This document shows positions 1 to 64,000 of a DNA stretch of 64,000 nucleotides, in pieces. The stretch is from Candidatus Binatia bacterium (GTDB lineage: Bacteria > Desulfobacterota > Binatia > HRBIN30). Each line of letters begins with the position of its first letter. The stretch's first letter is position 1. The stretch spans positions 1,091-65,090 of the forward strand of contig JBEKBJ010000002.1 of the NCBI GenBank assembly GCA_050015455.1. Reading direction: 5' to 3'. The position numbers were made by a program, and so were the translations under genes. The notes beneath the pieces were generated by a model. That model made no database searches, was not told the DNA's origin, and was given only the letters and a program-made list of their open reading frames with translations.

Positions 1-150
1 TCGGCTTGGCGCTGCCGATGTCGAGGTGGCGATACACCTGACGCGAGTCGGCGTTGACGATCTCCGCGTCTAAACGCTCCGCGACTTGTAGCGCCAGCTC
101 GGTCTTTCCAACTCCCGTCGGGCCGACCAGAGCGATGATTGCTGCGGATC

Positions 151-154
<4 letters not shown>
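1..154 (-). CDS. miaA: tRNA dimethylallyltransferase MiaA, N-terminal part (gene runs off the window edge)
   Basis: Reverse-strand translation from GTG at 152-154 gives [51 protein letters not shown]. This has the P-loop and the SRQVYR/DIGTAKP motifs typical of MiaA. The start overlaps the mutL stop (GTGA), the conserved mutL-miaA arrangement. Confidence 0.8.
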
Positions 155-2058
<1,904 letters not shown>

Positions 2059-2177
2059 GAGTCAAGTCTCATTCGAGGCTGTCCAAAGCGAACCATGTCT
2101 TGGGCGAAGTCGAAAGAAGGGAGCGGCTCGGCGGATCGATGTCCCGAGACCTTGCCTCGCGAGAGCGTCCATGCGCG

Positions 2178-3581
2178 TCAAAGCACGTAGTCACTGCGCC
2201 TGCGCGCCCACCACGCTTCCATTTCAGCGCGCTTCTCCTCAAAGCCTTTGCGCCCGACGAGACCGCAGGTGAAGCGCTTGCTCTCCTCCACCCCTGGCTG
2301 ATCGAGCGGGTTAATCCGATACAGCCCGCCGGCGAAAACGACCGCGACTTCGAAGAGGTAGAATAACTGCCCGAGCGTAAAGAGGTTGATCTGCGGCAGG
2401 GTGATGGTGATCACCGGCCGTTGTTGTTTCAGCAGGGCCAGCTCGGTGGCTTGCTGTTCGAGGTTCAACAACTGCCCCAGACCGACACCGCCGAGATAGC
2501 CGATACTCTCGAGGTCGGCGTACGCCGACGGCACCGGCAGCTCCCGCCCGTGGTCTTCGACGCGCAGCATAATGACGATCTTGTCGGCGGGCCCTTCGGC
2601 GTACAACTGCAGCTGCGAGTGCTGATCGGTGGCGCCCACGGCGACAACCGGCGTCTGCCCGGTGTGCGCCGGCGTGCCGTCCACCGTGCGTGCCTTTCCT
2701 AAACTCTCGGCCCACAGCTGCGCGAACCAAGCGCCAAACGACTGCAAGCGGTCGCTGTACGGCATCATCACCACGATGTTCTGCCCGTGCTGCGTGTCGG
2801 CAAGGTACAGCAGCGTCGCCAACAGGTGGGCCGGATGATGCCAGATACCGGCGTCGCCGCAACGGCTGTCCATCCACGCCGCCCCGGCGACAAGCTCGTC
2901 TACCTTTAGTCCGGCGAAGGCAACAGCAAACAAACCGACCGAGGTCAAAACCGAAAATCGGCCGCCGACGCCGGCCGGCACCGCGAGATCGCGGAAGCCT
3001 TCGTCGTGGACCACCTGCCGCAACGTGCCGCTTTCGGCGTCGGTGCTGACGACGACACGCTTGGCGTAGTCCACCGCGCCCAATTGGCGCAGGAGCAGGT
3101 CGCGCACAATGAGGAACTGCGCCATGGTTTCCGCCGTCTCACCCGATTTGCTGATGACGTTGAAGGTGGTCCGTGCGAGATCGAGGTTATCGAGCAGCTG
3201 CCCGAAGCTCCACGGGTCGACGTTGTCGGCCACCGCGACGCGCGTGGTCGCGTCCCCGAGCGCCGCGATCAAGGTCTTGGCACCGAGCGCCGACCCGCCG
3301 ATCCCGAGGACCACGAGCGTGTCACTCTCGGCGCGCACGTCCGTCGCCAACGCCCTGATGCGCCTGAGTGCGTCCTTCTGGTACGGCAGCTCGTAGAAGG
3401 GCAGCGCGCCCGCAGCGCGCCGCTCTTTCAGTGATGCGGCGATCTCTGCGGCGCGGGTGGCCAGCATCTCGACCTCCTGGCGTGCCACGCCTGCCCCACC
3501 GACGGTATCGGCGATCATGCCGTTGACATCGAGCCGCACGCTCATCGCCTCACGGGCCGCACGGCGACGGTAGTCGGGCAT
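2178..3581 (-). CDS. pgi: glucose-6-phosphate isomerase
   Basis: 467 aa. SIS-domain motifs VLGIGGSALGAK and ISKSGETAET, and the C-terminal PGI signature. ATG at 3581; an alternative internal start at MSVRLD is possible. Confidence 0.9.
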   Translation of the reverse strand: MPDYRRRAAREAMSVRLDVNGMIADTVGGAGVARQEVEMLATRAAEIAASLKERRAAGALPFYELPYQKDALRRIRALATDVRAESDTLVVLGIGGSALGAKTLIAALGDATTRVAVADNVDPWSFGQLLDNLDLARTTFNVISKSGETAETMAQFLIVRDLLLRQLGAVDYAKRVVVSTDAESGTLRQVVHDEGFRDLAVPAGVGGRFSVLTSVGLFAVAFAGLKVDELVAGAAWMDSRCGDAGIWHHPAHLLATLLYLADTQHGQNIVVMMPYSDRLQSFGAWFAQLWAESLGKARTVDGTPAHTGQTPVVAVGATDQHSQLQLYAEGPADKIVIMLRVEDHGRELPVPSAYADLESIGYLGGVGLGQLLNLEQQATELALLKQQRPVITITLPQINLFTLGQLFYLFEVAVVFAGGLYRINPLDQPGVEESKRFTCGLVGRKGFEEKRAEMEAWWARRRSDYVL

Positions 3582-3671
3582 GATGACGTTCCTAACATCG
3601 GCTGCTCCCCTTTACAAGAAAGTCACAGCCCAAAGGCCGCAGCCCGTGGCCCGTCGGCGATGCGCGGCGTG

Positions 3672-6239
3672 TCAGGGCAAAGGGTGACGCGACACCGACA
3701 AGACCGTGCGCCCACCGTCCAGCGCGCCGGCTTTGATCTCGGTTTCGCCGAAGCCGGTCAGTACCAGCCGCCGCGCCCGCAATTGACCGTGAAGAACCCG
3801 CAACTCGACGCGGATCTTGCCACGCGCCGGCACCTGCCGGCACGTGCCCCACGCGTACCCGTTCGACCAGAACCACATCACCGCCTTGCGTGCGGGGGCG
3901 AACGCGATCGTGGCGGCGACGGCGGAGTAGTGAAACCCCGTAACCGCCAGGAACGCCGCCCAACTCGCCATGGCGCGACCGTAATGGTGCCCGCACTCGG
4001 CTTCGTCGAACGGGTTGCGTTTGCGGCCATCATAGCGGTCGCGGATGGCGGCGATGCAACGGAGTCCGTCGCGGATCAGTCCCTCGTACAGCATTCCGGC
4101 AGCCGCGGTGTACTCGAAACCGGTCATCACTTCGTTGTAGTAGGGGAAAGGCCGTTGCGGTCGTCGCCCGCGTGGGTACGTCGCCATCAGCAGGCCCGAT
4201 TCGTCACCGAGCGCGAAGCTGCGGAGATGATTGAAGTGGCCGTGAAAGCTGCGCCGGAAGTTGTGGCGCATGATGGCGCGCAAGGTTTGCTTCACATGGC
4301 GCGGGTCGTGGAGATACCCGAGACCACAGACGTGCGCCATGTACTGACCCACGAGCTGATCCACGAGGCAGCCTGCGCCGAGCTGCAGCTCATCGAGCCC
4401 GGCGCCCATGCCGACGCGCAAACCCGGGGCGATCACGTTAGCGTCTTGCGGCACGCGAATTTCATGTTCGAAGTACTCGCCGTTGAAGAGATGCGTGTCC
4501 ATCCACGCCCGGCCCCGCTCGAAGAGGTCGCGGCAGGTCGCGGCGAAGTCCGGCTCGCCCACGGCGCGCGCCATTTCTTCCGCCGCGCGCAGCGCGCCAA
4601 GATACCAGCCCTGCATCTGCGGGTTGGGGCCGAAGTACTCGACGTCCATGGTGTTGTGTTGGCACCCCTCCATGACGCCATCGCGGTCGGCATCCCAACC
4701 GCCGGGGATCCAGCAAAACTCCAGCGCCTTGCGCGCCTGCGGCCAGAGCTCGCGTAGCATCGCCTCGTCGCCGGAAAGCTGCCAGTCGCGATATAGTTTC
4801 ATCAGACAGCCCATCTGTCCGTCAGCGGCGGCGAACGGAAACCCCTGCGCCTGTAACAGCGGCAGGTTGACGCGGAAACTCATCAGCCCGTTGTCATGCG
4901 TGGCATGGGCGAACTCCACCTCGCGCATTGAACGGGCGAGGTCGCCGAAAAGAAACGCGGTGGCATGCTCGTAGTTCCAGACGTGCGTGCACGAGCCGGC
5001 ACAGGAGCCGGAGTGATCGTGCGAGCCTTCCCACGCAAAAAACCGCCCGTCCGCGGTGCGGAAGCAGGTTTGTGTGCGTAGCGTGCTGAGATTGAAGAGA
5101 GCGGCCTCCTTCACGGCGAGCGGGAGGTCGCTCTGGCAGAAGGCGGAGACGAACGTGGTCGTGTCCCTCTCCAACCGGTCAAGTCGCGCAGCGGTCTTCT
5201 CGGCCACGTCCCAAGCGTCGGCGTAGCGGGTGCTGTAGTAGTTGCCGACAATGTTGGCGGGGTCCTGGTCCACGGTAGTGAGAGGGGACCAGCCTTGCCG
5301 GTTGGGGAAACGCCACGTCAGCAAGAAGGTGACGGCTTTCGTCTGGCGTCGACCGAGCCGGAGTTTCACAGCGAGTGATGCAACAGGAGCGTCATCGCTG
5401 GGATTCTGAGGACGATTCTCCAACTCGCCGCCAGCGGAAAAATCGTCCCAGAAATCCAAGATGCAGTCGCCCCATGAAAGTGTAGCCCACGCCATCCGGT
5501 AGGTGATACCGGTCGAGGCCGTGGTGACCAGCGCGATGGTGCCCCAACGTTCCGATTGGGGATCGACACCGCGGGAATCCATGAAGATGCCACGCAGCTT
5601 GGCGGTTTGGCGATAGGTGTTGCGGTTGTCTTTCGTTCCGGTCGGGAGGTCGACGTCGCCCCACACGCGCGTGGTGGTCGAACCGTCGGATCCGATGAAG
5701 TTGGGAATGCTGCCGCACACACTAACGGTGACGCGGCGGCGGGTCTTGTTGGTGAGGATGTAACGGAGCACCGCAACGGGGATGCCGCTGTCGTCAGCGT
5801 TGCCGGGAATGAGCGGGTTGAAGGCCTGGAGACGGACATCGACCGCTACGGCCGGATCAGAGAGAAAGACCTGACCGAATGGGTACGCAGTAGCGAAGGA
5901 CGCGCGCCGGAACCGGGGCAGGCCGTGGTTGCCGGTGCGGCAGCCGCGCGGCCCCTCGTACTCGGTGGTCTCGAGGGGACCTTCCAGCGCGCGTGTGACG
6001 GCGGGTGCACCGTAGGGCTGAGTATAGAGCGTGAAGACAGGTGGCACGACGTTCATGACGTACGCGGCGTACCCAGGCAGGAATCCCTTGGCGGGCCGGT
6101 TCATGATTTCCCAGTCGCGCAGGTCGCCACGCCCACCAAGCGAGACGGTTCCAGTACCGATGCCGCCGAGGGGCAGGGCGACGTGGCCGAGATGGTCCTG
6201 ATCGTAGGTGCGAAGGATAGGCCAAGGATTTCGCTTCAT
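3672..6239 (-). CDS. glycoside hydrolase family 116 (GBA2-type beta-glucosidase / glucosylceramidase-like)
   Basis: 855 aa. The N-terminal LPLGGIGTGTVSLGGRG motif is characteristic of the GBA2/GH116 N-terminal domain. A large (alpha/alpha)6-type C-terminal region follows. No signal peptide. Confidence 0.7.
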   Translation of the reverse strand: MKRNPWPILRTYDQDHLGHVALPLGGIGTGTVSLGGRGDLRDWEIMNRPAKGFLPGYAAYVMNVVPPVFTLYTQPYGAPAVTRALEGPLETTEYEGPRGCRTGNHGLPRFRRASFATAYPFGQVFLSDPAVAVDVRLQAFNPLIPGNADDSGIPVAVLRYILTNKTRRRVTVSVCGSIPNFIGSDGSTTTRVWGDVDLPTGTKDNRNTYRQTAKLRGIFMDSRGVDPQSERWGTIALVTTASTGITYRMAWATLSWGDCILDFWDDFSAGGELENRPQNPSDDAPVASLAVKLRLGRRQTKAVTFLLTWRFPNRQGWSPLTTVDQDPANIVGNYYSTRYADAWDVAEKTAARLDRLERDTTTFVSAFCQSDLPLAVKEAALFNLSTLRTQTCFRTADGRFFAWEGSHDHSGSCAGSCTHVWNYEHATAFLFGDLARSMREVEFAHATHDNGLMSFRVNLPLLQAQGFPFAAADGQMGCLMKLYRDWQLSGDEAMLRELWPQARKALEFCWIPGGWDADRDGVMEGCQHNTMDVEYFGPNPQMQGWYLGALRAAEEMARAVGEPDFAATCRDLFERGRAWMDTHLFNGEYFEHEIRVPQDANVIAPGLRVGMGAGLDELQLGAGCLVDQLVGQYMAHVCGLGYLHDPRHVKQTLRAIMRHNFRRSFHGHFNHLRSFALGDESGLLMATYPRGRRPQRPFPYYNEVMTGFEYTAAAGMLYEGLIRDGLRCIAAIRDRYDGRKRNPFDEAECGHHYGRAMASWAAFLAVTGFHYSAVAATIAFAPARKAVMWFWSNGYAWGTCRQVPARGKIRVELRVLHGQLRARRLVLTGFGETEIKAGALDGGRTVLSVSRHPLP

Positions 6240-6333
6240 TGCCTTGCTCTAGTAGTTACTAGGCCGTTCTCACTTCCAGTCCAACGCTCGCACGGCCGTT
6301 GGCATGTGGAGAGTAGCTTGTCCCGGCGTACCG

Positions 6334-7446
6334 TCAACGTCTTCGATAGCTGAAAGGGTGCAGCGGTACCGTTGGCGTCGCCGCGGTGATCAACTCGGTG
6401 ACCAGTTGCGCCGTGATGGGCGCCAGCAGAATCCCATTTCGATGATGCCCCGTGGCCAGCAGTACGTTGGCCAAGCCAGGCAGGGGCGCGATGATCGGAC
6501 GGCGGATCGTCGGACAGGGTCGCAGCCCCGCCCATGTCCGCACCGGTGCCGCACCATCCAGTCGCGGCACCATGAGCGCAGCGTTGGCGAGCAGGGTCGC
6601 GACGCCTTCGGCCGTGACCTGCTTATCGAAGCCGACGAACGCCACCGTGCTGCCGACAAGCACCTTTCCAGCGCGCGGCACGAGGTAGCCCATCTCTGCC
6701 GAGACGGTGTGGTGCAGCTCCCAATTTTCGCACTGGAGTGCCAGCATTTCGCCACGTGCAGGACGCAGTGGCACCTTGACACCGAGGCTGGTGAGCAGCT
6801 CGCCCGACCACGCACCGGCGGCGACCACGACGACCCCGGCCTCGACGACGCCCGAGTCTAGGTGGAGCTTTACAGCATCGCCTACCGGCGATATCGCCTG
6901 CGCCGCGGCGCGCAGTCGGAACTCCACGCCCCGACGCTGCGCCGCGGCGACCAGCGCCGCGACCAAGCGTTCGCTATCGACGCTACGATCATCCGCAAAG
7001 AACGCACCACCGCAGATATTCGCACTCACGCTCGGTTCCAGCGCCCGCACTTCTGAAGGCGTGAGCCACTCGCACCGTAGTCCCTGCTGCACGCGGTGCT
7101 CTATTAGTTGGTGCAACCCTTCTGCTTCCGCCGTCGTGAAGGCAAGCGCGATCAGCCCCTCGCGCCGATATCCCAGGTCGATGCCGGTCTCTTCCTCCAA
7201 CGCCGCGACCAGCGCCGGGAACATCGCGGCGCTGCGGCGGCGCAAATCGAGCAGCGCCCCTTGCCGCGCCCGGCCGCTCGACACCGCAAGCACACCGGCA
7301 GCTGCATTCGACGCTTCGCAGCCCGGCGTGCCGCGTTCCACCACCACGACGCGCAGCTTGGTTGAACGCGCCAGATAATAAGCGATGGCGGCGCCAATGA
7401 CGCCGGCCCCTACAATCGCGACGTCGGCGTGGCGCGTTACGGTCAT
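6334..7446 (-). CDS. FAD-dependent oxidoreductase (glycine oxidase ThiO / DAO family)
   Basis: Rossmann dinucleotide motif VAIVGAGVIGAAIAYYL near the N-terminus, length ~370 aa, DAO-family architecture. The ORF-track start at 7464 is TTG; the first ATG (MTVTRH) is at 7446. Confidence 0.7.
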   Translation of the reverse strand: MTVTRHADVAIVGAGVIGAAIAYYLARSTKLRVVVVERGTPGCEASNAAAGVLAVSSGRARQGALLDLRRRSAAMFPALVAALEEETGIDLGYRREGLIALAFTTAEAEGLHQLIEHRVQQGLRCEWLTPSEVRALEPSVSANICGGAFFADDRSVDSERLVAALVAAAQRRGVEFRLRAAAQAISPVGDAVKLHLDSGVVEAGVVVVAAGAWSGELLTSLGVKVPLRPARGEMLALQCENWELHHTVSAEMGYLVPRAGKVLVGSTVAFVGFDKQVTAEGVATLLANAALMVPRLDGAAPVRTWAGLRPCPTIRRPIIAPLPGLANVLLATGHHRNGILLAPITAQLVTELITAATPTVPLHPFSYRRR

Positions 7447-7530
7447 GGCGTCAGTATTACGCAAGCTGTGCGTGAAGGGTAGCAGAGAGTGGGTTGTGAA
7501 CCCAGCATGCGCCTGGTATTTTCATTATCA

Positions 7531-8331
7531 ATGCTTCGTGCAGATTTTCACCACCACATCAACACCGATCCGTGCGACGGCAGTTTCGTTCGCCATTCCG
7601 CCGGGGCGCTGATCGATCGCGCCGCCGCCATCGGTCTCGACGTCCTAGCGATCACTTGCCACGACTCGGTTCCGTACGATCAGGGAGCGACACGCTACGC
7701 CGCGGAACGCGATATCCTGCTCCTGCGCGGCATGGAGGCCACGGTTGACGGCCATCATGTGCTGCTACTGAATTTTCGCGAGTTCCCTCGTGGCGTCTGC
7801 ACCATGGCCGACGTCACGGCGTGCAAGTCGTCGGATGCCATGGTGATCGCTCCGCACCCGTTTTATCCTGCCGCAGCGGCAGGAGGTGACTTGCTAGTGC
7901 AAGATGGCGCTGTGTTTGACGCGATTGAGTTCTCCGGCCTGTACACGCCGCTAACCCAGGGCTTCAATCGCCGAGCGCTGGAACACGCACGCAAGGCCAA
8001 CCTGCCGGTGGTCGGGAATTCCGACACACACTTCCTGTGGCAGCTGGGGCGCACGTACACGCTCATCGACGCCGCGCCGGAGCCCGCCGCCGTGCTTGAG
8101 GCTGTTCGCCACGGGCGGGTGCAACTGGTGACGCAGCCGCTGAGCTGGGTGCACCTCATGCGGTTCATTTTGGAGTCGCATTCGACGGTGCATACCCTAC
8201 GGGACAGTCTGCTCTACATGTTCCAGGTGCTACAGCGCACCCGGGTGCGGCGCCAGCCGGCGCCCTATGCTGCGGTGCCGGTGACGGCGCCGGTCCCGCG
8301 TACCCCGGAGGTCCGCGCCGAGCGCCGTTGA
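7531..8331 (+). CDS. PHP-domain metal-dependent phosphoesterase
   Basis: MLRADFHHHINTD (metal-binding HxH at the N-terminus), plus DVLAITCHD and SDTHF motifs typical of PHP/histidinol-phosphatase-like phosphoesterases. ATG at 7531 chosen over the upstream GTG at 7489. Confidence 0.65.
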   Translation: MLRADFHHHINTDPCDGSFVRHSAGALIDRAAAIGLDVLAITCHDSVPYDQGATRYAAERDILLLRGMEATVDGHHVLLLNFREFPRGVCTMADVTACKSSDAMVIAPHPFYPAAAAGGDLLVQDGAVFDAIEFSGLYTPLTQGFNRRALEHARKANLPVVGNSDTHFLWQLGRTYTLIDAAPEPAAVLEAVRHGRVQLVTQPLSWVHLMRFILESHSTVHTLRDSLLYMFQVLQRTRVRRQPAPYAAVPVTAPVPRTPEVRAERR

Positions 8332-8383
8332 GGACGACGCGGGCCAACCTCGATCCCAACCGCGAGCGTGAGGAAGCGGCCAG

Positions 8384-8578
8384 CTACCGCGGCCGGCGCA
8401 TTTTGCGATAGTAGTCGCCGCGCTGCTTGCACAGCTGTTTGAGGCGTTCGTCGGCTTCGCGCGTGAGCCGCGACTTACGGTTCAAGAGGTGGTAAACACC
8501 CAGCAAGGCCGTCGCCAGTGCCAGCCCGGCGAAGGGATGATCCCCGAGGTACCGCACGACAACTTGGAACTGATCCAT
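8384..8578 (-). CDS. hypothetical small membrane protein (64 aa)
   Basis: One predicted TM helix (FAGLALATALLGVYHLL) followed by a basic tail. No family recognised. Could be spurious. Confidence 0.3.
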   Translation of the reverse strand: MDQFQVVVRYLGDHPFAGLALATALLGVYHLLNRKSRLTREADERLKQLCKQRGDYYRKMRRPR

Positions 8579-8694
8579 AGCGTTCCGCCGCTTCCATAGA
8601 GTAAGGCCGACAAGGGAGATCTACAAGGGCAAATTTTCTTCGTCGCGCGGTGCCGCTGCTGGGCGGGGTGCCATGCCGTTATTACTACATCGAT

Positions 8695-9582
8695 TCACAA
8701 CCCGAGCCCGACCAGCAACTCGGTCGGTGGCCGAAAGCTTCTCAACGGCCACTGCAAGGCTTCGTCGATCTCGGCAAGCATTGCCGGCTTGTCGTGCGGT
8801 ATACGGCCACGTACGTCGAGGAAGTTGGAGACGTGGTCCGAGAGCAGCGTCGTCGGTCCTTCGAGGTGTTCGACCAGCAGCCGGGTTTCCTGCAACGCCT
8901 GATGTGCAGATAACAAGGTCAAATCGCCCGCCCTCCAGCGGTCGTGCCAAGGCGTGTCCGGCTGTGGCACGAACGTGCGCAGGCGAACGAAGGTCGGTGG
9001 CGCCGCATTGAGAACGCGAGCGCTACCGAGCGCGTGCTCGCGCCAGCGTTCTGCACCTGCAACACCGACCATGAGGTAGACCGAGAGCTCGATGCCAGCG
9101 CTCATCACGTGCCGGTAGGCCTCAATCGCCTGCTCCGGCGTGACTCCCTTGTTGATCGCCTGCAAGGTGGCCGCATCACCGGATTCCAGACCCGAGTGGA
9201 TGCGGCTGATGCCGGCGGCGGCCACGCGTCGCCATTCCTCCCCCGTCTTCTTGACCAGAAACTTTGCCGATCCGTACACCGTGATCCGGCGCAGGCGCGG
9301 AAAGCGCGCGCGGGCCGCTTCGCCGATCGTCGCCAGCTTTTCAGTGGGCAACACCGCAGAGTTGCCGTCGGCGAGGAATATAGTTTGCACACGATCAGGG
9401 CCGTACACCGCCAAGGCGATGTCGAGGTCTTCGATGATCTCCTCTATGGGCCGCACCCGGAACTTGCGGCCCTTGTACATGGAGCAAAAGGCGCACTTGT
9501 TGTGCGGACATGCCAGCGTCGCCTGGATGATCAGCGACCCGGCTTCACTCGGGGGACGATACACAACGCCCTCATAGCGCAT
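8695..9582 (-). CDS. radical SAM domain protein (unusual CX4CX2C cluster motif)
   Basis: ACPHNKCAFCSMY cluster motif near the N-terminus, with glycine-rich SAM-binding-like segments downstream. Start taken at the ATG (MRYEGVV) preceded by a GAGAGG Shine-Dalgarno; the ORF-track start at 9717 is probably an over-extension. Confidence 0.65.
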   Translation of the reverse strand: MRYEGVVYRPPSEAGSLIIQATLACPHNKCAFCSMYKGRKFRVRPIEEIIEDLDIALAVYGPDRVQTIFLADGNSAVLPTEKLATIGEAARARFPRLRRITVYGSAKFLVKKTGEEWRRVAAAGISRIHSGLESGDAATLQAINKGVTPEQAIEAYRHVMSAGIELSVYLMVGVAGAERWREHALGSARVLNAAPPTFVRLRTFVPQPDTPWHDRWRAGDLTLLSAHQALQETRLLVEHLEGPTTLLSDHVSNFLDVRGRIPHDKPAMLAEIDEALQWPLRSFRPPTELLVGLGL

Positions 9583-9723
9583 ATTCAGCCTCTCGTAGTG
9601 CGTCACACGGCCGAAACGTGTGTGGTCTCGACCCACTTGGATACATACACCGGCAGGCCGCAGATGTGTAGCGTCCCCGCCGAATCCGCTCTCGGACTTC
9701 TGCAGCGGACGCAACACCAGTTG

Positions 9724-10344
9724 TTACAAATGCCCGACACAGTCCAGCGCTTCCGCGTACCAGGCTTCGTGATCGCGCGCCAGAATATGGATCGAGCCGA
9801 GCGCAACACACAGCTGGCGACGGTGCACTTCGTCCACCCCGAGCAGCTCCGAGACAATGGAGCGGATCACGCCTTTGTGCAGCACGAACAGCAGCTCGCC
9901 CGTAGGCGCCTGCGCCAGGACTCGGTGCAGCGTGCGCGCCACCCGTTCATGGAAGTCACGGCTGGACTCGCCTCCGGGATACACGAATTCGCCATGGCGC
10001 ACTTGCCACTGCGCGTACAACGCCGGCTGCCGCTCCCGGATCTGTTCGGCGGTGAGCCCCTCCCACTCACCAAAATCGATCTCGTCGAACCCGGCCAGTG
10101 GCGTCACCGGCTGCGCACCGCCGGTAACGATCCGCGCCGCCTCGGCGCTGCGCGACAATGTGCTGCTGTAAGTGGCGACAAAGCTTTGCGAGATCAAGGC
10201 GCCGCGCACCCGTTGCATCTGGGCGCGCCCGAGTTGGCTCAGCGGCACGTCGGTGCGGCCGTAGTAACGGATGCTCGATTCGCCCTCGGTCTCACCGTGG
10301 CGCACGAGCGTCAGGCGCGTCGGCTCGCCGGCGCGTCGGCTCAC
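9724..10344 (-). CDS. histidine phosphatase family protein (phosphoglycerate mutase-like / CobC-like)
   Basis: LVRHGETE catalytic RHG motif, second His in FVLHKGVIR, ~200 aa. The GTG start overlaps the stop of the upstream HD gene by 4 nt. Confidence 0.8.
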   Translation of the reverse strand: MSRRAGEPTRLTLVRHGETEGESSIRYYGRTDVPLSQLGRAQMQRVRGALISQSFVATYSSTLSRSAEAARIVTGGAQPVTPLAGFDEIDFGEWEGLTAEQIRERQPALYAQWQVRHGEFVYPGGESSRDFHERVARTLHRVLAQAPTGELLFVLHKGVIRSIVSELLGVDEVHRRQLCVALGSIHILARDHEAWYAEALDCVGHL

Positions 10345-11630
10345 CTGCGTGCCCCCACCTGGTGCTCGCTCGGATAGCCGAAGATCTCACGGGCCGCCGC
10401 TGCTGTACGTCCCGCCACCGCCTCCGGTACGAACACGTACAGGCGCCAGAGGCCGGCGTAGCGCGCTTCCAACGCTTGGATTTCGGAACTTGGCTGGCCG
10501 TCGACGACGTTGAGCGAATGGATCCCCTTCGGCGTCCGCACCAGAACCGCAGCCTCCTTCATCACCGTCATAGCGGGACAGTAGAGGATGACTTCCGAGG
10601 GCTCGCACCCGGTCTCGCGCGCCAATATCTCTTCGGCCTCGCGCCGATTGTGCGCCGATTCGTGGAAGCGTTCGACCAGCCCTCGCCGCTCCTCCGCTGG
10701 CACCGTCAGCGGCGAGATCACGTAGCCGCGCTTGAGCAGCGCGCGCCGCTCCAGGCGGTCCGCCAGGCCGGCGATGCGCGGGTCGGGAAGCGCCGCTGTG
10801 GGAATCTTATGCAGTCGTTGCAGCAGCGTCCAGTCGTTGAGCCGCAAGAGCTCGTCTTCATCCAAGGCGCCGTGTTCCCGCGCCAGTTCGACCGCTTTGG
10901 AGATCATCGCACCGGATGTGACTTTGGCGTGGTGGTAGTAGACACGTTCGGTGAGGAAGTAGCGCAGGCGCAGAAGCTGCACAGTTTCGGAACGGGCGTC
11001 CGGCCGCTCCATACCGTGCTTCGTCATGTCGACTACCAGTTGACCGTCTTCGACGCAGAAGTAACGAAAAATGCGGTCATCGTAGCTTGCCGCTAGGCCG
11101 GCAAAGTACGCATCGCGCCGCAGGTAGTCGAGCAGGTCCGCGTCGACGGTGCCGGCGACCACCTCGCGTGCCCAGGGCGGCACGGCCGCCGCACTCGCGG
11201 GCGCCCCGAGCAGCGCCGCCAGCGGCTCTCTGAGTCCAAGCGCCTCCAGGAGCGCCCCCAATCGGCCGGCAAACAACTTCACCAACCGCGTGCCCTTGTC
11301 GTGCCGCGGAAACAGACGGCGCTCGTCCTCCAGCGTGTGCCCGAAGGGCACGTGAGTGACGTCATGCAGCAACGCCGCCACCCCGATCAGTTGCTCCAGC
11401 TGCTGGTCCACTGCCGTGCCCGCGTCCCGTACGGCGGCGATGATCCGCTTGCTGAGCGCATTCACACCGAGCGAGTGATCAAAACGCGTATGCAGGCACC
11501 CCGGATACACCAGGCTGGCGGTGCCGAGTTGTTTGATGCCGCGCAGCCGCTGCAGCTCCGGTGAATCGAGCACCTCCTCCTCGACCGGGTCGAGGGAGAT
11601 GTCACCGTGGATGGCATCGCGAATGAGCAT
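10341..11630 (-). CDS. HD-domain phosphohydrolase (dGTPase-like)
   Basis: RFDHSLGV HD motif, LLHDVTHVPFGH, ~430 aa, typical of dGTP triphosphohydrolase-like HD proteins. ATG at 11630; the ORF-track GTG is at 11639. Confidence 0.8.
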   Translation of the reverse strand: MLIRDAIHGDISLDPVEEEVLDSPELQRLRGIKQLGTASLVYPGCLHTRFDHSLGVNALSKRIIAAVRDAGTAVDQQLEQLIGVAALLHDVTHVPFGHTLEDERRLFPRHDKGTRLVKLFAGRLGALLEALGLREPLAALLGAPASAAAVPPWAREVVAGTVDADLLDYLRRDAYFAGLAASYDDRIFRYFCVEDGQLVVDMTKHGMERPDARSETVQLLRLRYFLTERVYYHHAKVTSGAMISKAVELAREHGALDEDELLRLNDWTLLQRLHKIPTAALPDPRIAGLADRLERRALLKRGYVISPLTVPAEERRGLVERFHESAHNRREAEEILARETGCEPSEVILYCPAMTVMKEAAVLVRTPKGIHSLNVVDGQPSSEIQALEARYAGLWRLYVFVPEAVAGRTAAAAREIFGYPSEHQVGARR

Positions 11631-11760
11631 AGCACCCACGATACCCTTGCCGGCGGCGCTCGTCGAACCGCGGCGGCCGTGTTCCTATGACCTCATTCGA
11701 CAGGTTTCCTCTTCCTTCGACTCATTGCTGGCCGCTCTCCCCTCAGGTAAGGTCCGGCCG

Positions 11761-12633
11761 ATGCTCGACCTACTGAATCGGATCGCTGGGATGCTCGTGC
11801 TGCGGCCGTACGTGTTCGTGTTCTTCGCAGTGTATCTGGTCGCGGCGGTGAGCAAGATGGGGTGGAAGAAGACGCTGGTGTTCACGCTGCTCGCTTATAG
11901 CGTAGCCTTTGCCGCGGAGTTTTCATCTACACGGACGGGATTCCCGTTCGGCCTTTACCACTACGTGGACACCACTCGCGATCGCGAGCTGTGGATTTCC
12001 AACATTCCGTTGTGGGATTCTCTCTCGTTCACTTTCCTGTGTTACTTGGGCTTCAGCTTGGCGGTGCTGACGTACTCGCCGTTACTAATCCGCCGGGGCG
12101 ATATGCAAGTTGTGGACGCCTGTGAGATCCGCGAGTCCCGCCGCGTCCTGGTCACCGCGACGATGTTGGTGACGCTGATTGACGTGGTGATTGATCCACT
12201 CACGGTACGCGGCGATCACTGGTTTCTGGGCAAGATCTACTATTACCCAATTGCCGGCATCTACTTCGGCGTGCCCATCAGCAATTTCATCGGCTGGGCT
12301 ATGGTTAGCGCGATCACCATTTCTCTGTTCCAGTGGTTCGAGCGCCGCCAGTGGCTCAGCTCCGACCGGGTGCGGCCCGCCGGCGTGCGCCATCTGCCGT
12401 TCGCTGGTCTCATCGAGCCGCTTCTGTACCTGAGCGTGCTGCTGTTCAATGTCATCCTCACCTTCGTCATCGGCGAGAGTCTATTGGGCATCATCGCCGT
12501 CATGATCTATCTGCCGGTCGGTGTGTTGTTCACCGCGAACTTCATCGATCCGCGCCGACGGGCCGATGCAACGCAGCTGGCCACGCACCGCTACGACTTC
12601 CCGCACTCGCCGATCACTGCACTATGGGGTTGA
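11761..12633 (+). CDS. polytopic integral membrane protein (family uncertain; carotenoid-biosynthesis-associated membrane protein-like)
   Basis: About 290 aa with 7-8 predicted TM helices. Start re-picked at the first ATG after the convergent HD gene ends (the ORF-track start at 11521 overlaps that gene). Confidence 0.45.
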   Translation: MLDLLNRIAGMLVLRPYVFVFFAVYLVAAVSKMGWKKTLVFTLLAYSVAFAAEFSSTRTGFPFGLYHYVDTTRDRELWISNIPLWDSLSFTFLCYLGFSLAVLTYSPLLIRRGDMQVVDACEIRESRRVLVTATMLVTLIDVVIDPLTVRGDHWFLGKIYYYPIAGIYFGVPISNFIGWAMVSAITISLFQWFERRQWLSSDRVRPAGVRHLPFAGLIEPLLYLSVLLFNVILTFVIGESLLGIIAVMIYLPVGVLFTANFIDPRRRADATQLATHRYDFPHSPITALWG

Positions 12634-12655
12634 GTGAGCGGCCGCATCCTCACGC

Positions 12656-14161
12656 CTACGGGAGAACACCGGTGTGGCACTCACTGCAGTTCATCTCTTG
12701 CCACGCGCCGCCGATGTCCTCGGGATGCTCGAACGTCAGCCCCCCTGGCTCGGTGGAATACGCGAGCTGCTCGCGCTTCCCTTGCGCCAGAATGATGTGG
12801 CACGCTCCGCACTCCTTGGTGATGATCTTCCCGCCGGCGTTCTTATGCGATCCGTCGTGGCAACGGTAGCAGCCGGAGAACACGAGGTGGCCGACATTAT
12901 CCGGGTAGATGTCCCAGCGCGCCTTCATCCTGGGGAAGAAGTTCTCCCCGTAGATTTCCTGCACTGCGGCGACGGCATGCGCGATCGCGTCGCCTCGAGT
13001 CCGCAGCACCTCGGGGTATTTATCACGGTAGAACTCCGTCACGCCGGCGTCGATGGCGCCCAGCGCCGCCTCGGTGGACTCGTACGTTGCTGCCAGCAAC
13101 TCCACGGCGGTGCGCTTGATGAACGGCAGCGTCGCATCGATCCTACCCGTATCCATCGCGAGATTCACCGCGTAGCTCGGTGACTGGAGAATGTGGGTGG
13201 GGCGGTCATGGCAGTCCATGCAGTCCATTGTCCGGATCTGCGCGCGCGAGACCTCTTCCTCGGAGAGGGGGGCGTCGGTGGAAACGTATTCGGCAACCTC
13301 GCCGGTCTTCAAGTTGGTCATGCGCACCCAGGGTATGTGCTGCCGCTGTTTGTCGGTGGCGATGTACTCCAGGCGATTGGCGATGTTCATGTGCCAGTGA
13401 ATCCCTTCGGTTTGCCCGGTCGTCGGGCTGCCACCGCCGGTCTTGATGAGCAGATTGATTTCCCAGCGCGTGTTCTGCTCGTCGGGGAGAAAATGCACGA
13501 GCTGCTTTTGTTGGCCTCCGAAGAATTGCTTGGGCCAGTGGCATTGCTCGCAAGTCTGCTGCGCCGGGCGCAGGCTGTGGATCGGCGCCGGAATCGGGCG
13601 TGGATACTTGTTGAGCGTGACCGCATACACTTGATACATGCCCGACAGCTTAGATTTGACGTACCAATCGGCTCCGGCACCCACGTGGCAGTCGACGCAG
13701 CGGACCCTCGCGTGGGGCGAGTGTTGGTAGGTGGTGTACTCCGGCTTCATCACTTGGTGACACAGCGCTCCACAGAAGGTCACGGATTCGGTGGATTCGT
13801 AGACTCCGTAGCTGCCAAAGACGGTCAGGAAGAGTAGGAAAACCGAGCCGATGATGAAGACCACCGTCGCGTTGCGGTACCCCGGATCGTTCAGATCGAT
13901 GACTGGAAATCGCAGGATGGACGCGGTGCCCGTTCGCGTAAAGTGCCGGCGTTCGATGAGCATACCCACTGGAATGAGCAGCAGACCGAATAGCAAGACA
14001 GCAGGCACAAGGACGAAGATGAGTAAGCCAGCATAGGGGGCCTGAGCAGCGCCCGTCGTCGTGTGGAGAATCACCAGGAAGCCGAACACCAGCAGCGCCA
14101 ACGTAGAGATCGTAGCGCCCACGTAGCTGACGCGGTTATGAACAAGCTTGGGGAAGATCAT
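12656..14161 (-). CDS. membrane-anchored multihaem c-type cytochrome (7 haem motifs; ImcH/NapC-NirT-like)
   Basis: Two N-terminal TM helices, then six CXXCH motifs (CVDCH, CEQCH, CMDCH, CYRCH, CGACH, CSECH) plus one CX3CH (CGALCH). The ATG overlaps the stop of the upstream PEP-utilising gene (ATGA at 14158-14161). Confidence 0.85.
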   Translation of the reverse strand: MIFPKLVHNRVSYVGATISTLALLVFGFLVILHTTTGAAQAPYAGLLIFVLVPAVLLFGLLLIPVGMLIERRHFTRTGTASILRFPVIDLNDPGYRNATVVFIIGSVFLLFLTVFGSYGVYESTESVTFCGALCHQVMKPEYTTYQHSPHARVRCVDCHVGAGADWYVKSKLSGMYQVYAVTLNKYPRPIPAPIHSLRPAQQTCEQCHWPKQFFGGQQKQLVHFLPDEQNTRWEINLLIKTGGGSPTTGQTEGIHWHMNIANRLEYIATDKQRQHIPWVRMTNLKTGEVAEYVSTDAPLSEEEVSRAQIRTMDCMDCHDRPTHILQSPSYAVNLAMDTGRIDATLPFIKRTAVELLAATYESTEAALGAIDAGVTEFYRDKYPEVLRTRGDAIAHAVAAVQEIYGENFFPRMKARWDIYPDNVGHLVFSGCYRCHDGSHKNAGGKIITKECGACHIILAQGKREQLAYSTEPGGLTFEHPEDIGGAWQEMNCSECHTGVLP

Positions 14162-16743
14162 GGGTCCAGAGAGTTTTCTGCGCGTCTAACCAGTCCAGCC
14201 AGCTCGGCGCGGAGCTTCCCCGCGAAGTAGGCGACCATGCCGGCGTCAGCCATAGCCATGTCCAGTTGGCGGGTGTGTATCATCAGGTAGCCCAGGGCCC
14301 GTACGCTGTCGAGGGCCTCGGCGTCGCTCAAGTGGTCCCGGCGCGCTCGCGCGGCGTCGGCACGGATGGTCACAGTGAAGCCAATTCCCTCCAGCGGTTC
14401 GGACATGAGATGGAGGCGGGCCTGTTTGCGAGCCATGTCGGCCCCGCCGCCCTGGAACGTGAACAACACGAAGTTCTCCTCTGGATCCGGACCCGCGAGG
14501 ACCTCCACCGTAGCGAAATGAGCCCCCAGCCGCGACTGTAGGTTCATGAAGTCGCACCCCACCAAGAAGTAGTTGCCCTCCTCCCAGCCGGCGCCGCTCT
14601 CCAGCTCCGGCCGCATAGTCGACTGCACGATGACCGAAGCCAGCCCGGAGCCGGTGACCGGCGGCCCGTCCCAGGACACGGCCAGCATACCCTGCCACAG
14701 AGCCAGCCAGGGTCGACTGGCGATCTGCTCCAAGCGCACGTACTTGCCGCTCACCTCTTCCGTGAAGCCGCCGCCGACATCGATGAGCCGCCACTGCATA
14801 GGGGCGTCGCAATAGAGCTGCCTAGCGCCAGCCACAGGGAATGCTTGCCCGTCCAGACTGAAGATCTCGTGCACCGCCTGCTCATGACAGAAGCGGGTCA
14901 GGTCGTGCAGCGTGCGGCAGTTTTCGACCCTGAACTGCGAGGAGGCTGGGTCCAAGAGGTTCAGAGGCACGGTCAACGCAATGAGTTGCTCAAGGGTACG
15001 CCGGAGGGGAGTTTGCGGAGGAGACACTGCCGGCCGCGCTCTCAGCAGCCCCTCTACACGGCCTGGGTAGACGGCCCGCCGATCCGCATCCACGGTGACC
15101 AGCTCTCCCGGCTGGAGGCGCTCCAAATCCGGTCCCAAGCCCAGAAGCGCCGGCACCCCGAACTCCCGCGCCACGGTGGCTAAGTGGCCGGCCACCCCGC
15201 CCTGGCCTGCCACCAAGGCCGTGGCCCACCTAAGGAGAGGAGCCCAACGTGGCAGGGGCCGCTCTACAACCAACACCTGCCCGGCTTGGAAGATCAGGGC
15301 ATCGTGTCCGGTGTGCACCCATTGCACCACTCCGGCGGCCGCCCCCGGCGCGGCGGTGAGCCCGCCGCTGATGATGGGATCGGGCAGCCCATCAACCAAC
15401 GGCTGAGCTACTGCTGAGGCCTGGCGGTGCAAAGGGCGACATTGCAAGTACACCAGTCGCCCTGCTTCACTTAAAGCCCACTCCAAGTCCTGAGGCCCAC
15501 CGAAGGCCGCCTCGACCTTTTTGGCTTGGCTCGCCAATTTCAGGGCCAAGTCATTGCTGAGCGGGCTCGTGTCCCTTAGCTCCGACGGCAGCGCGGCCGA
15601 CAGCACGCCGCTGGATGGGTCGCATTGGTAGAAACGGTCCTGGCGGCCCGTCCGGCGCTCCAGGGCTCCCCCTTCGGCGTCTACGAGAATCTCCTCGGCC
15701 TCCACGGAGCCGTCCACTACACCCTTGGGCAAGCCCCAGCAAGCACTGATGCGTACCCTGCCGTCGGCCGGGTCCAGAGGCGAGGCGCTATAAACCACCC
15801 CTCCGGCCTGGGCCGGGAGCATCACCAGGCAGCCCACAGCCATGGCGAGGTCTTGGTCTCTAAGACCATAGTGGTGGTAGTAGCTGAGAGCCTGCGGGCC
15901 GTAAGCGCTGGCGATTACTTCGCGGTAGGCCTCGCCCAAGGCGGCGGGCGCAACGTTCAGCTCGGTGCGGAATTGGCCGGCAAAGGAAGCAGCGCCCACG
16001 TCCTCGCCCAAGGCGCTAGAGCGCACCGCAAGCCTCAACTCAGGACCGTGGCGCTGGGCGAGCCGCTCGCAGGCGGCGGCCATCTCGCGATCCAGGTCAG
16101 CGGGTAGCTCGCCCTGGGCGAACAGCCGTTGCAACGCCGAGCAGGCGGAAAACAGCTCATCCACTTTGGTCACACCCTTGATCTGCAACAGCCGATTGAT
16201 CTCAGCGCGCAGGCCGTTGTGCTCCACGAAGCTGTTATAAGCCGCAGTGGTTATCACAAACCCGTCGGGCACCTTCAGCCCCAGCCGGTTGCCCAGTTGT
16301 GCCAGTGTGGCCATCTTGGGGCCGGCCAGCTCATCAGACCCAACGCACAGTGCACCCAGCTCAACCACGAGGGGGCCTTGGGGCAAGGGCCGCTCTCCGG
16401 CGACCAGTTGGTCCAGCTCCTGTTTCAGGGCGTTGAAGCGCTCCATAAGCGCGGGGTAGCGTTTGGGGGCAAGCCTCTCCAGTTCTTGGATCATGGCCAA
16501 CACGCTCACCGCCATTTCGGTGGCCGCCGAGCGCAGGCGGGCCATGGCGACAAGTTCAGGACTCTGTTGAGCCCCTTGAAGTTCGGCCATGATGGTCAGT
16601 GCCCGGCTGTTGGCCTTGAGCAGGTTGCGGTAGCTCAGGAACCGCCTTGCCAGGCGGGCGCGCAACTCGGCCAGCGCCGCTTGATCCTGGGCGCCGAGAC
16701 GGCCGCTGAACAGAGACTTGAGCAGATTGCCCAAGCCGAGCAT
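14158..16743 (-). CDS. PEP-utilising enzyme family phosphotransferase (PpsA/RPH-like), paralogue 1
   Basis: 861 aa. PPDK_N-type ATP-grasp region (LVVELGALCVGSDELAGPKMATLAQLGN...VPDGFVITTAAY). A central mobile phosphohistidine domain (GGVAGHLATVAREFGVPALLG). A C-terminal ~300 aa that is not a canonical PEP-utilisers TIM barrel. Confidence 0.8.
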   Translation of the reverse strand: MLGLGNLLKSLFSGRLGAQDQAALAELRARLARRFLSYRNLLKANSRALTIMAELQGAQQSPELVAMARLRSAATEMAVSVLAMIQELERLAPKRYPALMERFNALKQELDQLVAGERPLPQGPLVVELGALCVGSDELAGPKMATLAQLGNRLGLKVPDGFVITTAAYNSFVEHNGLRAEINRLLQIKGVTKVDELFSACSALQRLFAQGELPADLDREMAAACERLAQRHGPELRLAVRSSALGEDVGAASFAGQFRTELNVAPAALGEAYREVIASAYGPQALSYYHHYGLRDQDLAMAVGCLVMLPAQAGGVVYSASPLDPADGRVRISACWGLPKGVVDGSVEAEEILVDAEGGALERRTGRQDRFYQCDPSSGVLSAALPSELRDTSPLSNDLALKLASQAKKVEAAFGGPQDLEWALSEAGRLVYLQCRPLHRQASAVAQPLVDGLPDPIISGGLTAAPGAAAGVVQWVHTGHDALIFQAGQVLVVERPLPRWAPLLRWATALVAGQGGVAGHLATVAREFGVPALLGLGPDLERLQPGELVTVDADRRAVYPGRVEGLLRARPAVSPPQTPLRRTLEQLIALTVPLNLLDPASSQFRVENCRTLHDLTRFCHEQAVHEIFSLDGQAFPVAGARQLYCDAPMQWRLIDVGGGFTEEVSGKYVRLEQIASRPWLALWQGMLAVSWDGPPVTGSGLASVIVQSTMRPELESGAGWEEGNYFLVGCDFMNLQSRLGAHFATVEVLAGPDPEENFVLFTFQGGGADMARKQARLHLMSEPLEGIGFTVTIRADAARARRDHLSDAEALDSVRALGYLMIHTRQLDMAMADAGMVAYFAGKLRAELAGLVRRAENSLDP

Positions 16744-16770
16744 CCGGTTGCCTCCAGCCAGAGACCGGGC

Positions 16771-17163
16771 CTAAGAGAAAGCCCGGCGCATCAGCTGTCC
16801 GCGCTCTCGGGCATCCCGGATACGTTCGATCAAGTCGTCCAGCTTGACCGGCTTGATCAGGTAGTCAAAAGCCCCCAGCTCCACACCCTCCACCCCGGAC
16901 CCCACCGAGGCGTGGCCGGTGAGGAGGATCACCTCCACTTTGGGGTCGCGGTCCTTGATAGCCTTGAGGGTCGCAATGCCGTCCATGTCGGGCATCTTCA
17001 CGTCGAGCACCACCACCTCAGGCGGGTCCTCAGCCACGAGTTTGAGGGCCTCCATGCCGGTGTCAACTCCCCGCGCGTCCAACCCCCGGCGTTGAAGTCG
17101 GCGCACCAGCGATTCCAGAAAGTCGCGCTCGTCGTCCACGACCAGCACCTTGCACTGGCTCAT
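16771..17163 (-). CDS. single-domain response regulator (CheY-like receiver)
   Basis: 130 aa. VLVVDDE, phospho-acceptor D in VLDVKMPDMDG, and conserved K in YLIKP. Confidence 0.9.
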   Translation of the reverse strand: MSQCKVLVVDDERDFLESLVRRLQRRGLDARGVDTGMEALKLVAEDPPEVVVLDVKMPDMDGIATLKAIKDRDPKVEVILLTGHASVGSGVEGVELGAFDYLIKPVKLDDLIERIRDARERGQLMRRAFS

Positions 17164-17185
17164 TGCTATTCTCCTTCCGGCCGTG

Positions 17186-18913
17186 TCAGCCCGTCCCTGA
17201 CCCCGCGATGGGCAGGCTGGCGATGAACGTGGCCCCCTGACGGGGCGGGCTCTCGAACGCCAGGCTACCGCCCATTTTCTCCATGATGGAGTGGCTTATG
17301 GAAAGCCCGAGCCCGGTGCCTTGCCCCGGCGCCTTGGTGGTGAAAAAGGGATCGAAAACCCGTTCGCCCACCTCGGGCGGCACGCCCGGCCCACTGTCGG
17401 TTACCCTCACTTGCACGAAGGTGCCGTCACGCGTGGTGGCGATCACCAACCTACCGTTCTGGCCTGCGGCGTCAATGGCGTTGTTCAGCAGGTTCAGCAG
17501 TACCTGCTGCAGTTGGGCGCGGTCGGCCGGGATGAGCGGGAGGCCCGAATCCAGTTTGAGTTCCACAGCCAGGTTGTGGAAGCGCGCTTCCTTCTCGACA
17601 AAGGAGAAGGATTCTTTGACCACCTGGTTGACGTCTAGCTTCTCCAGGGTTGGCTCCGTACTGCGAGCGAACTTGAGCATGCGGTGGGTCACACCTCGAG
17701 CCCGTTCCACTTGGCCGAGTATCTTGGTGAGATTGTCTCGGCAGATATTGCCTTCCGGCAGCTGCGCCAGCACCTCAGGCTGCAAGATGTCTCCCAGCTC
17801 GCCGGCCAGCTCACCGATGGCGGCCAGGGGGTTGTTTATCTCATGCGCTACGCCAGCGGCCATGCGGCCCAAGGATACCAACCGAGCCGAGTGGGCCACT
17901 TGGGCGTCCAGTGCGGCGCGCTCACGGTCGTTGGCCTGGAGCTGCTTGATGAACAGCCGCACCAACAACAACACCAAAGCCAGGATGAGCAGGTTGGCGG
18001 CCCACACGATGGCCATGTCCACCCGTCTCGCCTGGCTCAAGGGTCCCGGCATCTCTCGGGGGTCCTGATCCACCACCAACAGCCAAGGCATGCTCGACAG
18101 CCATGTAAACGCCGTAAACAGCGTGCGCCCGCCCGGAACCTGCCGCTCCACGACCGTGTTTCCCGGTGGCACCGCCTCAATATTGAAGTCGGTGGGCGTA
18201 AGGATTCCCCCAGCGAAGCGGCTTGGGGTCTGCAATTGTCCGCGTGAGTTTACGATGTAGGCGTCGCCACTGAGGCCCACCTGGGCGCTGCGGACAAGGC
18301 GGTTGAACACCTCAGAGTCTATGGTGGCCCGCAGGATCCATGTCTCGCCTTCATCCTCCTGTTTCACCGCGATCACGAAGTGGGGCACCTTGCGTACGCC
18401 GAGAAAGACATCGCTGACATGCACCCCCCGGAGCATGACCTGCTGGAACCACTCCGCGTCGCGGTAGTTCTGGTTCTGCAGGGGATAGGGTCCCACATAG
18501 GACCTGTGGTTGCCCGAGGCATCGATGACCCCTAAGTCCAAAAAGGTCGAGGTGCGGCGGTTGAGCACTTGGAGGGCCTTTGTCAGCTCGCGCTGGTCGC
18601 TAAGTCGGGCCAGTTGGCCGGAATGGGCCAATACCTCCAGCACGGCAGTACGCTCGGCTAGGAAGAGCTCGATGGCCTCGGCGCGGTTGACCGCCCGTAC
18701 CAGCATCTCCTCCTTGAGCTTCTCCTGGTTGGCACTGACGAAGTAGTAGTAGATCCCGACCCCCAACAGGTTGAGGGGCAGAAGGGCCACCACGAGGCCG
18801 ACCAGGGTCATGCGCCGAGCAAGCTGGGAGTAATGCTTGATCACGAACCGGACTCCACGTTGCCAGATGTGGTGAGATTGTAGTCGCCCCTGCTGAAAGC
18901 CTCGGCCAGCCAT
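17186..18913 (-). CDS. sensor histidine kinase with periplasmic Cache-like domain
   Basis: N-terminal TM helix, a ~250-aa periplasmic region, and a second TM helix. HisKA H-box (VAHEINNPLAAI) and HATPase_c N/G-boxes (LLNNAIDA, DSGPGV, GTGLGL). The ATG at 18913 overlaps the 3' end of the upstream paralogue; an alternative ATG is at 18811. Confidence 0.85.
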   Translation of the reverse strand: MAGRGFQQGRLQSHHIWQRGVRFVIKHYSQLARRMTLVGLVVALLPLNLLGVGIYYYFVSANQEKLKEEMLVRAVNRAEAIELFLAERTAVLEVLAHSGQLARLSDQRELTKALQVLNRRTSTFLDLGVIDASGNHRSYVGPYPLQNQNYRDAEWFQQVMLRGVHVSDVFLGVRKVPHFVIAVKQEDEGETWILRATIDSEVFNRLVRSAQVGLSGDAYIVNSRGQLQTPSRFAGGILTPTDFNIEAVPPGNTVVERQVPGGRTLFTAFTWLSSMPWLLVVDQDPREMPGPLSQARRVDMAIVWAANLLILALVLLLVRLFIKQLQANDRERAALDAQVAHSARLVSLGRMAAGVAHEINNPLAAIGELAGELGDILQPEVLAQLPEGNICRDNLTKILGQVERARGVTHRMLKFARSTEPTLEKLDVNQVVKESFSFVEKEARFHNLAVELKLDSGLPLIPADRAQLQQVLLNLLNNAIDAAGQNGRLVIATTRDGTFVQVRVTDSGPGVPPEVGERVFDPFFTTKAPGQGTGLGLSISHSIMEKMGGSLAFESPPRQGATFIASLPIAGSGTG

Positions 18914-21426
18914 TCCACCATGTGCGGCCCCTCCATCAGCATGTCCAACTGGCGGGTGAAGAGCACGAACCGCCCGACTTCTTCAAGAACGCGCGCGATC
19001 TCGTCTAGCCCGCGCTTCTTCAGGAAGGCGTTGACCGCGTCACCAGTGCGCTCGGCGTTGAAGCCTAGGCCGTCGAGGATGCGCTGCACCAGCACCGCCC
19101 TGAGCGAGCGGCGATCCTCCGTGGCCGCGCCCCCATGGAATCGGAAGCTCACATAGTTGTCATTCAACCGTTGACCGCAATAGCAGTCCAAGGCCGTAAA
19201 GTGGTAACCCACCCGGCAGTTGAAGTTGAGGTACTCGGCGCCCAGAATAGCGTATGCTCGGCCACCCATGCTGCGCTGACCGGCCTCCTGAGGCGGAGCC
19301 AAGAGTGAGCCGCTGAAGACCGAGGCCAGACCTTTGAGGGTCACCGGTCGGGGAGACTTCCAGTCGATGCGCTGGTCGGTGAGCCCCTTCAGGAAGGCCG
19401 CGCCCGGTTTGGATTCCACGGCATCGAGTCCGGGCCTTTCCCCCGCGTCGGCACTCAGCCCGCCGCCCAAGTCGATGATCCACAAATCAAAGGGCAGCCC
19501 AACCTCCAGACGGCGGGCTTCTCCCCCTGCCCTCTGTCCCACCTCGTCGCCCAAGCGGAACATCTCCCTGAAAGACATCTCATGCATGAACCGGATCAAG
19601 TCGTGGAAGCTTTTGCAGTTCTCGGGCCGGAACTCCGGGGCCTTAGGGTCGGTGAGATTCAACCGGGTGATGAGCTGAACCGCCCTGAGCGCCAGGGGAA
19701 GCGCCTGCACCCTGCTGGCGGCGGCCTCAGTGGTGATCTTCTGGTCCAGCAATGCACCTACCCTGCCGGCGTAGACCTTGCGGTTGCCTGCGTCCAGGGT
19801 GATCTCCAAACCTGGAGTGAGGATTTCCAACGCCCCAGGCACGCCCAATAGCGCCGGCACCCCGTACTCCCGAGCGAGGGCGGCCAAGTGCCCAGCGACA
19901 CCACCCACCTCGGTTATCAGCGCCGCGGCCGCAGGCAGCAGCGCCGCCAGGGCCGGGGAAGACTCCCTAGCCACCAGTACCGCGCCGCTGGGAAAGCCAG
20001 CCATGTCGTCCATCCCGCGCACCAGATGCACCGGCCCACAGGCGGTGCCCGGCCGGCCGGTCTGCCCGCCACTTAAGATCACGGGCGCGGTCACACTGAC
20101 CTGAGTGGGGCTGGCCGGGCCCTGCACCACACGCAAGGGCCTAGCTTGCAATATCCACAGGTGTCCCTGGCTGTCCCGAGCCCACTCCACATCCAAGGTC
20201 TGGCCCAGGACGTTCTCGATGCGGGAGCCCATGGCAGCCAGCTCCTGGATAGCGTCGGCCGGCAGCACTTGTCCGCCGGCCTGCTCCAAATCAAGCTTCC
20301 GGCGTTGTACCCCTTCCGGCCCCACCACCAACATGTAATCTCTTCGGCCCGAGTGACGCACGGTGTGGCCGGCGTGGGGGCTCCGATCCACCGCGTAAAC
20401 GTCCGCGTCCAGCGATCCGTCAACCAGCCCCAGTCCGAGGCCTGGGACCGCGCTGATCACGGCCTGTCCGCTGCCTCCAGCCAGGGGATCGACGGTGTAG
20501 AGCACTCCACTGGCTGCCGGTTCGATCATGACCTGCACCAGCACGGCCATCTCAGCGTCCAAATCCGAAAGCCCCTGCCTTTGTCGGTAGGCCAGCGCCT
20601 GGGGAGAATACAAGGAGGCCACTACCGCCAGATACGCCTCGGACGCGTCGTCTGGGCGCACCCCCAAGCGGCTCGTGTAGAGCCCCGCGAAGGACGTGTT
20701 GGTGTCCTCGCCTAGAGCGCTGGAGCGCAGCGAGAGCGCAGCTCCGCCTTGGGCGGAGCTCAGCGCGCGGCACCGTTCCAGCAGTTCAAGTTCCAGATCC
20801 GCCGGAAGCTTGAGCGTGGCGAACTCGGCCTGGAAGCGGCGTGACCGCTCTTCCACGGCAGCCACATCGCCTCCCTCCGTCAGCATGGCCACCTGCCGTA
20901 GCCGTGCCCCCAGTCCAGTTTCGGCCATCACGCGACGGAAGGCCCCCGTGGTTATGACCAGCCCCTCCGGCACCGGCAGCCCTTGCTTGCGCAGGATAGC
21001 AAGGTTGCCGGCTTTGGCTCCGGTCAGATGATCCAGTCCAGGCTCCAAGGCATCCAGGGGAAGGAAGGTCGAGGCGACCGCGTCTTGGGCCTCGGTGGCC
21101 AGCAGCGCGTCTATCTGGTGGCGCACCTCGTTGAAGGGTGCCAACAGGGATATATAACGGTCGCCGGATATCAGGTTCAGATGGCGGATCATCAGAAAGA
21201 CCTTTGCACTGGCGGCGATGTAGCGGGAACGCAGAAAGTCCACCCCCAATACACCAGTCCGCTCCAGCGCACTCTGGATCTCAGCGATGATCTCCAACAC
21301 CTCGTTGTTGGCCCTGAGAAGGTACTGGAACTCCTTGAAGCGAAGCTTGAGCTGCACGAAGTCCGGACCAGACCGCCGCGAGGATCCGCGCAGGGTGCGC
21401 CAAGCCCTTGTAAAGCGGTTGGTCAC
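18841..21426 (-). CDS. PEP-utilising enzyme family phosphotransferase (PpsA/RPH-like), paralogue 2
   Basis: 861 aa, same architecture as 14158-16743. PPDK_N region (GAKAGNLAILRKQGLPVPEGLVITTGAF) and mobile His domain (GGVAGHLAALAREYGVPALLG). The ORF-track start is GTG. Confidence 0.8.
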   Translation of the reverse strand: MTNRFTRAWRTLRGSSRRSGPDFVQLKLRFKEFQYLLRANNEVLEIIAEIQSALERTGVLGVDFLRSRYIAASAKVFLMIRHLNLISGDRYISLLAPFNEVRHQIDALLATEAQDAVASTFLPLDALEPGLDHLTGAKAGNLAILRKQGLPVPEGLVITTGAFRRVMAETGLGARLRQVAMLTEGGDVAAVEERSRRFQAEFATLKLPADLELELLERCRALSSAQGGAALSLRSSALGEDTNTSFAGLYTSRLGVRPDDASEAYLAVVASLYSPQALAYRQRQGLSDLDAEMAVLVQVMIEPAASGVLYTVDPLAGGSGQAVISAVPGLGLGLVDGSLDADVYAVDRSPHAGHTVRHSGRRDYMLVVGPEGVQRRKLDLEQAGGQVLPADAIQELAAMGSRIENVLGQTLDVEWARDSQGHLWILQARPLRVVQGPASPTQVSVTAPVILSGGQTGRPGTACGPVHLVRGMDDMAGFPSGAVLVARESSPALAALLPAAAALITEVGGVAGHLAALAREYGVPALLGVPGALEILTPGLEITLDAGNRKVYAGRVGALLDQKITTEAAASRVQALPLALRAVQLITRLNLTDPKAPEFRPENCKSFHDLIRFMHEMSFREMFRLGDEVGQRAGGEARRLEVGLPFDLWIIDLGGGLSADAGERPGLDAVESKPGAAFLKGLTDQRIDWKSPRPVTLKGLASVFSGSLLAPPQEAGQRSMGGRAYAILGAEYLNFNCRVGYHFTALDCYCGQRLNDNYVSFRFHGGAATEDRRSLRAVLVQRILDGLGFNAERTGDAVNAFLKKRGLDEIARVLEEVGRFVLFTRQLDMLMEGPHMVEWLAEAFSRGDYNLTTSGNVESGS

Positions 21427-21446
21427 GACCGTGACCTTCTCCGCCC

Positions 21447-21731
21447 TTAGCCTCTACGGCACGGGCTCTGGTCGGAGACGCTGTCGAGGGCGCCGAAGAG
21501 CCCCACTGGCCGACAAAGCCGCTCCCCTGGAGCAGGGGGACGCTCGGGAGCCCAACGCCTGAGTGACCAGCGAGCAGCCAACACCGTCACCAGGGCACAG
21601 GGCACGAACACCTGGCTGAAGCGCCAGGCGATCGCGGCAGGGTCGAAATGGCTCCACCAGATAGCCAACGTCAGCTCTGTCAGGAGCAGTATGTCCATGA
21701 CCGCCAGAATCGCCAGTCTCCGAAAGTTCAT
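21447..21731 (-). CDS. hypothetical small membrane protein
   Basis: 94-aa ORF with two hydrophobic segments and no recognisable family. Weak. Confidence 0.25.
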   Translation of the reverse strand: MNFRRLAILAVMDILLLTELTLAIWWSHFDPAAIAWRFSQVFVPCALVTVLAARWSLRRWAPERPPAPGERLCRPVGLFGALDSVSDQSPCRRG

Positions 21732-21791
21732 TTCTTTGTACCCTCTAAAGCTGAGTGGGCAGGTCTCCGTGGGGGCCGGCCCGCTCCCGTG

Positions 21792-22109
21792 TTACTGTTT
21801 GCGGAGGTCCTGCTTGCTGACATTCATTACCTTCAGCGCCGAGAAGGAGTTGCCCTCGACCTTGTAAGCTACACGGATGACGTCCCCGGGGGCAGGAGTT
21901 AGCCCCACCTTGGCGTTGGCCAGATTGAACACCGCCGTCTGTCCAGGGATGGGGTTCAATTGGGGTTGAGTGTTTTTCAGCTCCAGGACCTTATCGGCAA
22001 CACTGAATCTCAAGCACTCCCCTTGGTAGACGTGGCTCTCACCCACGTCGCTGCAACTCAGCGCAGACATGACCATTACCACCAGTACGGGGATGAACAG
22101 CTTCTTCAT
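21792..22109 (-). CDS. hypothetical lipoprotein
   Basis: N-terminal signal peptide with a lipobox-like MSALSC. 105 aa, no recognised domain. Confidence 0.45.
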   Translation of the reverse strand: MKKLFIPVLVVMVMSALSCSDVGESHVYQGECLRFSVADKVLELKNTQPQLNPIPGQTAVFNLANAKVGLTPAPGDVIRVAYKVEGNSFSALKVMNVSKQDLRKQ

Positions 22110-22126
22110 CTTAACGCCTCCACTTG

Positions 22127-23164
22127 TCAGGCCACATTGGCCAGGCTATTGGCCCGCTTCTCACGAAGCTCCTGGGCCGCACCTCTGAACATGATGTTCA
22201 TTATGTAGATGCAGATGGCGGTAATGGCTCCCAAAATAATCACTGTAGCTGAAGCGGTGAAGCCATACTGCTTCAAGATGATGGAGATCATGCAGGCCAC
22301 CACTGCACAGCCGAACAGCAGGCGGATGCCGTAGCCCTTGGTATACTTGGTGGCCACGGTACCGATCTGAGCTCCAATGGCCGCGCCGCAGAGCATCACA
22401 AAGACCGCCACGATCTCGATCCGACCCTTCAAACTGTAGGTGAAGGCGCCGTAGAGGCCGCTGAACATCACCTCGAACAGATCGGTGCCCACCGCCACGT
22501 GGGTGGGCACGCCAACGAAGTAGACCAGCGACGGCATGCGCAGTAGACCGCCGCCGATGCCGAGGAAGCCGGCGAGCACGCCCGTGAGGAAACTCACCAG
22601 CACCGGCAGCCACATGGAACAATAGAGGCCGGCCACCTTGAAGTGAACCATCGGCGGAATCCTGATCTTGTGCAGGGTCGGGGCCCAGTTCACACCGCCG
22701 GTAGCGCCGGTGTGGCTGGGGACGTCGCTCTTCTTCTTGCTGCGCACCGCCTTGCTATAGTCATAAAAGACCATCAACGAGATCAGGGCCAGGAACACCA
22801 CGTAAGTCCAGCGTACTACTGGCCCCACCTGGCCGATGCGCTCCAAGGCCATGACGAGCCGCGCGCCCAGCTCGATGCCAAACACGGTACCGATGATCAT
22901 GATGAAGCCCAGCTTGTAGTCCACGTTGCCGAACTTGGAGTGGCGCATGGTGGAGATCATCGATTTGCCCGCCACGTGGGCTATGTCCGTACCGATGGCG
23001 AACGCCATGGGAAAGCCCAGGATGTTGAGACCCGGCGTCACCATCCAGGCGCCCCCCATGCCGAAGAAGCCGCCGATGACACCTACCGAGTAGCCGATCA
23101 GCAGCAGACCCGGCCAGAAGACGTCCACGCCCGCGATGGGCATATGCATGTACATCCATTCCAT
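22127..23164 (-). CDS. TauE/SafE family sulfite/anion exporter
   Basis: 345 aa, two internally repeated 4-TM halves. Gly-rich motifs (GGFFGMGGAWM, GFLGIGGGLL) typical of PF01925. Confidence 0.8.
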   Translation of the reverse strand: MEWMYMHMPIAGVDVFWPGLLLIGYSVGVIGGFFGMGGAWMVTPGLNILGFPMAFAIGTDIAHVAGKSMISTMRHSKFGNVDYKLGFIMIIGTVFGIELGARLVMALERIGQVGPVVRWTYVVFLALISLMVFYDYSKAVRSKKKSDVPSHTGATGGVNWAPTLHKIRIPPMVHFKVAGLYCSMWLPVLVSFLTGVLAGFLGIGGGLLRMPSLVYFVGVPTHVAVGTDLFEVMFSGLYGAFTYSLKGRIEIVAVFVMLCGAAIGAQIGTVATKYTKGYGIRLLFGCAVVACMISIILKQYGFTASATVIILGAITAICIYIMNIMFRGAAQELREKRANSLANVA

Positions 23165-23197
23165 AGTCTTGTGCTCCTTGCCCCCTGAAGCGCGGGA

Positions 23198-23491
23198 TCA
23201 ATGCTCCACGTGGCCGCCGCCCTCGCTCAAGTTCAGGCCGACGCGGCTCATGATCGCGTCCATCGTCAAACCCAAGAACCCTCCTAGCAGCGCGGTTAGC
23301 ACCACCGCCCAGATGGCGAACATCCAGACGTTCTCGTTGTAGAGGTTCGCCAGGTACAGGCTGAATCCCTTGAGTACCCGGGTGTCCGCCACCACCACCA
23401 GATCAGTGGCCTCCTCCGCTGCACTGGCCAAGCTGGGGAGCAAGGCCCCCAGCGCTCCCACTACGGCTACGATCTTTAGACGCCCTGTCAT
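23198..23491 (-). CDS. hypothetical small membrane protein (signal peptide + 1 TM)
   Basis: 97 aa. N-terminal signal-like segment and a C-terminal TM. Co-oriented immediately upstream of the TauE gene. Confidence 0.4.
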   Translation of the reverse strand: MTGRLKIVAVVGALGALLPSLASAAEEATDLVVVADTRVLKGFSLYLANLYNENVWMFAIWAVVLTALLGGFLGLTMDAIMSRVGLNLSEGGGHVEH

Positions 23492-23765
23492 TGCATGCCT
23501 CCCTTTCGCGCTTGAAGCTACCTATCCCATTCTCCTTCGCGCCCGCTCGGCTCGCCTGCCCTGCGGCCGAGGCTGAACAGTAACGCTGGGGGCGAGTTAA
23601 GCCTAATGCAAGAAAATAGTCCACCGTCGGCATACCCCGCAACACCATCAATCAGCTGCGCTCCGAGATCGACGCGAGGGTCAAACTGTTTACGCTGCAG
23701 CAGGAATTCGGGGCCGTCAGTGACAAAAGAGGCTGTCGGGGATGTTGGTGGAAATGCGACAGGAT

Positions 23766-24010
23766 CAGCCGCTGCACCCGTTCAGCGCGTTGTTCACGGC
23801 CGTGAGGATCTCATCGATGGTGATCTGGCCATCGTGATTCGCATCGCCGGCCTCGCAGTTGAGAAGTGGTGGGTTGCCGACGGCGATGTTCACCGTCGTG
23901 AGGGTCTCGTTGATGGTTACGCCGCTGTCGGCGCTACAGTTGCCGGTGCAGCAAGGCGTCGGCGAGATGTCGGGGGGCCCGACGTTTCCGTCGGTGTGTC
24001 GACAGTCAGC
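23766..24010 (-). pseudogene. start-less 3' remnant of a dockerin-repeat protein gene
   Basis: Reverse-strand translation reads ...TGNCSADSGVTINETLTTVNIAVGNPPLLNCEAGDANHDGQITIDEILTAVNNALNGCSG*, i.e. two dockerin-like repeats ending at a stop. No start codon and no ORF-track entry. Matches the C-termini of the ORFs at 43282-43734 and 61292-63322. Confidence 0.45.
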
Positions 24011-24113
24011 GTGGTGGCAGCCGAAGTCGTCAGGTATCCGTCAGCTCGAAGGTCAACCTCTTTCCGTCCAACACGGCAACGAAATGGTTCATCCGATCGT
24101 AAACGGGCACGAG

Positions 24114-24389
24114 TTAGCCGATCAGCTCGGGAGAAGGGAGCTCGTAGACGGTGGGTTCCTTGTCGACCTTTCCGATGTAGAACGGAACGTCGCCGAGCTT
24201 CTCGAACATCCGTCGCGCCAATTGCTCATCATCGGCGTCGTGTCCAACGATGCGGCCGCGGTACGACGCCACGAACTGACCCGGGTAGCGGCGCATGAGC
24301 TGCGGGAGCTTCCGGCGAAACGGGTGCTCTTCCGCGGCCAGCGGTTCGTCTGCGAGCTCCAGCCGTCTGCGCGCCTTTGATGTGGCCAT
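24114..24389 (-). CDS. hypothetical protein (DUF5678-like small protein)
   Basis: 91 aa (LMRRYPGQFVASYRGRIVGHDADDEQLARRMFEKLGDVPFYIGKVDKEP), resembling the DUF5678 small-protein pattern. Sits between two dockerin remnants. Confidence 0.45.
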   Translation of the reverse strand: MATSKARRRLELADEPLAAEEHPFRRKLPQLMRRYPGQFVASYRGRIVGHDADDEQLARRMFEKLGDVPFYIGKVDKEPTVYELPSPELIG

Positions 24390-24487
24390 GTCTGCACCTC
24401 GTTGGCGCTAGTGTACGGCGTGTCCGCGCTCGTGGTCAAACCGGGCACCCTGATCCCCGATCCCCCGACCCCTGACACCCGGCACCC

Positions 24488-24600
24488 GTGACACCTGACC
24501 CCCGCCTCAGCCGCATCCATTGAGCGCGTTGTTCACGGCGGTAAGGATTTCACCGATGGTGATCAGGCCGTCGTGATTGGCGTCTCCGTCAATCGGTGAT
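24488..24600 (-). pseudogene. second short 3' remnant with one dockerin-like repeat
   Basis: Reverse-strand translation DGDANHDGLITIGEILTAVNNALNGCG*, near-identical at the DNA level to the end of the 23766 remnant. Confidence 0.35.
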
Positions 24601-24691
24601 TTCCGCGGAAATTCGTGTTCCACAAGGGTTTCACGATAGAAACGAGCCCCCAGGTGGACACAACTTGACAGCTCAGTAAACTGCTAACGGA

Positions 24692-24970
24692 TCACTTTCC
24701 GTTCGGCCGTCCGGCGATTCCGCGCACCGTTTCCGGCGCCCACGGCTTGCCGGTGCGGGTCGGGTGTCGTTCGGCGTTCAGCCGGTTGGCAATCGCCGCG
24801 AAGCTCAGCCGAAGGCAGAGACGCGCCAAGGTGCTGCGCCCGTCCCAAGTGGTCCGGTGCGTCGCAACCGGTGGCACCAGTGCCCAGGGAAGGCCAAGTT
24901 GACACTTTCTATTGAGACAGTTCCGTTGCTCAAACCCGCGCCGATCGCGACGCCGCACAAGGTGAATCAC
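24692..24970 (-). pseudogene. fragment of a large serine recombinase (recombinase domain)
   Basis: ...FAAIANRLNAERHPTRTGKPWAPETVRGI... matches the serine-recombinase 'Recombinase' domain pattern (LN.EGIPT..GK.W...TV..IL). No intact catalytic domain. Implies a decayed mobile element. Confidence 0.4.
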
Positions 24971-25094
24971 AGCGACGCTGGCACGGGTTACGCAGGATCA
25001 CGCCAAAATGGCACCTCTTTAGGTGGATCGTTTGGCAGGCGAACGAGTCCGAGGTTGCGTGGGGTCGCATTTGCAAAGTGAAACTGTCCCCAGC

Positions 25095-25988
25095 TCACTG
25101 GGAGGTGCGATTTGTCGGTGGGCGGCGACGCCTGCGTGTCTTTGCCGCTACACCAGGGCCACCGGTAAGCATCTGGCCAGCGGCGGTGCCCCAGCGGATG
25201 AGGGTGTCAGTGATCCCAGGTACCAACGCGCCGAGCACCTCTACTGCAGCGGCTCCCGGCGGGACGGAGATCTCGCGCAGGCGAAAACGCGTCGCCAGCA
25301 GCACGGCAGCGGCGACCCATTCCGGCGGCATATTCAGCAGCGATGGCCAACTGGCGGCAATCGGATCGGCCTTGGCACGTTCGGCCATCGGGGTGTCGAC
25401 GACTCCCGGCATGACGAGCCCGATGTGGATCGCGGCGGGGTCCACTTCCGTGCGCAGCGCTTCCGTCAAACCCACCAGCGCGAACTTGCTGGCGCAGTAG
25501 CCGCCGAGGGGCGACAGGCCGCGCCGTCCCGCCAGCGACACGACGTTGATGATCGTGCCTGCACCCTGCCGGCACATCAGTGGGAGTACCGCCTGCATCA
25601 TGAACAACGCGCCGAAGACGTTCACGTCGAACATGGCGTCGAGATCCGCTGCCCTGAGCTTGTCGACCGTGCCCGGAATCAAGACCCCAGCGTTGTTCAC
25701 GAGAACGTCGATCCGTCCCCAGGTGCGGTCGATCTTGCCGATGGCGGCACGGACGGCGCGCCGATCACTGACGTCGGTCCGAACGACCAAGGCGCGCCCC
25801 CCGGCCGCCTCCACCTCACGGGCAACCGTATCTAGAAGTGCTCGCCGGCGCGCCGCAAGCGCGACCGAAGCCCCTTGTCGTGCAAAGCTCAACGCGGTCT
25901 CCCGGCCGATTCCGCTTGAGGCGCCAGTGACCAGCACCACGTGCTCCGCGAGTGACCCCAGCCACGGCAGCACCCGCTCAAGAACCAT
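25095..25988 (-). CDS. SDR family short-chain dehydrogenase/reductase
   Basis: VLVTGASSGIG cofactor motif, NNAG, and catalytic YxxxK (GGYCASK). ATG (MVLERV) at 25988; the ORF-track start at 26024 is TTG. Confidence 0.85.
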   Translation of the reverse strand: MVLERVLPWLGSLAEHVVLVTGASSGIGRETALSFARQGASVALAARRRALLDTVAREVEAAGGRALVVRTDVSDRRAVRAAIGKIDRTWGRIDVLVNNAGVLIPGTVDKLRAADLDAMFDVNVFGALFMMQAVLPLMCRQGAGTIINVVSLAGRRGLSPLGGYCASKFALVGLTEALRTEVDPAAIHIGLVMPGVVDTPMAERAKADPIAASWPSLLNMPPEWVAAAVLLATRFRLREISVPPGAAAVEVLGALVPGITDTLIRWGTAAGQMLTGGPGVAAKTRRRRRPPTNRTSQ

Positions 25989-26439
25989 TAGCTCGCTCCA
26001 CAATGCGTCATCATCCACCTGCAATCATACCTGCACCGGCCTAATTGAAAGATAGCGTTGGGCGAATGGAGAGATCTAGCAGGAAAAACCCCATGCCATG
26101 CTTGGCCATGACCGCACGCTACCTTGAGCGCGACACCGGCCCGCTGCTCGCCACCGCGCGGCTTGCGGCGCAGCTTGTGAATCGGCGCCACACTGCGGTG
26201 TCACCCGGTCGGTCCCGTATGGCTTCCGCCTTTCACGGCGCCCTGCGGCCCGACGCTTGTGCACCCCGCCCTCGACTCCCCGACCCGTCGCGCCCGCCGC
26301 AGCACCAAGCGCACCGCTGCGCATGGCGTCCGGGCTGGACTTCGCGGCGCACGCAAGGGGGAAACCAGGACCGCCCCCCGGCACCCGGGAGACCTCGGAT
26401 TTCGGCGAAAGTATGCTGCTAGGGAAACAAGACCCGCGC

Positions 26440-26481
26440 TGGACGAGTCCACGGCACCGCTGTGCCTAGCGCGACTGCCTC
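26440..26481. repeat. 42-nt dispersed direct repeat, copy A
   Basis: tggacgagtccacGgcaccgctgtgcCtagcGcgactgcctc. Second copy at 42978-43019 with 3 mismatches. Confidence 0.8.
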
Positions 26482-26574
26482 TCAGCCAACCCGTCGCACC
26501 GGGCAGTGCTGCGAGTGTGAATATGCGGCGCGTCCGATGGAGCGGCAGCGAGGTCGAGGCTCGCACGCCTGAGC

Positions 26575-26670
26575 GTGCGCGCGTACCGCGCGGCGGTGGT
26601 CCGCTTCGTGGCGTGGCTCGCGCGTACCGAGCAGTCCCTCGACACACTTCAGCCGGCGGATCTTCGCCCC
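26575..26670 (+). pseudogene. N-terminal fragment of a tyrosine recombinase/integrase (SAM-like domain only)
   Basis: MRAYRAAVVRFVAWLARTEQSLDTLQPADL resembles the XerD/phage-integrase N-terminal core-binding helix. The ORF then degenerates. Lies next to the 42-nt direct repeat. Confidence 0.4.
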
Positions 26671-26759
26671 GTTCCAAAAAACTTCTACAGGGGGAGGGCT
26701 CACGCCCCCCCCCCCAGAAGAAATCAAAGGATCAAAGTCTCAAAGGGTCCAATGATCGA

Positions 26760-28073
26760 TCATGAGCCGCCACGAACGGCACGCACGTAGAAGTTGTTGC
26801 TCTTAAAGTTGTAGCTCACGTGGCCGTCGTAGAAGCTCACGGTCCACGCGTAGCTTGGACTGGGCTGGTAGGTAGTGGACGACCAGTAGCCGTAGTAGTA
26901 GCCGTAGTACCAGTAGTAGTAACCGCCTGTACAACTGCAGGCTGCGCTCGTAATATCCGTACAGCCGGCTCCACAGCTCGCCCCATTGAACGCCGGGGCG
27001 ACGGAGGGATTGCTCGTCGCGCTGTCAACGAGGCTTTGCAACTCCCGGAGGTTCGGGATGCGCCAATCGTTGTGCCTAGCGAAGCTCGCCGTGTTGAGCT
27101 GCGCGACCCATTTGAAGATCGTCAGCCCATCGGGAGAAGCCGTCTGGCAGTCCGCCGCCTGACACGGTCCATTGGCCTCACAATCCGCATCCGTCCCGCA
27201 GGCTACTCCGCCCGGCCCACAGGTCCCCGACCACGGGTAACAATTGTCCGCGTCCTCCAGGTTGGCTGCGTTCACAGTCCCGTCGAGCACGTCCTTTTTC
27301 TCCCACGTGAGCCCGGTGTTGTTGTCGGTAATCGTGCCGTCGCCGTTGTCGGTGTACGCCAGAGCCACGCCTTCCTGCAGAGCTCCGTCTTGCCCCGTCC
27401 CAGAGCAGGCAATGACGTATCCATTGCCGTCCCAGCAGATCGTTTGCCCTGTTTGTAACAGCTGCGCAGGGGGCAGGGCGCCGCCCTGCCCCTGGCACGT
27501 CGCGAGATTCGCTTCGCAGGTAGCGAGCGGAATGCTTGCACAGTTCGTTTCACAGGCGCTCAGGCTCGTGTCGCACGTGCTCAGGTTCGTGTCACACGTG
27601 CTCAGACTCGTCTCGCAGGTGTTGTAGTAATCTTCATAGCTCGTGAGGTTGCTGTTGCAGTCGTTCAGATAGTCTTGCAGCGTCGATGGATCGCAGTCTG
27701 CTGCCGGTGTTCCACCAGCGAGATTGCCGCTCAGGCAGCTGGTGAAATCCGTTATCGTGCTTTGCACTGTTGACTCATCGCCGGTAGTCGGGCACGCACT
27801 TTTCGCGTTCGCCGCCGCCGTTTCCAGATTGCCCCACTGCTTGCTCAGCGTCGTCTGGCACTTGGTAATCGCCGTGTCGTACGTCGTGGCGTCGTTATTC
27901 AGTACGAACGCCTTGTTAGCCGTCTGCCGGCAGGCCGTGTACTTGCCTGCCGCATTATTCTTACCGGCCTCACACTTCTGCGGTGGCGTCGTTTTGCCAA
28001 ACGCCGTCCCGGTGCACAGCAACGCGGCGCACACCGCTGTCATCGTCACAATGGTCCTCGCTATCCGTGTCAT
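26760..28073 (-). CDS. secreted DUF1566 (Lcl C-terminal domain) protein with Cys-rich N-terminal modules
   Basis: ATG at 28073 with a GGAGGG Shine-Dalgarno. Signal peptide MTRIARTIVTMTAVCAALLCTGTAFG. C-terminal DUF1566 signature (HNDWRIPNLRELQSL ... YWSSTTY ... AWTVSFYDGHVSY...FYVRAVRGG). The N-terminus carries a 13-spaced Cys pair (CEAGKNNAAGKYTAC) like the giants' C-terminal module, plus a TCxTxLSxC mini-repeat. Confidence 0.75.
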   Translation of the reverse strand: MTRIARTIVTMTAVCAALLCTGTAFGKTTPPQKCEAGKNNAAGKYTACRQTANKAFVLNNDATTYDTAITKCQTTLSKQWGNLETAAANAKSACPTTGDESTVQSTITDFTSCLSGNLAGGTPAADCDPSTLQDYLNDCNSNLTSYEDYYNTCETSLSTCDTNLSTCDTSLSACETNCASIPLATCEANLATCQGQGGALPPAQLLQTGQTICWDGNGYVIACSGTGQDGALQEGVALAYTDNGDGTITDNNTGLTWEKKDVLDGTVNAANLEDADNCYPWSGTCGPGGVACGTDADCEANGPCQAADCQTASPDGLTIFKWVAQLNTASFARHNDWRIPNLRELQSLVDSATSNPSVAPAFNGASCGAGCTDITSAACSCTGGYYYWYYGYYYGYWSSTTYQPSPSYAWTVSFYDGHVSYNFKSNNFYVRAVRGGS

Positions 28074-28256
28074 GAAGTAACCCTCCGAGACTGTGGAAGC
28101 TGGTTGGGCTTCAGCGACCTGCCACAAGGCACTGTGAACGGGGTCCCTCGCACATTTGCGTAATACTGTACGCTAAGAACCCGCCCCACCGTTCTCCATA
28201 GCGTGCATTTCCACATCCCCCGTAAGCATCACTCGTACGCGCTTCGCCGCGGCAGC

Positions 28257-31200
28257 TCACGGCGCGGGAAGAGGGGTAGTTCCGGCGCAGTAAATTTGGC
28301 CGTCGCTGGTCTGATCGATGAAGCTGATCATCGCATCGGCCAGCGCGCCCTGGGCCGTCGCATCGAGACAGGACGGACAGATCAACGCCTTCTGCTTGTT
28401 CACCGTTGCCGTCTTGGCGAGCACCGCCGCTTGCGCCTTGTCGTACGCGGCGCGACAGGAGGTCGGCGTGCCGCTTCCCTCTTCGCACGCTTGGACATTG
28501 AATGACTTGCTCTTGAGTGCCGCGTCAGCATCCTTTTTCTGGCAGCTGGTGATGCATCCCGCCAGTGTTCGCAGATTTCTGGAGACCGTGTCTTCACACG
28601 CACCGGTGTTCTTGTCCGGCGGTACGTATCCCGGGTTGCCACTCGGGAAACCGGCGGTGCCCGCGCAGTAGATTTGGCCGTCGAGCTGCTCCACGACGCT
28701 CATCGCCGACTCCGCCAAGGCGGTCTGCGCCGTGGCACCCAAACAGCTCGGGCAGATCGGCTGCTTTACCCCCTTCACCCTCACTGTCCTCGCAAGCACC
28801 GCCGCTTCCGCCTTGTTGTACGCGGCGAGGCAGGAGATCGGCGTGCCGGTTCCCTGCTCGCACGCCATTTCGTCAAAGGATTTGTTTTGCAGCGCGTAGT
28901 CAGCCTCCTTCGTTTGGCAATTGGCCGTGCAGACTACGAGTTTCTTTATGTTCTTCGCGACCGTATCTTCGCAGCTATCCGCGCTGGAATTGGGAGGCAC
29001 CATAGCCTCCGGCGTGTACGTTGGGGTCGGCGTGTTGGTCGGCGTCGCGGTCGCTGTCGGGGTGACTGTCGGGGTGTTGGTGATGGTCGGCGTTTGAGTC
29101 GGCGTGTTGGTAATCGTCGGCGTCTGCGTTGGCGTGTTGGTAATCGTCGGCGTTTGCGTCGGTGTATTGGTAATCGTCGGCGTCTGCGTTGGCGTATTGG
29201 TGATGGTCGGCGTTTGCGTCGGTGTATTGGTAATCGTCGCCGTCCGGGTCGGGGTGTTCGTGATCGTCGGGGTTAGGGTCGGGGTGTTGGTGATGGTCGG
29301 CGTTTGGGTCGGGGTATTGGTGATGGTCGGCGTTTGAGTCGGCGTGTTGGTAATCGTCGGCGTCCGAGTCGGGGTGCTGGTAATGGTCGGCGTCTGCGTC
29401 GGCGTGCCCGTTGGGGTGTTGCTGGCCGTCGGCGTCGGGGTGTTCGTCCGCGCGTTGGTCGGGGTGGCGGTTGCGGGGCTTGCGGGTGCGGGTGTGGGCG
29501 TGGCCGCCGCCGAGTTCGCCTCGAAGGCGCCGATGGAGCAGTTGGTGGCACCTGTACCGGGCCGGACGAAGCCGCGTTGGTCGAGGTTGTCCACGGGCGC
29601 GGTACCGGTGGTCGTCGAACAGACGCTCTCGTTGCCGGCATTGATCGCGGGGCTCGCCCCCGTGCATCCCGCGCTGGGGGCACCTGTGCCTGTACAGAGG
29701 GCGACCGTCTGCGTTGGGCCGCCGTTGCTCTGGCGCCCGGTGGGGTCGAGAACAGGGTTCGTGTTACAGAACGAGCTGCCGCTGGTAGTGGTGCAGCCGG
29801 TGCCCGTGAAACCACACGTCGTGCCGTCGTCGATGTTGTGGCCGCCATCAGTCACGGGACCGGCGCAATTGCCGCCCGAGCTGCTGGCGACTATCGTGTT
29901 GATGGCCGTCACGGTGCCGCCGTCGTTCTGGATAGCGCCGCCGCCCGTGCCCGCGCTATTGCCGGCGAAGGTGCTGTTGGTGACGGTCAGCGTCCCGCTG
30001 TTGGAGATGCCGCCGCCGCTGTCGGTCGCACTATTGCCGGAGAAGGTACTGTTGGTGAGCGTCAACGTGCTGCCGCTGTTATTGTTGATGCCGCCGCCGT
30101 AAGCGCTCGCGCTATTGCCGGCGAAGGTGCTGTTGGTAACCGTCAGCGTGGCGCCGTAGTTATTGTAGATACCGCCGCTGTAGCTCGAGCTATTGCCGGA
30201 GAAGGTGCTGTTGGTGACCGTCAGCGTGGCGTTGTTAAAGATGCTGCCACCGTAGTCTGCCGCGCTATTGCCGGAGAAGGTGCTGGTGGTGACCGTCAGC
30301 GTGCCGTTGTTGGTGATGCCGCCGCCGAAGGCGCCGGAGATATTGCCGGAGAAGGTGCTGTTAATGAGCGTCAGCGTGCCGTTGTTGGTGATGCCACCCG
30401 CGGCGCCCGCGTCATAGCCCTTGGCGATGGTCAGGTTCTGAACCGTGAAGTTGACGCCAGAGTTTACGGAGAAGACGCCCACCTTATTCCCGCCGCTGAT
30501 GGTGATCAGACTCCCACCGTCAATGGTCGTGTCGGTGCCAATAGTTTTGGTGCCGGTGACGGTGATCGTGGCGGCGCCGCCGCAGTTGAAGGTCACGTTA
30601 TGGCCGAAACTCCCGCCGCCGGGGAGGCAGGCAGTCAGCGCCGCCTCAGTGCAGCTCGTCCCCGTGCCGGTGCCCACCACGCACGCCGGGGCCGCTGTGG
30701 GTGTTGGCGGCGCGGTCGGCGTTATGGTGGGTGGCGTCGCCCCCATTGCCGCCAGCAGATTCCCTGCATCGGGGCTACCAAGACCGGTCACCATGTCGTA
30801 ACCGACGCCAGCGCTGTACGCGCCGTTCGAACCGCTGGTGATGTCATGGAAGGCGGAGCTGCCACACAACCCGTACAGCAGCGCACCCGGATTCCCGAGG
30901 CCACTGCCACCAACTCCCTCGTTCAAATCAGCGAACAAGCCGGCCCATTGTGGCGCCGCGTCGGAAGTGCCGCCGACGATGTACCACCCGAAGTCGAACG
31001 CAAGGTAGTTGCCGGGGGACGGATTGGCTGCCAAGGCCACATCGGGCACCAAGCGCTGGGTTCCGCTTGGCACGGCGCATCCGGTTTGAAACGCGGGGCG
31101 TGAAAACACCTGACTGATGCCCCCGCCCGAGCCGCTCCAACCGCTCTCAGAGCCGTATCCGCCACAGCCCGGGCTCGAGGAGGTCATGCCGCCGCTGCAG

Positions 31201-32348
31201 CTCGGCGTGGTCCCGCCAACTCCCATCACGTGCGGAGAATTGGCCGGATGATCCAAACAATTGCTCCCGTTGTCACCAGACGCAGCGAACCAGGTCTGCC
31301 CAATCGCGTTGGCGTTGGCGAAGATGCCGTCATTCGTTTGCTGCGTGGCCGCGGACGTGCCCGCTTCACAGCTTCCCCAGCTCGTGGTGACCACGTGGCC
31401 GGGGTTGTCGGTCACGATGCGGTTGTACAGCGTGGTGAAATCCGACAACGCGCTCGAGGCCGCCATGTAGTTGAGAATGACGGCGCCCGGTGCGGTGCCG
31501 TGCGCGTACTCAACGTCCAAGGAAACCTCGTCGGAGGGGTTGTTGAACGTACAACCGCTGGACCCAATCGCGCCAGTGCACACCTGGCCACTGCCACTCG
31601 GCAGCGCGGGCAGCCCCCATTGCGAGTCGAATGTGGCGACATCGGTGTCCAACCACGCGTAGGCTCCCGCGATCACCAGCGTCTGGCCCGCCCCCGCGTA
31701 GGTGCCGCCGTTGTCGTAGAATACCGCCAGGTCGTTCGGACTCAGGGCGCAGCAGTACGATCCGAACGCGGCACCGGGGGCGAGCGCGGGTTGTGTGCTC
31801 CGGCGGACGTTCGTGTGCATGCTGACGAGATCATCCAGACCGAGGATGCCCACGACGTCGCCGGCGATCTCGGCTGGCCACGTGGGTTCGTTGATGGCCG
31901 CGTAGTGTGTCTCCCCCCCGAAGATCACTCGGTAGGACTCCACGCCAAAGGCGTGTTCGAGCGCCGCAACACCGCCGACCGCTCCAACCAGCAGCCGATT
32001 GGAGAAGCGGTCGGTTACGGTAAAACCGTTGCCTGCGAGGTAGTCCACCACACCCTGCTCTGCATCGGCCGCCGGCGCATAACGGGCGTTGAATTCGTCT
32101 TGGGTCAGGAACTGACCGTATTGCGGGGAGTCAGGATTCTGCACCTCGGCGAGAAACCGTTCCAGGTCATCGCGATTTCTGAGCTCGAGGCCAACGACGA
32201 TGCTATGGCGAGTGGCGGGATGTTCGCGTTCCAGGATTGTCGCCTCGCCGAGGCGGGGGGACGTTGAATGTGCACGAGCGTACACGGGCGCTTGCAACCC
32301 CAGCGCTAGCAGTACGCCCGTCACCACGCTCGCAGCATTGATCCTCAT
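28257..32348 (-). CDS. giant secreted multidomain protein: signal peptide - propeptide/S53 sedolisin peptidase - CSLREA/Pmp-type beta-helix - Thr/Pro tandem-repeat linker - 2x novel 8-Cys C-terminal module
   Basis: 1363 aa. Signal peptide [25 protein letters not shown]53 motifs [10 protein letters not shown] (oxyanion Asp) and [14 protein letters not shown] (catalytic Ser). CTEAAL... followed by NSTFSGNSA beta-helix repeats. [10 protein letters not shown] repeats encoded by 30-nt tandem repeats. Tandem C-terminal modules [19 protein letters not shown]...ICPSCL...DGQIYCAGT. Confidence 0.85.
29060..29400. repeat. perfect/near-perfect 30-nt tandem repeat array (~10 units) encoding the [10 protein letters not shown] linker
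   Basis: Units such as ggcgtgttggtaatcgtcggcgtctgcgtt repeat head-to-tail inside the CDS. Confidence 0.8.
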
Positions 32349-32614
32349 GCTCTCTCCTCGGCTGATCGCACTACTTCAGCTCCAAGCTTAAAATCTCGGT
32401 TCATGCGGATAGCCTGCATAAAGCACCAAGTTGACGTAAGCCCCGAGTATCAGACATGGCCAGACCCCCCGCAGCCGCGCGAAAATCTCAGACAGCTACC
32501 CGTATACGGCGCGGACTGGCGCGGACAAACCGTCTGTCAATCGTCGCGACTTTGCGAGACACGACACTAGTGTTCTCATATTGCTCCCCTTTCCCGTAGA
32601 CGCGGGTAGTTGAC

Positions 32615-35600
32615 CTACGGCAGTGGGACGGTCCCCGCGCAGTAAATTTGGCCGTCGCTGGTCTGACCGATGAAGCTGATCATCGCGTTGGCCAGCGCGC
32701 CCTCGGCCGTGGCATCGAGACAGGACGGACAGATCGCCACCTTCTGCCCGTTCACCGTTGCCGTCTTGGCGAGCACCGCCGCTTCCGCCTTGTCGTACGC
32801 GGCGCGACAGGAGATCCGCGTGCCGGTTCCCTCGCACGCTCGGACATCAAATGTCTCTTTCTTGAGCGCCGCGTCAGCCTCCTTTTTTTGGCAGCTGGTG
32901 ATGCATCGCGCCAGTGTTCGAACATTTCTGGAGACCGTGTCTTCACACGCACCGGTGTTCTTGTCCGGCGGTACGAAGCCCGGGTTACCACTCGCGAAAC
33001 CGATCGTGCCCGCGCAGTAGATTTGGCCATCGAGTTGGTGCACGACGCTCGTCGCCGAGTCCGCCAAGCCGTTCTGCGCCGTGAGGCCCAGACAGGCCGG
33101 GCAGATCGGCACCCTCTTCTTGTTCACCGTTGTCGTCCGCAAGAGCACCGCCCATTGTGCCTCGTCGTACGCGGCGCGACACATTCCCTCGCACGCCATT
33201 TCGTCAAAGGATTGGTTTTTCAGCGCGTAGCCGGCCTCCTTCGTTTGGCAATTGGCCGTGCAGACTACGAGTTTTTTTATGTTCTGCGCTACCGTATCCT
33301 CGCACGTATCCGTACTGGAATTCGGGGGCACCATGGCCTCCGGCGTCGCCGTGGGTGTGGGCGTTGCCATCGGCGTCCCTGTTGGGGTGTTGGTCGGCGT
33401 CGCAGTTGGTGTTGCCGCTGGGGTGCTCGTCGGCTCGGCGCATACCCCGCCGGCACACGTTCCACTGCGGCATTGGGAGCCGGCGGTGCAGCTCGTTCCA
33501 TCGTTGCAGTCATTGGTCTGCCCGCAGCACGAGTTGCTGTCGCAGGCGCCGCCGGTGCATTGCGACGCGCTCGTGCAGCCCGACCCATCACCGCAGTTGG
33601 CGATGCAGGCTGCGGCGTTCGCCTCGAAGGCGCCGATGGAGCAGTTGATCGCGCCCGCACCGGGCCGGACGAAGCCGCGTTGGTCGAGATTGTCGACGGG
33701 CGCGGTGCCGGTGGTCGTCGAACATACGCTTTCGTTCCCATTGTTGATCGCTAGGCTTACTCCGGTGCACGAGGCAGGAGAACCCACGCCGGTACACAAA
33801 GCGATGGTTTGGGTCGGCCCACCGTTATCTGCCAAACCCGCCGGATCGAGCATCGGGTCGAACGCACCGATGGTTGTGCCACACGTCGTGCCGGGGAATT
33901 GCAGGTTGTGGCCGCCGTCAGTGATGCCGCCGCCACCGATGCCACTGTCGGCGCAGCCGCCCGCCAGGATGGTGTTGATGACGGTTGGCGGCGTGGTTCC
34001 CAGGTCGGTGGCGATGCCGCCGCCGCTATTGCCGGAGAAGGTGCTGTTGGTGATCAAGGTCGAGCCCTGGCTGAAGATGCCGCCGCCGGAGCCCGCGCCA
34101 TTGCCGGAGAAGGTGCTGTTGGTGACCGTCACCGTGCGCTGGTTGTAGATGGCGCCGCCGACGTAGACCGCGCTATTGCCGGAGAAGGTACTGTTGGTGA
34201 CCGTCAGCGTGCCCACGTTGAGGATGCCGCCGCCGCCGTTGCCGGTGCTAAGCGAGCTATTGCCTGAGAAAGTGCTGTTGGTGACCGTCACCGTGCCACC
34301 TCCGATGAGGATGCCGCCGCCGGAGCCCGCTGATCCGTTGGCGATCGTCAGGTTCTGGACCGTGAAGTTGGCGGCAGGCACGGAGAAGACGCCCACGCTG
34401 TTCCCGCCGCTGATCGTGATCAGACTCCCGCCGTCAATGGTGGTGTCGGTGCGAATGGTCTTGGTGTAGGTGACAGTAATCGTGGCAGCACCCCCGCAGT
34501 CGAAGGTCACGGTGCCGCCGCCGAGGAGGCAGGTGTCCAGCGCGAACTCGGTGCAGCTCACCCCCGTGCCGGTGCCCACGACGCACGCCAGGGCGCGCGT
34601 CGGTGTTGGCGTTGCGGTTTCGGTCGGGGTGTTGGTCGGCGTCCGGGTCGGTGTATTGGTCGGTGTGGCCGTCGGGGTGTTGGTTGCGGTTGGTGTCTGA
34701 GTCGGGGTCTTGGTCGACGCCTGGGTCGGTGTATTGGTCGGTGTGGGCGTCGGGGTGTTGGTCGCGGTTGGTGTCTGAGTCGGGGTGCTGGTCGACGTCT
34801 GAGTCGGCGTGCTGGTTGGCGTCACCGTCGGGGTGGTCGTCAGGGTCGCGGTGGGAGTCGCGGTTGCGGTTGGCGTCGCGGTTTCGGTCGGCGTCGGGAT
34901 CGGGGTGGCCGGGCTGAGCTCGGCCACGAAGGCGTTCGATCCGCCGTTGGCGGCAGCATTGTTGGTGCTCTGGAAGGCATTCAGGGTGGGGAAGTTGTTC
35001 GACCACGCAAAGCCCGTGACGTAGGCGTTGCCGGAGGAATCGACCGCGATGCCGTTGCCATAGTCCCAGAAGCTTCCGCCCAAGTAGGTCGAATAGAGCA
35101 GCGATGCCGCTCCCGACGCCGATGGGTTGAGCTTGGCCACGAAGGCTTCGATTTCGCCGTTGTAGCTCAAGCCGTTCAGGGTGGGGAAGTCGGGCGAGGC
35201 GGTAGATCCCGTGACGTAGGCGTTGCCGGAGGAATCGACCGCGATGCCGTGGCCAGAGTCGCCGTTATTGCCGCTGCCGCCGAGGTAGGTTGAATAGAGC
35301 AGCGACGCCGCTCCCGACGCTGACGGGTTGAGCTTCGCCACGAAGGCGGTACCAGCGTTACTATCGCCGGCGTCGGGGACGTTGTTGGTGCTTTGGAAGG
35401 CGTTCAGGGTGGGGAAGTTGGCCGAGGCCGTATTTCCTGTGACATAGGCGTTGCCGGAGGAATCGACGGCGATGCCGTAGCCATAGTCGCCACGAAAGGC
35501 CGGGCCAAAGCCTTGGAAGCCTTGGCCAATGTTGCCGCTGCCGCCGAGGTAGGTCGAATAGAGCAGTGACGCCGCTCCTGACGCTGCCGGGTTGAGCTTG

Positions 35601-37687
35601 GCCACGAAGGCGGTATACGCGTTATCGGGGCTGGCGTTGGCGGCGGCATTGTTGGTGCTCTGGTAGGCGCCCGCAGTGACGGGGAACGCAACGCACGTGC
35701 CGGTCCCGTTCCCGGTGCAGCAATAAGCAGGTGTGTCGGAGCCGGTACAACTGGAGTTGCCGATCGAGGTCGTCCATCCCGTGACGTAGGCGTTGCCGGA
35801 GGAATCGACCGCGATGCCGGTGCCAGAGTCGTAGACGCTGCCGCCGAGGTAGGTCGAATAGAGTAAGTCCGCCGCGCCTGTTCCCGCCGGGTTGAGCTTG
35901 GTCACGAAGGCGTTCTCGGTGGCATTAAGCGTGCTCTGGAAGGCGTTCAGGGTGGGGAAGTCGGCCGAGCCCGTATATCCTGTGACGTAGGCGTTGCCGG
36001 AGGAATCAACCGCGATGCCGTTGCCAGAGTCGTACACGCTGCCGCCGAGGTAGGTCGAATAGAGCAGTGATGCCGCTCCTGACGCCGACGGGTTGAGCTT
36101 GGCCACGAAGGCGTTAACAAGGCCGGCGTTGGTGCTCTGGAAGGCGCCCGCAGTGACAGGAAACGCCATGCACGTGCCGGTTCCCGCCCCAGCGCAGCAA
36201 GTCTGAGGTACGCCCGAGCCGGTACAACTGGAGTTGCCGATCGAGCTCGTAACTCCCGTGACGTAGGCGTTGCCGGAGGAATCGACCGCGATGCCGTAGC
36301 CAGAATCGCCGCCGCTCCCGCCGAGGTAAGTCGAATAGAGCAGCGATGCCGCTCCCGACGCCGACGGGTTCAGCTTGGCCACGAAGGCGTTACCAAGGCC
36401 GGCGTTGGTGCTCTGGAAGGCGTTCAGGGTGGGGAAGTTGGTCGACTCCGTATATCCTGTGACGTAGGCGTTGCCGGAGGAATCGACCGCAATGCCGGTG
36501 CCATAGTCGCCGTCGCAGTTATATTCACCACAGAAGACGCCGCTGCCGCCCAAGTAGGTCGAATAGAGCAGCACCGGATCGATCACAATCGGCTTGCTCC
36601 GGTCGTAACTCGCCAGCTTAAAGCCCGCCTCGTCCGCGCCCCGGATCACCCATCCGCCCGCGATCGTTTGCTCCTTGCCGCCTGTAGTCTCCTGATAAAT
36701 CTCCGGCGCGTGCTCGATGAGTTGGTTCTTGCCCGCGCTCACGACCAGATCGCCCCGCTTATTCAGCGCGAGCTTGCGGACGCCCTTGAAGCTGAGCCGG
36801 ATCGCTTTCGGATCGGCGCCCGGCGCAAGCCGGAAATCGTACTCAAGCCGGGCCTGCTCGCTGCCGTGGTAGATGAGATCGATTCCGGGATAGACCTCCT
36901 TGAGCTCGACCTTGGCGTAGTTGGGAACATCGGTGTGCCACTGCTTGGGGTCGTTGCCGATGAAATAGTTGGACTTGCCCACCATCCGCTCGAGGCCGCC
37001 GATTTGCGACGCGCGCGCCGCCCCCTTGAGCGCGATCCGCACCACCGCCGCCTCCGCCTCAGCAGCTTTTTTCCTGTCATTCCTGCGTGTGGCTGCCGCG
37101 CGAGAGCCTGTCCCTTCGACAAGCTCAGGGCGGGCTCTGAGGCCGCCGAAGGAAATCCCCGATGCGGGCCCCCTCGACTTCGGAGACTTCACTCGCGATG
37201 ACTGAAAAGAATCAGGGCGACCGGGGAAAAAAGAGTGTGCGCCTTCCGGCGCGGGCGACCGCATCGCAATCACCGCCTCGCCGGGCGTGATGAACAGCGT
37301 GTAACCCTGCCCGTGCGATAGGAACTTGACCCGCGGATCGCTCTGGCCGAGGTTCGGCTCGAAGCGCATCGGCAGCTTTACGAGCGATAGGTGCGGCGGA
37401 CGATTCGGCGCGGAGGGCGCGTGCGACCGTCTGCGTCGGCCCGCCGTTGTCCTGGAGCCCGGTGGGGTCGAGAACGGCTCTTCTCCCAGCTGCTGACCGC
37501 CTGGCTGCTGTGCACCGGGCGGCGCACGGTGACCGACACGCTGCGCTGTCAGTGTGCGGGACGGACAGGTTTCACTGCCAGTGCCCACGACACACGCCAG
37601 GGCGCGCGCGGGCAGAGTGAGACATGGCAGGAGCAGAGCCAGCCCTAAGCCGCTGCATCGCAGTTGACCGCCGAAACGTGTGCTCAT
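32615..37687 (-). CDS. giant secreted multidomain protein: signal peptide - SBBP beta-propeller repeats - Thr/Pro linker - CSLREA/Pmp-type beta-helix - Cys-rich knot - linker - 2x novel 8-Cys C-terminal module
   Basis: About 1690 aa from the ATG at 37687 (signal peptide [31 protein letters not shown]). About nine SBBP-type repeats ([34 protein letters not shown]). A beta-helix region starting SCTEFAL. A CX-rich segment [30 protein letters not shown].... The C-terminal ~700 nt is ~90% identical to the 3' end of 28257-32348. Confidence 0.85.
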
Positions 37688-38185
37688 CGGGCACCTCTTT
37701 TCCACCGATATCTCCCAGACAGGCCGCTGCCCGGCGTGTGTGGTTGGCAAATCGAGGCTCGCACGCTTGCCCCCGACGAGACCGTCGTATCCCGCGTGCA
37801 GGCCACCGGACGTCATCCGAGGCCGATCATGTTGACATACGGTCGCGGTGATTACACCCTACACCCTGTGGCGTCAACCAAAATCGTCACAGTGGCCGTA
37901 CAAATCACGCAAGAGATGACCAATGTCAGTGTGGACTCCGTAAACTTACGGAGTTTTGACCTCACAGACGGTCACCATCCTTCCCCCGTCCTTCCTCCCG
38001 AATCGCAATCACCGTCATCGGCGCAGCGGATCGGTGTCGCCAGAGCCGTCATCTCCGACTTTGAGGACGACGACTTCGAGGGCGACGCGCTCGGGCTCCT
38101 CCAATGGATCGCTGGCGCACTCGACAAGACCGTCGAGATCTGCGTAATGCCGCGGAAGACCAAGCGGCACGCCGCGTGAGCAGTC

Positions 38186-38253
38186 CACCGATCGTCTCTG
38201 CGGACCCGCGCAGTCGGAATCTACGGCTTTGTCAGCACTCGGCGATCAAACCG
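38186..38253. repeat. 68-nt dispersed direct repeat, copy A (overlaps the GH108 stop codon)
   Basis: caccgatcgtctctgcggacccgcgcagtcggaatctacggctttgtcagcactcggcgatcaaaccg. Second copy at 43914-43980. Confidence 0.75.
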
Positions 38254-38773
38254 CCACCGTATCCGTCCCAATGCCGGCCCGCACCGTCTGCACTCGGTTG
38301 AGCCAGCCCTTCAGGAACCGCGACTGGTCAGGCCGGGCCTCTACAATCTCTCGGTAGAACTGCGCCCGTTCGTTACAGAGCGCTTGGGCGAGTTGCGCCG
38401 GGTCGCGGGCGGCGACTGCTGCGAGAGTACGAGGTCCGATAATGCCGTCCACTGCCACCCTGACCGCCGCCTGGAGAAGACGCGCCGCGCGCGCCACGCC
38501 CACATTCACGCAGGAATCGAAGTGGACGGCATCGAGCGGCTCACGCAGGTCAGCACATTTTCCTGGGATCCAGTACTGGTCGTAGTAGATGCGCCGGACC
38601 TCATCGTCCGTGATGTTGGCCACCGATTGCGGCAGGGCATCGATCGACGCCCGAAAACGGTCGTACGTGGCTTGCGTGATCCCCTGGTTGGTGGCGCCGC
38701 CCCGGTCGGCCGGATCGTCGACGAATCCCCCCTCCAGATCGAGCGTAAGCGCCAAAGCCTTGTCGAAGCTCAT
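38246..38773 (-). CDS. GH108 N-acetylmuramidase with C-terminal peptidoglycan-binding (PG_binding_3) domain
   Basis: LTLDLEGGFVDDPADRGGATNQGITQATYD is the GH108 catalytic signature. 175 aa, the typical two-domain lysozyme. No signal peptide. Confidence 0.85.
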   Translation of the reverse strand: MSFDKALALTLDLEGGFVDDPADRGGATNQGITQATYDRFRASIDALPQSVANITDDEVRRIYYDQYWIPGKCADLREPLDAVHFDSCVNVGVARAARLLQAAVRVAVDGIIGPRTLAAVAARDPAQLAQALCNERAQFYREIVEARPDQSRFLKGWLNRVQTVRAGIGTDTVAV

Positions 38774-39141
38774 CGCTACCTGCGCCTGGGCTTATCGTGG
38801 TCTGCTCATGGAGCGCATGAAACACGGTACTGAGTATGTGGCGACACCCCAGCCACATGTTGGCAGGCTGTAGCATGGGAAGCTGGGGATCGGCAACAAG
38901 GGTTTCACTTTACCGTCTGCATCCGCGCCAACGCTGCCAAAGACACGAGGCACCGACTTTGCCCAACGATTCGGAAGGTCGGCCATGGGAGCCCGGCGTG
39001 AGGGCACGGCTCCACTATGCGCGCCTTTTGGGGCGGCCGGGCTGTGAGCCCGCCTTTCTCGGCAAAGCCCCCTGGATCGCAGGTTAACAACGCCCCGCCG
39101 TGGATTTTCGCTCGCAGAAGGGCTTGGCCAACCCTCCGCAA

Positions 39142-39380
39142 CGGCGGAGGCGGGGGTGAACGGCGTGGTCAGACCCGTCGCAACGAATGTATGCCTAAGA
39201 TTTCGCTGTCCGCGTCATTACTATGGCTGAGGCGGGGGGAAACAGCTTGGTCGGACGCGTTGCAACCAATGCGTGCCTAAGATTTACGCTGTGCGAAGCG
39301 TCCCGACGGCGGAGGCGGAGGTGAACGGCGCGGTCAGGCCCGTCGCAACGGATGCGTGCCTAAAATTCAGGCGTTCCAGG
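39142..39380. repeat. three tandem copies of a degenerate ~82-bp repeat in a 1.3-kb intergenic region
   Basis: Units begin cggcggaggcgg(g/a)ggtgaacggcg(t/c)ggtcag(a/g)cccgtcgcaacg(a/g)atg(t/c)(a/g)tgcctaa(g/a)att... at about 39142, 39226 and 39306, ~80% identical. Confidence 0.7.
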
Positions 39381-40090
39381 GCTCCACACTGAAAAAACTC
39401 GATCGGATACGGGCGCCGTACTACACCCTAGGTGTTGTGTACCATAGCCTGAGGTTGCCTTCTTCCGGCTACCCCAGGCCGCAAGCGCGGCGCGTGTTCG
39501 CCCTGGGTAGCCGCCGAAAAGACGCGGCAAGGGTCCGCGACCCAACCCAGGGCTATGTTGCGCAACGCCTTCGGCGTAGGGCTGTGTCTGTCGAAGCATT
39601 GTGATTGTTCAGCACACTGTGAAGCGGTCAGCAAGCAGTTCTCCGCTTTGATTGTTCAATCTTGTGAACTCTCCATGATGTCAACTTCACCAGCTTTTCG
39701 GGGGCCTTGCCCCACAAGAGCGGGCTGGGAGTAGCCCGGCGAAAGGCGCGGTGTTCTGAAGTCGGCGTGCCCTCACGTTGCGGCTCGATGGTTAATGTAG
39801 GCCACGTTTTGTGGGCAATTTCGCTGTGTTCAGCCTTCCGCACTCGTGGTGAAATGGTGGCGAACCATTTGTGAGTGGAAATCCGGCAGGTGACCGCTCC
39901 ACCGGTGTTGCCGCACATAGCAAGGGCAGGCTTCTATGGTGTATCCAGTGCCCAGCCGGTACTCACGTGGCACTAGTACGAAATAAACTTACAATGATGT
40001 ACAGTCGGCCAAAGATCGACGCGCCGTATGGCGCACAATGGTTTGGCAAGTGGTTTGCACAGCGACGCCCTCTCAGAAAGGAGAGGCGGT

Positions 40091-40813
40091 ATGTCTACAA
40101 TTGCGGTAGGCAAGGGTACAACCCGGCAACTCAATGCCGGCGTGGCAATTCTGGCCGCAGCGCGGACGGTGGACACAAGGCTGATCAAGGATCGGCTGGC
40201 GGCGTTCGATCGGGCGCAGCACGGCTACGTGCAGGCGCAGGCGAAGGTGCAGCAGGCCGAAGCGGAGGTGGAGAAGGCGCACGCGCAGTTCCTGACCGAG
40301 CAGCAGAGCGTGGTGGACACGCTGGCGCGGGCGCTGGTGGCCGACGGGCAGCCGCTGCGGGATCCGTTTGCGGCCTTTGGAAATCTGCACACGGGGGCGC
40401 TCATGCGTTTGGCGCCGGCGGATGCGGCCAAGGCGTTGCCGGAGCTGGTGGCGGCGATACGCCGCAGCAAGGCCTTGGGCAAAGGGACGCTGCAGGCCGT
40501 GCAGAGCGCGGAGAAGGTGACGCGCGGCATGGAGCCGGCGTTGGCGCGTTTGGAGACGCTGCGCACGGCGGCGCGCGACGCCCGCGCCACCCGTGACGCG
40601 GTGGCGCAGGCGTGGGAGCTGGCACTCGGCGCCCTCAAGCGCGGGGCACGCGCCGCGGCCGACGATGGCGCACCGAACTTGTACGCCACCCTGTTCGAGC
40701 GGCCAGCGCGCGCGTCCACGAAGGCTTCAAAACCAACCCCACAACCGTCACCGGAACCTCCCTCCCCACCGGTGACAGCTCCGGCGCCGGCGCCCGAACC
40801 GGCGACGTCGTAA
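40091..40813 (+). CDS. hypothetical coiled-coil protein with Pro-rich C-terminus
   Basis: ATG at 40091 preceded by a strong AAAGGAGAG Shine-Dalgarno. 240 aa. Ala/Arg/Gln-rich helical segments and a C-terminal PTPQPSPEPPSPPVTAPAPAPEP tail. No family recognised. Confidence 0.5.
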   Translation: MSTIAVGKGTTRQLNAGVAILAAARTVDTRLIKDRLAAFDRAQHGYVQAQAKVQQAEAEVEKAHAQFLTEQQSVVDTLARALVADGQPLRDPFAAFGNLHTGALMRLAPADAAKALPELVAAIRRSKALGKGTLQAVQSAEKVTRGMEPALARLETLRTAARDARATRDAVAQAWELALGALKRGARAAADDGAPNLYATLFERPARASTKASKPTPQPSPEPPSPPVTAPAPAPEPATS

Positions 40814-41021
40814 ACCAACGGCGGCACGGCTCGAGCCCCTGGGCCGTGCCGCCGGCAGCCCATTCGCACCGTAATCGGCTAATGAAATTGGCGGTGCTCT
40901 CCGCCTGTGTCAGGTTGGCGGCCAGGTTCTCGCGGCTGGCCTCGCCACGCAACGTGTAGAGCACCCCGAGGCTGTAGGCGAAGCCCAGCAGGATGAGCAG
41001 CAGGAATGACCCGAAGGCCAT
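40635..41021 (-). CDS. hypothetical small membrane protein (3' extent uncertain)
   Basis: ATG 60 nt downstream of the PQ-repeat gene stop. One TM helix (MAFGSFLLLILLGFAYSLGVLY). The C-terminal half is R/P-rich and overlaps the 3' end of the 40091 gene on the opposite strand, so one of the two is probably over-called. Confidence 0.3.
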   Translation of the reverse strand: MAFGSFLLLILLGFAYSLGVLYTLRGEASRENLAANLTQAESTANFISRLRCEWAAGGTAQGLEPCRRWFTTSPVRAPAPELSPVGREVPVTVVGLVLKPSWTRALAARTGWRTSSVRHRRPRRVPRA

Positions 41022-41083
41022 GAACAGGCTGCGCCGAGGAGTCAACTCCTTCCTGCCGTATCGCCGGCTCACGTCAACGGGGT

Positions 41084-42841
41084 TCACATACTCTGCTGAA
41101 CCTCCGCCTCCGCCCTGTCAGCATCCTGCTGTTGCTGGTCGAGTTGAACCGTGGCGTCTGTGTCCGGCTGTGCCTGGCCTTCTTCTACCGGCCTTGGATC
41201 CGCAGGCGGACCGCTCACCATTCCATTCTTGCCTTGATTGTCCGCGAGCGTCTGAAGCCCCGCGTCAATCTTCTGCCGGAAGTCGTTGTGCATGTCCTGC
41301 AGATCCTGCAGGGGCAAGGCGAGTTGCGTTCCGGGCTGGCAGTCATTGGTCTGGCTGCTCGTGACCAGTACCTGGACGTTTTGATTCGCATCGGGTGTAT
41401 TCGCGATCCGCGTCAGAACGTCGCCGGAGGAGAGGGAACATGTCGTACCGTCAGCGGTTGGCTGGCTGAGTGTGTTCGAGACGATGAACGTCCGCACTTT
41501 GGGGTCGAGCGCTTCCGGTACCTGATCGTTGCTCGGTGCCGCTGCCGGCTGTGGGGGGTTGGCAGCGGCTTGTTCCGCTGCAAGCTGCACTTTCACCTCG
41601 TCGGCAATCGCCTGCTTCGTTTCCGGCGTAAGTGCGGCGCCATTGGCGTTCGTGTCCTTCGACACGTAGACCGCAGGAGCGGCCGCTTCCGCCTGGGCGT
41701 TGGCCGGTGCCTGAGCTTCGTAGCCGGCCCGCAGAGTTTCGGCGAGCAGGAAGTCCGTCAGCCAGAGCGCCGGGTACGGATACACGGGGTACGGCCTGAA
41801 GTAATATCCATAGTAGCCGTACCAAGGATCTGCGGCCCAACCCCATCGCCACGAGACCGGCACTGCCCACGGATTGTAGGCCCAGCCATAAAATGCGGGT
41901 GCGTAGTAGTAGGGCGGCACATAACCGTAGTAGGCGAGACCGCGGTAGTGATAGCCGCGATAGACAACCGCATAGGGGTGACCGCCGTACACGTACGTCC
42001 GCCTCATGTAGGGCCGTCCGCCATGCTCGAACGGACGTTCCACGAAGCCGCGGTGTGCTCCCACGACGACCACTCGGCCGCCGCCGCTGAGATGGGTCTC
42101 AACGATCCGGCCACCACGTGGGCCATGATTGATCACCATACCGCCGGAATGAATCGATCTCACACCGCCGTCGGCACCGAACCTCGCTTCTGCACCGCCG
42201 CGCGTCCTGAGGCTCGTCAGCTGGCCCTTGTTTCCCGTGTGGAATTCGCTGCCATTCGGGGCTTTGTAGATGGTACCACCCCTGTTGTCGCGCTTCGCTA
42301 TCGCGCCGTGCGGCGGAGTGAAAGGCTTGACCTGCCGTTGTTGGGGTGCGGCATGCTGTGGTTGCGGCGCGGCATGTTGTTGTGGCGCGGCTTGCCGTCG
42401 TTCGGGTGCGGCCTGGCGTTGTTGCGGTGCGGCCTGCCCTTTTTGCGGCGCGGCCTGCCGTTGTTGCGGCGCGGCATGCTGTGGTTGCGGTGCGGCGTGC
42501 TGCGGTTGCGGCGCGGCATGCTGTGGTTGCGGCGCCGCCTGCCGTCGTTCGGGCGCGGCCTGCCGTTGTTGCGGCGCGGCATGCTGTGGTTGCGGCGCGG
42601 CGTGCTGTGGTTGCGGCGCGGCGTGCTGTGGTTGCGGCGCCGCCTGCCGTCGTTCGGGCGCGGCCTGCCGTCGTTCGGGCGCGGCCTGCCCTTTTTGCGG
42701 CGCGGCGTGCTGCGGTTGCGGCTTCTTCTCCTTCTCCTTCTCATTGTTCTGAGCCCAGGCCGATCCTGAAACGACCAGCAAGGCCAGCACAAATGCAAGC
42801 CAATTCCTGGCGGTCTTATGCCCTGTTTGGTGGTATCTCAT
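41084..42841 (-). CDS. secreted low-complexity protein with ~20 PQ-rich heptad repeats and a Gly/Tyr/Trp-rich region
   Basis: ATG at 42841 (MRYHQTGHKTARNWLAFVLALLVVSGSAWA signal peptide). Repeats PQPQHAA / PERRQAA / PQQRQAA encoded by 21-nt tandem repeats. A G/R-rich stretch. An aromatic patch (YYGYVPPYYYAPAFYGWAYNPW). An acidic Q/A-rich tail. Confidence 0.6.
   Translation of the reverse strand: MRYHQTGHKTARNWLAFVLALLVVSGSAWAQNNEKEKEKKPQPQHAAPQKGQAAPERRQAAPERRQAAPQPQHAAPQPQHAAPQPQHAAPQQRQAAPERRQAAPQPQHAAPQPQHAAPQPQHAAPQQRQAAPQKGQAAPQQRQAAPERRQAAPQQHAAPQPQHAAPQQRQVKPFTPPHGAIAKRDNRGGTIYKAPNGSEFHTGNKGQLTSLRTRGGAEARFGADGGVRSIHSGGMVINHGPRGGRIVETHLSGGGRVVVVGAHRGFVERPFEHGGRPYMRRTYVYGGHPYAVVYRGYHYRGLAYYGYVPPYYYAPAFYGWAYNPWAVPVSWRWGWAADPWYGYYGYYFRPYPVYPYPALWLTDFLLAETLRAGYEAQAPANAQAEAAAPAVYVSKDTNANGAALTPETKQAIADEVKVQLAAEQAAANPPQPAAAPSNDQVPEALDPKVRTFIVSNTLSQPTADGTTCSLSSGDVLTRIANTPDANQNVQVLVTSSQTNDCQPGTQLALPLQDLQDMHNDFRQKIDAGLQTLADNQGKNGMVSGPPADPRPVEEGQAQPDTDATVQLDQQQQDADRAEAEVQQSM
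42330..42730. repeat. 21-nt tandem repeat array (~20 units) inside the CDS
   Basis: Units such as gttgcggcgcggcatgctgtg / gttgcggcgcggcctgccgtc repeat head-to-tail. Confidence 0.8.
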
Positions 42842-42977
42842 TTGATCCTCGCTTTCTGCCTGGTGCGCAACAATTGGTTGGAAAACGCTGAAGCATTGGA
42901 GCCCGGACGTGCTGTTGGTGCCCAAGTCCTTTCCTCAGGCAGTCCATCCATGGCTCTTGTCTCATAGCGTAACGCGA

Positions 42978-43019
42978 TGGACGAGTCCACAGCACCGCTG
43001 TGCTTAGCACGACTGCCTC
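42978..43019. repeat. 42-nt dispersed direct repeat, copy B
   Basis: tggacgagtccacAgcaccgctgtgcTtagcAcgactgcctc; see copy A at 26440. Confidence 0.8.
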
Positions 43020-43281
43020 GGCAAACACGCCAGCGACATCACCGTGTGATTCCCCGATGTGCCGTCGATCATCTTCAATGTCAGCCGATCACGCTTTGCG
43101 ACCAGCAACACATAGCCTATCGCCCTCGTGAGGGATGCCAGGCGTGCCAGGCCAATTGCGCTTTGACCCGGGTCCCGCACCGGTTCGGTGTAGCAGCCGC
43201 AGAACGAAATGCGAGCGTATGGCAAAGGACGTTGCGCAGTGAAGGCGGTCGGGACCTTCGGAGGGACCCGCACTTTGGGGG

Positions 43282-43734
43282 CTAGTGGCTGCACCCGTTC
43301 AGGGCGTCGTTCACGGCCGCAAGGATTTCGTCGACGGTGATGTACCCATCGTGGTTGGCATCTCCGGCATTGATCGCCGGGCTGGCCGTACTGCTCGTGC
43401 AGGACGCGTTGGGTATATCAATGCCGCCGCATAGCGCGATGGTTTGAGTAGGCCCGCCGTTGTTCTGGAGCCCGGTAGGGTCGAGAACAGGGTTCGTGTT
43501 ACAGAACGAGGTGCCGGTCGTGGTGGCGCAGCCGGTGCCCGTGAAGCCGCACGTCGTGCCGTCGTCGATGTTGTGGCCGCCATCAGTAACGCTGCTGCTG
43601 AACATGTCGTTCGCCCAATTGCCGCCCGAGGTGCTATTGGCGACGATCGTGTTGGTAAGCGTCAGCGGGCCGCCGTCGGTGTAGACGGCGCCGGCGTCGC
43701 CCGCGCTATTGCCGGAGAAGGTGCTGTTGGTCAC
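43282..43734 (-). pseudogene. 5'-truncated paralogue of the beta-helix/dockerin surface-protein family
   Basis: 150-aa ORF starting inside a beta-helix repeat ([20 protein letters not shown]...). It has the conserved [18 protein letters not shown]...[24 protein letters not shown]...PAINAGDANHDGYITVDEILAAVNDALNGC end. Similarity to the beta-helix repeats stops at about 43736, with no upstream signal peptide or enzymatic head. Confidence 0.55.
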
Positions 43735-43913
43735 CGTTAGCGCGGCTCGCGACGCAGCCTGTGAATCAGCGCCACCACGTCCGGTGAGTTGCTGGTGCGC
43801 TCTTGAACGAGGTCGCGACTCGGACGCGCCGTGAGGTAGCTCACAATCGTTGTTTCCACGTACACGCTCGACGCCATCACGCCACGCTACCGCAGACCGA
43901 CATCGGGGTTTAG

Positions 43914-43980
43914 CACCGATCGTCTCTACGGACCCGCGCAGTCGGAACTTACGGCTTGTCGGTGCTCGGCGATCAAACCG
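43914..43980. repeat. 68-nt dispersed direct repeat, copy B
   Basis: caccgatcgtctctacggacccgcgcagtcggaacttacggcttgtcggtgctcggcgatcaaaccg, ~90% identical to copy A. Confidence 0.75.
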
Positions 43981-44464
43981 TTATCGTCTCCGTGCCGATA
44001 CTGGCCTGTCACCAGGGTCCCGCCTCGACTGAACCACAACCTCCCGACGCTACAGCCCGCCTCCGGCCCAGGTCCCCATGGGCAAGCCGCGCAAGATGTC
44101 AAAGGTTATGCTGGGTACGCAATCTACGCTCTGTCGGCTGTGGCGCTTCGTGTGCCTCTCTTGCGTCGGATGGACGTCGCAGGTATGAAGTGGACGAGAA
44201 AACGGGGTGAAACGACTCTCTGCCTCCCTTTGAGTAGCCCAACCGTTCCTGCGGTTGGCTGCGGCTTAGCACCACCCACGGCCGGCGCTCCCCCCAAGCG
44301 CCGGCCGGTGCTGAGCCGATCGTCCGTGGCTTCCGCAAGACTTAGAGGACAGGAAGTGGAGCTTGAGGTCACGTCAGCTGGGATGGTGCAGCAGTTTCAG
44401 CACTGCTGGTTCCGGGTGGAAGCTTAGCGTAACCCAAGAAGAACTGATCATCTGAGGAAAGGAT

Positions 44465-44890
44465 ATGGCGAACGAAGCTGTACCACCGGCAGTGATTTTG
44501 GTCCGAGCCATGGTTGGCGGCGTCTTCCTCTCGGAGGGGATCCAGAAGTTCCTCTTCCCCACGGCTCTGGGAGCAGGCCGCTTTGCGACCATCGGGATTC
44601 CGGCCCCGCAGATCATGGCTCCGTTCGTTGGCGTTGTCGAGATCGTTTGTGGTCTCCTCCTCATCCTCGGCTTGGTGACGCGGCTGGCGGCGCTGCCGCT
44701 CTTCATCGACATCCTCGTCGCCATCGCGACGACCAAGGTTCCGATGCTCTTGAAGAGTGGCTTCTGGGCCGCCGCCCACGAGGCCCGGACCGATTACTGC
44801 ATGCTCCTCGGGTTGATCTTCTTGCTCACTGTTGGTGGCGGCCCTTGGTCGCTCGACGCACGATCGAGCGTGAACCGCGGGCCTCACTGA
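44465..44890 (+). CDS. DoxX family membrane protein
   Basis: 141 aa, 4 TM. Typical DoxX pattern (VILVRAMVGGVFLSEGIQKFLFP...). Confidence 0.85.
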   Translation: MANEAVPPAVILVRAMVGGVFLSEGIQKFLFPTALGAGRFATIGIPAPQIMAPFVGVVEIVCGLLLILGLVTRLAALPLFIDILVAIATTKVPMLLKSGFWAAAHEARTDYCMLLGLIFLLTVGGGPWSLDARSSVNRGPH

Positions 44891-44924
44891 GCCGCCGCCC
44901 GTCGAGTGAAAGGCGGACGGCGGC

Positions 44925-45770
44925 GTGCTGATCGCCAACGGTTTTGACGGGGCGCGGGATGTGAGACGGCTGCTCCTCGGCCACCGTGGGTTCGGCAATG
45001 CACGGCCCTGCGGATCGGCAGGGCCGCTCATCGTGCTGCTGTGTTTTCTCGCGGCGCCCGCGGCTGCTGGCCCTCCTTACGTCACCGACGATCCCGAGCC
45101 CGTGCCCCACCAGCACTGGGAGGTCTACCTCGCCTCCCTGCTGTCCCGCGACGCCGGGGTCTGGTCGGGCACGGCACCGCACGTCGAGGTGAACTACGGC
45201 GCAGCGCGGAACCTTCAGCTCCACACTATCCTACCCATGTCTTTCGTCCGCTCGACCGAGGGAACCACGACGTATGGGTACGGCGACACAGAACTTGGCG
45301 CGAAGTTTCGCTTTATCCAGGAAACCTCCACGCGCCCGCAGGTGGGCACCTTTCCCCTGCTGGAGATTCCAACCGGCGACCACCACAGAGGACTCGGAAG
45401 CGGGCACGTGCAGCTCTTCCTCCCGGTGTGGCTCCAGAAGAGCTATGGTGACTGGCTTACGTACGGAGGTGGTGGGTACTGGATCAACCCTGGCGCTGGC
45501 AACCACGACTGGGGCTTCTTCGGGTGGCAGGTGCAACGCCAACTCGTTTCCAATCTTAACCTTGGGGCAGAGGTGTTTCACACCACCGTCCAAGCACAGG
45601 GCGGAGAAGCGGAGACTCGGATCAACCTCGGGTTAGTCCTCGATCTCAGCGACCTGCAGCACGTACTGTTCTCGGCAGGTCGGGGACTTGAGGGTCCCAA
45701 CCAGTTTCAGAGCTACCTCGCGTACCAACTCACCTTCGGCCCAGCGACCCAACGTCGGACTGGACATTGA
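44925..45770 (+). CDS. outer-membrane beta-barrel protein (MetA-pathway/PF13557-like transporter family)
   Basis: Signal-like segment LIVLLCFLAAPAAAG, the PYVTDDPEP motif after the signal, alternating amphipathic beta strands, and a C-terminal aromatic residue. The ORF-track start is GTG. Confidence 0.5.
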   Translation: MLIANGFDGARDVRRLLLGHRGFGNARPCGSAGPLIVLLCFLAAPAAAGPPYVTDDPEPVPHQHWEVYLASLLSRDAGVWSGTAPHVEVNYGAARNLQLHTILPMSFVRSTEGTTTYGYGDTELGAKFRFIQETSTRPQVGTFPLLEIPTGDHHRGLGSGHVQLFLPVWLQKSYGDWLTYGGGGYWINPGAGNHDWGFFGWQVQRQLVSNLNLGAEVFHTTVQAQGGEAETRINLGLVLDLSDLQHVLFSAGRGLEGPNQFQSYLAYQLTFGPATQRRTGH

Positions 45771-46163
45771 TGGTTCAACACAAAGGCAGAAGAACCCCGG
45801 CGCAGTGGCGAACGGATGGCCCGCCAGCGCGCTTCGCCCTTGCGAACCCCGGCGTGCCCGAGTGGGTTCCCACGGTTAGCGACTAGGCCCCCTTCCGTGC
45901 AAACATCCTGGTGCCCGTCGAGCTGCAATGTGCGTGGTTGCCCGACTGCGGCTTCGAAGACATCGACTGCTACTTCAAGGCGGTCGAGCTGGCGATCTTC
46001 GGAGGCCTGCGGCCGTCCGGCGCCACGACACAGGGGAGCTGAGACTTCCGGCCGGGTGGCAAGGCGTTACTTCGGAATCAACACGTCGGTGCATCCCACG
46101 TTTCGCTTAGTTCGACGGGGTGTCGGTTACCGATCGATCGTTCGACCTAAGCTGTTAGCGACC

Positions 46164-49100
46164 TCATTGAGCTTGCGCGGATGCAGGGGCGGACGCAGTT
46201 TCGTTGCTGTCGGGATGAACCGCCGGGTGCTCGGCTACCACACGGTCGATCACGCTGAACAACGTGCTGCTGTGGATCGGCTTGGCGATATACGCATCCA
46301 TGCCAGCAGCCAGGCACCGCTCCGCGTCGCCTTTCATCGCGTCCGCCGTCATCGCGACGATCGGCAGGTGTGCCCCATTTGTCTGCTCGCGCTCGCGGAT
46401 GGCCGCGGTGGCCTCGAAGCCGTCCATCTCCGGCATCTGCACATCCATAAGCACGACGTCAAACTCATATTGGGTGACTACGTCCACCGCCTGGCGACCG
46501 TTGGTAGCCAGCAGCACCGTATGGCCAGCTTTTTCCAGCAAGCGCACGGCGAACTTTTGGTTGATTGAGTTGTCTTCGACCACCAAGATGCGCAGCGGGC
46601 GTGCCGCCTTGCCGATCAGCTGTTCGTCAACCGACGCTGCTTGCTCGGCCTCCACCGCTGGGGCGCCCAGCACTCGCAAGATAGTGTTGAGCAGCTCCGA
46701 CTGCTTTATCGGTTTGGCCAGATACGCCGCCACACCAAGCTGGCGGCAGCGCGCCGCATCTCCCGGCAAGTCGGCTGAAGAGAGCATCATAATCGTTGCC
46801 CCGGATAGCTCCGGAGTTCGCTTGATCCGCGCCGCCAGCTCGAATCCATCCATGAGCGGCATCTGCGCGTCGAGCAGCACCAACGGGTACGGTTGCCCTA
46901 GCCCGGCCGCGCGCATTAGTTCGGTGAGCGCGGCGATGCCGTCGTCCGCCGTAGTGGCTCGCATGCGCCAATTGGTGAGCGTCTCGTAAAGGATGCGACG
47001 GTTGGTGGCGTTGTCGTCCACGACCAACGCCCGCAGCCCGAGCAGCGCGAGTGGCGCCACCGGAACCTTGCGCCTGACCGGCCGGCTCGAAAGTCCAAAG
47101 CGCGCAGTGAAGTGGAAGGTACTGCCGCGGCCGACCTGGCTGTCGGCCCAGATCCGTCCGCCCATCAGCTCCACCAGTTGCGTAGAGATGGCGAGACCCA
47201 GCCCCGTGCCCCCGTAACGCCGGGTGGTGGAGCTGTCGGCCTGCTCGAAGGGCTTGAAAATGGTTTTTAGCTTGTCAGCCGGTACGCCGATGCCGGTGTC
47301 CTTGATACTGAAGTGGAGCTGCACCGCGCCATCGGATTGCGCCTCGGTGTCAGCACTTATGATTACCTCGCCCCGTGCGGTGAACTTGATGGCGTTGCTC
47401 ACAAGATTGACCAGTACTTGCCGCAACCGGCCGGCATCGCCCACCAAGGCGTCCGGCACGTTCGGCGGAATGGCGTACGCCAGCTCCAGCCCTTTCTCGG
47501 CCGCGCGCACCGCCAGCGCTTTCGTGGCGTCCCCGACGCAGTCGCGTAGGGAGAAGTCACTCACATCGAGCTCGACCTTGCCCGCCTCCACCTTAGCGAA
47601 GTCGAGGATGTCGTTGATGACCCTCAGCAGCGAGTCAGCCGAGGACTTGACCATGGTGAGGTATTCCCGCTGCTCATCAGTGAGCGGGGTGTTGAGGGTG
47701 AGATCGGTCATGCCGACGATACCGTTCATCGGCGTGCGGATCTCGTGGCTCACGTTGGCGAGGAACTCGTTCTTGGCGCGGTTGGCGGCTTCCGCGGCAA
47801 CCATGGCTTGCTGCAGCTCCCGCTCGATGCGTTTGCGCTCGGTGATGTCGCGGCAGATCCCTTGCATCGCCACGGGGGCGCCGTCGCGGTAGAGGACGCG
47901 GGGGTTCACTTCAAGCGTGACCTCCCGACCTTTCTTTGTGGTGAGGTGAAGCTCGTAAGGTGACGCGCTGTCTCCCGCGATGCGGCGTTGCGTCTCCCAC
48001 GCAGCGCGCTCCTGGTCGCTTGCCGTGATAAGTTTCATGACGTCCATACCCTGCCATTCTTCGCGCGTGTACCCAGTAAGTTGCTCACCCGCTCGGTTCA
48101 CAGACTTAAGGAATCCGTCGAGGTCGTGCTCGAAGATGATGTCGTTGGCGTTCTCGAACAGCTCGCGATAGCGCTCCTCGCTGGCGCGCAGTGCCTCTTC
48201 GGCCTGCTTGCGCCGCGTGATGTCCTGAACGTGAACCAGAAAGCCCAGCGGGGCTCCGGCCGCATCATGCAGGATCGACACTATGGACAGGCCCCACACG
48301 ACATGCCCGCGCTTATGGATGTACCGCTTTTCCAACTGATACGAGGAAATCTCACCGGCAAGCAGTTGCCGCGTATAGTCCCACTGCGAGGGGAGATCGT
48401 CCGGATGGCTGATGTCGGCAAAGGTCGTGGCGAGCAGCTCGTCTTCCGAGTAGCCAAGCATCTCGCACAGCGAACGATTGACTTTCAAGTAACGACCTAA
48501 TGGCTTGGTCAAGCACATGCCGATCGGAGCATTGTCAAATGCGCCGCGGAAGCGCTCTTCGCTTTGGCGCAACGCCTCTTCGGCCCGCCGGCGCTCGGTG
48601 ACGTCGCGGACAACGCCGCGAAACCCACGCGGTTGCCCGGCGTCGTCCCGGATCAGGGAGGCGGACGCCTCGACAAGTCGCTTGGTCCCGTCCTTGCGAA
48701 TCATTTCCCAGTCGAAAAGCCTTTGTGGCTCGCCGGTTCGATACACGCGACTGAACACCTCGTACAACGGCGCGGCCTTCTCTGGGGCTGTGTATTGGCG
48801 GTAGTTCATCCCCAGTAACTCGTCGGCGGGGTACCCCGTTGCCCGGCACACCGAGTCATTGAAGAAGGTGAAATTGCCGGCCAGATCCACTTCGTAGTAG
48901 CCGTCCTGGATGCTCGTGAGGATGGTGCGGTATTTCTCCTCGCTCTCGCGCAGCGCGCCCTCCCTCTGCTTCCGCTCCCGGATGTCGTGTGCGATGAGGA
49001 CGGTGCCCACCCGGCTGCGATCGCGGTCCTGTAGAGGGGAGAGCGAGATTCTCACGGTGACCGGTTCGCCGCCCTTGGTGTGGAATACCATCTCTTCGTT

Positions 49101-50003
49101 GCGAGCCGTGCCCGGCGAGAGCAGCTGGCGAAGGTGTCGGGCGCCGCCCGCATCCGCGCCCGCCAAACACTCGATCCGCTCCCCGAGCAGCTCCTGCTCG
49201 GTGTAACCCAAGGTTACGCACAGCGCCTGATTGACGACGCGGATCCTGCCGTCCGCGTCACAGACCGCGAGCGGATCGGCCATGGTGCCGAGGATCTCGT
49301 TGGCGGCGAAGGCCGGAACAATGTCAACCAAGCGATAGCGCTGGATGGCGCGGGCCATCAAGGCGAGACAGACGAAAACCGGCAAGTACCCCAAGGGATA
49401 GAGCGGCACGCCGTAGCAAGGCAAATAGTCCAGCCCGCCCACATAGGCGATGCTGAACGCGATGAGCAGAGCGCGCAGCCTGTGCTTATGCGTGCCGGGC
49501 TCTGCTTTGCGGTACTCGATCCAGTAATCGCGCAGGTTGGCAAGCGCGAGCCCAAAGAAGAATACCAAGAAAGGGACGCCCAGCCAGCCATAGCGCGGAT
49601 AGTATCCCCACCAGTAGCGGTAGACGCCGGCGACCAGCACATCGCTGCCGAGGGCGGCCGCCGAGAAAAATGCGGACAGCAGCAAGCCGGCCCAAATGAG
49701 CCTCTTACGCCGGGCATAGATGCCCATCGTGACCACCGAAAACAGGTAGATGGTCGACGGAATGAAAGGACTGCCGAAAAGATTAAACCTTGCCCACCAT
49801 ATCGCGTACCCTTCGTTGGTGGCGCAATACATCGCCGCGAGCCCAGAGAGCCATACGCTGACCGCGAGCTGGATAAAGAGAAACGCCACGCTTACGCGCG
49901 AAGCGCGTTCACGGATGATGGCCGCTACGCCGACCAGGAGCAGTCCCAGAACGGTAACCGCCAGCGGGGCAGCGTGGATGTTGAAGCTATAATGCGGTGG
50001 CAT
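46164..50003 (-). CDS. hybrid sensor histidine kinase (7TM N-terminal domain, multiple PAS domains, HisKA, HATPase_c, two receiver domains)
   Basis: About 1280 aa from the ATG at 50003 (the ORF-track start at 50072 is GTG). About 7 N-terminal TM helices, at least 4 PAS/PAC segments, H-box SHEIRTPMNGI, HATPase G-boxes, and two CheY-like receivers (VVDDN.., VVEDN..). Confidence 0.85.
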   Translation of the reverse strand: MPPHYSFNIHAAPLAVTVLGLLLVGVAAIIRERASRVSVAFLFIQLAVSVWLSGLAAMYCATNEGYAIWWARFNLFGSPFIPSTIYLFSVVTMGIYARRKRLIWAGLLLSAFFSAAALGSDVLVAGVYRYWWGYYPRYGWLGVPFLVFFFGLALANLRDYWIEYRKAEPGTHKHRLRALLIAFSIAYVGGLDYLPCYGVPLYPLGYLPVFVCLALMARAIQRYRLVDIVPAFAANEILGTMADPLAVCDADGRIRVVNQALCVTLGYTEQELLGERIECLAGADAGGARHLRQLLSPGTARNEEMVFHTKGGEPVTVRISLSPLQDRDRSRVGTVLIAHDIRERKQREGALRESEEKYRTILTSIQDGYYEVDLAGNFTFFNDSVCRATGYPADELLGMNYRQYTAPEKAAPLYEVFSRVYRTGEPQRLFDWEMIRKDGTKRLVEASASLIRDDAGQPRGFRGVVRDVTERRRAEEALRQSEERFRGAFDNAPIGMCLTKPLGRYLKVNRSLCEMLGYSEDELLATTFADISHPDDLPSQWDYTRQLLAGEISSYQLEKRYIHKRGHVVWGLSIVSILHDAAGAPLGFLVHVQDITRRKQAEEALRASEERYRELFENANDIIFEHDLDGFLKSVNRAGEQLTGYTREEWQGMDVMKLITASDQERAAWETQRRIAGDSASPYELHLTTKKGREVTLEVNPRVLYRDGAPVAMQGICRDITERKRIERELQQAMVAAEAANRAKNEFLANVSHEIRTPMNGIVGMTDLTLNTPLTDEQREYLTMVKSSADSLLRVINDILDFAKVEAGKVELDVSDFSLRDCVGDATKALAVRAAEKGLELAYAIPPNVPDALVGDAGRLRQVLVNLVSNAIKFTARGEVIISADTEAQSDGAVQLHFSIKDTGIGVPADKLKTIFKPFEQADSSTTRRYGGTGLGLAISTQLVELMGGRIWADSQVGRGSTFHFTARFGLSSRPVRRKVPVAPLALLGLRALVVDDNATNRRILYETLTNWRMRATTADDGIAALTELMRAAGLGQPYPLVLLDAQMPLMDGFELAARIKRTPELSGATIMMLSSADLPGDAARCRQLGVAAYLAKPIKQSELLNTILRVLGAPAVEAEQAASVDEQLIGKAARPLRILVVEDNSINQKFAVRLLEKAGHTVLLATNGRQAVDVVTQYEFDVVLMDVQMPEMDGFEATAAIREREQTNGAHLPIVAMTADAMKGDAERCLAAGMDAYIAKPIHSSTLFSVIDRVVAEHPAVHPDSNETASAPASAQAQ

Positions 50004-50220
50004 GCTGCTCGGGCCTTTCGCTAAGTGAACCGGCGCCGGATCGCGTAGGAGATGCTGGCGAAGATGAGACACGGAGATCCATCAGCACGCAAGGGAGGTG
50101 CGGCACCAGGATGAGCAACGGGCTCGCGGCCGCTCGTTGGAGGGGCGGCTCGTTTTTATGCCGCCGGAGTTGTCGCCAGGTGCGTTGGATTGTCGGGGAG
50201 GGCATTCAACCTCGGCGACG

Positions 50221-50634
50221 CTAGGCAAACGCTTGTAACGTGCTCGTGAGGTTCTCGATCTCCGTTTCCAGGTCCGCCAGCGCCTGATCAACTTCCGCCC
50301 AATCACCCGTGCGGCCCATGAGCTGCAGCCGTTGCGCCGCAGCCACCGCCAGGTCGGCCGCGAAGTTGGCTACTGATCCCTTGAGAGAGTGGGCTGCCCG
50401 TGCCAGAGTGGTGCCGTCGCGCCGGCCGACGGCGTCACGTACGTCCGACAGCCGGGCTGGGCAGTCTCTCAGAAACAGCCCGACGACCTCGCGAAGCAGC
50501 TCGGTATCGCCGCCGAAGAGATCCAGGAGCAGACTAGCAGAACATTCCGCCTCCGGCTCTTGCGGTGCCAGATCTGTTGCACGTCTCCCGGCCGTGAATT
50601 CCGAGCCGGTTTCGAATGCGCTACTTCTCTCCAT
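50221..50634 (-). CDS. Hpt (histidine phosphotransfer) domain protein
   Basis: 137 aa. AHSLKGSVANF contains the conserved phospho-His. Confidence 0.8.
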   Translation of the reverse strand: MERSSAFETGSEFTAGRRATDLAPQEPEAECSASLLLDLFGGDTELLREVVGLFLRDCPARLSDVRDAVGRRDGTTLARAAHSLKGSVANFAADLAVAAAQRLQLMGRTGDWAEVDQALADLETEIENLTSTLQAFA

Positions 50635-50904
50635 TGCACAGCCTCTGCGATCTCAGGCTGTGCACATCGCGTGCCGCGGAGGCCCTTATGCGGGGCGCAT
50701 GCAGAGCCTCACCCACGGCGTGGGCCCAGTTCCGCTCGGTGGCGAATCGCATGACGGGTGATCATTGCGTGACGTCAGCCGCAGGTCGTGTCCTTTGCGG
50801 GCGCTCTTCTGGCGGCGTCCCGAATGGCGGCGTCCCGAAGCCTGTCCTGAGCGCAGTCGAAGGGGGCTCGTCCGCGGAAAATCGACACACTCTCCAACGG
50901 GCTG

Positions 50905-51288
50905 CTAGTCCCCGCGACGATTCGCGGGGAGGTACTTCCTGATCTCTTGAACGAGGTACGTCGCCGTAAATGGCTTCGAGATGTAACCGGTGCATCCCAC
51001 CCGCGACGCGCTCAGTCCCCCCCCGTCCCAGAGGTGGGCGGTCACCGCAATCACTGGGATGTCGCGGGTTGCAGGGTCCTGCCTCACCGCGGCGATGACA
51101 TCGTAGCCGGTCACTTGCGGCATTTCCAGATCGGTCAGCACGAGGTCGGGCTTGTGGGCCTTGACCTTGCGGATAGCGTCTTCACCTCCGTACCCGACCA
51201 TGACCTGGTAGCCCGCGTTGTTGAGCGCGTAGGTGATGAGCCTCATCGTGGCCGGGTCGTCTTCGACAACCAGAACGCTCGGCTTCAT
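50905..51288 (-). CDS. single-domain response regulator (receiver)
   Basis: VLVVEDD, phospho-acceptor D in VLTDLEMP, conserved K in YISKP. Confidence 0.9.
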   Translation of the reverse strand: MKPSVLVVEDDPATMRLITYALNNAGYQVMVGYGGEDAIRKVKAHKPDLVLTDLEMPQVTGYDVIAAVRQDPATRDIPVIAVTAHLWDGGGLSASRVGCTGYISKPFTATYLVQEIRKYLPANRRGD

Positions 51289-51538
51289 TCGTTTTGCACC
51301 CTATTGTTAGTATACCACATCATGCGCAGGTGATCATCTTTTCCCTTGAGCCGGCTGCGACGGGTTCTGGGCGACGCTTGTCACGGCTCTCGCCGGTGTT
51401 CTGTCACCGAGCGAAGCTGCGTGCGCACGACGGACACAACGAGAACTGGCAAAGGGCTCTGCTTCATGGGATAATGGTTGGCCTGGAAATGGGAGCGTCG
51501 TGAGCATCGGTCACTCTTGTGCGGGTGAGTGAAACACC

Positions 51539-52615
51539 ATGGCGGAAGTGTCCGAACCGCAGATCGATGGACCGAGCGTCGTCCTGGCTGAAGACAGCGA
51601 CGATCAGGCGTTGGTGATCACGCGGACGTTAGAGAAAGAGGGCTTCCGCGTGCGGCGAGAAGCATCGGCGCAAGGGCTTCTGAACAGCCTCAAGCGAGGT
51701 GCCGACGAGGTTGTCCTGCTCGATCTTGGCCTCCCCGACATGCACGGGCTGGAGGTGTTGCAGAAGATCGTTCGTTACAGCGGCGACATTCCGGTCATCG
51801 CCTTGACCGCTCTTGATGACATCAAGATTGTGGTGGGCGCGATTCGCATGGGGGCCTGGGACTACGTGGCCAAACGAGCCGACCGATCTCATCTCAAGGA
51901 GTTGCCGGATGTGATTCGGCGCAGCCAAGACCGGCGACGACTGCTGCAACACCAGAGTCTCGCCCTTCGCCGTCTGAATGACAATGTCCGCGAGCGGATA
52001 AGGGCGATTGAGAAGTGCGCCGATGAGTTGGCGGCAAGACACGTGACGGGGGGAGGGCAGCCTGTTGTCGGCGAAATTCGCGACAGCACATCCGGCATTC
52101 TGGCGTTGGTATCGGACTTCGTTGTGGCGCGAGCGACGGAAACGGGTGCCCTCTCGCTAAATCACCAGCGTCTATCGGTTGGCGCCGTGGTCGGGCGCGT
52201 GACGTCGCAGCAGAAGGCCACGATAACGGCCAAGAACATCACTCTCGACGTGCACACGGCCGATGGCCTCCCGGAAATCAATGCCGATCAGGGTCTCATG
52301 GAGCACGCTGTAACGAACCTGCTCCTCAATGCGACCAGTTCGACGCCAGCTGGGGGCACCGTGACCGTGTCACTCGAAGGCGATGCTGACAGGCTGGTCC
52401 TCAGCGTCGCGGATACCGGTAAAGGCATTACGGAATCCGAGCTTCAGTCGATCTTCGAGAAGTCCTGGCGGCTCCGGGCTGCCTCGCGGACAAGCGACCT
52501 CAGACTCTTCGTGACCAAGGCCATCGTCGAAGCGCACGGCGGAGAGATCTGCGTCGAAGGCGCGCCGGGCAGCGGTTCTACCTTCAAAGTCCGCCTGCCG
52601 TTGGGCACCAGCTAA
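51539..52615 (+). CDS. receiver-histidine kinase fusion (REC-HisKA-like-HATPase_c)
   Basis: N-terminal receiver (VVLAEDSDD, VLLDLGLPDMHG) and C-terminal HATPase_c (LLLNATSST, DTGKGI). Confidence 0.85.
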   Translation: MAEVSEPQIDGPSVVLAEDSDDQALVITRTLEKEGFRVRREASAQGLLNSLKRGADEVVLLDLGLPDMHGLEVLQKIVRYSGDIPVIALTALDDIKIVVGAIRMGAWDYVAKRADRSHLKELPDVIRRSQDRRRLLQHQSLALRRLNDNVRERIRAIEKCADELAARHVTGGGQPVVGEIRDSTSGILALVSDFVVARATETGALSLNHQRLSVGAVVGRVTSQQKATITAKNITLDVHTADGLPEINADQGLMEHAVTNLLLNATSSTPAGGTVTVSLEGDADRLVLSVADTGKGITESELQSIFEKSWRLRAASRTSDLRLFVTKAIVEAHGGEICVEGAPGSGSTFKVRLPLGTS

Positions 52616-52712
52616 AGACGCGTAGTGCGGCGCGCTGCGCGCGTGTCCCCCGGTGCGTTGACAAATTGCATGTCTGTGCATATAAGCATCAGAGTCGAGG
52701 TGGGAGCAGATC

Positions 52713-53060
52713 ATGGCGATCCCGAACCGCACAACCCGTGAGAAGGCCGCGCGCGAACTGACGGATCTCCTCGATTCCAAGCTGTTCAAGGCGCTGTGCG
52801 AGCTGGCGCGGGTCGAGATCGTGAGGTTCCTGACCGTGGAAGGGCGGTCGGATGTGAGCACGATCGCCAAGCATTTCCCGCAGCATGCCTCGGTGGTGTC
52901 GCGGCACCTCGCCGTCTTGCACGACGCCGGCGTCTTGCGGCGGCGTAAGGATGGCCGGCACGTCTATTTCGAGGTGGACGCCGCCTCGATGGTCGGCCGC
53001 ATGGACAAGATCCTCGGTCGGTTTCGCAGGATCGTCCCGCTCTGCTGTCCGCGGAAGTGA
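52713..53060 (+). CDS. arsR: ArsR/SmtB family metalloregulator
   Basis: 115 aa. Winged HTH (ALCELARVEIVRFL...VSTIAKHFPQHASVVSRHLAVLHDAGVL) and a C-terminal vicinal CC typical of As(III)-sensing ArsR. Confidence 0.85.
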   Translation: MAIPNRTTREKAARELTDLLDSKLFKALCELARVEIVRFLTVEGRSDVSTIAKHFPQHASVVSRHLAVLHDAGVLRRRKDGRHVYFEVDAASMVGRMDKILGRFRRIVPLCCPRK

Positions 53061-53122
53061 TCTCTTGTGCGGCAACAATTGCATATCTGTGCACGGATAC
53101 AATAAGGGAAAGGACGAACTTT

Positions 53123-53983
53123 ATGGAAGACGTGGATCGACGTGAGGATCCGGAGGCGACGCGCACCACGGTGCGCGAGCGATATGGCCGCGTCGCGGAA
53201 GGGTCGACGGGCTGCTGCGGTGCGCCCGACGGGCACGCGGAGCAGAGCCGGCGCCTCGGTTATACCGATGCCGAGATGGCGGCGGTGCCGCAGGGCGCCG
53301 ACCTCGGCCTTGGCTGCGGCAACCCGACGGCGCTGGCGTCGCTGCAGCCTGGGCAGACCGTGCTCGACCTTGGCTCGGGCGCCGGGTTCGATGCGTTCCT
53401 GGCGGCGCGAACGGTAGGCGCCGATGGGCACGTGATCGGCGTCGACATGACCCCGGCCATGATTGCCAAGGCGCAAGAGAACGCCCGCACGGCAGGTATC
53501 AGCAACACCGAGTTCCGGCTCGGGACGGTCGAGGAATTGCCGGTCGAGAGTGCGAGCATCGACGTCGTGATCTCCAACTGCGTGATCAACCTGTCGCCCG
53601 ACAAGCCGCGCGTGTTCCGCGAAGCCTTTCGCGTCCTCAAGCCCGGCGGCCGCTTGTTGGTCTCCGACATCGTGCTGCGCGCGCCGCTGCCGGAGCGCGT
53701 GCGGGCTAGCGTGGAGGCCTACGTCGGGTGCATTGCCGGCGCGGCCCTCATCGACGACTACCTGCAGGCGATCGGCGCTGCCGGCTTCACCGCCGTGCAG
53801 GTGATGAAGGAAACGGACGCCTCGGCACTGCTGTCCGCGGACTGTGCCTGCGTGTCCGACCCGCTCGTCGCCGACATCATTGCCGCGATCGGGGACGCCG
53901 AGGAGCTGCGCCATCTCGTCACCAGCGTCGTCAGCATTACCGTGAGCGCGCGCAAGCGTGACAGGCGTGGGTTGGCGGTCTGA
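53123..53983 (+). CDS. arsM: arsenite S-adenosylmethionine methyltransferase
   Basis: ATG MEDVD. The N-terminal CCG cysteine pair, the SAM motif VLDLGSGAGFD, NCVINL, and downstream Cys residues match the ArsM/AS3MT family. Directly downstream of arsR. Confidence 0.85.
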   Translation: MEDVDRREDPEATRTTVRERYGRVAEGSTGCCGAPDGHAEQSRRLGYTDAEMAAVPQGADLGLGCGNPTALASLQPGQTVLDLGSGAGFDAFLAARTVGADGHVIGVDMTPAMIAKAQENARTAGISNTEFRLGTVEELPVESASIDVVISNCVINLSPDKPRVFREAFRVLKPGGRLLVSDIVLRAPLPERVRASVEAYVGCIAGAALIDDYLQAIGAAGFTAVQVMKETDASALLSADCACVSDPLVADIIAAIGDAEELRHLVTSVVSITVSARKRDRRGLAV

Positions 53984-54008
53984 GTGTCGAAAGGGGGAGG
54001 CCATTGGC

Positions 54009-54686
54009 ATGCAGCAACCGGAAAGGCGAACGATCAAGTTCTCGGCGGAGGTGAAAGACATCGAGGTGCTCCTCGAGTATTCGCGACAGGTGGGCGCCGA
54101 AAGAGCTCTAGCGGTCAAGGTCGCGGACCTGACTTTCATGGAATCGAGGCGGCGCAAATGCGAAGTGCCCGCTTGCGCTTCGTACCTCACGAACCTGCAC
54201 TGTCCTCCGAAAGCCCCGGCCGCCAAAAGGATGGAATCGTGCCTTCCGGGCTCGTACGAGTACGGCATCCTCGCCGTCATGTACAGTCCGGAACAGGATG
54301 TGGTGTTTCCGAATCAAGTGCGTGGCGGCGGCAAGTGGTCGATCAAGACCAGCAAGCTGGTCGAACGCATCGAATCCCGTGCGCAGGCCCTGGGGTACTA
54401 CAAGGCGATGGGCTTCACCTGCGGCCCGTGCGCCTTGTGCGGCATGTGGACGGAACCGTGGGTCATGAAAGTGCTGGTGCAAGAGGACGCCCGCAAGTGC
54501 GCCGTGCTCGACGGCAAGATCTGCCTGTTGCATCGTCGTTCGCGACCGTCGCCCGAAGCCTGTGGCATCAATCTCATCGACTTCATTCGCGACGTAGGGC
54601 TCGCACCGAAGCACCTGGTCTTCCCGGAAGTGTCACCCGAGGCCGTCCCACGATGCCCGTGGTACGCTTTTGTCCTCGTTGCCTGA
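54009..54686 (+). CDS. Cys-rich putative metal-binding protein (DUF2284-like), paralogue 1
   Basis: ATG with a GGGGGAGG Shine-Dalgarno. Conserved Cys pattern KCEVPACASYLTNLHCPP ... GFTCGPCALCGMW. 225 aa. Confidence 0.5.
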   Translation: MQQPERRTIKFSAEVKDIEVLLEYSRQVGAERALAVKVADLTFMESRRRKCEVPACASYLTNLHCPPKAPAAKRMESCLPGSYEYGILAVMYSPEQDVVFPNQVRGGGKWSIKTSKLVERIESRAQALGYYKAMGFTCGPCALCGMWTEPWVMKVLVQEDARKCAVLDGKICLLHRRSRPSPEACGINLIDFIRDVGLAPKHLVFPEVSPEAVPRCPWYAFVLVA

Positions 54687-54725
54687 TCCGAACGTCAACC
54701 ACGGCACGAAAGGAGAATGCAGAGA

Positions 54726-55460
54726 ATGACAGAGCGGAGCCAGAGCCGCGTCACGCTGACCCCACGGCAGTTCGGAGCGGAAAGAACGGATCGGCCCGCG
54801 GTGAGTATCAAAGCCAAGGCCGACAGGGCAGATCTCGATAAGCTTGCGACGTTTGCAAAGGGTGTCGGCGCCATCGACGCGTTGGCCGCACCCACGAATG
54901 TGCTTGCCGTCAGCGAGGTTATGCGTCTGAAGTGCCAGATCCCAGCATGCTGGGGGTTCAACGCGAGTCCGTTTTGCCCACCGCGCAGCGCGACCGCGGA
55001 GGAGATGAAGGCCATTGTCGGGGAGTGTAACTGGACGCTGTTGCTAGCCATTCCTCGTCCGGCGGCGGCGACCGGCTCGGCAGCTGAGCTGTTTGAACAC
55101 TCGAACAGAGTGAAGGAGGTCGTGGGAAGAACGGAGGTCGAGGCGCAGTATGACGGCTTGCTCGATACCATGGGATTTGTCGGTGGCCCCTGCACGCTCT
55201 GCGGCATGTTTAGTGAGGAGTGGATCCAGGAAATGAAGAAAGGAGCGGACGTTCCGTACTGCCCATTAGTCCAACGGACGGCGCCCCTCTGTCTCCATGC
55301 TTATCACGGCAGGCCGGCCGCCCAAGCTGTGGGTTTCGACATGTACCTGACGGCGAAACGTGTCGGCTGGGAGAAGCACCTCTATCCGCCGGAACCGGTG
55401 GCCGATGGCCGCATGGACTGGCCGTGTTTGCCCGGCGTCTACCCCTTGCTCATCAAGTAG
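54726..55460 (+). CDS. Cys-rich putative metal-binding protein (DUF2284-like), paralogue 2
   Basis: Same Cys pattern (KCQIPACWGFNASPFCPP ... GFVGGPCTLCGMF). Start at the second ATG, which has a well-spaced AAAGGAG Shine-Dalgarno. Confidence 0.5.
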   Translation: MTERSQSRVTLTPRQFGAERTDRPAVSIKAKADRADLDKLATFAKGVGAIDALAAPTNVLAVSEVMRLKCQIPACWGFNASPFCPPRSATAEEMKAIVGECNWTLLLAIPRPAAATGSAAELFEHSNRVKEVVGRTEVEAQYDGLLDTMGFVGGPCTLCGMFSEEWIQEMKKGADVPYCPLVQRTAPLCLHAYHGRPAAQAVGFDMYLTAKRVGWEKHLYPPEPVADGRMDWPCLPGVYPLLIK

Positions 55461-55536
55461 CGACTCGATGCAGGCCGGTGGATTCTCAGTACGCACTCAG
55501 TCGGCGTAGCTTTCTGCGCATCAGCGGCCCTGCCAC

Positions 55537-55610
55537 CCTCACGGATTCTCATCCGAGCCATGGTTGGCGGCGTCTTCCTCTCGGGAGGGAATCCAGAAGT
55601 TTCTCTTCCC
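55537..55610 (+). pseudogene. degraded duplicate of the doxX 5' end
   Basis: About 70 nt ~93% identical to 44496-44570 (tccgagccatggttggcggcgtcttcctctcgg...tccagaagtt.ctcttcccc), with a 1-nt indel and no downstream ORF. Confidence 0.5.
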
Positions 55611-55830
55611 CGCTGCCCTGGGAGTAGGGTGACAAGAGGGTGACAAGAGGTTGACGTTGGCCGAAGGTTTGAGTACGTTCGGAATCACTGCGGCGGTGGG
55701 GTCCGCCCCTAACCATCCAGGCTGAGCGCGAAGCCAGCTCGGGTCAATGACCCCTACTCGGTGAAACGCGGGTGGGGGTTTTTCGTAAAGCCTCTACCCG
55801 GAAGGGTGTGAGGTTTTTTTGTTGGCGACG

Positions 55831-57612
55831 ATGGAACCAACCGCGGCGGAACCGGAGATCGCCACCTACGGTGCGCTCAAGCAGGCGTTTCAGGCAGCGG
55901 TTTCTCAGCTGACCGGGCTGCTGTCTCATGGCACCTGGAGCCCACTGGCGCAGCGACTCGCTCCAATCGCGGATAAGCTGGCCCGCAACCGCTTCCATCT
56001 CGCTGTCCTCGGGCAGTTCAAGCGCGGCAAGACGACCTTCATCAACGCCCTGCTCGGTGCCGACATCCTGCCCACCGGCATCGTACCGCTCACCTCGATC
56101 GTCACGCTGATCGAGTACGGCAGCGAGCCGGGAGCGACGGTGCATTTCCGTAACCACCGCACGCAAGTCATCGCACTCGACGAGGTGGCCGCTTACGTCA
56201 CTGAGCGCGACAATCCGCAGAACAAGAAGAACGTCGCCCGTGTCGAAGCGACCTATCCGGCTGCGATCCTGCGCGACGGCGTCATCCTCATCGACACCCC
56301 GGGCATCGGCTCCACCTACGAGCACAACACCGACGTCGCGTATCAGTTCCTGCCGCAAGTGGACGCCGCCATCTTCGTGGCCTCGGTCGATCCGCCGCTC
56401 AGCCAGGCGGAGAAGGATTTCTTGATCGCCATTCGTGAATACGCGGCCAAGCTGTTCTTCGTCCTCAACAAGATCGACTACGTCAGCGAGACGGAGCGAC
56501 GCGAGTTGCTGGATTTCCTGCACACCGTGCTGGCAACCGAGCTGGGCATCGTCGAGCCGAAGATTTTTCCGCTCTCGGCGAAGCGCGCGCTGGCCGCGGC
56601 GCTGCATGGGGGAGAGGATGGTGGCCTGCCAGCGTTTCGCGCCACGCTCGACCACTTTCTGCTGCACGAGAAAGGGAGCGTGGCACTCACCGCCGCAACG
56701 GGGTCGGCCCTGCGGCTGGCAGGGGAAGCGCGCTTCCTGCTCGAGGTTGAACAGCGGGCGTTGGCGACACCGCTCGAAGAGCTGGAGGAGAAGCTCGCCG
56801 AGTTCGACCGCTTGCGGACACGGGCCGAGCAAGACCACCGCGACTTCCAGCACCTGCTGAAAGCGGAAGCGCAACAGTTGATGAGTATACTCGATGAAGA
56901 ACTGCCGGCGCTCAAAACGGAACAGGTTCCCGTGCTCGAAGCGGCGCTGCGCGCCTTTGCCGACAGCCATGCAGAGCTCAAAGGACGCCATCTCGGGTAC
57001 GCCTTGCAGGACGAGCTGAAGCGGGTGTTGATCGATCATTTCGAGGGCTGGCGGCGTGCCAAGGAGCAGCGGCTCGATGCGGATTTCCGCGCTCTGTCCG
57101 GCCGCTTCGTGGAAGCGGCGAACCAGATCATTGCGCGCGTGGTGGAATTGTCGGCGGCGCTGTTCAATTTGCCGCCGGTGCCGCTGGCGAGCGTCGAGGG
57201 GCTCAGCACGGAGAGCCAGCTGTACTACATGGTGGGCGAGGACCCGGTGCTGCTCAGCATCGAGCCGATCTACTTTTCGACCTTGCTGCCCGGGCGCTTC
57301 ACGCGCCGCTTCGTCGTCGGCGACGCGCTCAAGCACGTGCCGATCGAGGCGGAGCGGAACTGTGGCCGGTTACGCTACGACTTCCTGACGCGCATCGAAC
57401 AGAGCGTGAACCGCTTCGCGCAACAATTGGCGGAGCGTATCCACCTCACCGTGGGCAGCATCCGCCGCGCCATCGAGGCCGGAACCGTCGAACGCGCACA
57501 CAGCGGAGAGCAGGCGGCGGCAAGGCAAGCGGCAATCGACGGGCAGTTGGCGACGCTGGTCGCCGTGGACGCACGCCTGGATGCGATCCGCACGCAGGCG
57601 GCAACCTTGTGA
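55831..57612 (+). CDS. bacterial dynamin-like GTPase
   Basis: P-loop GQFKRGKTTFINALLG, switch-region T, DTPG, and NKID motifs, followed by a long helical stalk. The ORF-track start at 55819 is TTG; first ATG at 55831. Confidence 0.8.
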   Translation: MEPTAAEPEIATYGALKQAFQAAVSQLTGLLSHGTWSPLAQRLAPIADKLARNRFHLAVLGQFKRGKTTFINALLGADILPTGIVPLTSIVTLIEYGSEPGATVHFRNHRTQVIALDEVAAYVTERDNPQNKKNVARVEATYPAAILRDGVILIDTPGIGSTYEHNTDVAYQFLPQVDAAIFVASVDPPLSQAEKDFLIAIREYAAKLFFVLNKIDYVSETERRELLDFLHTVLATELGIVEPKIFPLSAKRALAAALHGGEDGGLPAFRATLDHFLLHEKGSVALTAATGSALRLAGEARFLLEVEQRALATPLEELEEKLAEFDRLRTRAEQDHRDFQHLLKAEAQQLMSILDEELPALKTEQVPVLEAALRAFADSHAELKGRHLGYALQDELKRVLIDHFEGWRRAKEQRLDADFRALSGRFVEAANQIIARVVELSAALFNLPPVPLASVEGLSTESQLYYMVGEDPVLLSIEPIYFSTLLPGRFTRRFVVGDALKHVPIEAERNCGRLRYDFLTRIEQSVNRFAQQLAERIHLTVGSIRRAIEAGTVERAHSGEQAAARQAAIDGQLATLVAVDARLDAIRTQAATL

Positions 57613-58015
57613 GGGAGATGCAAATGAGCAAGCTGGAGAGTTGCCCTCCAGGGCCATCGTGGGGCTTCCGTGGGCGCAGGTTTCGGTCACCGCCGGGCTC
57701 GTCTACGCTGCCGTCCTGAGCTTGGCCGGCGCCGTTTTGATCCCACGGGTGCGTGCCCCGCTCCTGTCGCCGCCCGAGCGTCCGCTCGATTGCCAGCAGC
57801 GCGTTCATAAGTTGCCGCGGCATTAGATCCCTTTCCGCTTCGACCGCGCAATTCAGAAACCAGCCCCTCCCGCGGACGTCCACTGGCCCCGTTTCGTAGA
57901 GCGACGATTGCCGGGTCACGCGGACGCCATGCGCTCCGAGCGCTTCAATGGCCCGCGCGATATTCTGCGCGCGGGCTCCCAGGTTCGATCCCAACGATAG
58001 ATACACAGTCTTCAT
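57446..58015 (-). CDS. folK: 2-amino-4-hydroxy-6-hydroxymethyldihydropteridine pyrophosphokinase (HPPK), C-terminus divergent/possibly truncated
   Basis: The N-terminal 95 aa match HPPK (VYLSLGSNLG, ETGPV, LNCAVEAE, LLAIERTLGR). After that the WGPRTLDLDIL / LPHP motifs are absent, and the ORF runs ~165 nt antisense into the dynamin gene. Confidence 0.5.
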   Translation of the reverse strand: MKTVYLSLGSNLGARAQNIARAIEALGAHGVRVTRQSSLYETGPVDVRGRGWFLNCAVEAERDLMPRQLMNALLAIERTLGRRQERGTHPWDQNGAGQAQDGSVDEPGGDRNLRPRKPHDGPGGQLSSLLICISLTRLPPACGSHPGVRPRRPASPTARRLPLALPPPALRCVRVRRFRPRWRGGCCPR

Positions 58016-58105
58016 CGAGGAGCGAACATTTTAGTATTGCGCGTGCCCGCCAGTTGACAGTCAGCACCCGAGGGGCGAAGGATTCGCGACATCCGGGAGG
58101 CGCCA

Positions 58106-58597
58106 ATGGCAGACCCAAAGAAACTGACGTGGCTGCGCGTAGATCAGCGAGAGTTGATACATGCTCTTCGAACCACGGTCGCAGCGGTGGCTTCCTTGCT
58201 GATTGCCCGCTGGTGCCGGTTGCCGGAGTCATACTGGGCCGCCATTGCAACCATGATCGTCATGCAATCAACGCTTGGCGCGGCATGGACCGTCTCGAAA
58301 GATCGCTTGGCTGGAACTGCGCTAGGCGCCGCTGCGGGAGGGTTGCTGGCAACCTATGCGGCGCAAAACGTAGCCGTGTTTGGCGCCGGGCTGTTGGCGT
58401 TGGGAGTGCTGTGCGCCATCCTGCGCATCGAGCGAAGCGCGTATCGCTATGCGGGAATCACGTTGGTCATTGTCATGCTGGTTGCGCGCGCTCAGCCCGC
58501 CTGGATCATCGCCATTCACCGCTTCATCGAAATCTCGGTTGGAATCGCGGTCGGATTGATTGTCACCGCGCTCTGGCCCGAATACCGCTCTCAGTGA
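58106..58597 (+). CDS. FUSC-like / aromatic-acid-exporter-family small membrane protein
   Basis: 163 aa, 4-5 TM, similar in pattern to the FUSC_2 inner-membrane domain. Confidence 0.45.
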   Translation: MADPKKLTWLRVDQRELIHALRTTVAAVASLLIARWCRLPESYWAAIATMIVMQSTLGAAWTVSKDRLAGTALGAAAGGLLATYAAQNVAVFGAGLLALGVLCAILRIERSAYRYAGITLVIVMLVARAQPAWIIAIHRFIEISVGIAVGLIVTALWPEYRSQ

Positions 58598-58790
58598 GTA
58601 TTGCCCAGCGGTTGAAACCGCGGCTACAAAGCACCAAGCATGTCCTGAGCCTGTCGAAGGGCCCACCGGAGCTTGCCCTGAGCATCTCCTGCGTGGCGCA
58701 CCGTTGGCGTTTCGGCAGGCGTCAAGGGTCCAAGTCCCATCGCGTCCTGACGGTTGCCTTTGTATATACGATAGCATACGCTGCCCACTA

Positions 58791-59072
58791 GTGAGATTTA
58801 CGTGGGACGAGAGCAAGAACACCGCCAACTTCCGCGAGCACGGAGCCTGGTTCGAAGAAGCTCAGACCGTGTGGACAGATCCGCTGGCCGCCGAGTTCTT
58901 TGATCCCGAGCACAGCGCGGAGGAGGAGCGCTTCATTCGCGTCGGGTATTCTCGGAAGGAGCGGCTCCTGCTTGTCGTCTTTTGCGAAAGAGAAGACGGG
59001 AGCACGGTTCGCATCATCTCTGCGAGAAAGGCAACCGCCAAGGAGAGCAAGGCTCATGAAGAAGGAGTATGA
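58791..59072 (+). CDS. brnT: BrnT family type II toxin (DUF497)
   Basis: GTG start. FTWDESKNTANFREHGAWFEEAQTVWTDPLA...HSAEEERFIRVGYS...LLLVVFCER...VRIISARKATAKE is the BrnT signature. Confidence 0.75.
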   Translation: MRFTWDESKNTANFREHGAWFEEAQTVWTDPLAAEFFDPEHSAEEERFIRVGYSRKERLLLVVFCEREDGSTVRIISARKATAKESKAHEEGV

Positions 59073-59307
59073 TCTCAAGAAGCTCACGAAACGACCGGGG
59101 AGAGTCAAGACGCATCCCAGCGCCGCGAAGGTTCCGGTAAGCATTCGTCTCGATGGCGTGGTGCTTGCTGAGCTTCGCAACGAAGCGCACCGGCTAGGAA
59201 TCGCCTATCAAACACTCGTGGGGAGCATTCTGCACCGCTTCGTCCACGGACAGCTGGTCGACCCGAAATCCGTCAACCTGAACGACCTTCTCAAGCGGGC
59301 TTCGTAG
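59056..59307 (+). CDS. brnA: BrnA antitoxin (CopG/RHH-like)
   Basis: ATG overlaps the brnT 3' end by 17 nt. 83 aa (KVPVSIRLDGVVLAELRNEAHRLGIAYQTLVGSILHRFVHG). Confidence 0.7.
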   Translation: MKKEYDLKKLTKRPGRVKTHPSAAKVPVSIRLDGVVLAELRNEAHRLGIAYQTLVGSILHRFVHGQLVDPKSVNLNDLLKRAS

Positions 59308-59448
59308 CGGCACAGCGGCAACAGGGGCGGCGGCACGGCAAGTATTGCCCAGCGGTTTTCAACCGCCGGGCTACCGCTCTTGCCAACCCTGCAATCGCGA
59401 TTGCTCTGTGGTAAGAACATGTCGACGCGAGCATCGAGAGGAGCAGAC

Positions 59449-59679
59449 ATGTCGCACGTGGTCGCTATCGAGTTGGAAATGCCGGACGACCTGGCCCGCT
59501 TTCGCTTGCCGCTCGCTGTGAACCAGCGTCTCCAGGAGCTACTCGACCGCCAGGATCGCGGTGATCGGCTGACGGCTGCGGAGCGCAAGGAAGCCGAAGG
59601 CCTCGTGAATCTGGCGGAGTTGCTGTCGCTCCTGCAGCTGCGCGCCGCACGAGTGAGGAAGCCGGCAAGGAAGTTGTGA
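59449..59679 (+). CDS. hypothetical small protein (antitoxin-like), translationally coupled to the HNH nuclease
   Basis: 76 aa with a strong GAGAGGAG Shine-Dalgarno. The stop overlaps the downstream ATG (ATGA). Confidence 0.4.
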   Translation: MSHVVAIELEMPDDLARFRLPLAVNQRLQELLDRQDRGDRLTAAERKEAEGLVNLAELLSLLQLRAARVRKPARKL

Positions 59680-60098
59680 GCGAGGTTCCCGCCCCACGGC
59701 GCCGCTTGGTGCGGCGCCGTGCCCAGAGTCGGTGCGAGTACTGCAGGCTGTCGCAGGAGGGCCAGGAAGCCACGTTTCATATCGATCACATCGCTCCCAG
59801 GCACACCGGCGGCCCGACGCGGGCCGATAATCTCGCGCTGGCCTGTGTGTCGTGTTCTCTGCGGAAACAGGCCCGGCGGTCGGCTGTTGATCCCGCGACC
59901 AGGCGAATCGTCCCACTGTTTCATCCTCGCCGCCAACGCTGGGCAGACCACTTATGCTGGGAGGGCGTCCGGGTCGCTGGTTTGACGGCCACCGGCCGGG
60001 CTACCGTAGCCGCGTTGCGCATGAACCATCCTTTGATCCTTGCCATTCGACAAGAAGAGGCCTTGCGCGGCCGCCATCCGCTTGCGGGAAGGTGCTGA
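59676..60098 (+). CDS. HNH endonuclease
   Basis: CEYC...HIDHIAP...GG...NLALACVSCS is the HNH (His-Me finger) zinc/catalytic motif. 140 aa. Confidence 0.75.
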   Translation: MSEVPAPRRRLVRRRAQSRCEYCRLSQEGQEATFHIDHIAPRHTGGPTRADNLALACVSCSLRKQARRSAVDPATRRIVPLFHPRRQRWADHLCWEGVRVAGLTATGRATVAALRMNHPLILAIRQEEALRGRHPLAGRC

Positions 60099-60434
60099 GC
60101 ATCGCAAGGCGACTCACCTGTGGATTCCCTGTAAGCGCAGGCTATAGCTTGCGCGGCTAGCAGCTGCACAAGGCGTGGGGTTGGAATACAGATGTAGTAC
60201 TATGGGCACGCCTGGTGATTCCACACGTCAGCATTTGGCAACATCCGACACGACGATTCAGGCAGGGCCGGCATTCGCGGGCACTGCTTGGCGCCATTGC
60301 GGTCGCGCCCGGAGTATCAGAGGAACAGCGCCGTGCAGTGGAACTGGTGCGGCTGGACGAACGCATTCGGGCCATCGGACTTGGCGAACCCACGCAGCTA
60401 GAATCGAGGAGGAGATGAACACCATTGCGCGCGT

Positions 60435-60716
60435 TCACCGTTCCCGAGTGCGTTGCGCGTCGGCGCCAACAGGTTTTTCCGATCGCACCGCACGGCGCGT
60501 TAGCGCCTCTTCAACAGATCTCGGATCTTCACGCCACGCCGACTCTAGCCGGCACCACAGCGCTTCCTGTTTGTGCGTTAGTCCCTCCGGACCGCTGCAC
60601 GTTAGCAACCCGTCGACAATTCTGGCTCGGATTCCGCAGTCAAACACGTCCCGCACGATGGCGTTAATCTCGGATTCTTCCATGGGCACGTAAGCGGGGG
60701 GCGTCGCCATCACTCG
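60435..60716 (-). CDS. hypothetical protein (92 aa)
   Basis: ATG overlaps the stop of the upstream 53-aa ORF (TGATGG). No family recognised. Confidence 0.3.
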   Translation of the reverse strand, partial: RVMATPPAYVPMEESEINAIVRDVFDCGIRARIVDGLLTCSGPEGLTHKQEALWCRLESAWREDPRSVEEALTRRAVRSEKPVGADAQRTRER

Positions 60717-60875
60717 CGTGCCGCTTCGCGTCTATCCCGGTCTTCGAGTAGCGAGCTTAGGGTCTGCAACATCTCATAGACGCACCCCGCAAGTTCTTTC
60801 ACCGCCGGATCTTGCGTCCGTGTAGTCAGCCCGATGACCTTGCGCTCAATTTTCCTAAGATCCGTGTGCATACGC
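60714..60875 (-). CDS. hypothetical small protein (53 aa; below the ORF-track cutoff)
   Basis: Manual translation MHTDLRKIERKVIGLTTRTQDPAVKELAGCVYEMLQTLSSLLEDRDRREAARE*, coupled to the following ORF. Confidence 0.3.
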
Positions 60876-61291
60876 GATCCCTCTTCCAAATCGACCGGAC
60901 GCTATCACGCAACAGTCGGTCCAGGCAAGTGTATGGTTAGCCTTATTAGCCTGATTAGCCTGGCAGAGACGGTTAAGGTTGAACCCGCCGGTGTTTTCAA
61001 TTAGTCGTGGCAAGATCGCCGCAAGGGGAGTTGCGGCGGAAGATCCGCGCTATGTCAGACGCGGCGGATCTGACACGGCTCCGCGCCGGCGCCTCAGAGA
61101 TCCGAGGATTGATTCAAGTGGAAGGGCTACGAGTTTCGACACGAGATCAGCCGCGCTCGCAACGCTCAGCCCGCTTGCCGCCGATGCGGCCAAGCCCACT
61201 AGATCCGAGGATTCAGGGGTCAGCTTGCGAATGCCGGGCCCGCTTGCTGGCCGGAGCTGAGCGGCGGTCGCCTCCAGTTCGCGTACTAGCT

Positions 61292-63322
61292 TCAGCCGCC
61301 GCCTGACCGACGTACGCTTATCAACGGGACACTGGAGTTGTCGCAGAACTGACCCACCGGAGCGCAAGGGGGCTGCCAACATCCATTCAACGCGTTGTCC
61401 ACTGCGGTGAGAATCTCATCCACCGTGATCTGGCCGTCGCCGTTGGCATCACCCGCCTGACACGCGGCCATCGGCGCGTTTCCGAGGGCCATATTCACCA
61501 TAGTCAGAATATCATCGACCGTGACCTGACCGTCGCCGCTACAGTCGCCCACGCACACGAGCGGCAGAAGGGAGACGACGACAAAACCGTCGGAGCCCAC
61601 CGTGTTGGAGAGCTGCACACCCTGCGGGCTGTACGCGGCAGCATTGCCAATTGACAGGCGATACGTACCTGGCAACGCGGAAGGGGCAACGCTGAAGATG
61701 CAGGTGTACAGGGTTCCGTCCGGCATGGGGCTGGTGTTCTGAGCGGACTGAACGAAGAATCGCAAGGTTTTTGTGGATACATCGTCCTGCACAACACTCG
61801 CGACAAGCAACTTGCCGATCGCCGGGTTGACTTGGCAGTCGGAGGGATCGAGGCCGAGGATGCCAGGGTCAAAGCTAATGTCGTTGCCGGTGGCCGCGAC
61901 GCTCGTCCCGGACGACCTGAGCGACACCGCCACCGTGACCGTGTCTCCCGGCAAGCCGTTGGCCGATCCAATATCCATATGCACAATGCGAGGCGTTGGG
62001 GTTAGTGTCGGGGTGGGGGTTCGCGTCGGCGTCTGGGTGGCCGTTGGCGTCACCGTAGCCGTTCGCGTCACAGTTGGCGTCGGCGTGATCGTGCGGGTTG
62101 GCGTGATCGTGCGGGTTGCTGTCGGAGTGTCGACCACGCAAAGTAGTGTGCTCTCGCACGTGGCGCCGTAGAGCACAGTGCAGTCCCCGCACGAACCGTT
62201 GATTGGGGCAGCGCAGCTTGTCGGACACTGACAGCAGTCTGAAGCTCCGGCTGGAGGTCCGGGCGAATTAAACTCATAGGCGCCGATCGAACAACTGGTT
62301 GCGCCAGTACCGGGCCGGATGTACCCGCGCTGGTCGAGGTTGTTCACGGGCGGTGCGGCGCAAATTGTCTCATCACCAGCGTCGATTGCCGGGCTGCCGG
62401 CTTGGAGGGCAATGGTTTGGGTCGGTCCGCCGTTGTTTGCTAAACCCGCTGGGTCAAGCATCGGGTTGGTCGCAGGACCAACACCACACGTCCCATCCGA
62501 GTCCAGGTTATGGCCGCCATCAGTAACGCCGCCGGTGCCGGCGCAATTGCCGCCCGCGGCGCTATTGGCGACGATAGTGTTCGTGACCGTCAGCGGGGTT
62601 TTGCTGTTGTAGATGCCGCCGCCGTAGTCGCCCGCGCTATTGTCGGAGAAGGTGCTGTTGGTGACCGTCACCGTGCCGTCGTTGAGGACGGCGACCTCGC
62701 TGAAGATGCCGCCGCCGAGGGTCGCCGCGCTATTACCGGAGAAGGTGCTGTTGGTGATGGTGACCGTGCCGCTCTCGTTTCCGATGCCGCCGCCGCCGTA
62801 GTTGTAGTTGCCGTGTGTGCTATTGCCGGAGAAGGTGCTGTTGGTGACCGTCAGCGTGCCGTAGTAGTTGTAGATGCCGCCGCCGACTACGGCGCTATTA
62901 CCGGAGAAGGTGCTGTTGGTGATGGTGACCGCGCCCGAGTAGTTGAAGATGCCGCCGCCGCCTTCGCCGCTGGTCCCGTTTGCGATGGTCAGGTTCCGGA
63001 CCGTGAACGTGACGCCAGTGCTCACGGAGAAGACGCCCACGCTGTTCCCGCCGCTGATCGTGATCAGACTCCCACCGTCAATGGTGGTGTCGGCGCTGAT
63101 GTACTTCGTGCTGGTGACGGTAATCGTGGCGGCGCCCCCGCAGTTGAACGTGAGGTCGCCGCCGCCCGCAAGGGCCGCGTCCAACGCGGCTTCGGTGCAG
63201 CTGCCAGGGGTGCCGGTCCCGACGACGGCGTCACCGCGCGCGGGTCGGGGCGACCATGCAACGAACGCCACCACCGCGAACGTCGCGGCAATGCCGGCCC
63301 ATTGTGGCACGTGTGGGGTCAT
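61292..63322 (-). CDS. secreted beta-helix surface protein with Thr/Pro linker, cohesin-like domain and two C-terminal dockerin-like repeats
   Basis: Signal peptide MTPHVPQWAGIAATFAVVAFVAWSPRPARG. CTEAALDAALAGGG...[11 protein letters not shown] start. NSTFSGNSA Pmp-type repeats. TPTxT linker. Cohesin-like segment (IVHMDIGSANGLPGDTVTVAVSLRSSG...TLYTCIFSVAPSALPGTYRLSIGNA). Repeats GDCSGDGQVTVDDILTMVNMALG and GDANGDGQITVDEILTAVDNALNGC. Confidence 0.85.
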   Translation of the reverse strand: MTPHVPQWAGIAATFAVVAFVAWSPRPARGDAVVGTGTPGSCTEAALDAALAGGGDLTFNCGGAATITVTSTKYISADTTIDGGSLITISGGNSVGVFSVSTGVTFTVRNLTIANGTSGEGGGGIFNYSGAVTITNSTFSGNSAVVGGGIYNYYGTLTVTNSTFSGNSTHGNYNYGGGGIGNESGTVTITNSTFSGNSAATLGGGIFSEVAVLNDGTVTVTNSTFSDNSAGDYGGGIYNSKTPLTVTNTIVANSAAGGNCAGTGGVTDGGHNLDSDGTCGVGPATNPMLDPAGLANNGGPTQTIALQAGSPAIDAGDETICAAPPVNNLDQRGYIRPGTGATSCSIGAYEFNSPGPPAGASDCCQCPTSCAAPINGSCGDCTVLYGATCESTLLCVVDTPTATRTITPTRTITPTPTVTRTATVTPTATQTPTRTPTPTLTPTPRIVHMDIGSANGLPGDTVTVAVSLRSSGTSVAATGNDISFDPGILGLDPSDCQVNPAIGKLLVASVVQDDVSTKTLRFFVQSAQNTSPMPDGTLYTCIFSVAPSALPGTYRLSIGNAAAYSPQGVQLSNTVGSDGFVVVSLLPLVCVGDCSGDGQVTVDDILTMVNMALGNAPMAACQAGDANGDGQITVDEILTAVDNALNGCWQPPCAPVGQFCDNSSVPLISVRRSGGG

Positions 63323-63472
63323 GGAAAACGTGTTCAGCCGGCGAAGTTTGCAACGCCTGGTAGGTGTCAGTCAAGGGACAAGGCCCCCCACTCATGCGAA
63401 ACAACGGCGCCGGCGCCGAGGCCCCACCGCTCCTGAGGTGTCCCGCGAAACGCGGGACGACATCACACACAA

Positions 63473-63506
63473 CATTGAACCAACGGCACCGGTGTTGGTA
63501 TAAGTC
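63473..63506 (+). promoter_or_regulatory. candidate sigma70-type promoter
   Basis: TTGAAC, 18-nt spacer, TATAAG, located ~30 nt upstream of the Shine-Dalgarno of the 63533 ORF. Confidence 0.35.
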
Positions 63507-63532
63507 GGTTGACGGCGAAAGGAGCACGAGAG

Positions 63533-63682
63533 ATGGCAACCAAGAGCACAGGGCAAAAGAACCCCCCGCGGCCCCCGCGTCAGCAGAGTGACCGCGGTTA
63601 CATCAAGCAGCAGAGCGGGGGTGGTGACATCAAAATACGTGAGCCTAAAGGCAAAGGAATCGGTAAGCTCAAAGTGGCCTAA
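63533..63682 (+). CDS. hypothetical small basic protein (49 aa)
   Basis: MATKSTGQKNPPRPPRQQSDRGYIKQQSGGGDIKIREPKGKGIGKLKVA*. AAAGGAG Shine-Dalgarno 7 nt upstream, candidate promoter, and an intrinsic terminator downstream. Confidence 0.45.
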   Translation: MATKSTGQKNPPRPPRQQSDRGYIKQQSGGGDIKIREPKGKGIGKLKVA

Positions 63683-63693
63683 CCAAGAAGAAA

Positions 63694-63746
63694 GGCCTCG
63701 ACCGCCGCAAAGCGACCGAGGCCTAGGGCGCACCGCGCCCCTTTTC
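63694..63746 (+). terminator. tandem hairpins; the second is an intrinsic terminator
   Basis: GGCCTCG-n16-CGAGGCC followed by GGGCGcaccGCGCCC and CTTTT. Confidence 0.5.
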
Positions 63747-63954
63747 ACGTACCGTCCCCTGCCTGAAAAACCCGCTGCACCTCGAGGAGACCAACCGCAC
63801 GGCCAAAGCCTCGACCATTGACCACGCGCTCGCCATCGCCCGAGCGCGCGACGAGATCGCACGCCACTTTAAACCAACCGGCTCCGGCGAGCCGCGCGGA
63901 GAAAAGAAAAGCTACCGGTGCGCCGGCGCCCCGTTCTGTCTATAATCAATCAGC

Positions 63955-64000
63955 ATGAAACGACACGACTGTGACTGTCGAGGGGGCGTGGTTGAGCAGA
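63955..64000 (+). CDS. start of an unidentified ORF (MKRHDCDCRGGVVEQ...), truncated by the window edge
   Basis: ATG at 63955 with an open frame to the window end. Only 15 codons visible. Confidence 0.25.
   Translation, partial: MKRHDCDCRGGVVEQ

Follow-up and report, generated by a model that had tools for sequence, protein, structure and literature searches.

What do two paralogous proteins built largely like phosphoenolpyruvate (PEP) synthases do when their genes bracket a two-component system, and does a multihaem cytochrome gene that overlaps the end of one of them belong to the same machine? This question is raised by a 64,000-nt stretch of DNA from a Candidatus Binatia bacterium (GCA_050015455.1, JBEKBJ010000002.1:1091-65090), hereafter the window. 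Our best explanation, to which we assign a probability of roughly 0.45 as a whole, is that eight conserved genes at this locus form one system of signalling, permease and dikinase functions, to whose 3' end an ImcH-type cytochrome gene has recently been added. Within the same explanation, the two proteins represent a large, uncharacterised, PEP-synthase-derived family that has kept the phosphate-carrying machinery and has a new target-binding domain.

An eight-gene cluster with a permease module

The cluster lies on the minus strand and starts with a gene for a DVU0150-family small membrane protein (23198..23491), which has a signal peptide and a C-terminal transmembrane (TM) segment; an identical gene in the locus L001 carries the Pfam annotation PF28216. 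Downstream of it are the genes for a 345-aa TauE/SafE (TSUP) family permease (22127..23164; Pfam TauE, E = 7.5e-41), a 105-aa small lipoprotein whose translation contains a lipobox-like ...SALSC motif (21792..22109), and a small TM protein of 94 aa that has the same position in relatives (21447..21731). These are followed by the genes for a type-2 Pps-like dikinase of 861 aa (Pps2; 18841..21426; 838 aa from an alternative start), a membrane sensor histidine kinase with the order TM, dCache_1, TM, HisKA and HATPase_c (17186..18844), a stand-alone CheY-like receiver of 130 aa consisting of the receiver domain only (16771..17163), and a type-1 Pps-like dikinase of 861 aa (Pps1; 14158..16743). The last gene encodes an ImcH-like inner-membrane multihaem cytochrome c of 501 aa with a NapC/NirT-like core (12656..14161).

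The same-strand cluster extends upstream to 23491, with gaps of 17–60 nt or overlaps between the genes. A sequence-only reading of the window had described the two 861-aa ORFs, the receiver and Cache-type kinase between them and an overlap of the kinase start with the 3' end of Pps2, and all of these are present. From the GTG at 18844, which is preferred by the gene callers, the kinase gene shares 4 nt (GTGA) with the Pps2 stop; an alternative ATG at 18913 gives an overlap of 73 nt. The single tight minus-strand operon proposed in that reading holds in its layout and falls short in its extent. Four upstream membrane-protein genes (to 23491) had been omitted, and with them a conserved partner of the gene set, the TauE/TSUP permease module.

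The conserved unit is the set of eight genes from the DVU0150-like gene to Pps1 (14158-23491, minus strand). Its order (DVU0150-like, TauE, lipoprotein, small TM, Pps2, kinase, receiver, Pps1) is retained in relatives at 88%, 84% and 49% identity and also in L093, where the C-terminal domain of Pps2 is 63% identical. Because the order Pps2, kinase, receiver, Pps1 recurs in independent relatives at 49–88% identity, it is not a product of chance. The components of the permease module recur as well: the DVU0150-family gene adjoins the TauE gene beside type-2 Pps genes, orthologues of the TauE permease (62–76% identity) adjoin Pps-like genes in L059, L074 and L079, and the small lipoprotein gene is kept 3' of the TauE gene in L059, L074, L090–L094 and L170–L172.

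A recently added cytochrome gene

The start codon of the cytochrome gene overlaps the Pps1 stop by 4 nt (ATGA, 14158-14161), as had been pointed out from the sequence, and no terminator intervenes between the two genes. In the lineage of the window, the cytochrome gene is probably part of the same transcript and coupled in translation. The encoded protein has three hydrophobic segments (about residues 11–39, 37–72 and 94–121), one atypical CX3CH haem motif (CGALCH) at residue 130 and six CX2CH motifs at 155–492, in agreement with the earlier description of a seven-haem membrane cytochrome. Proteins of the ImcH family are about 495–519 aa long, with three N-terminal TM segments, a CX3CH motif adjoining the membrane domain and about six CX2CH motifs, and ImcH is a quinol-oxidising entry point of extracellular electron transfer (PMC6295460). 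Judged by the architecture described for that family, the cytochrome of the window is ImcH-like.

From this adjacency, the sequence-only reading had suggested that the dikinase pair carries out a signal-regulated, ATP-driven modification that the coupled seven-haem cytochrome links to respiration or extracellular electron transfer. The genuine overlap without a terminator and the ImcH architecture speak for it, as does the fact that the arrangement is kept in relatives with a Pps1 88–95% identical, namely L090 (Pps1 95% and cytochrome 93% identical) and L170 (88%). However, the adjacency is confined to this narrow lineage, in which Pps1 is at least 88% identical. It is missing in L171 (84%), where the other eight genes are all present, and the cytochrome is also absent beside the Pps genes in the more distant L006 (60%), L093 (63%) and L172 (49%). 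A cytochrome homologue is found near only one of the 168 family genes surveyed. The closest orthologues of the cytochrome (79% and 73%) sit in unrelated neighbourhoods, and its homologues of about 500 aa, more than 7,300 in number, are named only 'NapC/NirT family cytochrome c'. The synteny breaks within the last ~8 codons of pps1; the 'translational coupling' thus arose through a recent rearrangement. Furthermore, we found no other multihaem cytochrome ORF (≥2 CX2CH) within the 64-kb window and no electron-transfer domain in ten large ORFs scanned elsewhere in it. As a family property, the link to respiration is largely refuted, and we consider this reading of the dikinase pair very improbable. 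The cytochrome is a recent, lineage-specific add-on outside the conserved machine.

Dikinase-like proteins with a new C-terminal domain

Pps1 and Pps2 share 37% identity in an alignment of about 826 residues (E = 5e-133). Both have a PPDK_N domain (PF01326; E = 3.8e-75 and 9.4e-67) and a PEP-utilizers mobile domain (PF00391; E = 1e-14 and 6e-17), as had been read from the sequence, and no further Pfam domains. In Pps1, an N-terminal three-helix region (16384-16743, minus strand throughout) is followed by the ATP-grasp (15406-16332), the swivel-His domain (15079-15291; residues 485–555 of 861), with the predicted catalytic His520 at 15184-15186, and the novel C-terminal alpha+beta domain (14161-15021). 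Pps2 likewise consists of an N-terminal helical region (21067-21426), the ATP-grasp (20125-21027), the swivel-His domain (19786-19995), with the predicted catalytic His513 at 19888-19890, and the novel C-terminal domain (18844-19719), all on the minus strand. The closest solved relative is the PEP synthase PpsA of Neisseria meningitidis (2OLS), with 28% identity in 459 columns that cover the ATP-grasp and His domains only. His520 of Pps1 aligns with the catalytic His of PpsA in this structure (GGVAGH vs GGRTCH), and the catalytic His is invariant in the family alignment (A4).

The C-terminal ~290 aa gave no Pfam match at E ≤ 10, no match to any NCBIfam model and no PDB sequence match in a profile search, and the domain has no fold relative in the PDB (Foldseek best E = 0.055). 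Its AF2 model (pLDDT 84) is an alpha+beta fold with antiparallel sheets and without a (beta/alpha)8 barrel. Twenty-one positions of this domain are invariant across 39 diverse sequences, and the invariants in Pps1 include H613, D614, R617, H620, H742, N757, R772, R776, D796 and D828. The sequence-only reading had held that the C-terminus is not the PEP/pyruvate TIM barrel and had named an alignment to the PEP-utilizers_C barrel as the observation that would speak against it; the searches for this model were empty even at E ≤ 10, and the predicted fold points the same way.

Automatic annotation would make Pps1 and Pps2 ordinary, divergent PEP synthases: the JGI name is 'pyruvate, water dikinase', and PpsA models are the best NCBIfam matches. 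However, these models match in one stretch over both domains (profile positions 17–472 of 798) and end there, and their scores are far under the equivalog cut-offs (263.7 bits vs 598 and 258.1 vs 739.75). PpsA has a regulatory Thr two residues before its catalytic His (position -2), where the window protein has Ala. With the domain calls and the absence of a C-terminal TIM barrel confirmed, the two proteins are not ordinary PEP synthases, and we regard the annotated function as exceedingly improbable.

Two subtypes with their own permease modules

In a scan of GTDB species representatives, the Pps-like family matched at least 586 species, and 916 clusters at 50% identity belong to it at E ≤ 1e-30; full-length members among the matches listed are mostly about 830–900 aa long. 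Two subtypes, type 1 and type 2, are defined by the alignments A2 and A3, and we surveyed the neighbourhoods of 168 genes (93 of type 1 and 75 of type 2). A receiver gene lies within 3.5 kb of 79 of the 93 type-1 genes and 36 of the 75 type-2 genes. The kinase/receiver link is thus conserved, which bears out the dedicated sensor pair of the earlier reading. Among the 56 type-1 loci with sufficient upstream sequence, 35 have the order receiver, TauE (444 aa), ~230-aa TM protein, Pps (R-T-M-P), and a further 14 have the receiver directly upstream of Pps. The pair of the 444-aa TauE and the ~230-aa TM protein accompanies 49/93 type-1 genes and 0/75 type-2 genes, and the DVU0150 module accompanies 16/75 type-2 genes and 1/93 type-1 genes. 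Each of the two subtypes goes with a TauE module of its own, and both go with canonical stand-alone receivers.

The phosphorylation and switch residues of the window receiver are intact (D10, D11, D54, T82, Y101 and K104, the canonical CheY-like set). In an alignment of this protein with 161 relatives at ≥45% identity (n = 162), D54 and K104 are found in all 162 sequences, and D10, D11 and Y101 in 158. Genes for a sensor kinase, for small response regulators and for a permease of the TauE type accompany the family in hundreds of species. Several paralogues per locus or genome occur (for example, in L109, L115 and L118), within multi-kinase, multi-receiver clusters, and the R-T-M-P loci L048, L060 and L067 have no kinase within 8–10 kb. 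In the literature searched, we found no biochemistry for any family member. A candidate family member appears as a proteomic lead in PMC13490349, in which the locus tags are inconsistent.

A proposed receiver-controlled phosphoryl relay

As the most likely mechanism, we propose a relay under receiver control that would run from ATP through His520~P to a putative acceptor on the new C-terminal domain. By homology, the ATP-grasp would phosphorylate His520 (His513 in Pps2) from ATP, yielding AMP and Pi. The swivelling His domain would then carry the phosphoryl group to the C-terminal domain and its bound acceptor. This acceptor would most likely be a small anionic compound handled by the TauE/TSUP module, as the subtype-specific synteny suggests. 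The near-universal adjacency and the intact switch residues suggest that the dCache kinase, sensing in the periplasm, may phosphorylate the stand-alone receiver, which in turn may switch the dikinases on or off through protein-protein contact.

Several observations count against this explanation. In the loci inspected, we recognised no conserved downstream enzyme to act on a phosphorylated product, some R-T-M-P loci are free of a nearby kinase, as described above, and the paralogue expansion within multi-kinase, multi-receiver clusters looks more like signalling than metabolism. This last pattern favours an alternative with the receiver as the acceptor. The Pps-like proteins would then be kinase-independent phosphodonors that pass the phosphoryl group from the ATP-charged swivel His to Asp54 of a receiver docked by the C-terminal domain or the N-terminal helical region, and the TauE module would be the regulated output. 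ATP would charge the swivel His here as phosphoenolpyruvate does in PTS Enzyme I, and our fold search recovers the swivel domains of Enzyme I, which are phosphoryl donors to protein. Consistent with this alternative, receivers are the most constant neighbours of the family, are often encoded directly upstream of the Pps gene (including in the window) and have retained, throughout the aligned set, the Asp that accepts the phosphoryl group and the T/Y switch residues. The loci without a nearby kinase, the expansion typical of signalling proteins and the lack of recognised conserved metabolic genes downstream fit it too. A finding that counts for this alternative and for the main explanation alike comes from a Desulfomicrobium MAG, in which a DVU0151-type sigma54 activator gene is directly followed, in an operon, by type-2 and type-1 Pps genes.

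On the other hand, we know of no ATP-grasp/swivel-His enzyme (PpsA, PPDK, Rph, glucan dikinases or PigC/RedH) that phosphorylates a protein. Most loci have a cognate dCache kinase, which makes a second donor unnecessary. Moreover, the invariant His/Asp/Arg constellation of the C-terminal domain resembles a catalytic site for a small anion, and the pairing of the subtypes with two permease modules is more easily explained by substrate specificity. We therefore consider phosphotransfer to the receiver unlikely; if true, it would give two-component signalling a second entry, driven by the conversion of ATP to AMP. The relay to a small anionic acceptor remains our preferred reading.

Comparison with known systems

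In support of the main explanation, the permease module has a counterpart in the Desulfovibrio vulgaris DVU0150-DVU0146 operon, in which a DVU0150-family small protein, a TauE-like membrane protein and a lipoprotein are encoded in the same order. That operon is predicted to be regulated by sigma54 and DVU0151 (PMC4641369) and is induced in syntrophic growth (PMC4265775). In the Binatia cluster, by contrast, the genes downstream of the module encode two Pps-like proteins and a dCache kinase with its receiver; neither a sigma54 activator nor a sigma54 promoter was detected within the 64-kb window. The cytochrome is likened to ImcH of Geobacter sulfurreducens (GSU3259) through the family description, in length, TM segments, the CX3CH and six CX2CH motifs and the NapC/NirT-like core.

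The Pps-like proteins share with PpsA the order of the PPDK_N ATP-grasp and the central swivel phospho-His domain. They differ in having an extra N-terminal helical region of ~120 aa and an unrelated alpha+beta domain in place of the PEP/pyruvate TIM barrel, and their context is a two-component system and a TauE permease, not gluconeogenesis. The sequence-only reading had assigned them the architecture of rifampin phosphotransferase (Rph) and glucan, water dikinases, which is imprecise; the domain order is that of PpsA (ATP-grasp, His, acceptor domain). Rph and its relatives (PigC/RedH) have a homologous ATP-grasp (Foldseek E = 1e-19; NCBIfam 150–200 bits), and they likewise relay the phosphoryl group through a swivel His, to an acceptor other than pyruvate (PMC4844700). 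However, Rph has a central acceptor domain and a C-terminal His domain, whereas the Pps-like proteins have these two the other way round, and the acceptor domains are unrelated. An identity with Rph was rejected on this domain order and on scores of 177–200 bits vs an equivalog cut-off of 999. Glucan, water dikinases have N-terminal carbohydrate-binding modules and a His domain that precedes a C-terminal ATP-binding domain. This identity was also rejected: PPDK_N is N-terminal to the His domain in the Pps-like proteins, and Pfam finds no carbohydrate-binding module. Finally, PTS Enzyme I has no ATP-grasp and takes its phosphoryl group from PEP bound to a TIM barrel, a domain that the Pps-like proteins lack, but its swivel phospho-His domain has the same fold and provides a precedent for His-to-protein transfer.

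Gene organization of the cluster

Two minus-strand genes, Pps1 (14158-16743) and Pps2 (18841-21426), each encode an 861-aa protein in the ORF table, and Pfam assigns to each a PPDK_N domain and a PEP-utilizers mobile domain, with no other match. From end to end, the two proteins share 37% identity (E = 5e-133). Between them lie the genes of a 130-aa receiver (16771-17163), in which Response_reg is the sole Pfam match, and of a 575-aa kinase (17186-18913) with dCache_1, HisKA and HATPase_c domains. Pps1 is followed by the gene of a 501-aa cytochrome (12656-14161) matching NapC/NirT and multihaem models, and an ATGA overlap, read in the sequence, joins the Pps1 stop to the cytochrome start. The ORF table, Pfam and the sequence itself thus confirm the gene layout that the sequence-only reading had described, with its two 861-aa paralogues, receiver, dCache kinase, cytochrome and ATGA overlap. 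The longest kinase ORF begins with an ATG at 18913; gene callers chose a GTG at 18844 on identical metagenome contigs, which places a GTGA overlap at the Pps2 stop. In all, nine genes run on a single strand from 23491 to 12656 with gaps of 33, 17, 60, 20, -4, 22, 27 and -4 nt, and the gene beyond the cytochrome is convergent. The cytochrome gene is probably co-transcribed with the cluster upstream of it.

Scans for regulatory elements returned little. The sigma54 promoter consensus was matched 36 times in the window against 35 expected, that is, at chance level, and the sigma70 promoter and terminator scans of the window were at or below chance. Rfam had zero matches in the window; across the window and seven related loci, it showed no riboswitch close to the cluster from which a ligand might be read, the sole matches being an unrelated cobalamin riboswitch and a tRNA. 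PADLOC showed no relationship of the cluster to defence systems.

Several other features of the window were recorded. Upstream of the cluster, a 45-aa gene call at about 24700-24830 (1915-2052 in the related locus L001) has a weak Recombinase (PF07508) match and may be the remnant of a mobile element. Two giant ORFs occupy 28257-37816 on the minus strand, where the AT skew is strongly negative (-0.30) at 28-30 kb; one (1363 aa) has a Pro-kumamolisin activation domain and an extensin-like repeat region, and the other (1733 aa) has seven SBBP beta-propeller repeats, DUF7948 and a beta-helix. A 1302-aa hybrid kinase (46164-50072), which combines a 7TM region at its N-terminus with four PAS and two receiver domains, lies near a receiver-HATPase protein (51539-52615), and the two form a second signalling hub with no evident link to the Pps cluster. 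A 597-aa dynamin-family GTPase is encoded at 55819-57612. Three large ORFs of 613, 438 and 676 aa (41084-42925, 52964-54280 and 61292-63322) had no Pfam match at E <= 1e-4.

A dikinase family distinct from PEP synthase

The NCBIfam PpsA models cover residues ~136-570 of the Pps-like protein in one stretch, corresponding to profile positions 17-472 of 798, and the score of 264 bits is far under the cut-off of 598 bits. Matches to the NCBIfam models for Rph, PigC and RedH are confined to the ATP-grasp part. Both sequence and fold searches of the PDB gave PpsA (2OLS) as the nearest solved relative, with 28% identity over 459 columns that comprise the ATP-grasp and His domains only. The catalytic histidines align (GGVAGH in the window protein, GGRTCH in PpsA), and the threonine that PpsA has two residues before this histidine is replaced by alanine. 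The Pps-like proteins retain, intact, the catalytic apparatus of a His-swivel dikinase. The full-length model of Pps1 (pLDDT 82) adds three long N-terminal helices at residues 18-115.

The last ~290 residues have no Pfam match even at E <= 10, where only noise appeared; a profile of this domain found nothing under E = 0.089 among PDB sequences, and Foldseek with the domain model found no PDB fold with E < 0.05. The AF2 model of the region is confident (pLDDT 84, pTM 0.76) and describes an alpha+beta fold of antiparallel sheets with a C-terminal helical hairpin, without a (beta/alpha)8 barrel. Neither the Pfam search nor the model thus contains the canonical PEP-utilizers_C barrel that would make these proteins ordinary PEP synthases. 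Comparison of 39 diverse C-terminal domains gave 21 invariant positions, including H613, D614, R617, H620, H742, N757, R772, R776, D796 and D828 (Pps1 numbering), and one cysteine is kept in 90% or more of the members of each of three alignments of Pps-like sequences (A1, A2 and A4). The domain is new and highly conserved; for this putative acceptor domain, neither Pfam nor the solved structures offered a detectable relative.

Identification of Pps1 and Pps2 as PEP synthases was rejected on the PpsA score below the cut-off, the end of the match at position ~472 of 798 and a C-terminus that is not a TIM barrel. On Candidatus Binatia MAG contigs matching the window, the Pps proteins are named 'PEP/pyruvate-binding domain-containing protein'. 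The routine automatic annotation 'pyruvate, water dikinase / PEP synthase' can mislead metabolic reconstruction and the reading of proteomes, for example where gluconeogenesis is inferred from induction.

With 916 clusters at 50% identity matched by the C-terminal-region profile (E <= 1e-30) and at least 586 confirmed species matches in a scan of GTDB species-representative genomes, the Pps-like family ranks among the larger uncharacterised branches of the PEP-utilising/dikinase superfamily. Full-length members among the matches listed are mostly about 830-900 aa, and the longest (1078, 938 and ~895 aa) showed no extra Pfam domains or fusions. The taxon labels are Desulfobacterota, Acidobacteriota (Holophagae and Thermoanaerobaculia), Planctomycetota and Binatia, and the cultured carriers include Desulfocarbo indianensis and Desulfosarcina alkanivorans. 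The family divides into two subtypes, with Pps1 representing type 1 and Pps2 type 2. Our literature searches found no paper describing it.

Conserved neighbourhoods and a possible phosphorelay

Every ORF in 80 genome loci and 80 metagenome loci was translated, and the products were set against the proteins of the window and of a Desulfosarcina locus. The canonical type-1 cluster, checked with Pfam, has the order NtrC-type activator, dCache kinase, one to three CheY-only receivers, 444-aa TauE, ~230-aa two-TM protein and Pps. The segment from receiver through TauE and TM protein to Pps occurs in 35 of the 56 type-1 loci with sufficient upstream sequence, and in a further 14 of these 56 a receiver is directly upstream of Pps. 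Type-2 genes adjoin another module, in which a DVU0150-family small protein is encoded together with a 345-aa TauE, a lipoprotein and a small TM protein; in the window this module is found at 21447-23491, immediately upstream of Pps2. The 444-aa TauE and the ~230-aa TM protein accompany 49/93 type-1 and 0/75 type-2 genes, and the DVU0150 module accompanies 1/93 and 16/75, respectively. A receiver lies within 3.5 kb of 79/93 type-1 and 36/75 type-2 genes. The synteny of Pps-like genes with receivers, kinases and TauE modules is thus conserved and subtype-specific.

The receivers appear competent for phosphorylation. In an alignment of the window protein and 161 relatives at >=45% identity (n = 162), the phospho-acceptor Asp54, Lys104 and a Thr or Ser at position 82 are present in all sequences, and D10, D11 and the aromatic switch residue Tyr101 each occur in 158. 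Pairing with TauE/TSUP permease modules and phosphorylatable stand-alone receivers is strict and follows the subtype, which points to a self-contained system of sensing, transport and phosphorylation.

A mechanism can be proposed on this basis. ATP would charge His520 of Pps1 or His513 of Pps2, and the phosphoryl group would then pass to an acceptor bound on the C-terminal domain. The dCache kinase would phosphorylate the receiver, which would in turn gate the Pps-like enzyme, and the acceptor might be related to the cargo of the TauE module. As the main alternative, the receiver itself may be the phosphoryl acceptor. In three 20-kb loci with the receiver-TauE-TM-Pps order (L048, L060 and L067), no histidine kinase was detectable within 8-10 kb on either side, so that the sole possible linked phosphodonor for the receiver is possibly the Pps-like enzyme. 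Besides these kinase-less loci, the paralogue expansion of Pps-like genes, their multi-kinase contexts and the fact that the inspected loci share no conserved enzyme downstream support the receiver as acceptor.

A more far-reaching proposal, to which we give a probability of a little under one in five, is that the Pps-like proteins form a new class among signalling enzymes, in which an ATP-grasp/swivel-His relay (ATP to AMP + Pi) either phosphorylates stand-alone CheY-like receivers directly or is receiver-gated and produces a phosphorylated small-molecule signal. If this is true, anaerobes would gain an entry to two-component signalling that bypasses histidine kinases and controls TauE-type permease modules. 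The real interest of the locus lies in an extensive dikinase family, as yet unstudied, whose putative acceptor domain is novel and whose members are tied to two-component receivers and TauE permeases.

The multihaem cytochrome

The cytochrome (501 aa) has three hydrophobic TM segments and seven haem motifs, one atypical CX3CH and six CX2CH. Its length, the number of TM segments, the CX3CH beside the membrane domain and the six CX2CH motifs agree with what has been published on the ImcH family (PMC6295460). Its homologues number more than 7,300, mostly of about 500 aa, and no second multihaem cytochrome ORF was found in the 64-kb window.

None of the 80 genome loci contains a homologue, and only 1 of 168 Pps genes has one nearby, in a locus of the same lineage (L090; Pps1 95% and cytochrome 93% identical). 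The nine-gene layout of the window, overlap included, is present unchanged in a further locus (L170; Pps1 88% identical). In L171 (84%), all eight upstream genes are kept and Pps1 is followed, after a 143-nt gap, by an FAD oxidoreductase gene. The cytochrome was not found in L172 (49%), L006 (60%) or L093 (63% on Pps2). The nearest cytochrome orthologues (79% and 73%) are in unrelated gene contexts, and in an alignment of the DNA, synteny breaks off within the last ~8 codons of pps1. Because the adjacency is shallow, the orthologues are elsewhere and the break falls within these codons, the cytochrome is a recent, lineage-specific addition outside the conserved system. Its membership of that system was rejected on its absence from L171, L172, L006 and L093 and its presence near 1/168 Pps genes.

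The sequence-only reading had seen a signal-regulated modification tied to respiration through this cytochrome. That reading is supported in part. Its dikinases, predicted to act on a substrate other than pyruvate and linked to a sensor pair, stand; the proposed respiratory link is not supported, as the cytochrome neighbours Pps1 in the window's narrow lineage only. This shallow adjacency guards against over-reading the locus as a respiration-linked modification system.

Next to the cytochrome, a convergent carotenoid-synthesis-family gene (11521-12633) separates it from a tight minus-strand trio (8695-11639) encoding an HD/HD_assoc_2 phosphohydrolase, a histidine-phosphatase-superfamily protein and a radical SAM protein. 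The 8695-11639 block travels with the cytochrome in L170 and is absent from L171.

Comparison with known systems

In the proteome of Dissulfuribacter thermophilus, a 'PEP synthase' beside a TauE (DITHS69_1990) and a 'TM protein co-occurring with TauE' (DITHS69_1989) were all upregulated in thiosulfate disproportionation, and induction of the 'PEP synthase' was read as gluconeogenesis (PMC13490349). Its locus tag is DITHS69_1988 in the table and DITHS69_1161 in the text of that paper. If DITHS69_1988 is correct, this protein, a candidate member of the family, would give a type-1 cluster its first evidence of expression.

The upstream module of the window corresponds to the DVU0145-0150 cluster of D. 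vulgaris. Dependence of DVU0150-DVU0146 on sigma54 and DVU0151 has been predicted (PMC4641369), and these genes are induced in syntrophic co-culture (PMC4265775). In a Desulfomicrobium sp. MAG (L079, 2886-10882), a gene for a DVU0151-type HAMP-sigma54 activator lies 23 nt upstream of Pps-like genes, first type 2 and then type 1; it is divergent from a DVU0150-TauE pair. The order of activator and type-2 Pps recurs in L098, L106, L118 and L132. This layout connects the dikinases with the regulator predicted for the syntrophy-induced D. vulgaris cluster, and the correspondence with DVU0145-0150 links the Pps-like cluster to the long-standing puzzle of syntrophy-induced genes.

What the first reader, a model, noticed from the sequence alone, without database searches (positions are those of the whole stretch)
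26760..38773. Operon-like array of a GH108 muramidase, two giant modular secreted proteins and a DUF1566 protein
Four co-oriented minus-strand genes sit in order: a GH108 muramidase, a ~1690-aa SBBP beta-propeller giant, a 1363-aa S53 sedolisin giant and a DUF1566 protein. The two giants have completely different N-terminal heads. They share a common C-terminal half: a CSLREA/Pmp-type beta-helix, Thr/Pro linkers encoded by perfect tandem repeats, and a tandemly duplicated ~115-aa 8-Cys module I cannot assign to any family. A diverged copy of that module (the same 13-residue Cys spacing in CEAGKNNAAGKYTAC vs [15 protein letters not shown]) forms the N-terminus of the DUF1566 protein. A cytoplasmic-looking lysozyme-type muramidase heads the array. 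The whole block sits between dispersed repeats and an integrase remnant. I read this as a head-swapping surface-display, adhesion or polymorphic exo-enzyme system. The GH108 may locally open the wall for export. The shared Cys module may serve as a common anchor or partner-binding domain.
Basis: partly seen in the sequence, partly recalled or inferred. Interest (0 to 1): 0.85.

Follow-up and report, generated by a model that had tools for sequence, protein, structure and literature searches.

The report
Secreted giants sharing an unclassified tail
Two very large secreted proteins of an uncultured soil-type bacterium (probably Candidatus Binatia) carry different working "heads" on the same recently shared rear half, which ends in a pair of small disulfide-stapled helical domains from an undescribed family; the lysozyme and lectin genes beside them are just neighbours, not parts of one machine.

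Summary
The four minus-strand genes and their domains are real: a GH108/PG_binding_3 muramidase, a DUF7948+SBBP giant, a pro-kumamolisin (S53) giant and an Lcl_C/DUF1566 protein. The two giants share a 3' cassette at 81-90% nucleotide identity: beta-helix, choice-of-anchor Q, Thr/Pro linker and two ~117-aa 8-Cys modules.

The module matches nothing in Pfam, NCBIfam or PDB sequences. It belongs to a real family of 651 cluster representatives among 1.84 billion proteins, found mostly in Candidatus Binatia MAGs. 84% of members have exactly two copies. The AF2 model (pLDDT 86) is a three-helix bundle, and Cys co-absence gives the disulfide map C1-C6, C2-C5, C3-C4, C7-C8. The pair sits on at least 56 different Pfam head families, sometimes at the N-terminus and often alone after a signal peptide.

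In about 70 module loci from other genomes and metagenomes there is no GH108, Lcl_C or D-type N-terminal domain within reach. The GH108 is a phage-endolysin type. The claimed module copy in the DUF1566 protein is only weakly supported (hhalign P~0.004, probability 8%).

My verdict is a recombination-shuffled paralog cluster of secreted proteins with a new promiscuous accessory domain, probably for binding or anchoring. It is not a four-gene export or display system.

The parts
32618..37687 (-). Giant B (1690 aa from M44; the ORF extends to 37816). Order of domains: signal peptide, 77-aa remnant linker, DUF7948, SBBP propeller, TP linker, beta-helix, choice-of-anchor Q, Cys-rich knot, TP linker, two 8-Cys modules.
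   Evidence: ORF. Pfam and NCBIfam domains. Coordinates.
37367..37687 (-). 5' end of B. Sec-type signal peptide (37598-37687), then '[13 protein letters not shown]' (a beta-helix cap), then a frame-shifted '[18 protein letters not shown]' remnant of a choice-Q domain. I read this as the captured 5' end of another beta-helix gene.
   Evidence: 37423-37475 is 91% identical to 29701-29753 in C. Three-frame translation. The same signal peptide + cap occurs as a broken pseudogene in L019, and 37576-37978 matches L019 2690-3095 at 86.5%.
34712..37363 (-). Head of B: DUF7948 (36572-37363) plus the SBBP beta-propeller region (34712-36571).
   Evidence: PF25778 1.1e-56 and PF06739 1.1e-64, 7 stretches.
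28257..32348 (-). Giant C (1363 aa). Order of domains: signal peptide, pro-kumamolisin activation domain, S53 catalytic domain, beta-helix, choice-of-anchor Q, long TP linker, two 8-Cys modules.
   Evidence: The identical protein is on 7 public contigs.
30747..32222 (-). Head of C: sedolisin (S53) prodomain (31830-32222) and catalytic domain (30747-31748).
   Evidence: PF09286 1.9e-23. phmmer against pro-kumamolisin 1t1e gives 2.7e-38, with '[10 protein letters not shown]', 'ASGDNGS' and 'GGTSDAAP' aligned to the catalytic motifs.
29517..30716 (-). Shared beta-helix (75-nt coding repeats 'NSTFSGNSA...') plus the choice-of-anchor Q domain of C. The paralogous block in B is about 33609-34618.
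   Evidence: Direct-repeat families D4, D7 and D12-D14, 81-86% identical between B and C. NF041518 at 28.6 and 33.9 bits against a cut-off of 25.
29016..29495 (-). Thr/Pro linker of C, including the 30/60-nt tandem repeat at 29068-29406 ([10 protein letters not shown] units). Its length is polymorphic between metagenomes.
   Evidence: TRF: 11.3 copies, 83% matches. The units differ at synonymous sites. L026 has +150 nt here.
28260..29015 (-). Tandem pair of 8-Cys three-helix-bundle modules of C (module 1 at 28638-29015, module 2 at 28260-28643).
   Evidence: phmmer domains. Alignment A1. AF2 pLDDT 86. Family search.
32618..33349 (-). Tandem pair of 8-Cys modules of B (module 1 at 32993-33349, module 2 at 32618-32992). 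85-90% nucleotide identity to those of C.
26763..28073 (-). Protein D (437 aa from M19). Order of domains: signal peptide, 4-Cys three-helix bundle (27702-27995), Cys-containing heptad repeats 'LSTCDTN' (27483-27701), Lcl_C/DUF1566 head (26772-27338). An Lcl-like lectin or adhesin architecture. It is an adjacent gene with no conserved link to B and C.
   Evidence: PF07603 1.9e-27. AF2 pLDDT 92.6 for the N-terminal domain. Homologues P0168, P0179, P0186 and P0193 have the same architecture. Public gene call is 437 aa.
38246..38773 (-). GH108 + PG_binding_3 muramidase (175 aa, no signal peptide). Phage-endolysin type. A neighbour, not a conserved component.
   Evidence: Absent from all other module loci.
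61292..63322 (-). Sibling 676-aa protein with the same beta-helix + choice-of-anchor Q chassis and a TP linker, but with a dockerin-like EF-hand pair tail instead of the modules. It shows that the tail is exchangeable.
   Evidence: tblastn 50% identity over 373 aa. Translation. NF041518 5.8e-19 and Dockerin_1 at 22.6 bits against a cut-off of 22.9.
43282..43734 (-). Fragment of a further beta-helix/choice-Q gene with a dockerin-like tail (pseudogene debris).

Best explanation
The region is a cluster of paralogous genes for exported, modular, disulfide-rich proteins. The host is an uncultured bacterium, probably Candidatus Binatia.

Giants B and C are built on one exchangeable rear cassette: right-handed beta-helix, choice-of-anchor Q domain, Thr/Pro linker, and a tandem pair of ~117-aa modules. 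Recombination between paralogs has mounted different heads on this cassette. One head is an S53 sedolisin protease. The other is a DUF7948/SBBP beta-propeller.

Each module is a three-helix bundle stapled by four disulfides (C1-C6, C2-C5, C3-C4, C7-C8). It belongs to an unclassified, largely Binatia-restricted family. The pair behaves as a promiscuous, non-catalytic accessory unit. It is almost always present in two copies, usually at the C-terminus behind a flexible linker, and also occurs alone.

The most likely mechanism, which is inferred and not shown, runs as follows. After Sec export and oxidative folding, the pair binds a common ligand. That ligand could be a cell-envelope or matrix component, or a partner protein. 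The linker then holds the catalytic or binding head away from the attachment point. This is the same job that the dockerin-like tails do on sibling beta-helix proteins in this window.

The GH108 gene is an orphan phage-type endolysin. The DUF1566 gene is an Lcl-like lectin or adhesin. Both are neighbours by chance or loose functional clustering, not components.
For: Shown:
- Gene and domain content.
- The shared cassette is 81-90% identical in DNA while the heads are unrelated.
- Traces of recombination: a collapsed beta-helix/Q remnant fused in frame at B's 5' end, with its pseudogene counterpart in L019; the B-module1/C-module2 chimera P0001; gene debris with dockerin-like tails.
- Related arrays of module-tailed genes with other heads. 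L019 has at least three giants. L015 has three genes, including a phytase-like one. L012 has two M35 aspzincins.
- Family size and taxonomy: 651 representatives at E<=1e-3. Seven of 10 genome loci are titled Candidatus Binatia, two 'Deltaproteobacteria'/'delta proteobacterium' and one Margulisiibacteriota.
- Among the 164 members fetched, 138 have exactly 2 copies. 70 are C-terminal with a head, 69 are modules only, 20 are N-terminal and 5 are internal.
- 56 Pfam families occur among 82 heads, and none occurs in more than 5.
- Cys co-absence in 279 modules: C2 and C5 are lost together 98 times and never singly; C1/C6 and C3/C4 are lost together.
- A sibling chassis carries a dockerin-like tail.
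- The choice-of-anchor naming logic: such domains sit in surface proteins that carry alternative anchors (10.1101/2023.03.06.531300).
- No GH108, Lcl_C or D-type domain near module genes elsewhere.

Inferred: binding or anchoring as the function, export route, and identity of the ligand.
Against: - No ligand, partner or localisation is known for any family member.
- The fold is generic and gives no functional clue.
- About 40% of the fetched members are modules only (some may be contig fragments). That fits a free binding protein as well as an anchor.
- The conserved CPxC at a helix start could instead point to a redox or metal role.
- P0036 combines beta-helix/Q, Lcl_C and the module pair in one polypeptide, and a second Lcl_C gene lies 2.4 kb downstream of it. 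A functional affinity between DUF1566 and module proteins is therefore not excluded.
- Co-transcription of the four genes was not testable. The promoter and terminator scans did not exceed the shuffled expectation.
- The taxon of the window itself is inferred only from the family's distribution.
Confidence: 0.65

Rival explanations
1. The four genes form one export or display system. The GH108 opens the peptidoglycan for passage of the giants. The shared Cys module docks onto the related N-terminal domain of the DUF1566 protein, which acts as the anchor or scaffold.
For: - The four genes are co-oriented and adjacent.
- The arrangement is stable in at least 5 metagenome assemblies.
- D's N-terminal domain is also a three-helix bundle. 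Its Cys residues are collinear with module C1, C2, C5 and C6, and profile similarity is weak (P 0.004; 1 of 200 shuffles).
- P0036 joins Lcl_C and the module pair in one protein.
Against: - Those assemblies are 99.8-99.9% identical, so they are one population and not independent evidence.
- There are no GH108, Lcl_C or D-type domains in L001-L019 or in 57 further metagenome module loci; the only Lcl_C association is in L020-L022. This includes the closest relative, L019, where another giant occupies the GH108 position.
- The GH108 is an endolysin type without a signal peptide.
- The intergenic gaps are 430-560, 266 and 184 bp.
- hhalign probability is only 6-8%.
Confidence: 0.06
2. The tandem module is a C-terminal sorting or secretion signal, analogous to the T9SS CTD, PEP-CTERM or LPXTG. 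A dedicated machinery would recognise and possibly remove it.
For: - The module lies at the extreme C-terminus in 139 of 164 members: 70 with a head and 69 with modules only.
- It follows a choice-of-anchor domain, whose relatives carry such signals.
- The conserved terminal motif is 'YCAGTTPLP'.
Against: - 25 of 164 members have the pair at the N-terminus or internally, followed by large domains.
- It is a 2 x 117-aa folded, disulfide-stapled helical domain with no transmembrane segment.
- No NCBIfam sorting-domain model hits B or C.
- No conserved neighbouring machinery genes were seen.
Confidence: 0.1
3. The module pair targets substrates rather than the cell. It would act like a carbohydrate-binding module, binding an environmental polymer such as plant, fungal or humic material, or a mineral surface, and bringing diverse enzymes to it.
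For: - The Thr/Pro linker plus terminal non-catalytic module architecture is typical of CBM-bearing exo-enzymes (general knowledge).
- The heads include proteases, phytase-like esterases, lactonase/SGL propellers and cupredoxins.
- Stand-alone secreted pairs exist.
Against: - An all-helical three-helix bundle is unusual for CBMs, which are mostly beta-sandwiches (general knowledge).
- There are no aromatic platform motifs among the conserved columns.
- Many heads are non-enzymatic propellers or adhesin-like beta-helices.
Confidence: 0.17

Closest known systems
Dockerin-tailed or CBM-tailed modular exo-proteins (cellulosome-type architecture: head, Pro/Thr linker, small terminal non-catalytic module)
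   Same: Diverse heads sit on a flexible Thr/Pro linker that ends in a small duplicated non-catalytic module. In this window, sibling beta-helix/choice-Q proteins carry a dockerin-like EF-hand pair in the same position.
   Different: The module is a disulfide-stapled three-helix bundle, not an EF-hand pair or a beta-sandwich. It has no Pfam match. No cohesin-like partner has been identified. The pair can also be N-terminal or stand alone.
Choice-of-anchor domain proteins (NCBIfam NF041518, choice_anch_Q)
   Same: B, C, the 676-aa sibling, P0030 and P0036 all score above the curated cut-off. The concept predicts alternative anchoring tails on one chassis, and that is what is seen here: module pair versus dockerin-like tail.
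   Different: The known alternative tails are LPXTG, PEP-CTERM and T9SS sorting domains. The 8-Cys module pair is none of these.
Legionella collagen-like protein Lcl (N-terminal helix, repeat stalk, DUF1566 head)
   Same: Protein D has an N-terminal helical domain, a repetitive stalk and a C-terminal Lcl_C/DUF1566 domain. Lcl is a secreted, surface-associated trimeric adhesin (PMC11162425).
   Different: D's stalk is made of Cys-containing heptads, not collagen repeats. Its N-terminal domain is a 98-aa 4-Cys three-helix bundle. No trimerisation or glycan binding has been tested.
Chlamydial Pmp / CASH-type beta-helix surface proteins
   Same: Repeats of the 'GGA(I,L,V) / FxxN' type, and weak Chlam_PMP and POMP_repeat hits in siblings. 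Beta_helix PF13229 hits in B.
   Different: There is no autotransporter beta-barrel. The beta-helix is internal and followed by choice-Q, the linker and the module pair.
Phage GH108 endolysins
   Same: GH108 + PG_binding_3 architecture, phrog_315 at 5e-49 and up to 47% identity to phage lysozymes.
   Different: It is isolated in a chromosomal context with no holin or other phage genes detected nearby.

Membership tests
GH108 muramidase (PF05838) with PG_binding_3 | Match to both Pfam models above the gathering score; N-terminal EGG(Y/F) catalytic motif | tested here: met
   88.2 bits (cut-off 21.2) and 67.9 bits (cut-off 24.6). 'LDLEGGFVDD' is present in the translation.
Holin-associated N-acetylmuramidase equivalog (NF040573) | Score above the curated equivalog cut-off (240 bits) | tested here: not met
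   80.6 bits against a cut-off of 240. Related, but not that equivalog.
Sedolisin / kumamolisin (MEROPS S53) | Pro-kumamolisin activation domain plus a catalytic domain with the Glu-Asp-Ser triad and oxyanion Asp | tested here: met
   PF09286 at 83.7 bits. The alignment to 1t1e (2.7e-38) conserves E/D in 'DEVSLDVE', D in 'SGDNGS' and S in 'GGTSDAAP'.
DUF7948 + SBBP beta-propeller proteins | Full-length DUF7948 match followed by multiple SBBP repeats | tested here: met
   PF25778 covers 1-214 of 214 at 192.6 bits. PF06739 has 7 stretches at 214 bits.
Choice-of-anchor Q (NF041518) | Domain score above the curated cut-off of 25 bits | tested here: met
   B 33.9, C 28.6, the 676-aa sibling 68.1, P0036 62.1 and P0030 34.2 bits.
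Lcl_C / DUF1566 (PF07603) | Full-length domain match above the gathering score | tested here: met
   96.3 bits against 34.9, profile positions 1-117 of 117.
Known C-terminal sorting domains (T9SS CTD, PEP-CTERM, LPXTG, GlyGly-CTERM) | Model match; obligate extreme C-terminal position; transmembrane or signature motif | tested here: not met
   The only NCBIfam or Pfam sorting-related hit on the tails is TIGR04212 at 16.5 bits against a cut-off of 295. 25 of 164 family members have the pair at the N-terminus or internally. The model is a soluble helical bundle.
Dockerin type I (PF00404), tested on the 8-Cys module | Duplicated EF-hand Ca-binding segment; Pfam match | tested here: not met
   No hit even at E<=10. 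The fold is a three-helix bundle. In contrast, the sibling 61292-63322 scores 22.6 bits against 22.9.
8-Cys module family, tested on the N-terminal domain of protein D | Significant sequence or profile match to the module; the 8-Cys pattern | tested here: inconclusive
Polymorphic toxin / effector systems | Conserved N-terminal trafficking region, variable C-terminal toxin tip, adjacent immunity gene | tested here: not met
   The polarity is reversed, with variable N-terminal heads and a constant C-terminal tail. No toxin or immunity families were detected.
Single operon of the four genes | Co-transcription | not testable with these tools
   The gaps are 430-560, 266 and 184 bp. Consensus promoter and terminator scans did not exceed the shuffled expectation.

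The most novel reading that the evidence does not exclude
The tandem 8-Cys three-helix-bundle pair is the docking half of a previously unrecognised, Binatia-specific surface-assembly system. It would be functionally parallel to cohesin-dockerin. The pair would bind a cognate helical partner. Candidates are the distantly similar 4-Cys bundle at the N-terminus of Lcl-like DUF1566 lectins such as protein D, or the abundant stand-alone signal-plus-pair proteins. This would tether dozens of different enzymes and binders to the cell surface or matrix.
Probability: 0.1. Interest if true: 0.7.

Novelty: new variant of a known kind. Interest (0 to 1): 0.4.

Why it matters
Candidatus Binatia is a widespread, uncultured soil and peat lineage, and its extracellular biology is essentially unknown. 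This work defines a domain family that is absent from Pfam, NCBIfam and the PDB. It gives the family a confident fold, a disulfide map, a strict two-copy rule and a catalogue of more than 50 attached head families. That provides a concrete handle for finding how these bacteria position proteases, esterases, propellers and adhesins outside the cell. It also supplies a compact, disulfide-stabilised tag that could be tested as a binding module. Finally, it removes a tempting but unsupported "four-gene machine" annotation.

Tried and rejected
- Foldseek against afdb50 was unavailable.
It was repeated with 7 sequences.
- The PDB sequence search with the module profile gave only a chance hit at E 0.11.
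- Pfam at E<=10 on the module pair and on D's N-terminus gave only sub-threshold noise.
- The consensus promoter and terminator scan and Rfam gave nothing usable for transcript structure.
- Prophage context for the GH108 was rejected. Only the endolysin itself and a recombinase fragment hit PHROGs.
- Ancient positional specialisation of module 1 versus module 2 was rejected. Within-protein identity is 45%, while between-protein identity is 35-36% whatever the position.
- A redox or metal role of the CPxC motif was considered but could not be tested.
- A literature search found no description of the module or of this gene combination.
Full report
**What is at the coordinates**

Four minus-strand ORFs lie at 38246-38773 (A, 175 aa), 32615-37816 (B), 28257-32348 (C, 1363 aa) and 26760-28127 (D).
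- A matches Glyco_hydro_108 and PG_binding_3 in Pfam.
- B matches DUF7948, seven SBBP repeats and Beta_helix in Pfam, and choice_anch_Q (NF041518) in NCBIfam.
- C matches Pro-kuma_activ and NF041518. Its residues 47-534 align to pro-kumamolisin 1t1e (E 2.7e-38) with the catalytic Glu/Asp, oxyanion Asp and Ser motifs conserved.
- D matches Lcl_C, the current Pfam name of DUF1566.
- B, C and D have Sec-type signal peptides if B starts at M44 (37687) and D at M19 (28073). This is my reading of the translations. Public gene calls give 437 aa for D but 1584 or 1476 aa for B.
- A has no signal peptide.

**The shared rear half**

BLASTP aligns B 692-1733 with C 192-1361, while the heads are unrelated. 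In DNA the shared blocks are 81-90% identical. Examples are 28267-28481 vs 32619-32833 at 90% and 28483-28782 vs 32832-33131 at 85%, with the rest in families D11-D14.

The Thr/Pro linker of C holds an 11-unit 30-nt tandem repeat at 29068-29406. The peptide [10 protein letters not shown] is repeated exactly. Every DNA unit differs at synonymous positions, so "perfect" holds only for the protein. One metagenome copy (L026) has 150 nt more here.

**The module**

Each giant ends in two ~117-aa units with eight Cys. They match nothing in Pfam even at E<=10, nothing in NCBIfam, and nothing in PDB sequences.
- A word-seeded search found 22 relatives.
- An exhaustive profile search of 1.84 billion representatives found 651 at E<=1e-3 and 148 at E<=1e-30.
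- Of 10 genome loci, seven are titled Candidatus Binatia, two 'Deltaproteobacteria'/'delta proteobacterium' and one Margulisiibacteriota. The best of them is only 57% identical to the query. The window's own species is therefore not in that genome set, and its taxon is inferred.
- Of the 164 members fetched, 138 have exactly two modules. 70 carry the pair at the C-terminus behind a head, 69 are little more than a signal peptide plus the pair, 20 have it at the N-terminus and 5 have it internally.
- Among 82 members with extra domains, 56 Pfam families occur and none occurs in more than five proteins. They include propellers of many kinds, cupredoxins, beta-helices, Kelch, FG-GAP, TSP1 and EGF. 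M35 aspzincins and a phytase-like esterase appear in L012 and L015.
- AlphaFold2 on a 30-sequence alignment gives pLDDT 86 and pTM 0.78. The model has a long helix, a short helix, a third helix, a beta-hairpin and a final helix.
- In 279 aligned modules, C2 and C5 are absent together 98 times and never singly. C1/C6 and C3/C4 are also lost in pairs. This implies disulfides C1-C6, C2-C5, C3-C4 and, by elimination, C7-C8.
- The two modules of one protein are more alike (45%) than modules of different proteins (35-36%), whatever their position. This points to concerted evolution or repeated duplication of a unit that must be double.

**Evidence for shuffling**

- B's 5' end encodes a signal peptide followed by '[13 protein letters not shown]', which is the cap that begins the beta-helix in B and C. 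An out-of-frame '[18 protein letters not shown]' follows, 91% identical in DNA to the choice-Q segment of C.
- The same signal peptide and cap occur as a broken pseudogene in L019. That contig comes from a related organism, with 77-94% nucleotide identity in shared parts.
- L019 carries at least three giants ending in the same module pair: an SBBP giant, a 2093-aa beta-helix giant and the BNR-like-headed P0030.
- P0001 is a B-module1/C-module2 chimera. It may be an assembly artefact or a real recombinant.
- The window also holds a 676-aa sibling (61292-63322). It has the same beta-helix + choice-Q chassis and a Thr/Pro linker, but a dockerin-like EF-hand pair at the end. A fragment of another such gene lies at 43282-43734, and there is further dockerin-like debris.
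- This is what the "choice-of-anchor" label implies: one chassis with alternative tails.

**Are GH108 and DUF1566 part of it?**

- tblastn with A, the Lcl_C half of D and the N-terminal half of D found nothing in L001-L018 (up to 10 kb each side of the module genes) or in L019. It also found nothing in 57 further metagenome loci totalling 369 kb, of which 28 are at least 5 kb.
- The only link is P0036. It unites beta-helix/Q, Lcl_C and the pair in one protein, and a second Lcl_C gene lies 2.4 kb downstream of it.
- The A-B-C-D order recurs in several metagenomes. Those contigs are 99.8-99.9% identical to the window, so they represent one population.
- A is a phage-endolysin type (phrog_315, 5e-49; 441 phage records match, best 47% identity).
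- A is separated from B by 430-560 bp. It is flanked by an ORF-free 1.25-kb stretch with 83-nt repeats and by a 60-nt dispersed repeat.

**Is D's N-terminus a module copy?**

- Direct comparisons are not significant: BLAST E=2 and HMM -1.8 bits.
- D's domain has its own family, represented by P0023 and P0166-P0193. Several of its members share D's architecture of signal peptide, 4-Cys domain, Cys-containing heptads and Lcl_C.
- Profile-profile comparison of the two families gives probability 6-8% and P 0.004-0.007. One of 200 column-shuffled controls reached the observed score.
- In the forced full-length alignment, D's four Cys fall on C1, C2, C5 and C6. These are two complete inferred disulfides.
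- I rate homology as possible (about 40%) but unproven.

**Protein D**

D resembles the Legionella adhesin Lcl in layout: an N-terminal helical region, a repetitive stalk and a DUF1566 head. Lcl is secreted, surface-associated and trimeric (PMC11162425).

**Mechanism proposed**

Shown:
- B and C are modular proteins on a common, recombining cassette.
- The tail is a folded, disulfide-stapled, two-copy accessory unit attached promiscuously to extracellular heads in one bacterial lineage.
- The tail is interchangeable with a dockerin-like tail.

Inferred:
- The pair binds a common ligand, either a cell-envelope or matrix component or a partner protein. The Thr/Pro linker then presents the head away from the attachment point.
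- A C-terminal sorting signal is unlikely, because the pair can be N-terminal or internal and is a soluble folded domain.
- A CBM-like substrate-targeting role remains a serious alternative.

**Novelty and score**

The architecture is a known kind: a head, a linker and a small terminal module. The terminal module is an uncatalogued family with a distinctive two-copy rule, so I call this a new variant of a known kind. The four-gene "system" is not supported. I found no literature on the module or on this gene combination. Interest is 0.4.

Noticed in passing
window 38774-40027 (repeat at 39141-39367): An ORF-free stretch of 1.25 kb lies upstream of the GH108 gene. It contains an 83-nt tandem repeat (2.8 copies, 75-89% identical). 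No Rfam family matches it.
   Followed up: partly
window 26435-26481 / 42973-43019 and 38186-38245 / 43914-43972: Two short dispersed intergenic repeats (47 nt at 91%, 60 nt at 88%). One copy of each lies just downstream of D and of the GH108 gene. The other copies lie near the beta-helix gene fragment at 43.3-44.0 kb. They may be REP-like or terminator elements.
   Followed up: partly
window 41084-42925 (-): A 613-aa protein with a signal-anchor-like N-terminus. It has 15 or more 21-nt tandem repeats (42333-42764) encoding AAPQPQH/AAPERRQ heptads, followed by a Tyr/Trp/Pro/Gly-rich region. It has no Pfam or PHROG match.
   Followed up: partly
window 23765-23893, 24510-24588, 24692-24970: Debris zone. 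Two orphan dockerin-like tail fragments (GDANHDGQITIDEILTAVNNALNGC) sit next to a 92-aa Recombinase-domain fragment. This suggests past rearrangement at the edge of the cluster.
   Followed up: partly
L026 versus window 29068-29406: The Thr/Pro-linker repeat of gene C is 150 nt (five units) longer in one metagenome assembly of the otherwise 99.8% identical population. The linker length is therefore polymorphic.
   Followed up: yes
L015 4509-13998 and L012 6075-10696: Other Binatia-type genomes also hold tandem arrays of module-tailed genes. L015 has three in a row, one with a phytase-like head. L012 has two consecutive M35 aspzincin proteases.
   Followed up: partly
window 33420-33600 (B residues ~1402-1463) and P0030: An extra Cys-rich knot ('[34 protein letters not shown]...') lies between the choice-Q domain and the linker in B. 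It is present in P0030 and absent from C. It has no family match.
   Followed up: no
window 46164-50072 (-) and 51539-52615 (+): A large hybrid histidine kinase (7TM, multiple PAS domains, HisKA/HATPase and two receiver domains) and a receiver-HATPase protein lie 8-13 kb from the cluster. No link to the cluster was examined.
   Followed up: no

Follow-up and report, generated by a model that had tools for sequence, protein, structure and literature searches.

Two giant genes, G1 and G2, adjoin on the minus strand of the window, which is the whole 64-kb stretch of DNA analysed here, from an uncultured soil Candidatus Binatia bacterium. The first-pass annotation of this DNA had noticed two repeats of an eight-cysteine (8-Cys) module at the end of both genes, and the translations bear this out, with two units of ~115 aa in each. 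The features of the locus, together with a truncated paralogue in the same window, are as follows.

28257–32348, minus strand: G1 (1363 aa; ORF call)
28260–28628, minus strand: G1 tail unit 2 (aa 1241–1363), eight Cys; unit HMM envelope, i-E=1.1e-45; the stop at 28257–28259 comes directly after
28641–29003, minus strand: G1 tail unit 1 (aa 1116–1236), eight Cys; unit HMM envelope, i-E=1.9e-44
29013–29513, minus strand: G1 Pro/Thr-rich (PT) linker (aa 946–1112; translation)
29514–30692, minus strand: G1 beta-helix repeats and choice-of-anchor-Q body (aa 553–945; BLASTP against G2 and NF041518 match)
32615–37816, minus strand: G2 (longest ORF 1733 aa; ORF call), probable start 37687
32618–32977, minus strand: G2 tail unit 2 (aa 1614–1733); unit HMM envelope, i-E=1e-42; ends YCAGTVPLP, then the stop at 32615–32617
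32990–33334, minus strand: G2 tail unit 1 (aa 1495–1609), eight Cys kept; unit HMM envelope, i-E=5e-37
33617–34594, minus strand: G2 beta-helix and choice-of-anchor-Q body (aa 1075–1400), homologous to G1 29514–30692 (profile matches and BLAST)
43282–43734, minus strand: truncated paralogue, a beta-helix and choice-of-anchor-Q-like fragment (150 aa; ORF translation)

G1 is present on 7 independent contigs and is identical in sequence to NCBI MGD0945938.1, from a Candidatus Binatia MAG; its JGI name is 'kumamolisin'. From N- to C-terminus, the product comprises a Sec signal peptide, a pro-kumamolisin activation domain (Pfam Pro-kuma_activ, aa 43–173, E=1.9e-23) with a sedolisin-type peptidase head, the beta-helix and choice-of-anchor-Q body, the PT linker and the double 8-Cys tail. 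Tandem repeats were detected by TRF in the linker (30 nt, 11.3 copies, 29068–29406) and in the body region (75 nt, 29952–30395). The G2 product consists of a signal peptide, DUF7948 (Pfam, E=1.1e-56), SBBP beta-propeller repeats (E=1.1e-64, 7 stretches), a PT linker, a beta-helix and choice-of-anchor-Q body (Beta_helix, E=1e-10), a Cys-rich/PT linker and the double 8-Cys tail. The G2 ORF was originally given as 32615–37687; it is real, but the full frame reaches 37816, and the signal peptide has its Met at 37687. Other assemblies call a product of 1584 or 1476 aa. The NCBIfam model choice_anch_Q (NF041518) matches G1 at aa 873–944 (28.6 bits) and G2 at aa 1320–1399 (33.9 bits), against a curated cutoff of 25. 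The antisense ORFs reported at 28318–28671 and 32670–33020 are both present in the ORF call; we rejected them as real genes and regard them as shadows of the conserved sense frame in GC-rich coding DNA.

The tails of G1 and G2 are 83% identical at the nucleotide level in an alignment of 819 columns, 82.6% over 817 nt by BLASTN and 85.8% over 726 nt in a codon-aware alignment, and their proteins are 77% identical (tblastn E=1e-123). Pairwise alignment thus places their likeness well above low identity, and neither chance nor composition can account for it, as it is far beyond both. Identity varies along the tails from 62% to 97% in a sliding window: the original estimate of ~90% describes unit 2 (90%) but overstates unit 1 (81%) and the tail as a whole (83–86%). 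In the alignment, the C4–C5 loop of G2 unit 1 is 7 residues shorter than that of G1 unit 1 and reads EGMC. Units 1 and 2 within one gene are only ~66% identical in nucleotides, with dS about 1.0–1.2, so the internal duplication is old. No further copies of the module were found in the 64-kb window, either by tblastn or by an HMM search with filters off.

Upstream of the tails, the heads had been described as unrelated. This holds only as far as aa ~550 in G1 and aa ~1075 in G2, and not for the ~390-aa beta-helix and choice-of-anchor-Q body common to both (52% aa identity over 397 columns, E=1e-66, BLASTP). The truncated paralogue at 43282–43734 aligns with the G1 CAQ motif and, over 53 nt, is 87% identical to the G2 5' remnant. 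It lacks a signal peptide and has in-frame stops upstream. At its end, an EF-hand/dockerin-like loop, DANHDGYITVDEILAAVNDALNGC, replaces the 8-Cys tail; the EF-hand_1 match (E=0.004) is below the Pfam threshold.

Each unit has the cysteine spacing C-x13-C-x3-C-x18-C-x9-C-x16..25-C-x2-C-x26-C, without CC or CXC. Across 292 units, cysteine numbers are even and losses come in pairs: all eight are present in 194, and exactly C2 and C5 are absent in 67. Co-loss correlations are highest for C2/C5 (r=0.99), followed by C3/C4 (r=0.66) and C1/C6 (r=0.52). This pattern suggests disulfides C1–C6, C2–C5, C3–C4 and C7–C8, the last pairing being assigned by elimination only. AlphaFold, proposed in the first-pass annotation as a check on the module, gave a confident helical model for G1 unit 2 (pLDDT 86, pTM 0.78), a helical bundle with one short hairpin; values for the pair were lower (pLDDT 76, pTM 0.65), and confidence falls over the last ~12 residues, C8 included. 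From the sequence and the AlphaFold model together, we infer a ~110-aa extracytoplasmic domain, probably a helical bundle stapled by four disulfides. A heme or metal site, considered on account of the CxxxCH at C2–C3 in many members, was rejected: other members, the window copies among them, have Q, E, D or R at the His position, and C2 is dispensable in 67 units.

The 8-Cys domain is uncatalogued in every domain library searched. With E values as high as 10 allowed, scanning the tails against Pfam and NCBIfam returned only sub-threshold chance matches (DUF7828, 19 bits vs 25.7; YnfU zinc, 17 vs 36); identity with a known domain was rejected on these grounds, in agreement with the first reading of the sequence. 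Full-text literature searches on choice-of-anchor, on Binatota and on helical bundles with eight cysteines turned up no account of the module. Close parallels include other small secreted helical domains with nested disulfides, namely the saposin-like (SAPLIP) domains and other small disulfide-stapled domains such as the plant 8-Cys-motif (nsLTP/2S albumin) and fungal CFEM domains. The SAPLIP hallmark is six cysteines with nested connectivity in a ~80-aa four- or five-helix fold, and the predicted C1–C6, C2–C5, C3–C4 nesting of the 8-Cys unit would follow the same logic as in saposins. The plant 8-Cys-motif is marked by adjacent CC and CXC, neither of which occurs in the unit; CFEM domains have a characteristic spacing of their own, from which that of the unit differs; and neither family gave a Pfam match.

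A search for the module elsewhere, also suggested at the outset, recovered about 586 matching clusters from 1.84 billion representatives when the cutoff was E<=1e-3, and 391 when it was E<=1e-10. By sequence similarity, then, the module forms a real family and is no peculiarity of the G1/G2 locus. It is lineage-restricted: eight GTDB genome loci carry it, five labelled Candidatus Binatia and two delta-proteobacterial MAGs. One MAG has three loci and GCA_038245295.1 has two; L015, a locus in another metagenome, has three genes in tandem. Two units are present in 132 of the 164 members examined. The module ends <=12 residues from the protein C-terminus in 139 of them, with the stop codon almost directly after the motif YCAG(T/S)xP(L/F)P, directly follows the signal peptide in 20, and is internal in 5. 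A sizeable subfamily consists of stand-alone secreted proteins of ~250 aa that contain nothing but two units; their mature N-terminus, TPFGGDDTGFVPPD, is also the internal inter-unit link. Heads across the family include SGL, Vgb_lyase, Kelch, FG-GAP, EGF, TSP1, cupredoxin, M35 and S53 proteases and beta-helix, and a PT-rich linker precedes the module in 21 of 65 members. In Candidatus Binatia, the pair behaves like a tail cassette that is portable between genes, joined by low-complexity linkers to many unrelated secreted heads. No conserved neighbour or partner gene was found at 11 loci or around stand-alone members. No relatives were found in IMG/VR, and a phage origin was rejected. In polymorphic toxins, the N-terminal trafficking part is the conserved one, the C-terminal toxin cassettes are hypervariable and an immunity gene comes next (PMC3482391); the G1/G2-type polarity is the reverse, with a conserved C-terminus, varying N-terminal heads and no conserved downstream gene.

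Our best reading of this architecture, offered tentatively, is that the double 8-Cys tail is a non-catalytic targeting or retention module, portable among Binatia secreted proteins. Cargo would be exported by Sec, after which the tail would be oxidised, folding in the periplasm or outside. The folded tail may then bind a common extracellular partner, for instance some part of the producing cell's envelope or matrix, or else a shared ligand, and proteases, propeller proteins and adhesin-like beta-helices would thereby all be held at one place. The choice-of-anchor Q proteins (NF041518) are one of the nearest parallels. The likeness lies in the G1 and G2 bodies, right-handed beta-helices that score above the curated 25-bit cutoff just upstream of linker and tail, and not in the 8-Cys module. 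We take the family name to indicate that a C-terminal sorting or anchor signal follows (PEP-CTERM, LPXTG, T9SS CTD and so on); on that understanding, the tail would occupy the slot of such a signal. G1 and G2 differ from these proteins in ending without a recognised sorting signal and with a folded 2 x ~115-aa disulfide-rich tail instead: sorting-signal models in Pfam and NCBIfam (E up to 10) gave no match in the tails, and the translations contain no terminal hydrophobic helix. The dN/dS among tails is 0.3–0.8, which is somewhat above what a binding module under strong constraint should have and counts against targeting or retention.

Several known modules resemble the tail in organisation. 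Dockerin, SLH and CBM-type modules are likewise non-catalytic, duplicated or in tandem, joined by Pro/Thr linkers and placed at either end of diverse extracellular enzymes, and they serve to hold cargo on a scaffold, on the cell wall or on a substrate. The 8-Cys unit differs in its eight conserved cysteines and its lack of Ca-binding loops, and we found no relationship to these modules in sequence or fold. Of the functions they illustrate, substrate binding is the one to weigh first: a CBM-like module would keep the secreted enzymes attached to some polymer or particle in the environment and not to the cell. Enzymes that bear CBMs classically have a PT linker leading into a non-catalytic module at one end, and the PT-rich linkers ahead of the 8-Cys module, its terminal position at either end, its tandem copies and its source in a soil lineage all accord with substrate binding. 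Nonetheless, we consider this reading unlikely given that most heads are not polysaccharide-degrading enzymes, that no Pfam CBM family matches and that an all-helical bundle held by disulfides is not known as a usual fold for CBMs.

A C-terminal secretion or sorting domain, recognised by dedicated outer-membrane export or attachment machinery and perhaps removed afterwards, is a rather more doubtful account. Its model would be the type IX secretion CTD (Por_Secre_tail), also a conserved, lineage-restricted ~100-aa C-terminal domain on many unrelated Sec-exported cargoes, many per genome. The 8-Cys module shares the diverse cargo with Sec signal peptides, the many scattered carriers per genome, the position behind a choice-of-anchor domain and the C-terminal location, with 85% of members ending <=12 aa from the C-terminus and the stop almost directly after the final motif. 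Strict termination a few residues past the last Cys would, as a separate observation, also fit a C-terminal secretion signal. In contrast to the beta-sandwich CTD of Bacteroidota, however, the Binatia module is predicted to be helical and is disulfide-rich, has no hydrophobic helix or cleavage-type motif, and occurs in tandem, internally and alone. Its presence at the mature N-terminus in 20 of 164 members and the pair-only subfamily are hard to reconcile with a tag that serves export alone. No machinery gene is conserved beside the module genes, and the type IX CTD profile in Pfam and NCBIfam matched neither full-length G1 and G2 nor their tails.

Dockerin-like assembly, in which fused tails would dock on each other or on stand-alone pairs and so build multi-enzyme surface complexes, we judge improbable. 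The tandem, terminal, linker-attached module and the stand-alone secreted pairs in the same family would suit it, as would the moderate inter-unit confidence of the pair model (pTM 0.65) and the dockerin/EF-hand-like tail borne by a paralogous body in the window. The module itself, however, lacks calcium-loop motifs (no dockerin or EF-hand match in Pfam scans of the tails, and no DxNxDG-type loop in the unit alignment), and no partner gene is co-located.

Targeting or retention could also take a more specific form, to which we assign a low probability. The double 8-Cys tail might be the cargo tag of an unrecognised Binatota-specific surface sorting or attachment system, helical and stapled by disulfides but with a function analogous to that of the T9SS CTD or of SLH anchoring. 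In such a system the stand-alone pairs would be its scaffold or compete with it, and the genes for the machinery would lie in another part of the genome.

How the tails of G1 and G2 came to be so alike can be addressed from their synonymous divergence. Between the two genes, dS is 0.15 for unit 2, 0.35 for unit 1 and 0.55 for the body, and synonymous differences number 12 of 87 sites in the tail and 99 of 253 in the body (Fisher p=9e-6). This lower divergence of the tail than of the body supports cassette exchange. One tail type is found on at least 5 genes with different heads in two metagenomes, and in a comparison of five paralogues the tail is the most conserved part (76–83% aa identity vs 52–66% for the body). 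The first-pass annotation had proposed recent gene conversion or module shuffling. Shuffling is real on this evidence, but a recent conversion between these two neighbours specifically is not supported: unit 2 of G1 and G2 is as close to the L015 tails (88–91% nt) as the two are to each other (90%), the longest identical run between the tails is 52 nt (permutation p=0.026, a weak mosaic test), and a dS of 0.15–0.35 is not very recent. The near-identity of the tails probably reflects cassette recombination among paralogous genes together with purifying selection, with no unique recent event between neighbours.

Separately, a 1462-bp metagenome contig encodes a protein, P0001, that is a chimera of G2 unit 1 and G1 unit 2, showing that the repeat either is able to confuse assemblers or is truly recombining. 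Although this chimera and the 52-nt run could be read in its favour, the idea that the tail likeness stems from faulty assembly, from composition, or from duplication or conversion that took place very recently and only in these two adjacent genes is very improbable and largely refuted, since the two-gene locus is on 7 contigs in independent JGI and ENA assemblies, the likeness extends to the protein-family level with Cys and motifs conserved, tails from another metagenome are equally similar, and dS is not zero.

The 8-Cys domain is a candidate new Pfam/NCBIfam family, and its compact four-disulfide helical scaffold, as predicted from sequence and AlphaFold, has no clearly similar solved structure. 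The locus itself offers a clean natural case of cassette exchange among giant modular genes. Binatota are a globally distributed phylum with no cultured member and are thought to be important for methylotrophy and alkane turnover (PMC8262859). A domain carried by hundreds of their secreted proteins provides a handle for defining the surface and secreted proteome from sequence, and should the tail prove to be a tag for anchoring or sorting, the few known kinds of bacterial surface-targeting signal would gain another.

Two adjacent giant genes of the secreted-protein type, in a window of about 64% G+C, have near-identical 3' ends:

28257-32348, minus strand: G1, an ORF of 1363 aa
32615-37816, minus strand: G2, longest ORF, 1733 aa

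The Met at 37687 in G2, the start chosen in the first-pass annotation, is the first residue of a signal peptide; gene callers of other assemblies begin G2 later (1584 or 1476 aa). The shared ends proposed in that annotation were confirmed by pairwise alignment (83% nucleotide identity across 819 aligned columns), BLASTN (82.6% across 817 nt) and tblastn (E=1e-123); a codon-aware alignment gave 85.8%, and the tail proteins are 77% identical across 256 residues. Translation bears out that each tail consists of two units of ~115 aa with eight cysteines apiece, the protein ending only a few residues past the last Cys (YCAGTVPLP* in G2). The original estimate of ~90% identity is right for unit 2 (90%) but too high for unit 1 (81%), and sliding windows range from 62% to 97%. 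Neither tblastn nor a unit HMM found further copies in the 64-kb window.

The two heads had been called unrelated, which is true only of the far N-terminal parts, a pro-kumamolisin/sedolisin-type protease in G1 and DUF7948 with SBBP propeller repeats in G2. The genes have in common a body of ~390 aa comprising a beta-helix and a choice-of-anchor-Q (CAQ, NF041518) region, with 52% amino acid identity. Between body and tail, the Pro/Thr linker of G1 (29068-29406) is a 30-nt tandem repeat (11.3 copies, 83% matches); ahead of its tail G2 has a far shorter linker, part of which (aa 1401-1460) is Cys-rich.

To trace the history of the tails, we compared G1 and G2 with the three genes of L015, a locus from another metagenome (JGI 3300035696, 1-12781). 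In L015, giant genes of >800, 2107 and 938 aa follow one another; all three end in a pair of units, and two contain the beta-helix/CAQ body. Related organisms thus also have tandem arrays of such genes. Across the five genes, units are most similar to those in the same position: nucleotide identity is 81–91% among unit 1 copies and 86–92% among unit 2 copies, versus 63–69% between unit 1 and unit 2. Within one gene the units are ~66% identical (dS about 1.0-1.2), and we read the internal duplication as ancient. The tail is the best-conserved part (76–83% amino acid identity versus 52–66% for the body), and the heads are unrelated or related in part only. Between G1 and G2, dS rises from 0.15 in unit 2 to 0.35 in unit 1 and 0.55 in the body, with synonymous differences at 12/87 in unit 2 versus 99/253 in the body (p=9e-6). 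Since synonymous divergence is lower in the tail than in the body, the common ancestor of the tails is younger than that of the bodies that carry them, which is evidence for segmental exchange.

The first-pass annotation had suggested recent gene conversion or module shuffling. Recent conversion between the neighbours G1 and G2 is not supported: their tails are no nearer each other than to the L015 tails, dS is not near zero, and the longest identical run, 52 nt, offers a weak test (p=0.026). The data instead support cassette exchange within the paralogue family. One protein on a 1462-bp JGI metagenome contig (P0001) is an exact chimera, with unit 1 identical to G2, unit 2 identical to G1 and the switch point within the 52-nt stretch common to both; either natural recombination or a path switch by the assembler accounts for it.

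The module matches none of the families in the libraries searched, in line with the initial suspicion. Pfam and NCBIfam scans of the tails at E up to 10 gave only chance matches below threshold, a profile of 29 units found nothing meaningful among PDB sequences, and Foldseek of the unit model against PDB returned no match at E<=1e-3. The confident AlphaFold2 model from the unit alignment (pLDDT 86, pTM 0.78) shows a folded domain, with predicted helices at residues 6-38 (long), 45-50 (short), 58-70 and 90-108 and a beta-hairpin at 73-82, an insertion seen chiefly in the clade of the window's own copies. Among 292 complete units from 188 proteins, all eight cysteines are present in 194 and exactly C2 and C5 are missing in 67, other patterns being rare. 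Correlations of presence and absence are 0.99 for C2/C5, 0.66 for C3/C4 and 0.52 for C1/C6. Co-loss thus argues strongly for a C2-C5 disulfide and moderately for C3-C4 and C1-C6, leaving C7-C8 by elimination. The module is probably disulfide-bonded: even cysteine numbers and pairwise losses agree with an oxidised extracytoplasmic domain rather than a metal site.

Word-seeded searching recovered just 22 clusters; all were unnamed, and in none did a Pfam domain fall on the module. An exhaustive profile search of 1.84 billion representatives found 586 clusters at E<=1e-3 (391 at E<=1e-10, 100 at E<=1e-30). GTDB contigs, one genome per species, yielded eight confirmed loci, labelled Candidatus Binatia (five), delta-proteobacterial MAGs (two) and Margulisiibacteriota (one). 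G1 itself is recorded in a Candidatus Binatia MAG as NCBI MGD0945938.1; IMG/VR contains no relatives. Genomes have several carrier genes. In the distant members P0103, P0125 and P0150, the pair is N-terminal and lacks C2 and C5, the first unit also lacks C7 and has an extra Cys ahead of C1, and Ser/Thr-rich linkers and large uncharacterised C-terminal regions follow. The full superfamily may extend beyond the 586 clusters counted.

Portable and restricted by lineage, the module sits at protein ends, usually as a pair. In the first 164 members fetched, 132 have two units and 32 one; it lies within 12 residues of the C-terminus in 139, after the signal peptide in 20 and internally in five. Of the distinct genomic copies read, 13 have a complete last unit, and in every one it reaches to within three residues of the stop codon. 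Carriers have heads of extracellular type, with a Sec-type signal peptide wherever N-termini were inspected. Among 56 longer members, Pfam identified heads that include propellers (SGL, Vgb-lyase, Kelch, FG-GAP, NHL) and other types (EGF and TSP1 repeats, cupredoxin, M35 protease, beta-helix), and no family covering the module; a P/T/S-rich stretch precedes it in 21/65 members. A subfamily of ~250-aa proteins consists of a signal peptide and two units, nothing else, with a mature N-terminus, TPFGGDDTGFVPPD, that repeats the internal unit-unit joint and usually a YCASPSGAFLD terminus. Examples with YCASPSGAFL(D/E) tails include P0054, P0021, P0057, P0083 and others, and loci L016 and L018. One pair-only gene adjoins a gene for a DsbH-like thioredoxin and another one for a sulfatase, with no consistent neighbour; comparison of 11 loci and of the surroundings of stand-alone members likewise turned up no conserved gene.

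Debris of the same gene family persists elsewhere in the window:

43282-43734, minus strand: truncated ORF of 150 aa, beta-helix repeats and a CAQ-like motif

In place of the 8-Cys tail, this ORF terminates in an EF-hand/dockerin-like loop, DANHDGYITVDEILAAVNDALNGC; the absence of a signal peptide and the stops upstream suggest a truncated paralogue or a pseudogene. The G2 5' end holds two remnants between signal peptide and DUF7948, at 37423-37475 and about 37559-37603. The former (53 nt) matches the G1 CAQ motif at 91% identity but out of frame, and the other copies the beta-helix cassette start; together they look like what a deleted beta-helix/CAQ gene, fused to the G2 head, would leave behind. 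Also on the minus strand, a secreted Lcl_C (DUF1566) protein directly downstream of G1 (26760-28127) has a Cys-rich N-terminal half with a short repeated motif, CETSLSTCDTNLSTCDTSLSACETNC, and no match to the unit HMM. Just upstream of G2, on the same strand, lies a lysozyme/endolysin-type glycoside hydrolase 108 with PG_binding_3 (38246-38773). A 613-aa minus-strand ORF at 41084-42925 has a signal-anchor-like start, long QAAP(Q/E)(R/P)-type repeats and a Tyr/Gly/Pro/Trp-rich block, and no Pfam match.

We tentatively favour a non-catalytic targeting or retention device for diverse secreted proteins, which would hold its carriers at a common extracellular partner. The most plausible candidate belongs to the envelope or matrix of the cell itself; the place of the tail directly behind the CAQ domain agrees with this, and so does the alternative EF-hand-like tail of a paralogous body in the window. 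SLH, dockerin, CBM and T9SS-CTD tails resemble the module in this putative function; none of the membership features tested for them, or for plant 8-Cys, CFEM or polymorphic-toxin systems, was found in it. A CBM-like binder of an environmental substrate seems unlikely. A cleavable sorting domain akin to the T9SS CTD is somewhat less likely still, weakened by the N-terminal and stand-alone occurrences, and we doubt more strongly a dockerin-like assembly module. That the tail similarity is an artefact or a purely local event is hardly credible; the G1-G2 locus is present on seven contigs of independent assemblies. The targeting or retention reading would make the 8-Cys module, an uncatalogued domain family, one more promiscuous terminal accessory module, a familiar role. 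The module is a solid candidate for recognition as a new domain family, and through it the surface biology of an uncultured phylum could be approached.

Follow-up and report, generated by a model that had tools for sequence, protein, structure and literature searches.

A tandem repeat array upstream of a conserved sigma-54-type promoter in Candidatus Binatia

In Candidatus Binatia, a tandem array of direct repeats, a dyad, a -24/-12 promoter, a ribosome-binding site and the gene p240 form a module of ca. 1.8 kb which recurs in other genomes where its neighbours differ. We rate the array as an unusual type of region upstream of a sigma-54 promoter, being built from repeats. It is most likely a regulatory DNA element and neither a small RNA nor a CRISPR nor a dead gene. 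More specifically, and with a probability of roughly 0.4, we propose that the repeats may be phased protein-binding sites that would constitute the enhancer region of the sigma-54 promoter driving p240.

Results

The gap considered here (38774-40090) is part of a 64-kb stretch of DNA, referred to as the window, and is located between a GH108/PG_binding_3 muramidase gene on the minus strand (38246-38773) and p240, which starts at 40091 on the plus strand. A previous sequence-only reading of the window had put the start of the GH108 gene at 38773 and had described the gap as free of credible open reading frames. Both points could be confirmed. The GH108 gene was found at 38246-38773, gene callers placed no gene within the gap in 18 loci from public contigs, ten open reading frames of 55 to 96 residues in the gap had no Pfam matches below E = 0.02 and the repeat period of 83 is in agreement with these results. 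No tRNA or tmRNA genes were found. The gap is non-coding. Its sequence was 100% identical to that of 15 loci spanning it and of 3 partial loci. The contig of the window recurs in many public metagenome samples which we take to come from peat bog; members of the uncultured phylum Binatia are abundant in both peat and soil. Overall, the gap is a mosaic of distinct parts, given below together with the adjoining gene (L numbers denote the loci used for comparison).

38774-39044, no strand: spacer on the GH108 side, unlike every related locus (BLAST against all fetched loci returns only the spacer itself)
39030-39062, plus: GC-rich hairpin followed by TTTCTC, fold z-score -0.37, no better than shuffled sequence
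39045-39141, plus: array leader, resembling a degenerate unit 0 and containing GCTTGGCCAACCC
39142-39224, plus: repeat unit 1, 83 nt, nhmmer E = 2.8e-22
39225-39306, plus: repeat unit 2, 82 nt, nhmmer E = 7e-20, the most diverged copy
39307-39415, plus: repeat unit 3, continuing as a conserved trailer (GTGCCTAAAATTCAGGCGTTCC...), nhmmer E = 4.1e-20
39415-39585, no strand: nested palindrome, REP/MITE-like, fold z-score -4.2
39586-39934, no strand: unique spacer of lower G+C content (54-55%), absent from L019
39935-40043, plus: conserved block adjoining the promoter, 80% identical to L019
40044-40059, plus: TGGCAAGTGGTTTGCA, a promoter of the sigma-54 type (GG, 40045-46; GC, 40057-58)
40077-40086, plus: Shine-Dalgarno site AAAGGAGAGG, with AGAAAGGAG conserved in alignment A5
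40091-40813, plus: p240 gene, encoding 240 residues with a coiled-coil hairpin and a disordered proline-rich tail

The promoter of the divergent GH108 gene presumably lies within 38774-39044.

Three tandem units of ca. 82 bp had been described before and were recovered by both repeat analyses. Tandem Repeats Finder reported 39141-39367 with a period of 83, 2.8 copies, 75% matches and zero indels, while a repeat search returned three 83-nt copies at 39119, 39201 and 39284, the first of which (39119-39201) overlaps the leader and was counted as a 66% copy. For the previously proposed core motif, three matches were counted in the 64-kb window, compared with 0 in 100 shuffles. The array period of 83 is not a multiple of 3; all other strong tandem repeats in the window have periods divisible by 3 and are located in coding sequence. 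The units abut without unique spacers and are conserved over their full 83 nt, which upholds the earlier statement that the array is not a CRISPR. Short motifs are kept in the units (GCKTGGTC, TGCCTAAAAT and GCTGGTCCGAGCC), base pairing is not, and units of the window clade show no clear dyad symmetry. Taking 10.4 bp per helical turn, a spacing of 41.5 or 83 bp corresponds to 4 or 8 turns, and the distance between the array and the -24 element is 655 bp in the window. Outside the array, no further matches to the unit model were found in the window below E = 0.5. The leader is 75-79% identical to L019 (from 4968) and L027 (from 2258), and the trailer is likewise common to L019 (5440-5480) and L027 (2550-2612).

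The units were also considered as promoters and rejected. As sigma-54 pseudo-promoters, window-clade units have a GG-to-GC spacing that is one base too long, as read from the sequence; as sigma-70 promoters, their spacing is wrong and the promoter scan was empty. Separately, a 21/105-nt coding tandem repeat was observed at 42331-42722 within the open reading frame 41084-42925 (minus strand), which encodes a proline- and glutamine-rich protein of 613 residues. Gene coordinates of L010 and L009 differ by 105 nt at this repeat, the contigs being otherwise near-identical, which suggests copy-number polymorphism between strains or assemblies.

Two further elements of the gap had been pointed out in the sequence-only reading. 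The hairpin with its TTTCTC run, then placed at ~39025-39062, is indeed present; its significance did not stand, given the z-score of -0.37 and its loss in L019, where the sequence TGAGCCC..TTTTCTCGG is retained. It was not called in a terminator scan and is not credible as a terminator. The inverted repeat at ~39467-39512 was found at 39466-39513 and turned out to be the inner hairpin of the larger nested palindrome 39415-39585, whose outer arms are 39421-39457 and 39543-39579. The palindrome arm (CAACCCAGGGCTATGTTGCGCAACGCCTTCGGCGTAG) occurs twice in L034 in opposite orientations (2014-2051 and 2349-2384) and half of the nested palindrome is present in L019 (5721-5799); among the fetched loci, copies were seen in L034 and L019 only. 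The nested palindrome is a separate small repeat element, distinct from the array. The earlier proposal of a decayed element applies to this part of the gap only, and no pseudogene was found. A second small palindromic element (...CCCCTTCAGGGCTGAAC...CCCAGGGCGTTGCCCTGGG...) was observed in L035 (3260-3370) and L039 (3500-3610), where it sits between array and promoter in two unrelated p240 loci.

Ten members of the p240 family were compared with respect to their genomic neighbourhoods. Using a lag scan, which measures self-similarity over 1.3 kb upstream of each gene relative to the maxima of shuffled sequences, the top lag was 41/42, 82-84 or a multiple of 42 in nine of the ten loci, at protein identities from 88% down to 38% (L021 had a top lag of 126). 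The lag was clearly above shuffled maxima in eight loci and marginal in L023 (38%), while L020 has kept the promoter and lacks the array. The closest relative shown here, L019 (88% protein identity), has flanking genes unlike those of the window on both sides; the stretch shared by the two extends from window position 39045 to just beyond the p240 stop codon, and the flanks are unrelated. Its array has 4.6 copies of 83 nt plus truncated 42-nt units and is much more uniform than that of the window. L030 (71%) carries an 83-nt array of 2.6 copies, and the diverged arrays of L021 (68%) and L035 (69%) show CTTGGTC motifs every 82-83 nt. L035 was found in the same samples as the window and is therefore probably a paralogue in the same organism. 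Units detected with a model built from three arrays were located solely upstream of p240 and on the strand of the gene in L021, L030 and L035. In more distant relatives, the repeat sequence differs from that of the window, as in L025 (48%; 41 nt x 4.9) and L039 (52%; period 42/84 nt), while L041 (52%) has about six copies of 42 nt, each with a CGCGCA-N3-TGCGCG dyad as judged from its sequence. Among p240 relatives, the period is thus kept where the repeat sequence has changed. Repeat sequence turnover is fast between paralogues, copy numbers range from 2.4 to 4.6 among loci, and in eight loci the distance from the end of the array to the downstream -24 element is 100-655 bp. Apart from promoter, dyad and ribosome-binding site, upstream DNA could not be aligned among relatives.

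At least three distant loci were obtained from a protein-based scan of genome contigs. A metagenome pattern scan returned four stretches, two of which were chance matches in one coding sequence (on two contigs) and two of which represented one orphan array, again on two contigs. This orphan array (L027) lies on a contig other than that of the window, in the same sample, and combines leader, units and trailer in an unrelated context; neither p240 nor a sigma-54 site was found within 4.2 kb. A dispersed-repeat check counted one array copy in the 64-kb window and one orphan copy elsewhere, and neither p240 nor the repeat unit was found in viral contigs. In L034 (705-1491), with a p240 that is 90% identical, a deletion corresponding to window 38480-40244 leaves a C-terminal GH108 fragment joined without interruption to a p240 that lacks its 5' part. 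This lineage can therefore do without the entire gap and without the starts of both genes.

Two assembly-related observations were made at other loci. All contigs shown for the p240 paralogue P0014 (L037 1-105, L038 2-91) break ca. 50 nt upstream of the gene, in what we take to be the 3'-terminal part of a gene for an IS630-like transposase. Since the contigs break there, an array of P0014 would be displaced or unassemblable. In L039, a 303-residue MNT-HEPN open reading frame call (2376-3287) apparently continues into the 42/84-nt array (3087-3279). As the array happens to be stop-free, this is read as a run-on, and the final ca. 70 residues are probably not real protein.

The promoter was analysed by aligning 200 nt before the start codon from six loci. 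All six of these close loci retain TGGCA-N6-TTGCA at 42-50 nt ahead of the ATG, with AGAAAGGAG downstream of it. The window site TGGCAAGTGGTTTGCA matches the sigma-54 consensus TGGCAC-N5-TTGCW at 10 of 11 positions with correct GG-N10-GC spacing, and its specified bases are identical across the six loci. Sites scoring 10/11 have a background of 0.005 per 300 nt in the window, where TGGCAAGTGGTTTGCA is the sole exact TGGCA-N6-TTGC[A/T] on both strands; three more distant p240 loci have 9/11 sites. One other 10/11 match to the consensus, TGGCACCGGCATTGCG, was observed at window position 36503 (minus strand) within a giant SBBP/beta-helix open reading frame (32615-37816) and may be a chance match or an internal promoter.

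The conserved block in front of the promoter (39935-40043) holds CACGTGGCAC at 39964-39973 and the window dyad, and is overlapped by a weak sigma-70-like match at 39967-39995. Proximal dyads are located ca. 69-105 nt upstream of the -24 element in L019, L021, L020 and L025.

Window, 39975-40003: AGTACG-N17-TGTACA, as it appears in the sequence
L019: TGTACA-N17-TGTACA
L021: TGACAT-N17-ATGTCA
L025: TGTACA-N17-TGTACA and TGTACA-N5-TGTACA
L020: TGTCAC-N19-GTGACA

This block is the best-placed candidate activator site. No gene for an enhancer-binding protein, identified by a GAFTGA or Walker A signature, was present in the window or in any of the fetched p240 loci, and no IHF consensus was found between array and promoter.

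p240 could not be assigned to a family in Pfam, NCBIfam or PADLOC, and its matches to PHROG were weak and of chance strength. Its 115 homologues come, where sources are named, mostly from Candidatus Binatia; three of them (P0009, P0011 and P0014) carry locus tags from one Candidatus Binatia genome, and the family is present in several copies in Binatia genomes. In a confident AlphaFold model (pLDDT 86.5), the protein forms a long coiled-coil hairpin of antiparallel arrangement and has a proline-rich tail that is disordered. A Foldseek search against the PDB returned generic coiled coils only, all with E > 0.2, and no sequence similarity between p240 and PspA was found. The gene stands as a single gene next to a convergent neighbour. 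In six loci (L020, L030, L033, L034, L035 and L039), we observed ParDE, HigB and DUF433/DUF5615 toxin-antitoxin pairs as well as AbiTii, HNH, Y1_Tnp, FRG, DUF4238 and MNT-HEPN genes in the flanks of p240. These neighbourhoods look like variable islands of defence and mobile-element genes.

Small RNA(s) had been suggested in the sequence-only reading as one content of the gap, together with an Rfam scan and a covariation analysis of the unit across relatives. Neither analysis favours an RNA. Rfam gave zero matches at gathering score in the 64-kb window, and only chance-level matches (E ~4-9) when 38000-41000 was searched up to E <= 10. RNAalifold predicted 0 pairs for 15 units from 6 arrays on both strands, and single units folded with z-scores of -1.6 to +0.9 relative to shuffles on both strands. 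A hairpin around the CCUAAAAUC loop seemed to covary by eye (GCAU/AUGC vs GCGU/ACGC) and was rejected, being 77% paired compared with 75.8% in shuffles. Two further helices proposed by hand were no better than shuffles, leaving all three without covariation. In four loci scanned, no sigma-70-like promoter before the array and no terminator after it were found.

Discussion

Among the contents suggested for the gap by the sequence-only reading, an array of regulator binding sites fits best, based on the conserved sigma-54 promoter and the conserved period. The accompanying idea that it controls a secreted-protein operon has to be dropped since p240 is a single gene with a convergent neighbour and secretion of its product has nothing behind it. 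Bacterial promoters driven by true enhancers are those of the sigma-54 class. Sigma-54 polymerase needs an ATPase activator, and bacterial enhancer-binding proteins bind upstream sequences and make contact via DNA looping (PMC7057263). Applied to p240, sigma-54 RNA polymerase would wait at 40044-40059 as a closed complex. An ATP-dependent enhancer-binding activator, likely encoded elsewhere in the genome, would bind upstream and reach the promoter through DNA looping. Further sites, all facing the same side of the helix at intervals of 4 or 8 turns, could then be offered by the repeats. Cooperative assembly on these sites, be it of the activator or of an accessory or silencing protein, could thereby tune output. 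As looping tolerates distance, this would explain why insertions of 250 to 650 bp between array and promoter are tolerated.

Several weak points count against the enhancer reading. L020 has no array, the array of L027 has no gene, window-clade units have no clear dyads and the distance of 655 bp is long. The missing activator gene in the loci, the missing IHF consensus and the fast turnover of the repeats also speak against it. Further, the dyad between array and promoter is better placed, and therefore the array may not be the primary activator site.

Alternatively, the array could be a selectively neutral minisatellite, renewed by slippage and unequal crossing-over and passively inherited with the upstream region of p240. 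Copy numbers between 2.4 and 4.6, the truncated 42-nt units of L019 and the homogeneity of its array relative to that of the window, a pattern expected of concerted evolution, would all be accounted for, as would the arrayless L020, the orphan array of L027 and the deletion of the whole gap in L034. We nevertheless consider this somewhat unlikely, because period and orientation last at nine of ten loci down to 38-48% protein identity, in upstream DNA that is otherwise unalignable save for promoter, dyad and ribosome-binding site, and because paralogues keep identical short motifs. Bacterial genomes also tend toward the deletion of useless DNA. Transcription of the array into a repeat RNA, acting as a protein-sequestering sponge or as a processed antitoxin-like RNA that partners p240 in a type III-like manner, is in our view unlikely. 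It would fit the constant orientation of the array with respect to p240, the fact that the two move together and the toxin-antitoxin pairs, AbiTii, HNH, MNT-HEPN and transposase genes nearby; type III antitoxin repeats have a size range that includes 41-42 nt, the length of the half-unit. The RNA tests are difficult to reconcile with it, however. Rfam stayed empty even at E <= 10, RNAalifold gave zero pairs, the three helices and single units were no better than shuffles and the four scanned loci have neither a sigma-70 promoter before the arrays nor a terminator after them. In addition, the conserved sigma-54 promoter intervenes between array and p240. If p240 is transcribed mainly from this site, its mRNA would not include the array, which lies upstream. 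For p240 itself, an all-helical coiled-coil protein, neither ToxN nor PADLOC nor Pfam gave a match.

It appears improbable that the array is a mobile or selfish intergenic repeat of modular build, similar to pneumococcal BOX elements (A-Bn-C) or a MITE. The layout of leader, variable tandem units and trailer resembles such elements, L027 has exactly this segment alone in an unrelated context and small palindromic elements populate p240 upstream regions. A dispersing repeat is hard to recognize, on the other hand, in a sequence with one copy in the 64-kb window, one extra genuine locus in the metagenome scan and zero in viral contigs, which is always upstream of p240 except in L027 and in which terminal inverted repeats were not noticed on inspection. 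Least probable by far are a CRISPR array and the remains of a protein gene, to which only the large size of the gap would point: a period of 83 is not divisible by 3, Pfam is empty and callers place no gene, while a CRISPR is contradicted by units that abut without unique spacers and are conserved in their entirety.

Going beyond phased binding sites at a sigma-54 promoter, the ca. 1.8-kb module could be a self-contained unit that duplicates within Binatia and lands in islands of defence and mobile-element genes, with the array being either a new type of enhancer or the template of a repeat RNA. This extended scenario is speculative and rather unlikely. In the former case, the 41.5-bp-phased array would be a long tandem landing pad where an activator or silencer polymerises; in the latter, the repeat RNA would act with the coiled-coil p240. 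Either version, if true, makes the module a previously unrecognised sigma-54-controlled stress or defence unit. A literature search did not find a description of the array, which also has no Rfam family match.

If the enhancer reading is correct, long direct repeats found family-wide, whose helical spacing is kept while their sequence drifts, would represent an unusual enhancer design and a clean system in which to study the effects of phasing and copy number on transcriptional output. The present results also offer an initial way into the regulation of this uncharacterised coiled-coil family, which has multiple copies in Binatia. Were the array neutral, its value would be smaller, namely as a documented minisatellite that persists in a bacterial regulatory region.

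The array shares features with several known systems. With pneumococcal BOX, REP and MITE elements it has in common leader, variable tandem units and trailer as well as an orphan copy (L027), but it is not dispersed at high copy number and is tied to one gene family; the REP/MITE-like piece proper of the gap is the separate palindrome 39415-39585. Type III antitoxin repeats (ToxI) are likewise non-coding tandem repeats with a similar half-unit, located upstream of a gene in surroundings rich in defence and toxin-antitoxin genes. In those systems, however, a terminator takes the place that is held here by a promoter, an RNA structure signal was not found in our array and p240 is a coiled coil rather than a ToxN-like RNase as in the type III toxins ToxN, AbiQ, CptN and TenpN. 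Plasmid arrays such as iterons and sopC of the F plasmid, the latter with twelve 43-bp repeats, also consist of ca. 42-bp tandem direct repeats which would provide sites every four helical turns. Unlike these, the array described here is chromosomal, exists in several paralogous copies, has no adjacent partition or replication genes and is paired with a sigma-54 promoter and p240. Upstream activating sequences of sigma-54 promoters, for example those of NtrC at glnAp2 and PspF at pspA, resemble the proposed arrangement in being located upstream of a -24/-12 promoter, in their tolerance to distance and in having sites on one helix face; that PspA, like p240, is a coiled-coil product is an analogy only. 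Known sigma-54 enhancers are built from short dyads, two or three in number, that lie no more than ~100-150 bp away from the promoter, whereas the p240 loci combine a separate proximal dyad with a long direct-repeat array of 42/83-bp units located 100-655 bp upstream.
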